DNA from: Macrostomum lignano | Taxonomy: Eukaryota | Reading direction: 5' to 3' | Assembly: GCA_002269645.1 (NCBI GenBank) | Contig: NIVC01000284.1 | Location: 310,001 to 374,000 of the forward strand | DNA: 64,000 nucleotides | In this document: positions 1 through 64,000 of the stretch, one piece after another | Position numbering within the stretch: the first letter of the stretch is position 1 | Layout: each line of letters starts with the position of its first letter | The notes under the pieces: model-generated | The model's database searches: none | What the model saw: the letters and a program-made list of their open reading frames with translations, nothing else | Told to the model about the DNA's origin: nothing | Program-made: the position numbers and the translations under genes

Positions 1-640
1 GACTTCACGAACCGTAGACTTCACAAACCCTATTCTTCACAAACCCTAGACTTCACGAACCCTATTCTTCACAAACCCTAGACTTCACGAACCCTAGACT
101 TCACAAACCCTATTCTTCACAAACCCTATTCTTCACAAACCCTAGACCTTACAAACCCAAGCCTTTACAAATCCTATTCTTCACAAACCCTAGACTTCAC
201 GAACCCTAGACTTTACAAACCCTAGACTTCACAAACCCTATTCTTCACAAACCCTATTCTTCACAAACCCTAGACTTCACGAACCGTAGACTTCACAAAC
301 CCTAGACTTCGCAAACCCTAGACTTTACAAACCCTAGACTTAACAAACCCTATTCTTCACAAACCCTAGACTTCACAAACCCTAGACTTTACAAACCCTA
401 GACTTAACAAACCCTATTCTTCACAAATCCTAGACTTCACAAACCCTAGACTTCACAAACCTTAGAGTTCACAAACCCTAGACTTCAAAAACCCTATCTA
501 TGACTTCAAAAAACCTAGACTTCACAAACTCTAAACTTCACAAACCATAAACTTCACAAACCACTAGATTCACAAACCCTAAAATTCACATACTCAAAAC
601 CACACAAACCTTAAACTTTACAAATATCTTACTTCATGAA
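1..640. repeat. 16-bp-unit minisatellite (GACTTCACAAACCCTA / TTCTTCACAAACCCTA), truncated by the window start and decaying at its right end
   Basis: Direct reading: units at 1-16, 17-32, 33-48, 49-64 and onward. Confidence 0.95.
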
Positions 641-1084
641 ACCTAGTCTCCATAACGTGTGAGAAAAAAAAGTTAAAAGCTGCTCGAAATTTTTATCTGT
701 TGCGTAATGCGAGTTTGAAACCATGAGCAATTTCATTAAATTGCAATGCATCTATCTAATTTTTATTTTTCGCTTCAAAAGAAGTAGTATTAGTTAAATG
801 TATATCTTCGATTTTTTGATCGGAGTGTTGTGTTTGTAGTTAATTGATGAATTTAATTCAGTCTAGTCAGACAGTGGAGACACTTCTGTCTCGGTCAATA
901 TATTTATAGTCAAAGCATGCACGATGTACATTACTCAATCGTTAGCTAACATTTGCACGTTAAACTAAACACTGATTGTGAAATCACTTATCAATAGATA
1001 TCAGAGCAAACTATTCAATGAGTCATCAAGCAAACTAAATCTCGTTGCATTGTCACAACACAAAGGAACGCTCGTATTAGGCTG

Positions 1085-2770
1085 TCAGTCCATGTCGATT
1101 TCAACAACAGATACGGATGATGCAGAAGTTTTGCCATCAGAATCTCGCTCCTTAGAAGACACCCGATCGACCCTTTTAGAATACCATAATAAAATAATGT
1201 CGTGAAGCAGCTCGAGCAGCTCGCACAGAGTCAGCAGCGACATGCCCAGATAAATTCCCATGATGCCGCCTACCTCTGAGACGAAACTTGAGAAGTCATA
1301 GTCAATAGAAAACGTGATCTTATTGCACATAACGCAACCTGGTTTAATGTGAACTTTAAGCAAGTTGTCGCGAACATAGGAGGCAACACTCGATGCGTTG
1401 CCAGTCATGAGAAAGTCGAGCGCAGGTACGCTGAGGTTCCTGGCCTTGGCTCTTGACCAGGCCTGCCTCACAGAGAAACTGATAAACGAATTCAGAGAGC
1501 TTTGAGTCGGCCAGTCGGCACTGGAGATGCTGGCACTGTAGTCCAGTGTGCTGCAAAGTCGTTTTCCTTTGCATGCAGTCCGAACATTGCCTGACACACT
1601 CTGGATCGCTGCTGAAAGGGATTCGTTTTTGACATCCATCGTCAAATAGTTTGTCGTAGCCGAACAATTATACAAATAGTTACGATTCCTTAGTTGCCAT
1701 GGTAGAGGGTTTATTGAGCCAGAGATATTGAAAGTCGATTGAAACTGCCGATGGTATTCAAAGTAGTAGCAGTAAGAATAACTGTACGCATGGCTGTACG
1801 CAGACAGGTCGTAAGGATTCGTAAAATGAACTTCGGACAGTTGGGGCAGACAGTCAAACTGGTTCTCTGTGAATAAATTTCTAACCATTTCAATTTCGAC
1901 GGTGTGATATTTCCCAGGACTCAGCGAGAAGGAGCTCACAAGTTCAGACGGATACTCGCCAGGTGGGCTTAGAAAAAGCTTCACTGCAGCCAATCTGTCC
2001 GGTTCTGCAAAGCCGTTCACTGACAGCAGCCAGTCGGACACTGGGATCTCTGTGCCGTCTGGGAAGCCGGTTTTCCACGAAGAAAGATGACTACGGCTAG
2101 GTTTTACAAAGGACGAGTTTGTGTCCAATAGCAGAGTAACAGTGAGTCCCGCCCAGTACTCGGACGCGGTCACTTTATCTTGCAGTGTACTGTTGATAGT
2201 CCACTTTAGGCAGCGAAGATACAGCGGATGGTTGAATGCCTTGGTTTCTACTGAAACATGAGTTGACAGTCCAGTTTCGTGTAGATACATTATGCTGCTT
2301 GAAATGACGCTTTGTTCGACTCTGTGAGCCAGCTTGTCGAATAGCAACTTGTATGGTAGACCTTGTAAAAACATTAAGCTGCTATTAGCGATTATTTGTT
2401 CCGTGTATTCGTCGCTGAAATTATGCTTATTCGCAAACTGCTTCAGCTGGGCCACGCATTGGCTAAAGCTATCATTGATTGCCACCACAGTGTCGCTGTC
2501 CATGAAACTGGAGTAGCTGCCCGACACTGGATTCTCAAAGCACATGTACACATCCGGGAACTGGAACTTCTCGCCTTCCCATTCGATTGAACTCGTCACT
2601 TTTCGGGACCTCAGCTTAGTGACAAACTTGCAGAAGCTCTCTAGAAACAAACCAAACATGAGCAGGAACAGAAGTAGCCAAGCCACTCTAACATAGATTG
2701 GCTTGCTTGAGAGAACTCTTGGCAGTCCGTGAGCAGTCGTTTGAGTTAGGGCGAGCTTAACCTGCTGCAT
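1085..2770 (-). CDS. DEG/ENaC family channel subunit, array copy 1 (561 aa, single-exon CDS)
   Basis: N-terminal TTAHGLPRV (HG motif), TM1 VAWLLLFLLMFGLFL, FPDVYMC, TM2 FVSEVGGIMGIYLGMSLLTLCELLE with a GxS filter. The ORF is uninterrupted. Confidence 0.93.
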   Translation of the reverse strand: MQQVKLALTQTTAHGLPRVLSSKPIYVRVAWLLLFLLMFGLFLESFCKFVTKLRSRKVTSSIEWEGEKFQFPDVYMCFENPVSGSYSSFMDSDTVVAINDSFSQCVAQLKQFANKHNFSDEYTEQIIANSSLMFLQGLPYKLLFDKLAHRVEQSVISSSIMYLHETGLSTHVSVETKAFNHPLYLRCLKWTINSTLQDKVTASEYWAGLTVTLLLDTNSSFVKPSRSHLSSWKTGFPDGTEIPVSDWLLSVNGFAEPDRLAAVKLFLSPPGEYPSELVSSFSLSPGKYHTVEIEMVRNLFTENQFDCLPQLSEVHFTNPYDLSAYSHAYSYSYCYYFEYHRQFQSTFNISGSINPLPWQLRNRNYLYNCSATTNYLTMDVKNESLSAAIQSVSGNVRTACKGKRLCSTLDYSASISSADWPTQSSLNSFISFSVRQAWSRAKARNLSVPALDFLMTGNASSVASYVRDNLLKVHIKPGCVMCNKITFSIDYDFSSFVSEVGGIMGIYLGMSLLTLCELLELLHDIILLWYSKRVDRVSSKERDSDGKTSASSVSVVEIDMD

Positions 2771-3868
2771 AATTTCGCAGACTCTGTTTCCACGAATTCG
2801 ATATATTATATTCTGTCTCGTTTTGATCCTTGGGTTTTCTCTTATAGGGTCAACAATGTTTGCTCTGCTTGTCTGCTTTGGTACTCTCGAGAATTTGATT
2901 AGCCTGCAGTCAGTGTCTCTATAGCCAAATATTAATTACATCCGCGAACAACGTCTAGTATATTTGTATAGTATTATCTAGACTAACAGATGCTGTGTGC
3001 TGACGTCTTAAGTTCCATCTATGAGTTTCATTTTGGTAAACCAATTTGTTTGATTGATATTATTGCTAGTTAGCTAACACAAGTTTCTGGAGCCCAAGTC
3101 ACATGGCAAATGTAATACTCATTTAGCCGAGTTGCTTTTACAAGCCCAAAATTTCGTTAATTTCGTTAACGGAAGAAACTAGCAAGACATTTGAACTAAG
3201 CGAAGTCTCTAGCTTATGAACGATTCTTCCTTTTGACCGGTGTGAAATTTCGAGCTTTTTAACTTCTGTTAAGACAGCTATTGTCTACTAGTAGAGAAGA
3301 AAAAAGAAAGCAAAAATAATAGGTAAGGAGTGTCAGTGTCTGCTTGCGTTCATTTTTATACAGTAATATATCCTTTTTTTAGTTTAATTAGTATGACATT
3401 TAATATTACTTACCGTATGTTAATTCGTTTTAAAAAAAGAGTATTTTGTTAAAACGCCCACAAACTTCAGAAAATTCCAGTGAGCTGATTTACAATGTAT
3501 TATTAACCAGCACATGCCACCGAAATCTTCCAGATCCTCACGCAATCTTTCAAATTTCACACAAGACTCGACAAACAACAAAACCACCGCATCGCACTAC
3601 TTTTTTTATTTATGCTACAACTGGTCTGGGATGAGAGTCCAACATGTCCGAATCGAAACCGCAACAACAGTCACTACTGTCGGTAGGCTCCGAGAATGCT
3701 GACATCAGCATCAGAATGCATACATTCTGAGTTACAAAAGAGGTCAATAGCAGGCCTCTTCCAGCTCATTTTACATCAAATTTTAGTCAAGGATTCGTAA
3801 ACAATAAACAAATTATTTATACAATACCAAGGCCACCCGTCATGGTAGCAAATATTAGGCAAAGACTG

Positions 3869-5506
3869 TCAAGTCGCTGTCTCAGGATCAGTTTCTTCCG
3901 AAGCCGACTTGACTTTATCGCTCTTTGAGTAACTCCAGGCAGCAAGGTCGAACAGCAGCTCTAGCAGTTCGCAAAGAGTCAGCAGCGACATGCCCAAATA
4001 GATCCCCATGATGCCGCCAACATCCGATACAAAGTTAGAAACACCGTAGTCAATGGAGAAAGTTATCTTGTCACTTCTAATGCTCTTAGGTTTAAAGTGC
4101 ACCTTCAACAGGTTTTCTCGAGCATATGCGGCCACATCGGATGCCTTCCCATTCATCAGAAAGTCAAGCGCAGGTACACTGAGGTTCCTGGAATTCGCTC
4201 GAGTCCAGGCCTGTCTCACTGAGCTGTTGATGAAGGAAGCAAGGGAGCTCTGAGTAGGCCAGTCAGCGCCAGAGATGCTGGTGCTGTAGTCCAGTGTGCT
4301 GCAAGGCTGTTTTGTCAAACAGGTTTGTCGAACCTTTTCTGTAATGGTTGCCTGATTGATCAACACAGACGGATCCAAATCCATGTAATTTGGTGAACTA
4401 GAAAAGTTGTATAGATACTTCCTACTTCTTAGAGGCCACGGAAGTGGACTTATTTCGCCAGACAGATTGAAGAACTGCTGGAAAAGCTTGTGGTACTCAT
4501 AGTAGTAGCAGTAGGAGTAGCTGTACGAGTGACTGTACTTTGAGAGATCGTACGGGTTGGCGAACTGAACTTCGTGCCGGCTTTTAACACAATCGAACTG
4601 ATTTTCGGCGAGTACGTTCCGAATCTGTTCTATCTTGATCAAGTGGAATTTTCCTGGACTTAAAACGAATGAGTTCACAAAATCCGACGGGTACTCTCCA
4701 GCTGGACTCAAAAACACCCTCAGCCCTGCCACTCTGTCAGCTTCTGAGTAACCTTTCTCTGACATAGTCCAGTCAGAGACTGGTACGCCTGTGCCGTCTT
4801 GTCGAAAAGCCTTCAGCGGAATCGGGTATCCTCCTGACTTTACGAAGGACGAGTTGTTATCTAGAAGCAAAGTGACCGTGAGTCCGGCCCACGACTCGTC
4901 TGAGATAATTTTCTCCTGCCAGGTGCTGTTGATGGCCCACTGCAGACAGCGAAGGTACTGCGGATGGTTGAACTCATTGGCTTCCAATTCAGCTCGTCTC
5001 AGCTCTCCGTTGGCGCTGATGAAGCTGACACTGCTAGATATGACGCTCTGCTCGACTCGGTGAGTCAGACTGTCGAATAGCAGTTTGTAGGGCAGACTAA
5101 ACACGTAGGCGAAACTGTTTTGCATGACAAGCGCTTGCAGCTGCTTCTGAGTAAATCCGTGTTTAACTTTAATGTTCCTTAGCTCTTCATCTAGACTATT
5201 GAAGCTGTCATTGATGGCTCTGGCGGTGCTGCCACCAATGTTACCGGAATAGCTTCCAGACACAGGATTCTCAAAGCAAGCGTACACATCCGGGAGCTGG
5301 AACTTCTCGCTCCGCGATTCAATAGAAGACGTCACCAACTGAGATTTAAGCTTGTTGACAAAGTCGAAGAAGCTCTTTAGGAAGAGGCTAAACATGAGCA
5401 GAAAGAGTAACAGCCAGGCTATTCTCACGTAGATGGGCTTGTTTGAGACCACTCTAGGCAGTCCGTGAGATGTGGACTGAGTGAGCGCTAGCTGCAACTT
5501 CTGCAT
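3869..5506 (-). CDS. DEG/ENaC family channel subunit, copy 2 (likely start MQKLQLAL at 5506)
   Basis: STSHGLPRV, TM1, LPDVYACFENP, SDVGGIMGIYLGMSLLTLCE. The start was chosen by alignment to the paralogs; the ORF track extends to 5539. Confidence 0.93.
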   Translation of the reverse strand: MQKLQLALTQSTSHGLPRVVSNKPIYVRIAWLLLFLLMFSLFLKSFFDFVNKLKSQLVTSSIESRSEKFQLPDVYACFENPVSGSYSGNIGGSTARAINDSFNSLDEELRNIKVKHGFTQKQLQALVMQNSFAYVFSLPYKLLFDSLTHRVEQSVISSSVSFISANGELRRAELEANEFNHPQYLRCLQWAINSTWQEKIISDESWAGLTVTLLLDNNSSFVKSGGYPIPLKAFRQDGTGVPVSDWTMSEKGYSEADRVAGLRVFLSPAGEYPSDFVNSFVLSPGKFHLIKIEQIRNVLAENQFDCVKSRHEVQFANPYDLSKYSHSYSYSYCYYYEYHKLFQQFFNLSGEISPLPWPLRSRKYLYNFSSSPNYMDLDPSVLINQATITEKVRQTCLTKQPCSTLDYSTSISGADWPTQSSLASFINSSVRQAWTRANSRNLSVPALDFLMNGKASDVAAYARENLLKVHFKPKSIRSDKITFSIDYGVSNFVSDVGGIMGIYLGMSLLTLCELLELLFDLAAWSYSKSDKVKSASEETDPETAT

Positions 5507-6121
5507 GCTGTGGCCTCTCCAAGGCTGTTCGTGAAACACAAGCTGGTTTAACTTTAGCTTCTCTAACGGTTTTTGGTCTATTTAATAATCCCATTTACGT
5601 TTGCTTTGTGATGCAAATATCAGAATTTGCTGACTCATTTACCTATCTTCTGTTTGCATAAGCCGAGCAAACAGCTATCTGCACTGAGGTGTCATAGCAA
5701 AGTTTTAGCGAATTTTAAACTGCTAGCGCAATGTTGGCAAAGCAAATGGACTTTGATTCTCAAATCTATGTCAACATGAGCTGCTAATTTTTGCAATACG
5801 CTTTTATATACACTTCTACTTAATACACAGTAGGCAGATGATTGACAGGTAAGCTAAAGTGAAACTAACTAGAGACTATAGTGTATAAAACGTTAAATAT
5901 GCGACACCTTGAATCGCTTCAAATTCTTTAAAATAGAATTTCTATTGATTTTTTTGTTTTTAAAATTACATTACTAAAGTTCTTATCAGTATAAAATACA
6001 AGCCTAAATTTTACGCGGTTACAATCAAAACAACGTACGAGAGTATATAACGGACACTAATTCTCTGACACATAGATAGCTTTTTTGTTTAAACGTTCTG
6101 CTATAATTTCCTAATAAAAAT

Positions 6122-7804
6122 TCACTGAGGAGAAATTTTACAATTAGGCGATTGTACATGTACATTACACACTTCGACGTTACTAGTACTTCCATGAGAT
6201 GTGTCTGCATCGCGCCGTCGGCAAAACCGGGCAACAAAGTCGTGCAGCAGCTCCAGCAGCTCGCATAATGTCAATAGTGACATGCCCAAGTAGATACCCA
6301 TGACGCCGCCTACTTCAGAAACAAAATTCGAGAATCCATAGTCGATAGAAAAAACGATCCTGTCGCCACTGACGCTTTTTGCTTTGAAGTGCACCTTCAG
6401 CAAATTGTTGCGAACATACGACGCCACACTGGACGCATTTCCGGTCATGAGGAAGTCGAGCGCTGGTACGCTAAGGTTCCTGGATTTGGCTCTAGTCCAA
6501 GTCCGCCTTACTGAGCTGTTGATGAAGGAAAAGAGGGAGTTCTGGGTCGGCCAGTTGGTACTGGAGATGCTGGCAGCATAGTCCAGTGTGCTGCAGGGCC
6601 GCTTCTGTTTGCAAGCTTGTTGGATCTTTTCCGTTAGTTTTGTCTGTTCAAGCCATACTGAGCTGTCGTGGTCAACGCTGGCAAAGTGCGGTCGGGCAGA
6701 GATATTGTACAGATACTTCCGACTTCTCAGGGGCCATGGCAGCGGACCAATATGCCCGGACAGATTAAAAAGCTGCTGGGTCAAGCGGTGGTAAGCCTCG
6801 TAGAAGCAGTAGGAATAGCTGTAGGCATGGCTGATCGGTGACATATCGTACGGATCGACATACTGGACTTCTGGATGGCCGCTTCCAACACAGTCGAACT
6901 GATTTTCAGTTAGGCAATGCCGGTTCATGCCAATTTCAACTGTATAATATTTACCCGGACCGAGAGAGAACGAGTGCACGAAGTCCGATGGATACTCGCC
7001 AGGCGGAGTCAGGAACACCTTCAGTCCGGCAAGTCTGTCCGACTCTCTGTAGCCGCTAATTGAGAAGGTCCAATCGGACATCGGGACTTCAGTGCCATCT
7101 GGAATGAATGTCCGCTTCTTTATTGGAGAGCCATTCTGCTCGAAGAATGACGAGTCAGTGTCCAAAAGCAAGGTGACGGTGAGTCCAGCCCACGACTCGG
7201 TCGTGGTCATTTTCTCTTGCCAGGTGCTGTTGATTGTCCACTGTAGACATCGAAGGTACTGCGGATGGTTAAAAGCTCTTGTGTCAATCTGAGCATAAGT
7301 TGGCTCACCAACGTCGTTAATATAGATGATGCTGCTCGATATGACGCTCTGTTCGACTCTATGAGCCAGACTGTCGAATAAAATCGTGTAGGGCAGACCG
7401 AACACATATAAGAAGCTGCTTTCTACTTTTAGCTCTTGAAGCTTCTTTTCAGTATAGTTATGCCTGATCGCAAAACTTCTAATTTCTTCGTCCACAACGC
7501 TGAAGGTAGCATTAATTGTTGCCGCGGTGCTGTTGTCAATGACGCTGGAGTAGCTCCCGATATCGGTTTTCAAAGCAATGCACACATCCGGGAAACGGAT
7601 AGTCTCAACGCCCGATTCTATTGAGGTTGTCACCTTCTGCGACTGTAGCTTTTGAACGAATTCAAAGAAGCTCTTGAGAAACAGGCTGAGCATGAGCAGA
7701 TACAGCAGGAGCCAGGCTATCCGCACATACACAGGCTTGTTCGACACGACTCTTGGCAGTCCGTGCGAAGTCGTAGAGCTCACAGCTATTCTCACTTGCT
7801 GCAT
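6122..7804 (-). CDS. DEG/ENaC family channel subunit, copy 3 (560 aa as assembled; a short segment near 7556-7578 is locally out of frame)
   Basis: TTSHGLPRV, TM1, SEVGGVMGIYLGMSLLTLCE. FPDVCIALKTDIGSY is the paralog motif CFENPISGSY with three 1-nt losses. Confidence 0.92.
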   Translation of the reverse strand: MQQVRIAVSSTTSHGLPRVVSNKPVYVRIAWLLLYLLMLSLFLKSFFEFVQKLQSQKVTTSIESGVETIRFPDVCIALKTDIGSYSSVIDNSTAATINATFSVVDEEIRSFAIRHNYTEKKLQELKVESSFLYVFGLPYTILFDSLAHRVEQSVISSSIIYINDVGEPTYAQIDTRAFNHPQYLRCLQWTINSTWQEKMTTTESWAGLTVTLLLDTDSSFFEQNGSPIKKRTFIPDGTEVPMSDWTFSISGYRESDRLAGLKVFLTPPGEYPSDFVHSFSLGPGKYYTVEIGMNRHCLTENQFDCVGSGHPEVQYVDPYDMSPISHAYSYSYCFYEAYHRLTQQLFNLSGHIGPLPWPLRSRKYLYNISARPHFASVDHDSSVWLEQTKLTEKIQQACKQKRPCSTLDYAASISSTNWPTQNSLFSFINSSVRRTWTRAKSRNLSVPALDFLMTGNASSVASYVRNNLLKVHFKAKSVSGDRIVFSIDYGFSNFVSEVGGVMGIYLGMSLLTLCELLELLHDFVARFCRRRDADTSHGSTSNVEVCNVHVQSPNCKISPQ

Positions 7805-8633
7805 ATTTCTCTTGGCGCAGTGTATTTAATACTTTGATTCTAGGAGAGAAACTGATGATGTGTCAATGAGTTGTACTAATACTGCGCACACCAACGGTTC
7901 TCGTTTTGAGCCAGTGCTTAAATTAATCGGAATTAGCATGAACAGAAACTTATCAATGTTAAATTCACATACGAGGGCCTTGAGTGCTTTGCAATCAATT
8001 CTTGTAAGCGTATATTTACTGAATAAATAATGGCTTTGATTTATACGTCAAACATTTCCTTTTCCCTGGTCTGCCTTTCTGATAATAGCTCATTTTTTAT
8101 TGCCAATAATCGAATTTATTGCCGATAGAAGCGGCCTCGGCAATAGATTTGATAGATTGGCAGTTGATAGAATATGTTTGCCAAACTCATTGCATTAACT
8201 TCATCTTTTCCTGTACAGCTTTAGCAGTATTATTAAATCTTTCGACATTTGTGATCAGTAAGTCAGGATAGAAAGTAAATTTCACTGGCTCGCATCACAT
8301 CAGGTCTGATACACACGATTTTTGCTACAATTACGCTTTTGTTGGGAAAAACCTTTGTTTGGATAATATATATACGTAAATAGAAAACAGTACATTTTTC
8401 GTCAGACAATTCTCGAATACGAAGTCTCGTCAGAGAAGTTAGGGTAGCATCGATAAACAATAAAAAACCACTTAATGCTTTATTAAAGGCCTTGTCAATG
8501 ATAAACATTGCAAAGTTAAAGGCTATAAAAAAAGTATAAAGGATGCAGCGCTGCATGCGCTCATTACGGCATTAATGAGTCGTATAATAAGTTTAAAAAG
8601 CTGATTCAAACTTGAATTTCAGCTGCAAAAAAC

Positions 8634-10293
8634 TCAGCTTATTTCTAGAACAGATGTGGCTTTCGAGGAGGCGACATGACTCCCAACTGCATTCGCGGAA
8701 TGTCTACTCTTTGAAGTGCACCAAGCAAGAGTGTCATACAGCAGCTCAAGCAGTTCGCAAAGAGTTAGTAGTGACATGCCCAGGTAAATTCCCATGACGC
8801 CTCCGATATCCGATACAAAGTTTTCCAAGCCGTATTCCCTTGAGAACACCACTTTATTGCAGAGTACAGCAAGCGGCTTAAAGTGCACTTTCAAAACATT
8901 CTCTTGAATAAACGAAGCGACACTGGATGCGTTTCCTGTCATCAGAAAGTCTAGCGCAGGTACACTGAGGTTCCTGGCCTTGGCTTGAGTCCAGGTCTGC
9001 TTCACCGAGCTGTTGATGAAGGAAGCAAGCGAGCTTTGAGTTGGCCATTTGCACTGGTGATGCTCGCCTTGTACTGCTGGCTGGTGCACGGACGTTGCAG
9101 CTGACAGTATTTATCGATATTGTCAAGCAGTTCAGTAAAAAAGTCGGGCTTCACCTCAGCCGCGGACGTGTCTGCCAGGCTGGGCTCGCCGGTAAAATTG
9201 AATGCATGGTTCTTCCCTCTCAAAGGCCACGGCAGAGGACCGATCCCTCCGGACATGTTAAGCGTTTCTTGAAGACCTTTGTTATACAACGCGTAGTAGC
9301 AGTAGAAATAGCTGTAGGTGTGATTATACGGAGTGTCATCATACGGATTCACAAACTGCACTGCGGGACTGTCACCGCGACACGAGAACTGGCCAGCTCT
9401 GTACTCCTGCTGCAGCATCTCGATTTCGACTGTGTGGTGCTTTCCCGGACCCAGGACGAACGAGCTCACGAACTCGGACGGGTATTCGCCTTGCGGTGCG
9501 AGGAATACTCGAATTCCGGCGCTCCTGTCTGGCTCAAAGATGTCACGCATTGATAGAGACCACTCCCAGACTGAGAGCAAGCTGTAGTTTGAGTACACCA
9601 TGCGTGAATTGGCGCGCCATTGGATTCGATCTCCGATGCGCTCGAGTCGATGAGCAGCGTTGCAGTGATGCCGGCCCACGAGCCGGACTTCAACACGGTT
9701 TTCTGCCAGTCTTTGTCCAGGGTCCACTTCGAGCACCGAAGGTACGTGGGATGAAAGAAGCTGGTCGCTTCAATATGTTTGTACTGGGGAGTGCTGCGTT
9801 TTCCTCTATACAGGACGCCACTTGAGATGACAGATTGCTCGGCCCTGTGGGCCAGCGCGTCGACCAAAAGCGAGTAGGGAAGCGAATGCACGTAAACGAA
9901 TGTAACCGGCCGAATGTTTTCGTCCCTACCAGACTGATTTCTAGTTGTAAAAAATTGTCGAATTTTCCTTGTTGTATTACTTAATAGAGAGTTGATCTCC
10001 AGTGCTATCTTCTTGTCTACATTTACCGCGTAGCTGGCCGACACGGGAGTTTCATGGCAGGCGTAAATATCCGGAAACTGGAAGGTGACGGAGTTCGCCT
10101 CAATCGAGCTGGTTTGCGGATTCGCGATGAGTTTCTCAGTGAATCGAACTAGGCTGTTTAAAAACAAGACAAGCATGAAGGAGAACAGAGCCAACCAGAT
10201 CAGCCTGACAAACAGTGGTTTCTCGCTGCTGACGGTTCTCGGCAGTCCATGAGCGCTGCTGGACTCCAGCGCTGATCGAAACAGCTGCTTCAT
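8634..10293 (-). CDS. DEG/ENaC family channel subunit, copy 4; split in this sequence by two 1-nt deletions (about 9604/9605 and about 9048-9050)
   Basis: ORFs 9466-10293, 9002-9736 and 8634-9089 each carry consecutive parts of the paralog protein. Restoring one base at each junction gives a full-length, stop-free channel. Confidence 0.85.
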
Positions 10294-11276
10294 GCTGCTC
10301 AGTTGAGGTTTTTGCTAGGAACAAATCTACTTAACTGCTTGCTCTACAGATAGGTTATACTTTTTAGCCCCGGTTTTCTGGCTGATTGCAAACAATCTAT
10401 TTGCGAAAAGTTCAGTTGAAAGGATTTATTTGTTGAGCTAATGTAATGCTAATTAATGACCAGCTCAGTTAATAGCATAAAATACTCATCAAATCTACCG
10501 TATTGTTTGCCAAATAACAAGCAAAAGCGTGTGTCAGTGCAGCTAATTGATTTCCATTATTGTAGAAATAAAACACCTGTGTGTCACTGATAAACCTATT
10601 TTGCAGACTGGTCAGCTTCATCTTCTATTGCTCTGTCGTATCATTCGCTCTCAGCAGTATTTAAAAGTGGCCATGAAGAGATCGCTTTAGCACACCGGAG
10701 AGTGAGAAGAGAGAGAGAGAGCGAATTATGTAAGAATGTCTAAACGCACGAACTCCCACTTTCAGACCGCAAGTCTGAGAACAAAATTTTGTAATCACTT
10801 ACTTCTAGTATCGCGTGCTCCTCTTCCTGTTGTTCCAGTTTTTCTGCGCGCGGTGTTCTCTTCTTCAATTCTGACAGTTGCCGTATACAAGACCGATGTT
10901 AGTTTACGAAACAGTTCAACTCGTCGGCGTTAGCGTTATTCCTTGAGTTCAGTAAGCGAAATTAGAGATGTGGCCTAATAATACAAGAAAAAACAGAAAG
11001 GACGTCTTCTTTTAGAAATAACGGAATTGAATTTGAGTTCACCAATTTTCAACTCTAGAGTAAAGAAATCAATCGTTAATCAAAAATTTATAAATCCTCT
11101 TAGGGTATCGAAATCGTTTCAAGGATAGTGTTTGTACTTCGAGTGTTTTATTACTCACTCACAGTAGCATTTTATGAATGAATCAACCTCTACCTCAGAT
11201 TATTGACTTCGACGCCATTGTTAACGCGCTGACATCCACCCGCTACCAGACGATCTGACGCTGCCGACGGAGACAC

Positions 11277-11660
11277 ATCGTTGCTATTCCAAAGAAGCGG
11301 GGCACCACATTACTAGAAGAGGACCGAGGCATCTGCCTTCAATCTTCCGCTGCGAATTTGTTTGATCGGGTGCTGTTATCGCAGTTGCAGTCGGTGCTGG
11401 ATTCGAACCTGCGCTCTGAGCAGAACGTCTTCTGGCCCCATTGCGGCACAGTGACGCAGATCCTAGCTCTTCGCCGAGTCATCGATGAGATGCGGATACG
11501 CCAGTCGATCCTGATTGTCTCTTCATAGATTTCGAGGAGACATTCGTAAAGTAATTCGTAATTCGTAATTCGTAAAGGCTCGGTCGTAAAGTCCATGCTA
11601 TTAAAGATACTCCGTGCCCTACGGCGTCTCAGATCAGCTTGTCTCCGGTAATCATGGCTA
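11277..11660 (+). mobile_element. Degenerate non-LTR retrotransposon (LINE, RTE-like) reverse-transcriptase fragment
   Basis: The plus strand translates as IVAIPKKRG...RGICLQSSAANLFDRVLL...LRSEQNVF...TVTQILALRRVIDE...FIDFEETF...MLLKILRA/YGVSDQLV. This matches the LINE RT pattern IVPIPKKG-YRGISL-EQxGFR-QIxxLR-FIDFxKAF-LxxYGV, with frameshifts. Confidence 0.78.
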
Positions 11661-11689
11661 CGTATGTACCTTTAACCATGAATGCGATA

Positions 11690-11954
11690 GGATTTAAAGC
11701 AGATTTTCAAAGCAGGCGTACATAGGAACATCGGGAAAACTGGAACTTGTTGCACTACTCAGTTACAAGAAGGTTGTCGTCGGATTTAACTTTAGTTTGC
11801 TCAAGAGCTCCCGGAGGGCCCTGGCAAATAATTCTAGCATTGCGAGATGAATAATGGGCAAAACAAACACACGAAAACTGGTGTGCTGGTGACTAACAAG
11901 CGACAGTCCGTATGATGTCGGTGACCTGACTGCTGTTGCAACGGTAGCTTGCAT
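11690..11954 (-). pseudogene. Decayed 5' fragment of an eighth DEG/ENaC copy
   Basis: MQATVATAVRSPTSYGLSLV (HG motif decayed to YG), a TM1-like stretch, KLKLNPTTT, a stop, then TTCCAGTTTTCCCGATGT...TACGCCTGCTTTGAAAAT (the FQFPDV-YACFEN motif, frameshifted). No downstream channel sequence follows. Confidence 0.75.
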
Positions 11955-12927
11955 TTGGCAACATGTAAAATTAAAGTATGAACTATCTATTGAGTGTTTA
12001 TGCAGCTCGGATATGATTCCTGTGAACCCTCATCCCTTAAGCACATTTATAAATGTAACAATGAACACTTTTATAAAAGGTCGTCACAAGCTGTACGAGC
12101 TAGTTGACAAAATAATGTCCAATGAGCCAATGAGTCGACAGGTTAATTTGAAAACATGGACATCGTCTTTGTCGTTATGGTCGTTGTTATATTATATTAT
12201 CGTCGTCAACAACATGTAGAAAGCATCTTAATTGTTAATCATTTGTATGCTACTGAGGAACTTGCAATGTACGAGTGAATCAAACTGTTTTCTAAAAATA
12301 GTCTTTTATCGAAATTGCTTTAGCATGTAGAAATGAAATACCAGAATTACAGGGTGCAGAATAAATTTACTGTATCAGAAAAGCATTCTAAGAAAATTGA
12401 TACTGTTGCTTAGTGTAGGCTACAGCAATAGTTAATTATAGCAAGGCCTAAATGAAGAGTAATCGTTGCATAAAGGAAATAACGAGACAAAAGTGTGCGA
12501 AGTCGCTGGGATGCAAATTAAGGAATCGAACAATCTAGTAGAGTTCGCATTTAGGACACAAAATAACCCAGACTTCAACAATACATATCGGTGCCCAAGG
12601 AAGTGCTTACATGCAAGTAAAAACTGGGGATACTTCATGTAAAGTGACTTGACGCCTAATTCCCATGAAAAGTTAGGAACAAGCCGTGATGATTAGAGCG
12701 ACGTATCCACGGCTGAATAAGTTTGCACGTTTGAATTAATGAAATTAAAGGGCACTCCAACAGACTCGTTCGAACCACTGGTTACATTTTCTGAACAAAC
12801 GCTTTGAATTTAGTTTTCGTAAAAATTAATTCCTGCGCACACGAATCTTGATTATAAGAGAATTATTGACGCATTGATTTTCAGAGGTAATTGATTAATT
12901 AAAAGCAGAGTCTCTTCAATTGACATT

Positions 12928-14568
12928 TCAATGCAGTGTTTTGACTGACATCTCGGACGAAGCTGCCACCGAAGTGGAACTCTTTGCTTTGCGCTGTGAG
13001 TTGCAATAGCTAATCAGATCGTAGATTAGTTCGAAAACCTCGCACAGAGTCAGAATCGACATTCCCAAGTAGATGCCCATGATTCCGCCAACGTCCGATA
13101 TGAAGTTGGACACTCCGTAGTCTCTAGAAAAGCTGACCTTGTCGCATTGCAGACTCTTCGGCTTGAAAAACACTTTAAGAAGATTCTTTTTCAGGTAAGT
13201 GAGCACGTCAACGTCACTACCGTTGAATAAAAAGTCAAGCACTGGCACGTCCAGGTGAAACATCTTTGCTTGGAGCCACACGGCTCCTACTGTGCTGTTG
13301 ACGAATCCAGTGAGCGATCCTTGTGTTGGCCAGTCGGAGCTGGATATTCTCACGCTGTATTCAATAGTGCTACAGGGTCGCTTGGACTCGCAAGCTTTTG
13401 TTGCATGCTGTTGAACATCGTCAATATTATTTATTAACTCTGAGTTCGGGTAAATATCAAGAACATTCGGCGTTGAAGTGACATTGAACATGTAATCTTT
13501 GTGTCTCAGTTCCCAAGGCATCGGGGTCTTATCCCCGGACATGTTCAGCGCTCTCTGGTAGAGACTTTGGTACTCATAGTAGAAACAGAATGAGTAGCTG
13601 TAAGAATGATTGTACGGCGTCCGGTGGTACGGATTCAAGAACTGCACATCCGGCATCGGGCTCAGGCAGTCGAACTGGCCAGCCTTGTACTCCTGCTGCT
13701 TCATGTCAATCTCCACGGTGTGATACTTTCCCGGGCCGAGTGAAAATGAGGTCACAAAGTCGGTCGGGTACTCGCCGGGAGGTGCCAAGTAGATTCGAAG
13801 TCCCGATGCTCGGTCCGGGGCTAAGAGATCGCCGGACGAGAGGCTCCAGTCGGAGACCGGTATTGCAGACTCCATCGTATACACTGCGTCTCTGATGGGC
13901 GCTCCGTTCGCCGGTATATATGAGGAGTTTTCATCGAGTAGAACTTTGAGTAGCAGTCCGGAATTGGCTCCGCTTCTTCCTAAAAGCTCGGCTTCGGCGC
14001 CACTGAGTACGAATTTGGCGCATCCCAGGTGGATCGGGTGATAGAATATACTGCTATTCAACTTACGGTAGTGCGGCATTCCAGCCGAGTCTTTGTAAAC
14101 TATGCCGCCGACTAAAATGCTCTGCTCATGCCTTTTTCCTAAAGTATCCACCAGCAGTTGATACGGTAAAGAGTGAGGCTGAACAAACGAAAAGCCTCTA
14201 ATGAACAAATCTTGGTTACCGTATCCAAAGCTGTATGCTGACAGTATATCAAAGGTCCGATTGATTCGGTTGTTAATTTCGGCAGCTGAATGTGGATGGA
14301 GATTAGCGGCATAGCTGCCCGAGATCGGATTTTCAAAGCAGACGTACACGTCAGGAAACTGGAAGCTGGCGCCGTTCACTTCCAGCGAGTTTGTTGCCGG
14401 ATTGGATCGAAGCTTCCCAACAAACTCGACGAAACCGCGGAGAAACAGCGCCATGGTGACGCAGAACAGCAGTAGCCAGGCGACTCTCACGTACAGGGGC
14501 TTGCCGGTGACAAGGCGCGACAGGCCGTGAGCCGTAGTGGTCTCGAGAGCAGCTCTCAGGTGATGCAT
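12928..14568 (-). CDS. DEG/ENaC family channel subunit, copy 5 (546 aa, single-exon CDS)
   Basis: TTAHGLSRL, TM1, FQFPDVYVCFENPISGSY, SDVGGIMGIYLGMSILTLCE. The ORF is uninterrupted. Confidence 0.93.
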   Translation of the reverse strand: MHHLRAALETTTAHGLSRLVTGKPLYVRVAWLLLFCVTMALFLRGFVEFVGKLRSNPATNSLEVNGASFQFPDVYVCFENPISGSYAANLHPHSAAEINNRINRTFDILSAYSFGYGNQDLFIRGFSFVQPHSLPYQLLVDTLGKRHEQSILVGGIVYKDSAGMPHYRKLNSSIFYHPIHLGCAKFVLSGAEAELLGRSGANSGLLLKVLLDENSSYIPANGAPIRDAVYTMESAIPVSDWSLSSGDLLAPDRASGLRIYLAPPGEYPTDFVTSFSLGPGKYHTVEIDMKQQEYKAGQFDCLSPMPDVQFLNPYHRTPYNHSYSYSFCFYYEYQSLYQRALNMSGDKTPMPWELRHKDYMFNVTSTPNVLDIYPNSELINNIDDVQQHATKACESKRPCSTIEYSVRISSSDWPTQGSLTGFVNSTVGAVWLQAKMFHLDVPVLDFLFNGSDVDVLTYLKKNLLKVFFKPKSLQCDKVSFSRDYGVSNFISDVGGIMGIYLGMSILTLCEVFELIYDLISYCNSQRKAKSSTSVAASSEMSVKTLH

Positions 14569-15189
14569 GCCTTCTGTTCTGGGTCTTTAGCGACAAGGTG
14601 GCTCAAGGTATGCCTGACTCAAATATATTAGCAGATGAACTGGCTTGCTTTGTACTCGTATCTTTCTGCGAGGCTGATGTGAGTAACTTGCTTAATTAGA
14701 GTTAGTAATCAATCGACCAATGCCACTCGGTGCCAAATTAGGAACGCCAATTCCCCTCTTCACTTAATCCCAGCATTGTCTCCATCTCTCAGTTATTGTC
14801 GGAAGCGTCTATTGTTTGCCTAATCGTTGCTTAGCAACATAACTGCCGTATGTCACAGGACTATGGGTTGAAAAGGACGCGATAAACCTTTATTGCACTG
14901 GCCACTGTTCGTGAGTGGTAGAAAACACGAACGAAATTTCCCATTTATGTTAGGAGGCAAATAATAACAAAACTTTGACTTATGTTACAGAAATACAATT
15001 CTATACGAGTGACTTTTAATGATTAGCAAGTTTTGTCTTTATAATTACTCTTACGTAATTTTACCTGTGAAATATTAAAATATGAATGATGAAATCCGGC
15101 ATATGATCAATATAGTGACGACATTCGTTTTGAAAATACTTGAAAATACAAATATTGTATTTTATTGCCTCGTGACATTATTGCCCTAC

Positions 15190-16804
15190 TCAGTTTTCAA
15201 CTTGTTGCTGCGACTTCTTCGACTTGTAGATAGCGACAATATTGTAAATTAGTTCGAATAGTTCGCACAAGGTGAGCAGCGACATGCCCAGGTAGATTCC
15301 CATAGTGCCGCCAATTTCTGCAACAAAGTTCTCCAGTCCATAGTCCCTTGAGAACACAATTTTATCGCTTAGCGTTTGCGACGGTTTAAAGTGCACTTTA
15401 AGCAGGTTCTTGCGAACATACAATGACACAACCGAATCGTTTCCAGTCATTAGAAAGTCCAGAGCAGGCACGCTGAGGTTCCTGGCGTTGGCTTGAGTCC
15501 AGGCCTCCCTGACCGTGCTGTTGATGAAGGAGAAGATGGAGCTGTCTATGGGCCAGTCAGCGCTGGAGACACTCGAGCGGTACTGAAGGCTGCTGCACGG
15601 CCGATCCAACTGGCAGTTTTCCTCGACATTAGCAATGGCGTCTTCTATAGTCGAATAGTCAGAATGGTTCAACTTCAGACTGGCAAAGTTTGGCTCTCCA
15701 GTCAGGTTAAAGACATATTTTTTACCCGAAGAGGCCATGGCAAAGGTCCTATATCGCCCGAGAGATTATACAATCTTTGAATGATTTCATGATATGACTT
15801 GTAGAAGCAGTAGGAATAGCTGTAGGTGTGATTGTACGGAGTGTCATCGTACGGATTCACAAACTGCACTGCGGGACTGTCACCGCGACACGAGAACTGG
15901 CCAGCTGTGTACTCCTGCTGCAGCATCTCGATTTCGACTGTGTGGTGCTTTCCCGGACCCAGGACGAACGAGCTCACGAACTCGGACGGGTATTCGCCTT
16001 GCGGTGCGAGGAATACTCGAATTCCGGCGCTCCTGTCGGCCTCGAAGTAGTCGCGCAGCGAAAGAGACCACTCCCAGACTGAGAGCAAGCTGTAGTTTGA
16101 GTACACCATGCGCTGAATTGGTGCGCCATTGGATTCGATCTCCGATGCGCTCGAGTCGATGAGCAGCGTTGCAGTGATGCCGGCCCACGAGCCGGACTTC
16201 AACACAGCAGTCTGAAATTCTTTGTCCAGGGTCCACTTGAAGCACCGAAGGTAAATCGGGTGAAAGAAGCTGGTCGCTTCAATATGTTCGTAGTGGGGAG
16301 TGCCACGTTTTTCCCTGTACAGGACACCACTTGAGATGACAGATTGCTCGGCCCTGTGGGCCAGCGCGTCGACCATAAGCGAGTATGGTAGAGAGAATAC
16401 ATAGAAGAATGTATTTGGCGGCATGGTTTTGCTTTCGTCTGTCTCGTTTAGATATTTTTTGCTAAGTATTCCCGTATGGATGGCGTTGTGGAGTTCATTA
16501 TTGAATTAATCGCATTTGCAGCAATCCTGTCCACATTGACTGCGTAGCTGGCAGAGAAAGGAGTCTCGTGACAGGCGTAAATATCGGGAAACTGGAACAC
16601 CACTTTGTTCGCTTCCAAAGTGCTAGTTTGCGGATTTGCAGCAAACTTTATTGAAAACAGAAACAATCCTCGCAAAAAGCAGCCGGCCATGAGAAGAAAT
16701 AAAGCCACCCATATTAGACGGATGAGCAGCGGTTTACTGCTCACGGTTCTCGGTAGACCGTGAGCCGAGGTCGATTCTAAGGCCGCCTTTACTTGCTGCT
16801 TCAT
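15190..16804 (-). CDS. DEG/ENaC family channel subunit, copy 6; split by two 1-nt homopolymer contractions (T6 at 16455-16460, C3 at 15725-15727)
   Basis: ORFs 16448-16804, 15702-16424 and 15190-15738 are consecutive parts of one channel. Adding one base at each run gives ...LAKKYLNETDESKTMPP... and ...WPLRGKKYVFNLTG... Confidence 0.87.
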
Positions 16805-17507
16805 TTTGTTCGGTAATATTGCGAGCCTAGGAGGATAAAGCGTCTGGCTAACTTGTGTGTTGGACAGTTAATTGGTTATATACTCAAATACGCTGGTTGA
16901 TATCGATTGGTTGCGTATCGGGAAGTTGACAGACTTAGTAATCAAACTAGACAGACTGCTGCAGTGGGAATGTACATGTATTGCTGAACCATTGCGCAAA
17001 TCATAGACTCATATTGGTTTTGTGTGAGCTCACACCGTTTGCATAGGCTTTATCTACGCGCTCATAAGTCAACTTGCTTTCGCAAGCAGGCGGACGAGCG
17101 TATAGTAATTAATCACGTAGCAATTTTTAACTGTAGATTTGTTTTACTGCAAAATTCTATAACGAGATAGAAATTGTATTGTTTTGCCCTATCTCCTTTA
17201 GAATTTTGATCTGAAAATGAAGCAAGTATCTAGCTACGAGTATGTAATCTTTTTATGTCTGATAATTTATAGAATTCGTATACATGTATTCAATGGTAAA
17301 TATTCGATAGACTCAATTAAATGTTATGCACAAGAGCTTAGTCATGACTGCATGATCTGCATAAATATGAAAATGTAGCTATGAGATTATCAATGCAAAT
17401 AGTAAAACCAAGGAACACCACGGATTCGAAAGATAAATTCACAGTCCGATTTCAATTTTTTTTTTCAATTAGTGTTTGCTTGAGAAATAGTAGAACATGC
17501 CTGTAAT

Positions 17508-19175
17508 TCACTGACTGCTTTCCACGAAAGTCGGCTCTTTACACATTGTTTTGTCAGGTTCAACCGTCTTCGGTCGTCTCTGAGTGTTCCAAGCCGTGAT
17601 CAAGTCGTAGAAAAGCTCTATCAGCTCGCACAGTGTGAGCAGCGACATGCCCAAATAGATGCCCATGATTCCACCAACGTCCGAGATGAAGTTAGAAATA
17701 CCGTAGTCCTTGGAGAATGTCACTTTGTCGGACAAAGCGCTGCGCGGCTTAAAATTCACCTTTAGCATGTTTTGACGCACGTAGCTGGTCACACTAGAAC
17801 TGTTCCCAGTCAATAGGAAGTCAAGCGCTGGCACGCTTTGGTTTTTGGATTTGGCCCGCAACCAGGCCTGTCTGACCGTGCTTTGGATGAAAGGCATCAG
17901 AGAGCTCTGACTAGGCCAATCGGAACTTGAGATGCTCACCTTGTAGTCCCGGGTAGTGCAGGGCCGCTGTGACCCACATTTATCTTGTGCAACTTCGTAA
18001 GCATCTTCAACAGCGCTAAAGTCGGACAGCGGATCGAGGCTCATTGCTAAAAAGTTTGGCTCGCCAGTCACATTAAGCAGATACTTCTTCCCAACCAATG
18101 GCCAGGGCAGAGGACTAACGTCTCCAGATAGATTGAAGAGCGCTTGGAACTGTTTATGGTACTCGTAGTAGTAGCAATAGGAAAAGCTGTAGATGTGATT
18201 GTAAGGAGTCTGGTCGTATGGGTTCACGAACTGGACCGCGGGGGTCTCCGCGCGACAGTTGAACTGACCCGCCTTGTACTCTTGCTGAGTCATGCTAATT
18301 TCAACTTTGTGATGCATACCAGGGCTCAGCGAGAACGAGTTCACAAAGTCGGACGGGTACTCTCCTGGAGGGGTCAGGAACACTCGAACGCCGGAAGTTC
18401 GGTCGGGTCCGAAAAAGTCGTTCGACAGCATGGTCCAGTCCGAAACAGGTAGAGCAGCTTCTTCACCAACGGTGTAAACCATCGGAAGAATTTTCGTGCC
18501 TCCAGAAGTCACCTCAGTGGAGTTCCCGTCAATTAAAAGTGTCACAGCGAGTCCAGTTGATAAACCACTTTTGGCCAACTTTTTCTGCGTAGCTCTATCC
18601 AACGACCACTTGAAGCACTGGAGGTAAAGCGGATGATAGAACACCGTGGCATGGACGTTAGTGTAGTCCGGAGAGCCGCCGCTCTCCATGAAGACAATTC
18701 CACTGCTCAGAACTCCCTGTTCGATTCTGTGGCTTAGCGAGTCAACCAGTAGTTTAAAAGGCAGCGACTGCGGATAAAAGAAGCTCAACTCGCGCTCTTT
18801 CGCCAACATTTCTGTGCTAGATAAGTTTCTCTGCATTAAAAACGACTTCAAAACGCTACTGGCATTGAGCAGCTTGTCGTTGATTAACTGAGCCGATTTC
18901 GAGTCAACGTTCGACGCATAGCTTCCAGACAGAGCGTTCTCGTAGCAGGCGTAGACATCGGGAAACTGGAATGGCAGCGAATTCGCTTCGAAGGACGTGG
19001 TCACCTGATGAGATTGCAGCTTGTTGATGAACTCAATAAAGCCTTTAAGAAACAGGGAAAGCATGAACAGGAACAGGAGCAGCCACAGGATGCGGATATA
19101 GATCGGCTTGTTTGACGCTACTCTGGGCAAGCCATGAAGTGATGTTGCCTCCAGAGCATTTTTTACTTGCTCCAT
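17508..19175 (-). CDS. DEG/ENaC family channel subunit, copy 7 (likely start MEQVKNAL at 19175)
   Basis: TSLHGLPRV, TM1, FQFPDVYACYEN, SDVGGIMGIYLGMSLLTLCE. The ORF track extends to 19214. Confidence 0.93.
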   Translation of the reverse strand: MEQVKNALEATSLHGLPRVASNKPIYIRILWLLLFLFMLSLFLKGFIEFINKLQSHQVTTSFEANSLPFQFPDVYACYENALSGSYASNVDSKSAQLINDKLLNASSVLKSFLMQRNLSSTEMLAKERELSFFYPQSLPFKLLVDSLSHRIEQGVLSSGIVFMESGGSPDYTNVHATVFYHPLYLQCFKWSLDRATQKKLAKSGLSTGLAVTLLIDGNSTEVTSGGTKILPMVYTVGEEAALPVSDWTMLSNDFFGPDRTSGVRVFLTPPGEYPSDFVNSFSLSPGMHHKVEISMTQQEYKAGQFNCRAETPAVQFVNPYDQTPYNHIYSFSYCYYYEYHKQFQALFNLSGDVSPLPWPLVGKKYLLNVTGEPNFLAMSLDPLSDFSAVEDAYEVAQDKCGSQRPCTTRDYKVSISSSDWPSQSSLMPFIQSTVRQAWLRAKSKNQSVPALDFLLTGNSSSVTSYVRQNMLKVNFKPRSALSDKVTFSKDYGISNFISDVGGIMGIYLGMSLLTLCELIELFYDLITAWNTQRRPKTVEPDKTMCKEPTFVESSQ

Positions 19176-19701
19176 GATATCCGCTCTGGTTTCCTCTAAG
19201 ATTCTCAGAGCCATATATGTGCCCCGTCAGCCAAGTAGAGATTTTCTTTTATCAACTCTGGATTTTTTGTACATTAACACTCGATCCACCTGAGACCACA
19301 CACACTAAAGACAAAAGCTCCCGCGCTCTGTTTGCTCAGCTCTTATTGCTACTGTGGAAAAGATCCTTCTTCAAAGAACACCGTTCGTTCATTGCCATTG
19401 TTTGCATATAGAGACTATTGAAATATATCCTCTTCTACGAGCAAACTTAACCCTTTTTAAAAGGAGGCTACAGAAGACTAATGTTTTATTTTGATTAGTT
19501 GGAAATTTAAGCAGAATCAAGTAGAATGAATAAGAGACAATTTCGCTTGAAAGATAAGCCGAAAATTTAATTTGGCACAACTTTATTTACATGCAACCTC
19601 ATTGTGACCTCAGAAAAGAAGAATTTCAGTTTTTTATGCCAGAAGCAACTAAAAAGGTAGCACTTGTTAAAGACAATCAGCATAAAATCTTGCATACAGT
19701 T

Positions 19702-22700
19702 TTAAGATTGATGCGCGCTTCGCGTTGCGATATCTTCGTCTTGTACATGTTGCTTAATGATGCTTAATTGTTGCAGAGCCATTGCCTGGTCCAAAGGCAT
19801 CGTGTACAGGACCGCCTGCTCCACAGTCAGTGAGTTGGCCAACCAGCTTAGCGCATTCGATAATCGACCAACAGAACCAGACGGTAAGCAGAACTGCAGC
19901 CAGCAATGGGTCTCCTCTAGAAGCAATGCGCCTTTAAAATGAGTCAGTATGGCACTAGTAACTTTCAAATATAGTTCCTCGATCCTGAAGCCAACACTTG
20001 AAGGATTGGTGTCCAATGTGATGTCGAGAACGAACCAATTGCCGTAACTGGGTAAAAAAGTACGTTTTGCATTTGTTTTATCAGTGTTGCGTAATTTTGA
20101 TTGACAGAGGTTTCTGCATGATGGTAAGCTTATTTCTTAAAACAAACTTTGCTAACTTATCATTAGACTATTAAATAAAACGATTATTACGAGCATAATT
20201 GATAACCATTTTTTAGGCTTACGATTTTGAATGAATGTATATATCTCAGTCATTGTTTGTTTTACTTGGAAAAAAATTTGATGCATCGATTTCAAACTTT
20301 TAGAACCTCTCTATCAGGGCGCTTTAGTAAGAGAAAATTGAAAAATACTGTAGCAAGTTGTCTTACATGCTTCTTAGCTGACTACGCGTTCCCATGGCAA
20401 CGATTCGCCCGCGATGCAGCACGCCGAACACTTCGCTGGCGGGCTTGGAAATTTCTCCATCGTTTGATCCTCGGACCGAACCCACCTCGCCGCTGGCCGC
20501 GTCATCCTTTTCCTCCTCTCCATCGCTGTCGTTAGTTTGAAACTCGTTAGAATCTCCGTCAGAGCTGCTGAAGTGAGTAAAGGTCTGCTTGACAGACTCC
20601 GCTGTAGCTACAATTGTCAGACTAGTTCGAGTGTCTGAATAATTCGAGACAGATTTCACTGCATGCTTGCGCAGATAAGCCCGAGCGTTGCCGAGGAAGT
20701 CGTTATCAATTACCAGCAACAAAGGCTTGGATAATAGAGAGGCTGCCAAGCAAACCAAGCTGCGAGTTCGACGGTCCAGTCCGCCAATGCGCAGCTGCTG
20801 GTATTCTATCAGGCCCAGATTCAACAGCAGTTCTCGAATCCGCTTTCCCGCAATACAGGACTTGAGGCCGCGGAGTTGAGCATAGAAAAACAGATGCTCT
20901 TGTACGGTGAGCCACTTGAACAGCGGACTGTACTGCGGGCAGTAGCCGATGGCGCCGCAGCTCGGCCGATGCCTCCAAGGCTGGGCACCGAACTTGCACA
21001 GGCTGCCGTCGCAGAACACGCGACATTCGCCAGACGTTGGCATCACTTCGCCAGCAGCAATGGCGGCAGTTATTGACTTGCCGGAGCCGCCAGGGCCGAC
21101 CAGACTGAAGCTTTGGCCCTCCGCCAGACGAAATCCGATTCCTTTAACAAGCGGGAAGCCGCTGACCGGACAAGTTTTCCACAGGCTGCGCACGTCCAGA
21201 ATGCAGTGGTGACTTGACGATGCAGCGGGCCCGAGCCTAGAGGACATTGGCTGCATCTCCCTGTTGGTTTCTCGCTTGCGACCGAACAAGCCTTTACCAA
21301 CGCAATCCAAATGCTGGCCAAGGCACCGATGTACATCGCAAACTGAACAGGCTAATAGCAAGCTCAATATGATTACATGAGTTGGCATAGCGATTAGAGA
21401 GTTAATGACTAAAGCATAATTCCACAGTCCTTCCTGCATGTCCCATAGTCGATACAGGATCAGTTCGCCAGCATCATGCTCGTGCGTGATAGTCTGACCA
21501 GCCAGATTCATTCCGAATAGAATGAGTGACAATGGGGCCGCCTGAGGAACCAACCAGTTTAGTGCTAGAACAGGAATATTTCCTAGCTTCGACACTCCAT
21601 TCAAGGTCCATGGTGTTATTATGACCAGTACAAAGTAAGCAAACTTCATAGTGTTGCTTTGCCTACCTGTTAGCGCTACTGTTGTGTACACGGAGAGCAA
21701 GTTGGATGACGTCCCGAATATTAATACTGGCACAAAGATGCAGGACAGGTAGTATTGATTGCGAAATCGGTCCCACGTGTTTTGTGCCAATGTCAACAGC
21801 AAAAAATAGACTCCGTATTGCAGCCAATGAATTACAAAGGTGCAAAGCCAATAGCCCAGTCGGCTCATTCCCAATGAGGTGAGATATCGATAAACATTCG
21901 AGTCCATGTCGTCAGCCACCTGGTTAAAAAACGAGGCTGGAAATACAGAAAAAGCGGTTAGAAGAAAAATAAGACCACTGCACTTGGCTAAGAATCCGCC
22001 AGGCAAGTACTGCGTCTGCTGCGCAAGCTTCAAATCGCTGAGATCCAACTGAGCATCAAAATGCTTGAAAACCTTAGCAACTGCTGTGCGATACAAGTGT
22101 ACATGGCTACTCTTAGCCGGTGCGCTGTCGGCAGCCAGCAAGCCGTCTAGCACAGCAATCGTGACCGTTCTGTTGCCGTTGTCACTGGAGACACGATTCC
22201 ATGGCTGACAATAAATTACTAAACAGCTTTGAAGACAAGAGTCGTTCAGTTTGAAATTTGGGCTTTGAACTAGCAGAAATTCCAGCAGATTTAATTGACC
22301 AGATTTTCTAAGAACTATCGAGTTTGAACCTGAACAGTCTTGATATTTTAAAGCTGCCTCCTGTTCACCTTCCAGTTCGTCAACCACGCAGATGTTCGGC
22401 ACAAGTGCTTCCTCCATTGGATTAGACATTTTCGCGGACAAATTAACTGTAGTCGGAACTTTTCTTGATTTTATTAAATAATCTGGTGCTGAAGTTCGAT
22501 ACAATGCCCTCTCATAGGCTGTCGCTAATAGCAAGGAGATTAACAGCAAAATAGGCACCACTAGGCGAGTGACGAAATCACACCGGCTTCGGACTAGGCG
22601 CTTAGCGTGGACACTGCCGAGAGTGCAAATCCGAGTGAATGGCGAAACATGCAGGCGCTCTCGATTAATTTTCACTTTCTCATTGTCTCGATGGTTTCTT

Positions 22701-25700
22701 TTAGGCTGCAAGGGAGTTTTGCCGCTCTCACTGGCGCTGCTGCTGCTCTTATTATTGTTGTTTCCATTGTCAGTACTGTTGCTATCCGCAACGAGTATAT
22801 CGGATTCGTTGAGTTCGTTAAAATTGAGTCTGCTGACATTGTCTCGGGCTAGCCAACGCTTTGGCAATCTCAGAGGCTGCATCGGTCCGAGTTGAATACC
22901 TCCATGAGTTATTACCTGGCCCACAGCTGACTCTAGGGTTCGAACACAGCCTAGCAAAAGTTCGGGTTCAACCAGCAAGCTAAGCTTGCTTCCTCTTTGC
23001 CCAGATGATCTTTCCACAACACCGTTTGGCAGGCGATTCAGCAGATTTTGCACAGCGGCAGCTGAATTCTCCACCGGCTGCAGCAGAGTCGCAGACACGC
23101 AATATCGTCTGCAGTTGAACGCTTGCGCTAGAAAATTCTTGGTGCCAACCCCGGCAACCTGACCGCCAGACAGGTAGACTATTCGCTCGTCTGGCGCAAT
23201 CGTTGGCATGTCATTTTGACTGCTGGCTACCACAATAGACACCGAAGCTGTCTGTCGACAGATGTCTCGGAGAAGACGCCAGACGCGCTGCTTCGCCGCC
23301 GCCTCCAGGCCTTTGGTCGGCTCGTCAAGCAGCACCAGCTGAGCGCATCCGGCTAAACAGTTGGCGAGGCTCAGCAGCTTTCGCTGGCAGAGATTCAGAT
23401 CCGCCGGCGTCTGGTCTTCAACCCCGGCCAGGCCAAGACGGGTCAGCAACTCGCGTGGCGTTGCTGTGGTATCGGAGCCGATGACGCAGCCCCGACTGGC
23501 CAGCGTCAGTGACAGGCCTCGCCGCACGGTCAGGCAGGTGCAGATGCCGTCGTTTGCGTTCTGGCTGAGATTGGCGGCCACTTTTCTACGAACGAGAAGT
23601 CTGTCCAGTGGCTCCGTAGCCTGGAAGCCATTAAGCATCGTGACGGATCCGCAGACAACTGACGGGGCGGCTGCTCGCTGATGAAATCCGGAAAGAAGTC
23701 GGAGCAGTGTGGACTTGCCGCTACCACTGTTGCCAAGGAGCCAGGTAATGTGACCGGGGTAGATCTTAACTGGAGGGTGGCAAACACAAATGTTTTTTTA
23801 CCAGCTAGACAAAAAGCAAACTTAATTAAGCCGCTTTCAGGTTTCTGATAAACTAAATAAATTAAACTAAACTAATAAACTAAATTTATTTCCCAAAGAA
23901 AGTTTTCCTGCAGCGATGTTTTCCCACCGAGCCTTTTTTCGTAGGGTTTTTCCAGTCGGAATTTCAAATGAAATTGAATCGGATTTGAAATCTAGTCTAG
24001 CCTAGTCTAGTCTAGTCTAGTCTAGTTCTAATCTAGTCCAGAATTGTCTATAGACTAGATTTGACTTGAAAACCTCCCGCGGGAAAACCTCGCTGCGGAA
24101 AAAACTCGCGCGGGCAAACCACGGCGAGAAAACTTCCCACAGGAAATTCTCAGTACTCACATGAAACCTGTCTCAGAGCCTGGCTGGCACTGCAGGAGCA
24201 GCAGCAGCAGCAGCAGCAGTCTCCACTGTCGCGGTAAGCAACGCTGACTTGATCCACCACAGCAATCGGAACTGAGCCAGAGGGCATGTCTTCAACGAAA
24301 GCGCAACGTTCTTTCTTGTCTACTGTCACCCCACCATCGATGAGATTTGTTGTGTCTGTCTGCTCCAATTTGTCCGGCATCCAAAATCGTTTAGTGATTG
24401 GAAAATAAACTGGCAGACAGAGTCCGTTACCATCTGGTAGGATGAAGTCCAGGTAAAGAATAGCAATCGCTATTATGATGGGTGTCGCGAACATGCAGGG
24501 AAAAATGCTCCTGTGATGAGCTGCAGCCTGATGGGTCAGCAGCTCAATGCCATCGGATGCTACGTGACTTTCCACAACTTGCAGACTGCTAATAGGCGGG
24601 TAAAGGTACAGGACAGCGGTGGCTCCGCTTTCGAGGAGGCCTGGCGCGTACGCGAAACTCCCTATCAATGCCATGTTCAGCAGCATCATCAGAGTGCAAG
24701 CCGCTGCGTAAGTCAAAACTGTAGCGCAAAGTATTGCCAGCATAGCCAGGCTAATGCTATGCAAAAAGTATACAATCAATACTCGAAAAGCCCTATGAGA
24801 TGCCAGTCTCAATTCTGGGCATTGAATAACCTGGCCAGCCACAAACACGCCTGACAGTACCAGACACTCGACGATAGTGATGACAAACGTTGGTAGCCAG
24901 AAAGCCGTCGCACACAAACCGCTGAGGTGTTGTAGCTTTAGAAAATTATGCATCTTAAGCCGATGGATACAGTACGCTGTGGATAAGCTGAAGTAGAGAA
25001 TTACAGCCATGGTACTGATCGAGAAAGAAACTGCTACAACTGTGCGAAACAGCTTGTTGCTTGAGTTGCATAACTTTTGCTCTTTCGCTTGGGGCCTAGC
25101 TGGTACAGTGTCGGTTGCAACTGGGACCTGCGGATTTCTGTAAGTGCTGTTCACGCTACCGTTGGCATAAGTTTCAAAGTAAAGCAGATTGATTTCTTTC
25201 AGCGCGCTTAGCTGACTAGGCTTGGCTTTTTTCGGCTGGTAGAGAAGACTGCAGTCAAAGCTGCTGGAGTTCTCTGCTAAGCACTCCAGCATTATTGGGG
25301 AAGACTTAGCCTTGGCAACCGTCTGCAGAAGTAGTTTACCTTTGTTATTATTCGCTCTGGTTAGCAACTGCTCAATGCAAGTCCTTGCGGGAACAGTGCA
25401 GAAGAGGTCAAGCTGACTGTCCCAGCGTATGCCACTGACGGTTTCAAGCTGCAGAGTGTCGCTTTCGCTGGCCTGTTTTCCCACCTGAAGTTTCCAGGCA
25501 GTTCCAATATCCACAGTCCGATAGAACCGCAGCTCCGAGTCAGCGTCCAGATCGAATCTGCTCAGAATGATTGACAGGTAAGCGCCGGAGAACAGCAGCA
25601 CAGCTGACGGTATGAGAAAGACGAGACGCCAGGCTTTCAAGTGCAGTAGAGCGCGGGTCCATTCGTTCAACTGTCTGGCCAGACTCCAGTTTGGCGTCAT

Positions 25701-25736
25701 TGTCCCCGAGTTGACCTTGTATTTCAGTCGAAGCAT
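19702..25736 (-). CDS. ABCA-subfamily full-size ABC transporter-like protein; exons 25736-24161, 23769-20367, 20047-19702 (about 1774 aa)
   Basis: TMD1-NBD1-TMD2-NBD2 layout. GT-AG splicing with matching phases gives QALRQVS|FKIYPGHITWLLGNSGSGKST and GTRSQLRS|IYGNWFVLDI. Also IGYCPQYSPLFKWLTVQEHL and an ABCA-type C-terminal domain (FKGALLLEETH...LQFCLP...LDQAM). Confidence 0.88.
23901..24150. repeat. Imperfect fold-back (MITE-like) element with a central (CTAGT)n tract in ABCA intron 1
   Basis: The left arm TTTTCCTGCAGCGATGTTTTCCCACCGA resembles the reverse complement of the right arm (TTTTCCGCAGCGAGGTTTTCCCGCGGGA). (CTAGT)n lies at about 23991-24036. Confidence 0.45.
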
Positions 25737-26288
25737 TTGTTAAAACTGGCCACTATCTGCATCGCATAGCTGTTTATAATGCGCGTATGTTACAATAATT
25801 AAGCATATTGATGTATTAATTAATGAACTAATCTCTACAAGCATGGATTCTATGGTCAAGACATGTTTCGAAAGTAACGTTGGTTAAAATCTCGCTGCAT
25901 GCACCCTACGACTGCCTGCTGGCTGACGCAGGCGTCCCAGTTGACATCAATTCCTACCGTATGGACTATCCAGTTGATTTTGCTTGAAAAATAACAAAAT
26001 CCAATAAGTCAACTTCAATGCACAATCTCTTTTGGAAACATTCACAGAGCGTAATGACGAACAATGAGAGCTGATTATGGAACTTTATTTTGATCGTTCG
26101 TTTGGTTCAAAGACATTTTTAGCGCACTACTATGAGTCTCAAATCAAGTGTACTTTCTTCATCTCAGTTCCCTGTGGCAGGCTGCAAGCTCGGCAGCACC
26201 CTGAGCGGCGGAATCGGCGGGCCAGGCTCGCGAAGCATTCGCTGAACAGCTCGACCAAGGCGCGACTTGTCGCGGACCAGATCGCAGT

Positions 26289-31001
<4,713 letters not shown>

Positions 31002-33945
31002 TTTAATTGAAGAGCTGAGGGTTTGGCAAAAAAATCATCGACTTGCATTTCTGTCCATTTTGTAAAGAGCGGCTTTATTATTCCTTACACGCTTTAAACT
31101 AATACTCAAAAGTCTTCTACAATTCTTTTTTCGATTATAGCATGCTGAGTTACTCATGAACTATTTCCAAAATAAATAATTTTGTCTTAAACTAAAAATC
31201 CATTAAATATCAATTAAGAAACAGAACATAATTATTGTCTCTAAAACATTTTTGTTATATTTTTGTAAGCTTAGCAATAAAATTTTAAGCAAGCAATACT
31301 ATTATTCTAAGGAAGGTAGTCTACTCATTGTCTTATTAAATTATGGCAGTAAAAGTAGGCAACACTGTAATTACTCTAAAAGTCATATAAGTATGGAAAT
31401 AGACATTTGTTGAAGTTATTTAAAAAGCAAAAATATATGAATATTCTCGCAATATGTATAATCGTTAAAAATACTAGCACAATATGAATTGATATGTAGG
31501 TTTAACTTCAATATAACAGAAGGCTTCAGCACATTCAGCTTTATTTTTGCTGTAATAGAGCGAAGTTTCTGCTAAAATGTTATAGAAAAGCAGTAGCAAG
31601 AAGTTTCACTTGACCTGAATTGTAAAATAGTTTTTATATTTTTTATCAAATACCATTCCTAAAATTAAGTTTATTTTTATAGTTTCATCGAATCCCATTT
31701 TTGCTTAAACCTTAAAAGATAGGCGATGCAATGTCTCGATCTCAAACAAGGTTCAAAGTTAAATTTGATTACTTTGTAAGGTATGCTAAAATTAAGAATG
31801 ATTTAATAATATTATAGTAACAATGCACCTAAAAAATAATAAAATAAGAAATAAAGGTTGCTTAGACCGTGGATAGGTCCGTAAGCATACGAATAACGGT
31901 CAAAGCCGAATTCGATTGCATTTAAAAGAAAATAAACTACGTAAATTAAAATTAAACTCTTTCTTTGCTTAGATACAGAACTAAAGTTAAGGTTTTCAAA
32001 CGTTTTTCACACAAAAGTACTTTCTTAAAACATATAATAAAGTATTTAGACACAGCTAAAGCTTAATTGACAAGAATGATAAATTATTTTGTTTTAAACG
32101 TCACGGTAAATTATGTGCCGTGAACTTTCAAAATTATCGTGAGTTAATCGTTCTTAAAGCTTGTAGGAAGGATGCAGCTTATGGTTATTATAATTTACTA
32201 ACCCCGCTTAGTTACAAAAATTCACACGTATGGACACGTGCATAGACAAGTAATGTATCGATCAATTGTATAAATGCACACGCACTTTATTGCTTTACCA
32301 ATCTGGAGAGTACACAGTAAATTCGTTGACTTTGTATAATGAACTTTAAAGTGAGTAAAAACGCTTGTTTATAAGTCAAAACAAATCTATTAAAAAGAGC
32401 CTGGAATTTATGCACCTGATGTGGTAATACTAGCTGAACTTTACATTACTCTCCCCGTACCATCTGATTTGTATAGTACGATCCTATATTTTAGTCAGAG
32501 TCTGAGATCTCTATTAGTTTTGCATTAAAACGACCCTCTAGCTGGATTTAGTGCAAGTAACAATGTCTAGCTGATAAAGAACTAAATAAAGTTCAAAATG
32601 TGCGCTAAAAATTGGTACATGTTTCTAATTATATTGCACTTGAATTCGCTTCTTTAAGCAGTTTCGCTTGAAGATACATGCACAGATGTATGCAAGTGTA
32701 TATTTGAGATTTATTTATATAACAGAAAGATACATGTTAACTCAAGCTACTTTAAATGGCAGTTTTTCAAAGAAAAATTATAGACAGTGTGAGTGAATAA
32801 AAACTTTCTGTACCTATTTAGTTTTACAAAGTTATAGGAAAATTCAAATTCGGTAAAACGTTTTGCAATAAATAGTGCATACATGTATTTACACTGCACC
32901 AGGGAACTGTGAGCGCTCCAAAAATCTATAACAGACATTATCGTCGTAATTGACTTCTACATTTTACGTCGTAAGCCTCAATTCTAAAAGAAAAAAAGAT
33001 TATTAGATGACAAAAAAGTAACGAACCTGCTCACAATTCTCAATTGGAGTATAACAGGTTTAAAGAAACATTCTGAATGGGGGCAAGATACATGTACAGT
33101 GTGTTTATAGTACACTAAGTTAGAAATTTATAAAACTGCCCATTTTATACTGAGAGTAGCAATTCTAAAATTTTATTGAGTTAGGGAGAGTTGCTTTTGC
33201 AGCATTATAAGTTAGCTGGAGAATGCAGTTTTAAATTAAAACATTAAAAAACTGAAATGAATGGACAAAAGAGATTGAAAAATATTTAAGTGCAATCAAA
33301 GTTAATAAAACAATATTTTAATTATAAATAGTGCAAAAGTAGTGCTTTAACTACAGAATTGAAGCAAAAATGTTTATAAAAATTTAATACTGCCAATATA
33401 CTCATCTAGCTATAGTTAAACAGAGGCATTCACAATTCATTGGCTTTTATTAATAAGAATTGCATCGCTAAAAAGAATTATAATTCAATTCATTCATTTT
33501 TAAATAGGCACTGTGCGGCAGCAGAGCTTTTTGAAAACGTAAATTACATTAAATACGTGAGCAGATGGGCATTCAGACATATCAGTGACTTACAAAAAAT
33601 GTTTCTTGCTGTTTGAGGGAAGGCTGTCGTGAGACTTTAATAGTGGGATTTAAGAGTAACGGTTAAACAAAAATTGAAACTTCACTCTATTCGAGAAGTG
33701 ATTGGCCGGGCAGTGGAGGGCCTATCGTATTTGCCATTAAACGAAAGTCAAATATCAAGCCCGAATTTAACAAAAATTTATAACGTTTTAAATTGAGGAA
33801 AACTGCAATATTATTATGGACGAAAAATATATTCCTAAGACTGAAATATTATATAAGACTAAACCTAACCCTGCAATATTAGAATTAGCATTGCCCATAC
33901 CAAAAATCAAGTTCATCGGATGATCTAGGTCGTATAAAACTCGAA

Positions 33946-40903
<6,958 letters not shown>

Positions 40904-42835
40904 AGATAGCTTGTATGCTACAAAATCTTTCTATCGTTTCTTGGTTTGCTAGTTCGACGAGCTACTTTGTATTGGACTTGTTTCCAATTTGACTAACAAT
41001 TTCAAAAATGAGTCACTTGAGAAGCCGTACGAATTCAATCATGGCTTTAGTAATTATAGTCCAGTCAGTTGTTCGACAGCAAAATTCGGTTAATCTCTGA
41101 TCCTGAATAGAATAAGCCTATTGAAGCGCAGTTCGTAGGGCTGTGCAATCCAATTTATACAGGCGCGCATACAGAAAAACTCGATTCGAAAGATGAAGGG
41201 GGGAAGCAAGCTCCTCGGACCCCAGATGCCCAGCCAACCAGCACTAAGCTCCAGCTTGGGTTCTCTCTCTCTCCTCCCTCTCCATCAACTCCCCACAGAA
41301 AACTGAGTACGATTACCGAATGATCAAATGGGCAGAATCCCTATATATGCCAATCTGCACTCCCTGCACCCCCTCCAGCTGCACCACCACCCTACCCCCC
41401 CCCCCCACTAGAGATAGGGACCCTCATTCAGTCAGTCAGTTCTGTCTGTCTGTCTCGCTGTGTGTATTGGGAGTCCTGCAGCCTTGCGCTTTCCTCTTCC
41501 ACTTCAACTCTTCTTCCACACACACACGGCACACACACACACTACTCTCTGAGGCTTTAGCTGGGCTCCCTCACAGACTCGCTCAGCATCAGTACACACA
41601 CACACACCAGTCAGGCAAGTCCAGCTTCCCTCTCTCTCCTCCCTCTCAGCTTCATCTGCTGGAAGAGCCTCATCCAGTGCTAGCAGGCATGCTGGCCCAT
41701 ATATATTAGGGGAACAGAAATGAACTGACAGTAGTAAAAAAATCGCTTCTGGAGGTTTCCGTCAAATTCGGACCCAACGAGACTCCTAACTAACCCCTCG
41801 CTTCGGCGTTCTTCGTCCTCCCTACTTGAGCCCCCGACTGGCTCAGGGGCACCCACACGCCCACACGCACACACACTTAATACTCTTGCAAGTTCGTGAT
41901 CCGCCAAATTTTTTGACAAGCAGGAGTAAAATTTAGACACGGGTAGATGAGATCTGTACAGCGAGAGAAGGAACTCTTCTCCCGCATGAATTTCCTGCGA
42001 GGCTGATGTGACATTGAGTCAAAACTTGGCGCCTCACTCAAATATACATTCTCGTCCTTAACTTTCCTCACGAGTCTCAACTCGGGGCATCCAAGGATTT
42101 AGGGGATTTAGTTTAGAGAGGAGCTTTTTAAAATTGCAAGATCCCCCCACTTGGGATTCAAATTGGACTTCGTCCCACCCAACTAACTGAGTTCATGGGC
42201 AGCTCTGCTCGAAAAAAATCACTTCGCACTTTTTGAATTCCGTCAGTCAGTAAAGACGATCCCCGATTTAAAATTCTCTTATTTGAATCAGAATTTAATC
42301 AATGTGATCCTGTCCTGATTTCAAGCCACAATGTCAAATGTTTCTTAGTTTTAACGAGACTATTTTATTTTAAATATGTACGAGTATAATTTTATTTCAA
42401 ATGAAACTCACTGAAGTCACGTGACACCTCTGCCTAGTGCGTGAACATCAGCACTATACTGCCTACCATCCTGCACCATATTAACCCAGTAATTTATGAA
42501 TAAATATACAGCTCCATACCGCCTAGAAATCTGACAAAACGAGCTTATGCTCCCCCCGTTAGCTTTTTTTGCTTTCGCTAGTAAGGAAGAAATGAACGAT
42601 GACTGCCTGCCTCACTACTGGGAGAAATTGGGGAGAAAATTAATTAATGCAGAGAATCCGAGAGAGAGAGAGAGAAGAGAGGAGAGACCAACTGCCCAAA
42701 ACCTCAGCCAAAGCCTCTTTCCCCAGCCTTAACTCTCCATTTTCAGACAACTTGCCAATACCCTGCAGTTACTCCAGTTTGTCGGTTTGGTTATTTACAG
42801 GATTTTAACCTTAATGAATTGAAAAGTTCATATAG

Positions 42836-43556
42836 TAAAATGGCACTCTCAATGCCTGAAATGGCACTCTCAATGTCTGAAATGGCACTCTTAATGCTTG
42901 AAATGGCACTCTCAATGCCTGAAATGGCACTTTCAATGTCTGAAATGGCACTCTCAATGCCTGAAATGGCACTCTCAATGTCTGAAATGGCACTCTCAAT
43001 GCCTGAAATGGCACTCTCAATGCCTGAAATGGCACTCTCAATGCCTGAAATGGCACTCTCAATGTCTGAAACGGCACTCCTTAGTCTGAAATGGCACTCT
43101 CAATGCCTGAAATGGCACTCTCAACGTCTGAAATGGCACTCCTTAGTCTGAAATGGCACTCTCAATGCCTGAAATGGCACTCTCAATGTCTGAAATGGCA
43201 CTCTCAATGTCTGAAATGGCACTCTCAATACTTGAAATGGCACTCTCAATGTCTGAAATGGCACTCTCAATGCCTGAAATGGCACTCTCAATGCCTGAAA
43301 TGGCACTCTCAATGTCTGAAATGGCACTCTCAATGCCTGAAATGGCACTCTCAATGCCTGAAATGGCACTCCTTAGTCTGAAATAGCACTCTCAATGCCT
43401 GAAATGGCACTCTCAATGCCTGAAATGGCACTCTCAATGCCTGAAATGGCACTCTCAATGCCTGAAATGGCACTCTCAATGCCTGAAATGGCACTCTCAA
43501 TGCCTGAAATGGCACTCCCAATGTCTGAAATGGCACTCTCAATGCCTGAAATGGCA
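42836..43556. repeat. 21-bp-unit minisatellite (TGAAATGGCACTCTCAATGCC)
   Basis: Direct reading. Confidence 0.96.
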
Positions 43557-43696
43557 ACCACATCGCAGTAACAATGTTAAATGTAAAATTTTAACGTAAA
43601 ACTGTCACAGCTGGTGACTAACTCGTGGCATACTTATTTCACATGCTACTGAAGTGAATTAATAGGGCCAAGCCAGAGAGAGGGATGATGGAGAAT

Positions 43697-43697
43697 A

Positions 43698-43766
<69 letters not shown>
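43697..43766. repeat. (TC)n microsatellite
   Basis: Direct reading. Confidence 0.95.
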
Positions 43767-43767
<1 letters not shown>

Positions 43768-44227
43768 ACTGCTCGCAAGATTGATCAACTAACCCATGGC
43801 TAATACTGTGTTTGATGGATCAGCCTAAGCCACTATAACAAATTATACTATCTGTTATGCTGATAATCTAGCCATAAGCCAACACTGTATTTACCATATT
43901 TTTTCAGGAAATAGCCTGCAGCAAATTAAAACAGAAAACGTGTCCTATTTGAGGTCACGTTTGCTAATATTTATTTATGAATAAAGACTTGCGCCATCGC
44001 CGTTGTTTTGATGTCGAAATAATGAAACTGGGGCTCAATGAGAACGAGACCAATTACCAGATTAGTTGTTTTGGCGGTAACAAAGTTCCCCTTTTTATGG
44101 TCATTTCTCATTTGAGATGAGTGAGATGCAAACTTCCGGAATGCGACGTTGTGGCTTCCAATTTGTAAATTGGATTTCCATGAGAACGACAACCCGTGAC
44201 TCTGTTTTAGCTTATTGGAGGGGAGGG

Positions 44228-44827
44228 CCCGGAGAGAGGGCAGCAGTGGAAGGATCAGGAGAGCGTAAGCAGTGGAAGGATCAGGAGAGGGTAAGCAGTG
44301 GAAGGATCAGGAGAGGGTAGCAGTGGAAGGATCAGGAGAGGGTAGCAGTGGAAGGATCAGGAGAGGGTAAGCAGTGGAAGGATCAGGAGAGGGTAGCAGT
44401 GGAAGGATCAGGAGAGGGTAGCAGTGGAAGGATCAGGAGAGGGTAAGCAGTGGAAGGATCAGGAGAGGGTAGCAGTGGAAGGATCAGGAGAGGGTAGCAG
44501 TGGAAGGATCAGGAGAGGGTAAGCAGTGGAAGGATCAGGAGAGGGTAAGCAGTGGAAGGATCAGGAGAGGGTAGCAGTGGAAGGATCAGGAAAGGGTAGC
44601 AGTGGAAGGATCAGGAGAGGGTAGCAGTGGAAGGATCAGGAGAGGGTAGCAGTGGAAGGATCAGGAGAGGGTAAGCAGTGGAAGGATCAGGAGAGGGTAG
44701 CAGTGGAAGGATCAGAAGAGGGTAGCAGTGGAAGGATCAGGAGAGGGTAAGCAGTGGAAGGATCAGGAGAGGGTAAGCAGTGGAAGGATCAGGAGAGGGT
44801 AAGCAGTGGAAGGATCAGGAGAGGGTA
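44228..44827. repeat. 25/26-bp-unit minisatellite (GCAGTGGAAGGATCAGGAGAGGGTA[A])
   Basis: Direct reading. Confidence 0.96.
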
Positions 44828-45571
44828 ATACCCGCTCGCACCCACTCTCTCGTAAACGCAGGTCGTAAAAAAACTTCGATTTTGTGGTGGAATATTAAAG
44901 GAACTTCAGGCAGGCAGTGCGGAAGTGATAAACAAATGGGAGAGTTGAGAGCTTTGCAGTCAGCTTAGGAAATGATTGTATTGAGTTCGGAATAGCAAAT
45001 CGATAGATCCTAAGGGAAGATTTTGATAGCCAGCTATCTCATTTCTCCCAATGGCAAGGAGATTCCGCCCAAATCCCGACAGTCTATAAGGTGGGTCCAG
45101 CTGTATAATGAAATTAATTATGCAGCAATAAATTGAGTTCGGTCCCGCGGCTTTAGTCTTAAAGCCCGTCTCGCTGCATCCCTCTATATTTTCTCTCCTT
45201 TCTCTTTGCCTTGGCTCGCCAAAAAGCCCTCGAGTTCTAGATATCTCTTCCTGCCCGAAATCTCTTTCCTCAAGAATATCCTCAAGGAGAAGACTCGGGG
45301 GGGGGGGGTAGAGACTACCTCGACTTTGATGGGGCAGCTAAACACAGGCGTGAGGAGACAGGGACTCAGACAGACCTATATATGGAGGGTTAGCGATGCG
45401 TCTGCGTACATCCATGCACTGAGGACTTGGCCATTTCCACAGATCCCATCTTCCTCTCTAGATAAATTGGATTATGAGCCCAACTGATGGAATAGCAACT
45501 GGCTGAGGTAGCGGGACATGGGCAACTGGCAACTGTGTCCTTGTGCTGCTGATGCAAACCAACCGGCAGCG

Positions 45572-45591
45572 TGTCTGTCTGCCTGTCTGTG

Positions 45592-45634
<43 letters not shown>

Positions 45635-45745
45635 GTGTCTGTCTGTCTGTCTGTGTGTCTGTCTGTCTGTCTGTGTGTCTGTCTGTCTGTCTGTGTGTCT
45701 GTGTGTCTGTCTGTCTGTCTGTCTGTGTGTCTGTCTGTCTGTCTG
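45572..45745. repeat. (TGTC)n microsatellite
   Basis: Direct reading. Confidence 0.95.
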
Positions 45746-46044
45746 CACCGCTCGCAGTCGCCTGTCCAGCAAGCAGAGCAACAGAACCCAAATGAGGCAG
45801 TGCTGGACAAAATAGTTTCGATCAATTCAGAGCTAAATAGGCACTGCGCATAGTAACTATTTGAGCAAAAGAGACACCCACAGACTAAATGGGGCAAACT
45901 GATTAAGGAAAAGTCGATGTCTTTTGGATCAATGCTAACGCAATAAAACAGAACAATTCTAGTATTTCGAAATCAGTAAATTGCCTTAATCTAATCATAG
46001 GCATCGGGACTGAAGAAGTACAATAAAGATGGACCGACAGCCAG

Positions 46045-46870
<826 letters not shown>

Positions 46871-48099
46871 CAGCCGCAGTCAAAGAGCAGTATAAGACAG
46901 AGGCGAGGCTCATCTGCCGCCGCGGCCGGAGCGCCAACCGCACGGAGGCCCATTCTGCATGGCACTAATCAAATAAAGAGCCAACGGCATAATGAATGGC
47001 CGGCTTAGCAGTCTAAAAATTTTCGTCCCCAGAAACGAGCCAGAACTTCTGCGCGCTGGTGGAGTGGCCGGCCGCCTCTTGGGGCATTAGCGGGCATTGG
47101 GGAACAGTCCAGCTCCAGCCTCCTCTGCTTCCTCATTCCCTAAGTCGAACTGCTCAAAATGTCTCTAGAGCAATCTTTCCAGCTTCCCCACTCAGCTTCA
47201 GTTTATGGAGTCCCTCATGTTTTGCCTATCTACTAGTTGGAAGCTGGGTGTGTGTCTGCGTTGTGTGCGAGTCCTGTGCCCTGGGGTTGAGCAGAATTCG
47301 CAAGAACAACAAAAGAGATTGAGGTCTCTCGCTGCTCTATATCTGTACTCAATCTATACTCCAGGCCTCGAAGTGGATTTGGGAGTTTTCCCAACTTCCC
47401 CCACCCTGAGGGCTCATAAAATCGCATTTTTGATTTACATCTCAACTGACCACTGTTGGCGCGTCAATTCGAATGAGGTTTTTGCTGAATGACGGAATTT
47501 CAGATGAAGTGAATGACGGAATTTCAGAGTAAACGATGAATTTTCGGATGTAAAAGTCCAAATTCCAAACAATAAATTTATTAGCTCGGACGCATGTTAA
47601 TGTCGGCGATCCTCATACAAAATTGTAAGAATAGCAATATTTCATTCTTTTACAATTATTTTCATGTCAGAAGATCATCCAACCGTTTAAATACTTCAGC
47701 TGTTTTTTGTAATTAATATCATAAATCATTTTTGCAAGACTTATCTATATAAATAGTCAGTAGTATGTTTACGTACTACTTAATAGTAGAAAGTGCGTTG
47801 CATTTCCATCTACTTTTATATTGCCAAGAAAAGTGGTTATGTAAATGTAAAAAAGTCGTTTTAAGTTTTCATTCTATACACCTTTACTTTTTGAGTGGTT
47901 TTAAGAGATATTTAATGATTTCTACAGCAAGAATGACTGCGCCACTGATAAACAAATAAATTGATAATAGAAAGACCTGACAAAATAATGTCAATATTTT
48001 AAATCCGTCATTGACTTTGGTAAAGTTTTCCTGTTCATAAAAAAGTTAACCTTCAGGACATTCAGGTCTAGTGGACTTTCACAAAATTCTAAACCATTA

Positions 48100-49765
48100 A
48101 TGCCTTCAGTGTCTTCAGGACCTTCAGTATCTTCAAAACCTTCAGTATCTTCAGGACCTTCAGTGTCTTCAGGACCTTCAGTGTCCTTCAGGACCTTCAG
48201 TGTCTTCAGGACCTTCAGTATCTTCAGGACATTCAGTATCTTCAGGACCTTCAGTATCTTCAGGACCTTCAGTATCTTCAAAACCTTCAGTGTCTTCAGG
48301 ACCTTCAGTGTCTTCAGGATCTTCAGTGTCTTCAAAACCTTCAATATCTTCAGGACCTTCAGTATCTTCAGGACCTTCAGTATCTTCAGTACCTTCAGTA
48401 TCTTCAGGACATTCAGTATCTTCAGGATCTTCAGTATCTTCAGGACCTTCAGTATCTTCAGGACCTTCAGTATCTTCAGGACCTTCAGTATCTTCAGGAC
48501 CTTCAGTATCTTCAAAACCTTCAGTATCTTTAGGACATTTAGTGTCTTCAGGACCTTCAGTGTCTTTAGGACCTTCAGTATCTTCAGGACCTTCAGTATC
48601 TTCAGTACCTTCAGTATCTTCAGGACCTTCAGTGTCTTCAGTACCTTCAGTATCTTCAGGACCTTCAGTATCTTCAAAACCTTCAGTATCTTCAGGACCT
48701 TCAGTATCTTAAAAACCTTCATTATCTTCAGACCCTTCAGTATCTTCAGGACCTTCAGTATCTTCAGGACCTTCAGTGTCTTCAGGACCTTCAGTATCTT
48801 CAGGACATTCAGTATCTTCAGGACCTTCAGTGTCTTCGACCTTCAGTATCTTCAGGACCTTCAGTATCTTCAGGACCTTCAGTATCTTCAGGACCTTCAG
48901 TATCTTCAGGACCTTCAGTGTCTTCGACCTTCAGTATCTTCAAGACCTTCAGTGTCTTCAGGACCTTCAGTGTCTTCAGGACCTTCAGTATCTTCAGGAC
49001 CTTCAGTGTCTTCAGGACTTTCAGTGTCTTCAAAACCTTCAGTATCTTCAGGACCTTCAGTGTCCTTCAGGACCTTCAGTATCTTCAGGACCTTCAGTAT
49101 CTTCAGGACCTTCAGTATCTTCAGGACCTTCAGTATCTTCAGGACCTTCAGTATCTTCAGGACCTTCAGTATCTTCAGGACCTTCAGTATCTTCAGGACA
49201 TTCAGTATCTTCAGGACCTTCAGTATCTTCAAAACCTTCAGTGTCTTCAGGACCTTCAGTGTCTTCAAAACCTTCAATATCTTCAGGACCTTCAGTATCT
49301 TCAGGACCTTCAGTATCTTCAGTACCTTCAGTATCTTCAGGACATTCAGTATCTTCAGGACCTTCAGTATCTTCAGGACCTTCAGTATCTTCAGGACCTT
49401 CAGTATCTTCAGGACCTTCAGTATCTTCACGACCTTCAGTATCTTCAGGACCTTCAGTATCTTCAGGACCTTCAGTATCTTCAAGACCTTCAGTATCTTC
49501 AGGACCTTCAGTATCTTCAGGGACCTTCATTAACTTCAGGACCTTCATTAACTTCATGACCTTCAGTATCTTCAGGGACGTTCAGTATCTTCAGGGACCT
49601 TCATTAACTTCAGGACCTTCAGTATCTTCAGGACCTTCATTAACTTCAGGACCTTCAGTATCTTCAGGGACCTTCATTAACTTCAGGACCTTCAGTATCT
49701 TCAGGACCTTCATTAACTTCAGGACCTTCAGTATCTTCAGGGACCTTCATTAACTTCAGGACCTC
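48100..49765. repeat. 18-bp-unit satellite (TTCAGTATCTTCAGGACC, built from two 9-bp halves), about 1.65 kb; a TTCATTAAC variant takes over at the right end
   Basis: Direct reading. Confidence 0.96.
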
Positions 49766-50707
49766 AGTACCATGAAACTAGTCCATCTACTGTTTATTCC
49801 AATAAAGAATTATTTGTTCAAATGAAACTTTCCACTCCACACCTGCACACACAGGCATAGCAGCTGGCCTCAACACTAAGTTTAGACCTCATTCTTAAGA
49901 TCAGAAGCCAAAAAGAGGGCAAAATAAGGAAGAAAAAGCCCACACTTGCGGGTTGACCAGAAGTCAGAAAAGATAGAGAGAGAGAGAGGAAAAGAGAGCG
50001 AGACAGGGTAGATGAGAAACGAACGCTTCATTTTTGAGCTCTCCCTAAATATCCCTAGGGAGCTGGGCTTGGAGAAGTCTCCACAGTCCGTCCTGTCAGT
50101 GCTAGAGGGAGGGGGACAGTCAAGTGGAATAGGGCCTCCAAAATTGCTTATCTACCACTGGACCTGCCAGGGGGGGGGGGTGAGTCCTATGGGACTGCAG
50201 TTGCAGCACACCAGCTCAGAAATTATTTTCCTATCATATTGACCTCCTCGGCTTGCTGCGCCTCCAACTGACCAAGCCATCTTCTGAAAGCTTTCATAAG
50301 AAATTTCTGTCTCTGTTTTTTGCGCGCAGTCTATATCTTTCTGCTTTCTGTAGTGGGCAAATCGATTGTCTGCTTCCGACATTTTGCCATTTTTATGGCT
50401 TTCCGCATTAATCGCATTTCTTTTGCGTTGCTTAGAACCAAATTTTGTATCTGAACTGTTGGTTCTGAAGGCACAGACACTATAACACCAATTCTGATGT
50501 AGCCTATAGCTAACTCGGTAATTTCTTAAGTGCTCCAGTTGAGCAGCTCTCACATCACTTTTATTTATTGTGGCCTTAGAACGAGGCACCGCTCATTCAA
50601 GTTGTACTGTAATGCTAGTGGCGGTCATGCCATAGATAAAAGTCTATATCAAATTAATACATCTAACACTCCTTCCCGATAGTTTCTGCAACTTTATTAT
50701 AAGATAT

Positions 50708-52351
50708 TTGGATAAACTCCTGCTAAACCTCGACGGCGTGATATCCTACCAGGACGATATCCTCATCTGGGGCCAAGGTCAGACTGATCATGACAAAAGG
50801 CTCAACACTGTAATGAAGATCCTGGAAAACAATGGACTTCGCATAAATGCTGACAAGTCTGTATTAAACAAGTCGTCAATACGATTTTTGGGCTACGAGA
50901 TCAGTGCTGATGGAATTCGCCCTCTAAAGGAGAAAGTGGAAGCCATTGCCGGATTAAAAGAGCCAAGCGACCTCAAACAACTACAGGCGTTCTTGGGAAT
51001 GGTCGATTTCTATGGACGATGCATTCCTAACTTGGCTACGTTGAAAGAGTCATTGACCAATCTAACCAGGTCAGGTGTGCGATGGACCTGGGGAAGGCAA
51101 GAACAGAAGGCCTTTAACACAATCAAGGAAAGATTGCTAAACGCCGGACTTCTAAAGTCATTCGATCCAGCTGACAATATTATACTTACGACTGATGCAT
51201 CACCGGTGGGACTGGGAGCCGTGTTGGAGCAGTCGTCCGGTCCTGTTCTATTTATCTCCAAGACGTTGACACAGGCTGAGAGAAATTATGCACAGATCGA
51301 AAGAGAGGCGCTAGCCATAGTCTGGGCGGTTAAACGCCTCCACAAATATCTGCTAGGACGCAAGTTCGTGCTCAGGACGGACCATCACCCACTGAAATTT
51401 TTGTTCAACCCTGGAAAGGCCTTGTCTACGGTTGCTGCTGCTAGGCTACAGCGATGGGCGATCACACTCATGGAGTATGATTACGTCATCGAGTTTAAGC
51501 GTTCCGAGGAGATCCCTGTCGCCGATGCCCTATCTCGATTGAATAATAGTGCCGCGGAGAGCGAGCAATTCGACGTCAACTCGATTCAGGACAGTCTACT
51601 CGATATACCAGTTGACAAGCAGCGGCTTAGGCGCACTTCAATGCTTGATCAGGAGATGCGACGGCTGTTTGCGCTCGTCAAGCATGGCTGGACAGCCCAA
51701 GGAATCAAGGAGCTACCAACATACGCTCGAACTCGTGACGAACTGGTGATCGAGAACGGTCTTCTTTACAGAGGAATACGCCTGCTGATCCCGCAGGAGG
51801 AGCGACAAAGAGTTCTTCGACTATTGCACGACGGCCACATAGGCGCGGACAAGATGAAATCCATCGCCAGACAATGCGCATGGTGGCCAGGAATAGACGC
51901 TGATGTCACTAGGCATACCAAGCAATGCGTCGCTTGCCAGACAAATAAAGACCATGGAGCATCAATCCAATGGGCATCTTGGCCAGAGGAAAGCGAAAAG
52001 TGGTGCCGTGTGCACGCAGACTACGCTGGACCGTTTAAGGGCAACAAGTACCTGCTCGTAATAGTCGATGCCTACAGCAAATGGGCAGTTGCTAGAGAAG
52101 GTAAGAAAATTGTGGGCGTACAATTGGAAGACGGAAAACACAGCCGATATCATCTGGAGCAAACAAAGCCAAGGATTCCCGTTGAAACTAGCGAGCCTCA
52201 GGAGAGGTCACAGCAAGGTGTTGCTGACCAGAACACAAGTAACCCGACGGAAGAGCCTGGACAACCTGAAAGAGGTCATCGCTGCCAGCGCACGCGGAAG
52301 ACACCCGACAGATTGAACTACTCAACTTTAGGAAGCCCGGATTGCGCGTGA
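50708..52351 (+). CDS. Truncated gypsy pol fragment (C-terminal RT, RNase H, integrase zinc finger, integrase core largely deleted), inverted relative to the element
   Basis: YQDDILI, LTTDASPVGLGAVL, NYAQIEREALAIVW, TDHHPL, and HHCC in LHDGHIG...CVAC. The sequence jumps from VDAYSKW directly to an integrase C-terminal segment. Confidence 0.88.
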   Translation: MDKLLLNLDGVISYQDDILIWGQGQTDHDKRLNTVMKILENNGLRINADKSVLNKSSIRFLGYEISADGIRPLKEKVEAIAGLKEPSDLKQLQAFLGMVDFYGRCIPNLATLKESLTNLTRSGVRWTWGRQEQKAFNTIKERLLNAGLLKSFDPADNIILTTDASPVGLGAVLEQSSGPVLFISKTLTQAERNYAQIEREALAIVWAVKRLHKYLLGRKFVLRTDHHPLKFLFNPGKALSTVAAARLQRWAITLMEYDYVIEFKRSEEIPVADALSRLNNSAAESEQFDVNSIQDSLLDIPVDKQRLRRTSMLDQEMRRLFALVKHGWTAQGIKELPTYARTRDELVIENGLLYRGIRLLIPQEERQRVLRLLHDGHIGADKMKSIARQCAWWPGIDADVTRHTKQCVACQTNKDHGASIQWASWPEESEKWCRVHADYAGPFKGNKYLLVIVDAYSKWAVAREGKKIVGVQLEDGKHSRYHLEQTKPRIPVETSEPQERSQQGVADQNTSNPTEEPGQPERGHRCQRTRKTPDRLNYSTLGSPDCA

Positions 52352-52527
52352 ACTGGAGTGAACTCGGACAGTTGCAGAAACTATCGGGAAGGAGTGTTAG
52401 ATGTATTAATTTGATATAGACTTTTATCTATGGCATGACCGCCACTAGCATTACAGTATAACTTGAATGAGCGGTGCCTCGTTCTAAGGCCACAATAAAT
52501 AAAAGTGATGTGAGAGCTGCTCAACTG

Positions 52528-53040
52528 TTTTTCGCCTCGCGCTACGGCTTCGCATGCGCTTGCCACGGACGTCACCCTCTCCCAGGTGAGGTCTGCGAGT
52601 TTTTCAGTTAGCAGTTTCCTCACAATGTCTTTGTTAGACAGACCAAACACAAACTGGTCGCGCAACCTGTCGTTTAGGTCCGTGAATTCACAGTTGTCCG
52701 CGGCTTGTCGAAGTCTCCTAGCATAGGCCGACGTGTCTTCTCCGCTTTCCTGCTTCATGTGGTGGAAAGCGTATCTATAGGCCAGTCCCGACTTCGATGC
52801 TTTCGTTTCGTTTGTTAGTAGCGTCTTCAGCTGATCGAAGGTCTTTTCCTCTGGCTTTGCTGGCAGTACAGCGTCAGCCAGAAGGTTGAACGCCTTCTTC
52901 CCCACTTGTGCTATAAACGCGTACTTCAGCACGTCGTCGTTCCACTTGTTAACTTCGGCTATAGCCTCGAATCGCTGTAGCCATCTGCTGACCTCGGCAG
53001 GCACGTCTGTCTCCAGGGGTTCGATTGGAATCGTCGCCAT
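52528..53040 (-). CDS. Truncated gypsy gag N-terminal fragment
   Basis: The ATG follows the PBS directly. WLQRFE...KQESGEDTSAYARRLRQAADNCEFTDLNDRLRDQFVFGL is a retrotransposon gag capsid motif. It is cut at 52528 by the inverted LTR copy. Confidence 0.85.
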
Positions 53041-53309
53041 CCTCGTCACCAGTGTTGGTTCTGAAGGCACAGACACTATAACACCAATTCTGATGTAGCC
53101 TATAGCTAACTCGGTAATTTCTTAAGTGCTCCAGTTGAGCAGCTCTCACATCACTTTTATTTATTGTGGCCTTAGAACGAGGCACCGCTCATTCAAGTTG
53201 TACTGTAATGCTAGTGGCGGTCATGCCATAGATAAAAGTCTATATCAAATTAATACATCTAACATGAACCATCTTTTACGCGTCACCCTCTTTCCTGTTA
53301 ACTGTCGCC

Positions 53310-53924
53310 CTCTCACTGTCGCCCTATCTCTATCTCCCTCTCTCTCTGTCTCCCTCTCTCTGTCTCCCTATCTCTATCTCCCACTCTCTCTGTCTCCCTC
53401 TCTCTCTGTCTCCCTCTCTCTCTGTCTCCCTCTCTCTATCTCCCTCTCTCTCTGTCTCCCTCTCTCTCTGTCTCCCTCTCTCTCTGTCTCCCTCTCTCTC
53501 TGTCTCCCTCTCTCTCTGTCTCCCTCTCTCTCTGTCTCCCTCTCTCTCTGTCTCCCTCTCTCTCTGTCGCCCTCTCTCTCTGTCTCCCTCTCTCTCTGTC
53601 TCCCTCTCTCTCTGTCTCCCTCTCTCTCTGTCTCCCTCTCTCTCTGTCTCCCTATCTCTATCTCCCTCTCTCTCTGTCTCCCTCTCTCTCTGTCTCCCTC
53701 TCTCTCTGTCTCCCTCTCTCTATCTCCCTCTCTCTCTGTCTCCCTCTCTCTCTGTCTCCCTCTCTCTCTGTCTCCCTCTCTCTCTGTCTCCCTCTCTCTC
53801 TGTCGCCCTCTCACTGTCGCCCTATCTTTATCTCCCTCTCTCTCTGTCTCCCTCTCTCTCTGTCTCCCTATCTCTATCTCCCTCTCTCTCTGTCTCCCTC
53901 TCTCTCTGTCTCCCTCTCTCTCTG

Positions 53925-53962
<38 letters not shown>

Positions 53963-54600
53963 CCCCTCTCTCTCTCTCCCTCTCTCTCTCTCTCTGTCTC
54001 CCTCTCTCTCTGTCTCCCTCTCTCTCTGTCGCCCTCTCTCTCTGTCTCCCTCTCTCTGTCTCCTTCTGTCTCTGTCTCCCTCTCTCTCTCTCTCTGTCTC
54101 CCTCTATCTGTCTCCCTTTGTCTCTGTCTCCCTCTCCCTCTCTCTCTCTGTCTCCCTCTCTCTGTCTCCCTCTGTCTCTGTCTCCCTCTCTCTCTGTCGC
54201 CCTCTCTCTGTCTCCCTCTCTCTGTCTCCCTCTCACTGTTTCCCTCTCTCTGTCTCCCTCTCACTGTCTCCCTCTCTCTGTCTCCCTCTCACTGTCTCCC
54301 ACTCTCTGTCTCCCTCTCACTGTTTCCCTCTCACTGTCTCCCTCTCACTGTCTCCCTCTCACTGTCTCCCTCTCACTGTCGCCCTCTCACTGTCGTCCTC
54401 TCACTGTCTCCCTCTCACTGTCTCCCTCTCACTGTCTCCCTCTCTCTGTCTCCCTCTCTCTGTCTCCCTCTCACTGTCGCTCTCTCACTGTCTCCCTCTC
54501 TCTGTTTCCCTCTCACTGTCTCCCTCTCCGTCTCCCTCTAACTGTCTCACTCTCCCTCTCATTGTTTCTGGTTCTGCATCCCTCTCACTGTCTCTCTGCC
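53310..54600. repeat. CT-rich low-complexity satellite (TCTCTCTCTGTCTCCC-like units, grading into TCTCACTGTCTCCC)
   Basis: Direct reading. Confidence 0.95.
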
Positions 54601-55329
54601 TGATTTTTAACCAATTGGAATTAGACTAAAATGCATTACATGAAACCGAACTTGCAGTCTTACTAAATGTCAATAATTACTAAAATTAGTTAAGAAATTC
54701 ACCAAATAAACACACGAGGGCCTTACCAATTTGCACTGCAAAACATTGTAGAAAACTTCCATTATTCCGACTTGAAAATCGAGATCAATCTTGAGAAAGA
54801 TTCGCTTCAAGCTTAGATTCCAGCAAATCTATATAGTATGAACAAGTTTTATATTCCAGCCTAATACGTCAAAAGAAGAGTTTTGTGCGCCAGCAGTAGC
54901 AGCAGCAGCAGCAGCAGCAGCAAGCAATGTCTGTCTAATATTATAACGGTGGATACGCAGCTCGAGGCTTGGGGTGGCTGCCGGACTGAACGGCCAGGGT
55001 TTCCTGGGGTTCCACAGAGTTGAACGTTGAACGCTATAAACCCCCGAAATTCTGCTGCGTTCACCCCCATTGGTTGGCACAGCATCCCCCCTCATACACA
55101 GTCCCTGTTCATCAGCAACGCTAGAAGGACCGCGGCTATACCGAGCTGAATTTATCGACTTGTTTATACACGAACTGTAAACTGAAACGTCAGGGAGCTC
55201 TAAACATATCTTGGAATTTTAGGGTATCTGGTTTGGAAACCGATTGTTGATAATAGTTAGTCAACCGGTTGTGGATTATGCATTTGTTCAAGAACTCTAT
55301 TGATTATTGATTTACACCTGCCCCAATTT

Positions 55330-55560
55330 GGGCCAGATGTGCAACCGACAGCTCAGCCGCAGCTATTGCGCGGCGCATCTGAAGGCTGCGTACGGCTGTT
55401 CAGTCCAAGGACTGGGGGGTCGCCACGCACAGCCTCAATTACCCCAGCTAATGCTGGCACCCATTTTACAGCTGGGTGAACTGAAGCAATGCAGAGTTAA
55501 TTATCAAGTGTTCAAGGACACAAATTGTTCCAGTGAGCTAGGGAATCGAACTCCCGACCT
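55330..55560 (-). mobile_element. 5'-truncated tRNA-derived SINE fragment
   Basis: The minus strand has a B-box GGGAGTTCGATTCC followed by TGTGTCCTTG...CACCCAGCTGTAAAATGGG, a central motif common in metazoan tRNA-SINEs. No A box or TSD is seen. Confidence 0.55.
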
Positions 55561-56009
55561 TCAAGGTTCAATGTGTTTTTTTCATGAAATCTACAACAAA
55601 AGTCTTGGTCAATTGCTGGGTCAAGTCGGTCGGCGACTGAACACCGATGCCCCTGATCACCCACTCCAGAAACTGGCCCTTGCTTCTTGTGGTAGAAATC
55701 GAAATATAAAGAGAAAGAAATAGAGAAAGCAGTTATAGGGTAGGAAAGAGCAACTAACGACTGTAGGTGCTGGTCTGTATTTCACATTAGCATGGCAAAG
55801 CATAGCAACACGCCTGCCTCTTAGAGGCATTCGTTGCTTAGCGAGGCGCGAAAGCACAAGCTTTGGTCTGTTGTGCATTTTGCTTTAGTTGCTAGAAATT
55901 GTGCGCCTGTTGCATATACACTGCTAGTGCACTTGCTAAATGCCGTTGCTTGACTGCACGCGACCGTTACTAAGACTGGCAGATTTTTCAAACCATAGCG
56001 AACCTTCAT

Positions 56010-56750
56010 TTATTTGGAAATTGGCGCCTCAATACATCTGGAAATCTGCGCCTCAATACCTCTGGAAATTGGCGCCTCAATACTTCTGGAAATTGGCGCC
56101 TCAATACTTCTGAAAATTGGCGCCTCAATATATCTAAAAATTGGAGCCTCAATATATCTGAAAATTGGCGCCTCAATCTTTTAGAGAATTGGCGCCTCAA
56201 TCTTTTAGAGAATTGGCGCCTCAATCTTTTAGAGAATTGGCGCCTCAATACATCTGGAAATCGGCCCCTCAGTACCTTTGGAAATTGGCGCCTCAATATA
56301 TCTGAAAATTGGAGCCTCAATATATCTGAAAATTGGCGCCTCAATCTTTTTGGAAATTGGCGCCTCAATATATCTGGAAATTGTCGCCTCAATACCTCTG
56401 GAAATTGGCGCCTCAATATATCTGAAAATTGGCGCCTCAATCTTTTTGGAAATTGGCGCCTCAATCTTTCTGGAAATTGGCGCCTCAATCTTTCTGGAAA
56501 TTGGCGCCTCAATATATCTGAAAATTGGCGCCTCAATCTTTCTGGAAATTGGCGCCTCAATCTTTCTGGAAATTGGCGCCTCAATACCTATGGAAATTGG
56601 CGCCTCAATACCTATGGAAATTGGCGCCTCAATACCTCTGGAAATTGGCGCCTCAATATATGTGAAAATTGGAGCCTCGATCTTTTAGAGAATTGGCGCC
56701 TCAATCTTTTAGAGAATTGGCGCCTCAATATGTTTGAGAATTAGCGCCTT
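56010..56750. repeat. 24-bp-unit minisatellite (GAAATTGGCGCCTCAAT + 7 variable nt)
   Basis: Direct reading; 24-nt period. Confidence 0.96.
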
Positions 56751-57119
56751 AATATGTTTAAATAGTCTCCTCAACAATTACGAATTCATTTAGCATTGAG
56801 CGTTATGTTCATATTGACTTCACCAGCACACAAAGAGGTACCACAAAATCCAAGTTTTACGTGAAGTCAAATCTTGAATGATCTGCTTGGAACAGCTTGG
56901 TGAAAGTGGGGCTTTAACTGGCGTAAACAAAAGTGGAAACTTGATATAAACACCCAGCAGCATTTGCATAGAGACATATACAATGCAGTTCTTCTTTGTT
57001 AGGAAATTTATGCATTTTCGTCTGGTCAAAATGGACTGTCGAAGTTAAAGGGAAATCATCGAGCGAACAGTGGTTAGTGAAGTTTTGGCACCGCGAAAAA
57101 TTGGTGTATAAATGTTAAT

Positions 57120-57395
57120 AATAAAAGTGGCGCTAAACAGATTCTAAACTATAAAATGTGGCGCTAAAAAGATTCTGAACTATAAAATGTGGCGCTAAAC
57201 AGATTCTAAACTATAAAATGTGGCGCTAAACAGATTCTAAACTCTAAAAAGTGGCGCTAAACAGATTCTAAACTCTAAAAAGTGGCGCTAAACAGATTCT
57301 AAACTCTAAAACGTGGCGCTAAACAGATTCTAAACTCTAAAAAGTGGCGCTAAAAAGATTCTAAACCATAAAATGTGGCGCTAAACAGATTCTTA
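57120..57395. repeat. 31-bp-unit minisatellite (GTGGCGCTAAACAGATTCTAAACTMTAAAAW)
   Basis: Direct reading; 31-nt period. Confidence 0.94.
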
Positions 57396-58269
57396 ACTAA
57401 ATAACTCCCTGGTATTCTTCACTATAAATTTGTGCTCAATTTAGTCCGCCAACAAGGGGTTCCCAGAAAGGTTATTTAGTAAGAAGTTGTACACGCATTT
57501 TATTGGCCTAAAACGTCATGTGGGATTTTTTTCGTTGCGAGGTTGTTAACGAAATCTGTTCCCTCTAACATTCCCCGTAGCTCTTTAGAGGCAACTCGCG
57601 CTCAAAAAGTGGAACAACTTTTTCCCTTTTTTGCGGACTTCGTCTCTTTTTCAGAGTTTTATTATCCCAAAAATTGAAGGGAAGATTGGCTAAACGGTTC
57701 CAGATAGTTAATGGTGAAATGAGCTCCGGAAGTGTCAGCTATCGTCAGTAAGCACCCAACGTCACAGCAGAGTGCTGATCGAACAACCCATTTCATAATT
57801 GTTGTTTTCCGCCATCATTTCTCATCGGTTGACTTTTTTCGTTGGGGGGGGGGGTTCCGATGGGGCTAGTGGGTGAAATTCGAGTTGGAAACTCGATGGA
57901 ACTTTGACATTACGAGATCGAGAGCCCTCCAAGTTTGAGCGAGCGGAAACTGCCCAGAAACACAGTCAAAAAGTCGAACAGTCGAATCTAATATCGAATT
58001 TCAACTCGGAACCAAATTGTCCGCATAACCGAGGACCAGTTTTTGTAGAACTAATTCAGTCTGCTTATAGGAAATTGGCACTTCAGTAAATGTTATAGGG
58101 CATAAAGTGTACAATATTTACAATACACTTACAAAGTATTTATGTAAGTCAATATGCGCAATATTTATAACTGCGCAAGATTAATAAATTTATGTTTATT
58201 ATGGTGGGGTAGTTTCTTTATGGTGGGGTAGTTAAGCTAATAAGCTAATATTGGCAATGATTCTAAAAT

Positions 58270-58335
58270 CAGTCAGTCAGTCAGTCAGTCAGTCAGTCAG
58301 TCAGTCAGTCAGTCAGTCAGTCAGTCAGTCAGTCA

Positions 58336-58385
<50 letters not shown>

Positions 58386-58527
58386 AAGTAAGTCAGTCAG
58401 TCAGTCAGTCAGTCAGTCAGTCAGTCAGTCAGTCAGTCAGTCAGTCAGTCAGTCAGTCAGTCAGTCAGTCAGTCAGTCAGTCAGTCAGTCAGTCAGTCAG
58501 TCAGTCAGTCAGTCAGTCAGTCAGTCA
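58270..58527. repeat. (AGTC)n microsatellite
   Basis: Direct reading. Confidence 0.97.
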
Positions 58528-59508
58528 GGGTCACTTGATAGTTGGATCTCCAGATACTGAGTGCTCAATGCCTCTAAAAGAGTACCATAAGGTATCCAGA
58601 CATTGCTAATGGTTCACAAATAGTGCTCAATCTCTAAAATGTCTAGTCGCTATAATTTAGTCCATAGAGTAAGCTTGAGTTCACTAAGACTTGTTACTTG
58701 AGTTCTCTAGAGAGAGTGCCCTATACCTAGGTCACTTAAAAATTTTGTCGAATCAGTTTTTTTTTCAAAATTGGCAGTTCATTAAAACAAAAAAGGAACT
58801 TGACCATATACGAGGTAGAAATCGGTATTGTAAAAGGGTTAATCAGTCTATATTCAAGCAAATTATCTAGGTTGGGTTTGTTACCATGGTACCGGGTGAC
58901 TGTACTACAGACTCCATCGCAATGCCATCCATCGCCCTGCATCGCCAGACCAGGGGTGAACGCAGCGCTGAATAAGCATCAACCGTCAATTTTCTATCTG
59001 CGCAAATTCCCGGAAACGTTTTCCTACGTACACAGAATGATGACGCATCCCGGGAAGCTGTTCAGGATGATTCAGCAGCCAAATCGAATGCTGCACAAGA
59101 CAGAAACTGGGAAAGCTTACCTCAGCGATCAAAGCCATGTTCGATGCGAATTTGCTACACAGAAATGCAAAAAAGTGTTGACTGGCAGAAAAAGCTGGTT
59201 TCAGTGCGCCAGGTCGCATCCCGGAGATATACCTGGAGTTCTATTTATCCTTCACTTCACGGTATCCATGTTTTGAGCTCAGCTTAGCGTGAAACGCATA
59301 AATCTAATTAATAATTAATGAGGAGAAGGCGCCCCCAAACCTGCAGCCAGAAGTTGCCCCCTCCAGGAGATTAACTTAGGCGAAGTGGCTTCGTGACATT
59401 TTTAAGGAGTCTGGGGCCCCGCATTATGACTGCATAATTTATTTGGAGCCAGCCTGTGACTGATCTTGGATTTGCCCCTGAGTGGCACTGGCTGATAACT
59501 CGGCGCGG

Positions 59509-59915
<407 letters not shown>

Positions 59916-60518
59916 TATCTGTATATCCACCAGAAAGCAAAATTTATCTTAGTTGAATTATTCTTGTTAATTATACTCTTGCGCAATAGTTTAACCTATA
60001 AAACTACTTTTAGTAGCGGCTATTCAAAATTTCACATTTATTCCATTTCAGGTTTAAAGATTCGTAGAGTGAAGAGTGATGAGTGATGCTCCGGCACACA
60101 GGAAAGTCAAACAGATTGGAAAGAGGCCCCCCTGACAGACAGGTGTGCTGATGAGCGGCCATCATGATCAGGCAGAGGCTTTATTTCAAGTTACCAAAGC
60201 CCAATAGTTCATCAGCTTACTAAAACTCTTTAACTTTCGTTGCTTATGCAAATCAGCCAAGAGTTTTCCCCTGCACTCCCAATGATCGGTCTGCATTGTG
60301 GCTCACATATACTAACTTGGCCTTGGGTTAGTTAATCAGCATAGGCCCAAACTGCCTACATTAGCAAATAAGTAGGATTGGATTTGGGTCAAAATTTCTA
60401 TAACTTTTTACTTTAGCTAATTGGCTGAACTTGGCCTAGATAGATTTCTACCGACAGACCAGATTTAGTATATGGATTTGTGGAATTGCTTACACTAAGT
60501 TGAGAAGCGTTAGATGGA

Positions 60519-62246
60519 GTGAAGAGGCAGACTCAAGGACTGAAGATTCAGTGAAGAGGCAGACTCAATGACTGAAGATTCAGTGAAGAGGCAGACTCAA
60601 GGACTGAAGGATCAGTGAAGAGGCAGACTCAATGACTGAAGGATCAGTGAAGAGGCAGACTCAAGGACTGAAGGATCAGTGAAGAGGCAGACTCAAGGAC
60701 TGAAGGATCAGTGAAGAGGCAGACTCAAGGACTGAAGGATCAGTGAAGAGGCAGACTCAAGGACTGAAGGATCAGTGAAGAGGCAGACTCAAGGACTGAA
60801 GGACCAGTGAAGAGGCAGACTCAAGGACTGAAGGATCAGTGAAGAGGCAGACTCAAGGACTGAAGGATCAGTGAAGAGGCAGACTCAAGGACTGAAGGAC
60901 CAGTGAAGAGGCAGACTCAAGGACTGAAGGATCAGTGAAGAGGCAGACTCAATGACTGAAGGATCAGTGAAGAGGCAGACTAAGGGACTGAAGGATCAGT
61001 GAAGAGGCAGACTCAGGGACTGAAGGATCAGTGAAGAGGCAGACTCAGGGACTGAAGGATCAGTGAAGAGGCAGACTCAGGGACTGAATGATCAGTGAAG
61101 AGGCAGACTCAGGGACTGAAGGATCAGTGAAGAGGCAGACTCAAGGACTGAAGGATCAGTGAAGAGGCAGACTCAAGGACTGAAGATTCAGTGAAGAGGC
61201 AGACTCAAGGACTGAAGGATCAGTGAAGAGGCAGACTCAAGGACTGAAGGACCAGTGAAGAGGCAGACTCAGGGACTGAAGGATCAGTGAAGAGGCAGAC
61301 TCAGGGACTGAAGGATCAGTGAAGAGGCAGACTCAATGACTGAAGGATCAGTGAAGAGGCAGACTCAATGACTGAAGGATCAGTGAAGAGGCAGACTCAA
61401 TGACTGAAGGATCAGTGAAGAGGCAGACTCAATGACTGAAGGATCAGTGAAGAGGGAGACTCAATGACTGAAGATTCAGTGAAGAGGCAGACTCAAGGAC
61501 TGAAGGATCAGTGAAGAGGCAGACTCAAGGACTGAAGGACCAGTGAAGAGGCAGACTCAAGGACTGAAGGATCAGTGAAGAGGCAGACTCAATGACTGAA
61601 GGATCAGTGAAGAGGCAGACTCAAGGACTGAAGGATCAGTGAAGAGGCAGACTCAAGGACTGAAGGACCAGTGAAGAGGCAGACTAAAGGACTGAAGGAT
61701 CAGTGAAGAGGCAGACTCAATGACTGAAGGATCAGTGAAGAGGCAGACTCAAGGACTGAAGATTCAGTGAAGAGGCAGACTCAATGACTGAAGGATCAGT
61801 GAAGAGGCAGACTCAGGGACTGAAGGATCAGTGAAGAGGCAGACTCAGGGACTGAAGGATCAGTGAAGAGGCAGACTCAAGGACTGAAGGACCAGTGAAG
61901 AGGCAGACTCAATGACTGAAGGACCAGTGAAGAGGCAGACTCAAGGACTGAAGGACCAGTGAAGAGGCAGACTCAAGGACTGAAGGACCAGTGAAGAGGC
62001 AGACTCAAGGACTGAAGGATCAGTGAAGAGGCAGACTCAATGACTGAAGGATCAGTGAAGAGGCAGACTCAATGACTGAAGGATCAGTGAAGAGGCAGAC
62101 TCAATGACTGAAGGATCAGTGAAGAGGCAGACTCAAGGACTGAAGGACCAGTGAAGAGGCAGACTCAAGGACTGAAGGACCAGTGAAGAGGCAGACTCAA
62201 GGACTGAAGAATCAGTGAAGAGGCAGACTCAAGGACTGAAGGATCC
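60519..62246. repeat. 32-bp-unit satellite (GTGAAGAGGCAGACTCAAGGACTGAAGGATCA), about 1.7 kb
   Basis: Direct reading; 32-nt period with no unique spacers. Confidence 0.97.
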
Positions 62247-62296
62247 GTGAGGTGCATACTTAAAGCTACTTAAGAAATCGATAATCAATTGCTTAC

Positions 62297-63767
62297 CCCT
62301 TCAGCACTGCTGAGGTCCTCGAGGCCTCTCAGTAGCATTTCACCTGCCGGAAGCTCCTCGGTTTCCTGCTGCAAGTCCTTGGCAACTGCAGATAGCTGAC
62401 TGTCGGTGTCTCCGCTCTGATGACTATTGACAAACAGCAGAGGTTGCAGAGGCGGTCGTATCCACGATTGCACAGTAGAAATTACAGGCACTGTAGTTAT
62501 TAGAGCGTTGCTGTCAGCAGAAGATTGTGAACTAGTTGTGCAGCGATGGGTTTCCTGCAAAGAAGACGAAAAGATGGGAATTTCTATATATTGTAAAAAT
62601 AACCAAAAAGCTCTCGAATTTGATTGGATTCTTGAGAAAGGATGTGGAGCTCCTATTATAAAGATGGACAAAAGTGTTTTGTTTCGAAACTCTCTCTACC
62701 TCAACTATTCGAATGACCTGACGCCATAGCAACTAACTGAGGCAATTAGTTCGAGAGGAAGACGGCTTTGTTACAATGAGATGCCTCACTTGAGTCACTA
62801 CAGTAGCTGATGAGCTCGTTCAGTTAGGTGAAAGTTCAGTGAGACAGTTTCGATGTACTTTTAATTTGGGGAGCCATTTCTAAGAAAAAGCCACTTTAAA
62901 TTTGATAGTGCCATTTTCATCTTGATGGTGCCATTTTTATCTTGATGGTGCCATTTTTATCTTGATGGTGTCATTTTCATCTTGATGGTGTCATTTTCAT
63001 CTTGATGATGCCATTTATTGGATGGTGCCATTTTCATTTGGATAGTGCCATTTTTATTTGGAAAATGCCATTTTCACATTGAAGGTGCCATTTTCATCTT
63101 GATGGTGCCATTTTCATCTTGATGGTGTTATTTTCATCTTGATGATGCCATTTTTTGGATGGTGCCATTTTCATTTGGATGGTGCCATTTTTATTTGGAT
63201 AATGCCATTTTCACATTGAAGGTGCCATTTTCATCTTGAAGGTGCCATTTTCATCTTGAAGGTGCCATTTTTATCTTGATTGTGCCATTTTCATCTTGAT
63301 GGTGTCATTTTCATCTTGATGGTGTCATTTTCATCTTGATGGTGTCATTTTCATCTTGATGATGCCATTTTTTTGGATGGTGCCATTTTCATTTGGATGG
63401 TGCCATTTTTATTTGGATAATGCCATTTTCACATTGAAGGTGCCATTTTCATCTTGATGGTGCCATTTTTTCATTTAAATGGTGCCATTTTTATTTGGAT
63501 GGTGCCATTTTCATCTTGATGGTTCCGCTTTCATCTTCTTGGTAAAATCTAACTTTGACTTATTATTTTTACCCAAAAAAGAATACGCATAATTGCTCAC
63601 CTGTAAATTATTGCTAGAAAAGTCACGAAGGCCTTTGCCAGAGCTTTCGGAGCCTGCTGTCAACGGTTCATTGGGTTCGACCACGCCAATGTCACTCGAA
63701 GTTGTTTTAACTTGACATGACATAAAGTCTGACATGACAGCTTGGAAATCCTCCTGCACTTGGGTTT
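62297..63767 (-). CDS. Two candidate internal exons (63767-63601 and 62554-62297) of an unidentified gene entering from beyond the window
   Basis: Strong acceptors (CATCTCCCCGCAG; CTTTTCGTCTTCTTTGCAG) and donors (GTGAGC; GTAAGC). The frames are open and join in phase 0: ...DFSSNNLQ|ETHRCTTSSQ...LEDLSSAEG. The product is low-complexity and Ser/Thr-rich, and I recognise no domain. Confidence 0.55.
62905..63522. repeat. 20-bp-unit minisatellite (CCATTTTCATCTTGATGGTG) in the intron between the two candidate exons
   Basis: Direct reading. Confidence 0.95.
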
Positions 63768-64000
63768 CTGCGGGGAGATGTGTGTGAGTGTGTGTATCTG
63801 TGCTTTAATTTGAATCGAGAACTATGGATATATCGATTAATCACTAAGCAGAGAGATGTACCTCAGCTCTCAACTCTCGTGACTCAACGACTGATCTCGT
63901 TTAGTTGTCATGCAGCCCTGTGCTACTCTATTATATGTATAAGAAATCAATTCTGATCCCGCCTAGGGGGAGTTCATTGCGGTTTTTTGTAATGATGGGC

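What the first reader, a model, noticed from the sequence alone, without database searches (positions are those of the whole stretch)
1085..19175. Tandem array of seven intronless, divergent DEG/ENaC channels: candidate lineage-specific sensory receptor cluster
Seen: seven co-oriented, full-length channel genes and one remnant packed into 18 kb. Each CDS is a single exon, whereas TTC16 and RBFOX in the same window are intron-rich. The pore (GGxMGIYLGMS) and the RNLSVPALDFL segment are conserved, while the region after FPDVY (finger-equivalent) differs strongly between copies. Established: DEG/ENaC genes usually have many introns; the finger domain binds peptide ligand in FaNaC; lineage-specific expansions such as Drosophila ppk serve chemosensation and mechanosensation. 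Inference: a retrocopy-founded birth-and-death array whose subunits could combine into trimers with different ligand specificities.
Basis: partly seen in the sequence, partly recalled or inferred. Interest (0 to 1): 0.78.

Follow-up and report, generated by a model that had tools for sequence, protein, structure and literature searches.

The report
Unannotated flatworm DEG/ENaC channel gene array
An 18-kb stretch of the flatworm Macrostomum lignano genome holds an old tandem family of intron-free sodium-channel (DEG/ENaC) genes, five intact and two broken, which is missing from public protein sets but is an ordinary kind of lineage-specific channel expansion.

Summary
The array is real. There are seven co-oriented DEG/ENaC loci on the minus strand plus one N-terminal remnant, but only five are intact single ORFs (A, B, C, E, G). 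D and F each carry two 1-bp frameshifts. One of F's is absent from a second assembly and the other lies in an A-run.

The window is Macrostomum lignano. The copies share 41-69% of their amino acids and their synonymous sites are saturated. dN/dS is about 0.13 among A, B and C. The flanks no longer align, and D and F share a ~600-nt gene-conversion tract. This is an old birth-and-death array under purifying selection, not a haplotype or assembly artefact.

With one UniProt paralogue, the seven form a 100%-supported clade inside an all-M. lignano clade, far from ASIC, ENaC and FaNaC (17-19% identity to solved structures, though the fold is clearly DEG/ENaC). The family has kept only 6 of the usual ~14 extracellular cysteines. 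The variable segments lie in the finger and thumb.

The array genes have no introns, but their M. lignano relatives have only 0-2 short introns, so a retrocopy founder is possible but not needed. None of the five proteins is in public protein collections, and GenBank's transcript-based annotation calls no gene across the E-F-G stretch it could be checked on. A sensory role is untested.

The parts
1085..2770 (-). Copy A: intact single-exon DEG/ENaC gene, 561 aa
   Evidence: ORF. Pfam ASC E 5.6e-37, profile positions 3-455 of 455. Groups with B and C, bootstrap 100.
3869..5506 (-). Copy B: intact single-exon DEG/ENaC gene. The ATG at 5506 aligns with the other copies' starts; the ORF stays open up to a GTG at 5539.
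6122..7804 (-). Copy C: intact single-exon DEG/ENaC gene, 560 aa
8634..10293 (-). Copy D: full-length but interrupted by two 1-bp deletions (~9600 and ~9050, neither in a long homopolymer). Probably a young pseudogene. There are no other stops and all motifs are kept.
   Evidence: Three-frame reading and paralogue alignment.
9300..9900 (-). Gene-conversion tract in D, matched by about 15810-16410 in F: 82-100% nucleotide identity in 50-nt windows, against 42-84% in the rest of the two genes.
   Evidence: Sliding identity. The cross-match of F in L005 to D in the window is 92.4% over 615 nt.
11697..11966 (-). Remnant R: degenerate N-terminal fragment (pre-TM1, TM1 and an FPDV..YACFEN motif in another frame), with stops and a frameshift.
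   Evidence: tblastn E 7.5e-4, family-profile hit E 0.0026, frames shown.
12928..14568 (-). Copy E: intact single-exon DEG/ENaC gene, 546 aa. It is the earliest-branching copy in the array clade.
   Evidence: It differs at 4 nucleotides (3 amino acids) from the Mlig_3_7 assembly.
15190..16804 (-). Copy F: full-length with two frameshifts in this assembly. One is at ~16455 (A6 where A7 would keep the frame; present in both assemblies). The other is at ~15728 (one G fewer than in Mlig_3_7, where the frame is kept). Status: polymorphic or young pseudogene, or a homopolymer miscount.
17508..19175 (-). Copy G: intact single-exon DEG/ENaC gene. The ORF is open to an upstream ATG at 19214 (568 aa), and Met14 at 19175 matches the paralogues' starts.
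   Evidence: Nucleotide sequence is 100% identical in Mlig_3_7. AlphaFold2 model pLDDT 88.3, pTM 0.81. Best PDB fold match is FaNaC1 8on9, E 1e-24.

Best explanation
This is an old tandem (birth-and-death) array of Macrostomum lignano-specific DEG/ENaC channel-subunit genes.

Shown. DNA-level tandem duplication produced at least eight paralogues: seven here plus UniProt A0A1I8GD92, whose location is unknown. They have since diverged to 41-69% amino-acid identity. Five are kept open by purifying selection. D and F were disrupted only recently, or in F's case are polymorphic or mis-assembled. One copy has decayed to a stub, and D and F exchanged about 600 nt by gene conversion.

Shown. The proteins have the DEG/ENaC fold and the gating and pore motifs: HG, a small Ser/Ala at what I recall to be the 'degenerin' position three residues before the GG (a reading from memory of MEC-4 and ASIC, not tested here), the G-M-S filter and the TM2 glutamate. 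They have lost most of the canonical extracellular disulfides, especially the thumb ladder. Sequence change is concentrated in the finger and thumb.

Inferred. They most likely assemble as trimeric, Na+-selective channels gated by an extracellular stimulus (a small ligand, peptide, proton or mechanical force) in a small number of cells. Different copies would give different stimulus specificity, in the way ppk, degenerin and HyNaC expansions do.

Inferred. The absence of introns is best read as the end-point of an intron loss that runs through the whole M. lignano clade, not as proof of a retrocopy founder.
For: Family and fold: Pfam ASC end-to-end. PDB sequence hits to FaNaC and ASIC. AlphaFold2 pLDDT 88.3. 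Foldseek best hit FaNaC1, E 1e-24, TM 0.56/0.60, with ASIC next. Invariant H27-G28, G522-M523-S524 and E530.

Species and reality of the locus: the neighbouring ABC ORF is 100% and 99% identical to M. lignano proteins. GenBank contig NIVC01000232.1 is 99.07% identical to window 11601-27087, with the same R-E-F-G order.

Age and selection: nucleotide identity is 52-67% between most copies and 75% for D/F. pS is 0.69-0.79, and dN/dS is about 0.13-0.14 for A/B/C. The intergenic flanks no longer align.

Clade: the seven copies plus P0001 have bootstrap 100, P0002 is sister with bootstrap 100, and the whole group of nearest relatives is M. lignano only.

Cysteine loss: 6-10 extracellular cysteines in the five intact copies (6-7 in four of them, 6 conserved across all), against 14-16 in most typical outgroups. 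The lost columns are at G positions 171, 184, 360, 362, 379 and 396.

Variable segments: finger and thumb.

Introns in relatives: P0004 has none, P0002 one (77 nt), P0005 one (88 nt) and P0003 two. The P0003 and P0005 introns share one alignment column.
Against: There is no expression or functional evidence. GenBank's transcript-derived annotation has no gene over E, F and G, and none of the five proteins is in a 15-billion-protein collection. They may therefore be very weakly expressed or silent in the sampled stages.

Two of seven copies are disrupted. Higher variability in the thumb may simply reflect relaxed constraint after loss of the disulfides rather than ligand-driven diversification. 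The tree is neighbour-joining on Poisson distances with anonymous outgroups, so its deep placement is only approximate.
Confidence: 0.72

Rival explanations
1. Retrocopy founder. One processed mRNA of an intron-bearing DEG/ENaC gene was reverse-transcribed and inserted here, picked up a promoter, and was then amplified by tandem duplication.
For: All seven copies lack introns, in a genome that averages 4.9 introns per gene. The nearest out-paralogue, P0002, keeps one GT..AG intron at a position equivalent to G residue ~303, so an intron-bearing relative does exist.
Against: No poly(A) tract, target-site duplication or flank homology is detectable, and none would be expected at dS > 2. The wider M. 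lignano clade is already intron-poor (0-2 short introns). P0004 lost all of its introns independently. Members of the anonymous sister group are also single ORFs on short contigs. Gradual, cDNA-mediated intron loss in place fits equally well.
Confidence: 0.3
2. Silent relics. The array is a decaying, unexpressed set of duplicates with no present function.
For: Two copies have frameshifts and one is a stub. There is no gene model over E-F-G in the transcript-based GenBank annotation. The proteins are absent from public protein sets.
Against: Five ORFs of about 550 codons remain open despite saturated synonymous divergence, and dN/dS is about 0.13. All gating and pore motifs are invariant. Apart from their frameshifts, D and F have no stops, so decay is recent and limited.
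Confidence: 0.1
3. Non-sensory channels. The subunits serve epithelial Na+ uptake or osmoregulation, or act as neuropeptide-gated synaptic receptors, rather than as peripheral chemo- or mechanoreceptors.
For: The best sequence and fold matches are to peptide-gated FaNaCs. DEG/ENaCs are known to do all of these jobs (general knowledge of ENaC, FaNaC and HyNaC).
Against: The preference for FaNaC over ASIC is marginal (57 vs 51 bits; TM 0.56 vs 0.47). The M. lignano genes that a published tree places next to FaNaC are a different clade, about 20-30% identical over local alignments. A large, fast-diverging tandem family with low bulk expression is more typical of receptor repertoires.
Confidence: 0.3
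4. Assembly or haplotype artefact. The copies are uncollapsed alleles or homeologues of one or two genes in this hidden polyploid.
For: M. lignano has many >95%-identical duplicated blocks (PMC5730564).
Against: The copies share only 52-75% of nucleotides. An independent assembly shows the same R-E-F-G order at 99% identity.
Confidence: 0.02

Closest known systems
FMRFamide-gated Na+ channels (FaNaC; PDB 8on7-8ona Malacoceros FaNaC1, 7yvb/7yvc Aplysia FaNaC)
   Same: FaNaCs give the best sequence and fold matches among solved structures: profile E 9e-15 and Foldseek E 1e-24, TM 0.56/0.60. They share the two-TM topology, the HG motif, the G-x-S filter and an extended helical finger. They are spiralian channels.
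   Different: Identity is only 15-19%. The array belongs to an M. lignano-only clade, not the FaNaC clade. It has 6 conserved extracellular cysteines rather than the full set. The M. lignano genes nearest FaNaC in Dandamudi et al. 2022 (PMC9234716) are other genes, about 20-30% identical over local alignments, and those gave no peptide response.
Acid-sensing ion channels (ASIC1, ASIC2, ASIC5)
   Same: Same fold (TM 0.40-0.47 by query length, 0.51-0.62 by target length). TM2 and palm sequences are similar (E 6e-13).
   Different: 16-19% identity. The thumb disulfide ladder is missing. There is no phylogenetic affinity. Proton gating was not tested.
Lineage-specific DEG/ENaC expansions such as Drosophila pickpocket (ppk), C. 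elegans degenerins, and Hydra HyNaC or Nematostella NeNaC
   Same: All are large, fast-diverging, partly clustered species- or clade-restricted families, used for chemo- and mechanosensation or peptide gating (general knowledge; Elkhatib et al. 2022 also note separate divergent platyhelminth clusters).
   Different: This is an independent expansion in a macrostomid flatworm. It is wholly intronless, cysteine-poor, and so far unannotated and uncharacterised. ppk26 in the PDB matches only TM2 (E 1e-6).
Other M. lignano DEG/ENaCs of the same clade: A0A1I8GD92 (P0001), BOX15_Mlig033047g1 (P0002), Mlig026138 (P0004), Mlig031004 (P0003), Mlig003674 (P0005)
   Same: Same species and same clade (bootstrap 100). 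They share the reduced cysteine set, the motifs and the intron poverty. P0001 nests inside the array clade.
   Different: P0002 to P0005 are 25-36% identical to G. Each is solitary within +/-10 kb, has a transcript-based gene model, and carries 0-2 short introns.

Membership tests
DEG/ENaC superfamily (Pfam ASC, PF00858) | Full-length match to the family profile above the curated threshold | tested here: met
   Five intact ORFs score 124-156 bits against a cut-off of 23.6. In A, B, C and G one match covers profile positions 2/3-455 of 455; E matches in two stretches.
DEG/ENaC superfamily (Pfam ASC, PF00858) | Two transmembrane helices flanking a large extracellular domain with a palm, finger, thumb and knuckle fold | tested here: met
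   AlphaFold2 model of G: pLDDT 88.3, TM1 at 38-68, TM2 at 506-546. The top 50 Foldseek PDB hits are all FaNaC or ASIC, E 1e-24 to 7e-17.
DEG/ENaC superfamily (Pfam ASC, PF00858) | N-terminal His-Gly gating motif and G/S-x-S selectivity filter in TM2 | tested here: met
   H27-G28 and G522-M523-S524 are invariant in the five intact copies and P0001, and are retained in the conceptual translations of D and F.
DEG/ENaC superfamily (Pfam ASC, PF00858) | Canonical set of about 14 conserved extracellular cysteines (disulfide-rich thumb) | tested here: not met
   Only 6 are conserved (C90, C200, C320, C347, C413, C419). Six columns that are Cys in at least 54% of the other 28 aligned sequences are not Cys here. 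This is a derived loss inside the family and is no reason to exclude the genes from it.
DEG/ENaC superfamily (Pfam ASC, PF00858) | Trimeric, amiloride-sensitive, Na+-selective current | not testable with these tools
   Needs heterologous expression and electrophysiology.
FaNaC / WaNaC peptide-gated channels | Placement inside the FaNaC clade in a phylogeny | tested here: inconclusive
   No named FaNaC sequence was in my tree. The array sits in an M. lignano-only clade. The M. lignano genes that a published tree puts beside FaNaC belong to another cluster, about 20-30% identical over local alignments.
FaNaC / WaNaC peptide-gated channels | Activation by FMRFamide or related peptides | not testable with these tools
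   No functional data exist for this clade. Dandamudi et al. tested other M. lignano genes.
ASIC | Orthology to the ASIC clade and proton gating | not tested
   Only fold and sequence similarity at 16-19% identity was seen. Proton-sensing residues could not be aligned with confidence.
Processed retrogene (retrocopy) | No introns while the parent gene has introns | tested here: inconclusive
   The array copies have none. The nearest out-paralogue, P0002, has one 77-nt intron, but P0004 has none and the clade is intron-poor throughout.
Processed retrogene (retrocopy) | Poly(A) remnant and target-site duplications at the insertion | tested here: inconclusive
   No poly(A) remnant was recognised: only a 10-nt A-run was seen in the one 3' flank read directly (below G), and poly(A)-signal hexamers are scattered in the 3' flanks. 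Target-site duplications were not searched for specifically. The flanks share no similarity. At dS > 2 such traces would have been erased.

The most novel reading that the evidence does not exclude
The array is part of a previously unrecognised, Macrostomum-specific family of cysteine-poor, intronless DEG/ENaC subunits that serves as a chemoreceptor repertoire. The copies would be expressed one or a few per sensory cell, and their divergent finger and thumb surfaces would bind different environmental or conspecific cues. That would be an independent invention of ionotropic chemoreception in flatworms.
Probability: 0.25. Interest if true: 0.6.

Novelty: new member of a known kind. Interest (0 to 1): 0.33.

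Why it matters
M. lignano is a transgenic flatworm model, and its sensory receptors are largely unknown. This locus adds at least five intact channel genes that current public protein sets and the GenBank annotation miss. Together with their relatives, they define a species- or genus-restricted DEG/ENaC clade for which no functional data exist.

The progressive loss of the thumb disulfide ladder is a natural experiment on how much of the DEG/ENaC extracellular scaffold can be dispensed with. Beyond that, lineage-specific tandem expansions of DEG/ENaC genes are common in invertebrates, so the finding extends a known pattern and does not change it.

Tried and rejected
1. The word-indexed protein search, with one copy and with the six-sequence alignment, returned only P0001. 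The family is too divergent for that index. The exhaustive profile search was what worked.

2. Exact look-ups of G and P0001 found no contig.

3. The first tree attempts failed. Biopython bootstrapping timed out, and the Kimura distance gave NaN at p > 0.85. I replaced them with Poisson-distance neighbour-joining and 200 bootstraps.

4. pS is 0.6-1.0 and the Jukes-Cantor correction is undefined in most segments.

5. The bacterial promoter/terminator scan is irrelevant to a eukaryote. A search for shared upstream 8-mers and for poly(A) signals showed no common motif.

6. I tried to identify the anonymous sister group. Its one sampled contig comes from run DRR639838. That contig does not reveal the organism, and no paper cites the run.

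7. Literature searches for this array or for M. lignano sensory-cell expression found nothing specific.

8. I rejected the idea that the frame changes in D and F are small introns, because the reading frames overlap at each junction and each is a 1-nt indel relative to the paralogues.


Full report
**Observation**

All ORFs of interest lie on the minus strand. There are five uninterrupted ORFs:
- A, 1085-2770
- B, 3869-5506 (the ORF is open up to a GTG at 5539)
- C, 6122-7804
- E, 12928-14568
- G, 17508-19175 (the ORF is open up to an ATG at 19214)

Each matches Pfam ASC (PF00858) over essentially the whole profile, with E 1e-35 to 2e-45.

tblastn and a six-frame scan with a profile of the family find two more full-length loci and one short remnant, and nothing else in the 64 kb. 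These are D (8634-10293), F (15190-16804) and the remnant at 11697-11966.

D and F each read through in three successive frames. Alignment to the paralogues shows that each junction is a 1-nt indel, not an intron:
- D: about 9600 and about 9050.
- F: about 16455, in an A6 run where A7 would keep the frame, and about 15728.

**Source and reality of the locus**

The neighbouring 1091-codon ABC-transporter ORF (20363-23638) is 100% and 99% identical to Macrostomum lignano proteins.

The GenBank Mlig_3_7 contig NIVC01000232.1 (locus L005) is 99.07% identical to window 11601-27087 and has the same order, R-E-F-G-ABC-TPR. In that independent assembly:
- G is identical.
- E differs at four nucleotides.
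- F carries one extra G that removes its second frameshift, while the A-run frameshift is present in both assemblies.

The copies share only 52-75% of their nucleotides. Collapse of haplotypes or misassembly is therefore excluded. D could not be checked in the second assembly because the fetched stretch stops at window 10341.

**Age, selection and dynamics**

- Pairwise amino-acid identity is 41-62% between copies, and 69% for D/F.
- Synonymous sites are saturated (pS 0.69-0.79), and Nei-Gojobori dN/dS is about 0.13-0.14 for A, B and C.
- Spacers are 582-1403 nt long and share no detectable similarity.
- D and F are about 42-84% identical in 50-nt windows, except for a ~600-nt tract (D 9300-9900) that is 82-100% identical. 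This is a gene-conversion tract between non-adjacent copies.
- D's first deletion lies inside that tract and is absent from F, so it is more recent than the conversion.
- Apart from their frameshifts, D and F have no stop codons and keep every motif.

Together this is a classical birth-and-death array. The duplications are old, five copies have been under long purifying selection, and there is recent or polymorphic loss plus one decayed stub.

**What the proteins are**

The invariant features are the N-terminal H-G motif, the post-TM1 F-P-D-V motif, the TM2 sequence VGG(I/V)MGIYLGMSxLTLCE with a G-M-S filter, and the TM2 glutamate.

An AlphaFold2 model of G, built on a 40-sequence alignment, has pLDDT 88.3 and pTM 0.81. 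Its best PDB fold matches are Malacoceros FaNaC1 (E 1e-24, TM 0.56/0.60), then Aplysia FaNaC and the ASICs. Sequence similarity to solved structures is limited mainly to TM2 and the palm, at 57 bits for FaNaC and 51 bits for ASIC1.

Compared with 14-16 extracellular cysteines in most typical relatives, the array proteins conserve six. The missing ones include four columns of the thumb ladder, at G positions 360, 362, 379 and 396. The reduction is graded: 10-12 in the anonymous sister group, 6-10 in the M. lignano clade.

**Where the copies differ**

The mean pairwise identity along the alignment is lowest at three places and in the C-terminal tail:
- G residues 118-137 (0.12), which are finger helices in the model.
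- Residues 238-256 (0.26), a loop.
- Residues 375-413 (0.18-0.32), between and within the two thumb helices.

It is highest in TM2 (0.91).

The thumb hot-spot coincides with the lost disulfides. Relaxed structural constraint is therefore a simple alternative to ligand-driven diversification. The data cannot separate the two because dS is saturated.

**Phylogenetic position**

An exhaustive profile search of 1.84 billion representative proteins found only 19 with E < 1e-30. The top seven are all M. lignano proteins.

In a neighbour-joining tree with 200 bootstraps:
- The seven copies plus UniProt A0A1I8GD92 (P0001, about 50% identical to each copy) form a clade with support 100.
- BOX15_Mlig033047g1 (P0002) is its sister, also with support 100.
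- Four further M. lignano clusters and P0007 complete an all-M. lignano clade with support 100.
- The sister of that clade is a group of unnamed proteins from Logan and JGI contigs (one sampled contig comes from run DRR639838). I could not identify the organism.

The named outgroups are uncharacterised hemichordate, annelid, spider and scallop proteins.

Two of the three M. lignano channels tested with neuropeptides by Dandamudi et al. 2022 (PMC9234716) could be checked, Mlig049925.g2 and Mlig051885.g1. They are only about 20-30% identical over local alignments to the array proteins and cluster elsewhere. There are therefore no functional data for this clade. Elkhatib et al. 2022 had noted in passing that some platyhelminth DEG/ENaCs form separate, highly divergent clusters.

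**Introns and the retrocopy idea**

M. lignano genes average 4.9 introns (PMC5730564), and the adjacent TPR gene is multi-exonic. Seven intronless channel genes are therefore unusual for this genome.

However, their relatives in the same species are also intron-poor:
- P0004 has no intron.
- P0002 has one 77-nt GT..AG intron.
- P0005 has one 88-nt intron.
- P0003 has two.

The P0003 and P0005 introns fall in the same alignment column. P0004, which is sister to P0003, has lost them. Intron loss is thus recurrent in the clade. A retrocopy founder is possible, but it is neither required nor testable from this sequence, because no poly(A) tail or target-site duplication could survive this much divergence.

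**Annotation and expression**

None of the five intact proteins is present, as an exact sequence, in a 15-billion-protein collection. Searches of its 90%-identity clusters return only P0001.

The GenBank annotation of Mlig_3_7 was built from transcript evidence. It calls no gene across the 10 kb that holds G, F and E. This suggests, but does not prove, that whole-animal expression is low, as expected for receptors used in a few cells. It is also what silent genes would show.

**Verdict**

This is a real, old, tandem family of lineage-specific DEG/ENaC subunit genes in M. lignano. It is under purifying selection and has typical birth-and-death features. It is intronless, cysteine-poor and so far unannotated.

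That makes it a new member of a well-known kind of invertebrate channel expansion. It is useful for annotation and for flatworm sensory biology, but not surprising to a specialist. The sensory-receptor and heterotrimer ideas are reasonable analogies that remain untested.

Noticed in passing
window 1-624: Tandem array of a 16-nt unit (GACTTCACAAACCCTA, about 39 copies, 83% matches) at the left edge, just downstream of copy A. Whether the channel array continues beyond the window edge is unknown.
   Followed up: partly
window 20363-25736 (minus): ABCA-like transporter made of very long exons (ORFs of 1091 and 528 codons). The public models disagree: 803 aa in GenBank (P0164) against 1601 aa in UniProt (P0162). 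A paralogue 83% identical in the aligned part (P0163) suggests a homeologous copy of the region in this hidden polyploid.
   Followed up: partly
window ~11025-11601 vs L005 20838-21625: The two M. lignano assemblies differ by an indel of about 0.8 kb in the spacer between copy D and remnant R. L005 has about 790 nt with no counterpart here, and about 105 nt of the window (11025-11130) is unmatched.
   Followed up: no
window 50708-52351 (+) and 52381-53076 (-): Fragment of an LTR-type retroelement pol gene: the RT C-terminal end, RNase H and the integrase zinc finger (Pfam E 1e-33 to 1e-16). Next to it is an ORF on the opposite strand with no Pfam match.
   Followed up: partly
window 36.4-36.9, 42.8-43.4, 45.4-47.0, 48.0-49.8, 53.1-54.6, 56.0-56.7 and 59.5-59.9 kb: Dense micro- and minisatellite arrays produce long spurious ORFs in several frames (for example SIYL, CLSV, KILKVL and RERE repeats) and strong GC/AT-skew swings.
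   Followed up: no
P0001 (UniProt A0A1I8GD92); L002 9779-10001: UniProt labels P0001 'Acid phosphatase', although its only Pfam domain is ASC. The GenBank model of P0002 (BOX15_Mlig033047g1) appears truncated at the N-terminus: copy G aligns about 220 nt upstream of the annotated start.
   Followed up: partly
   Followed up: partly
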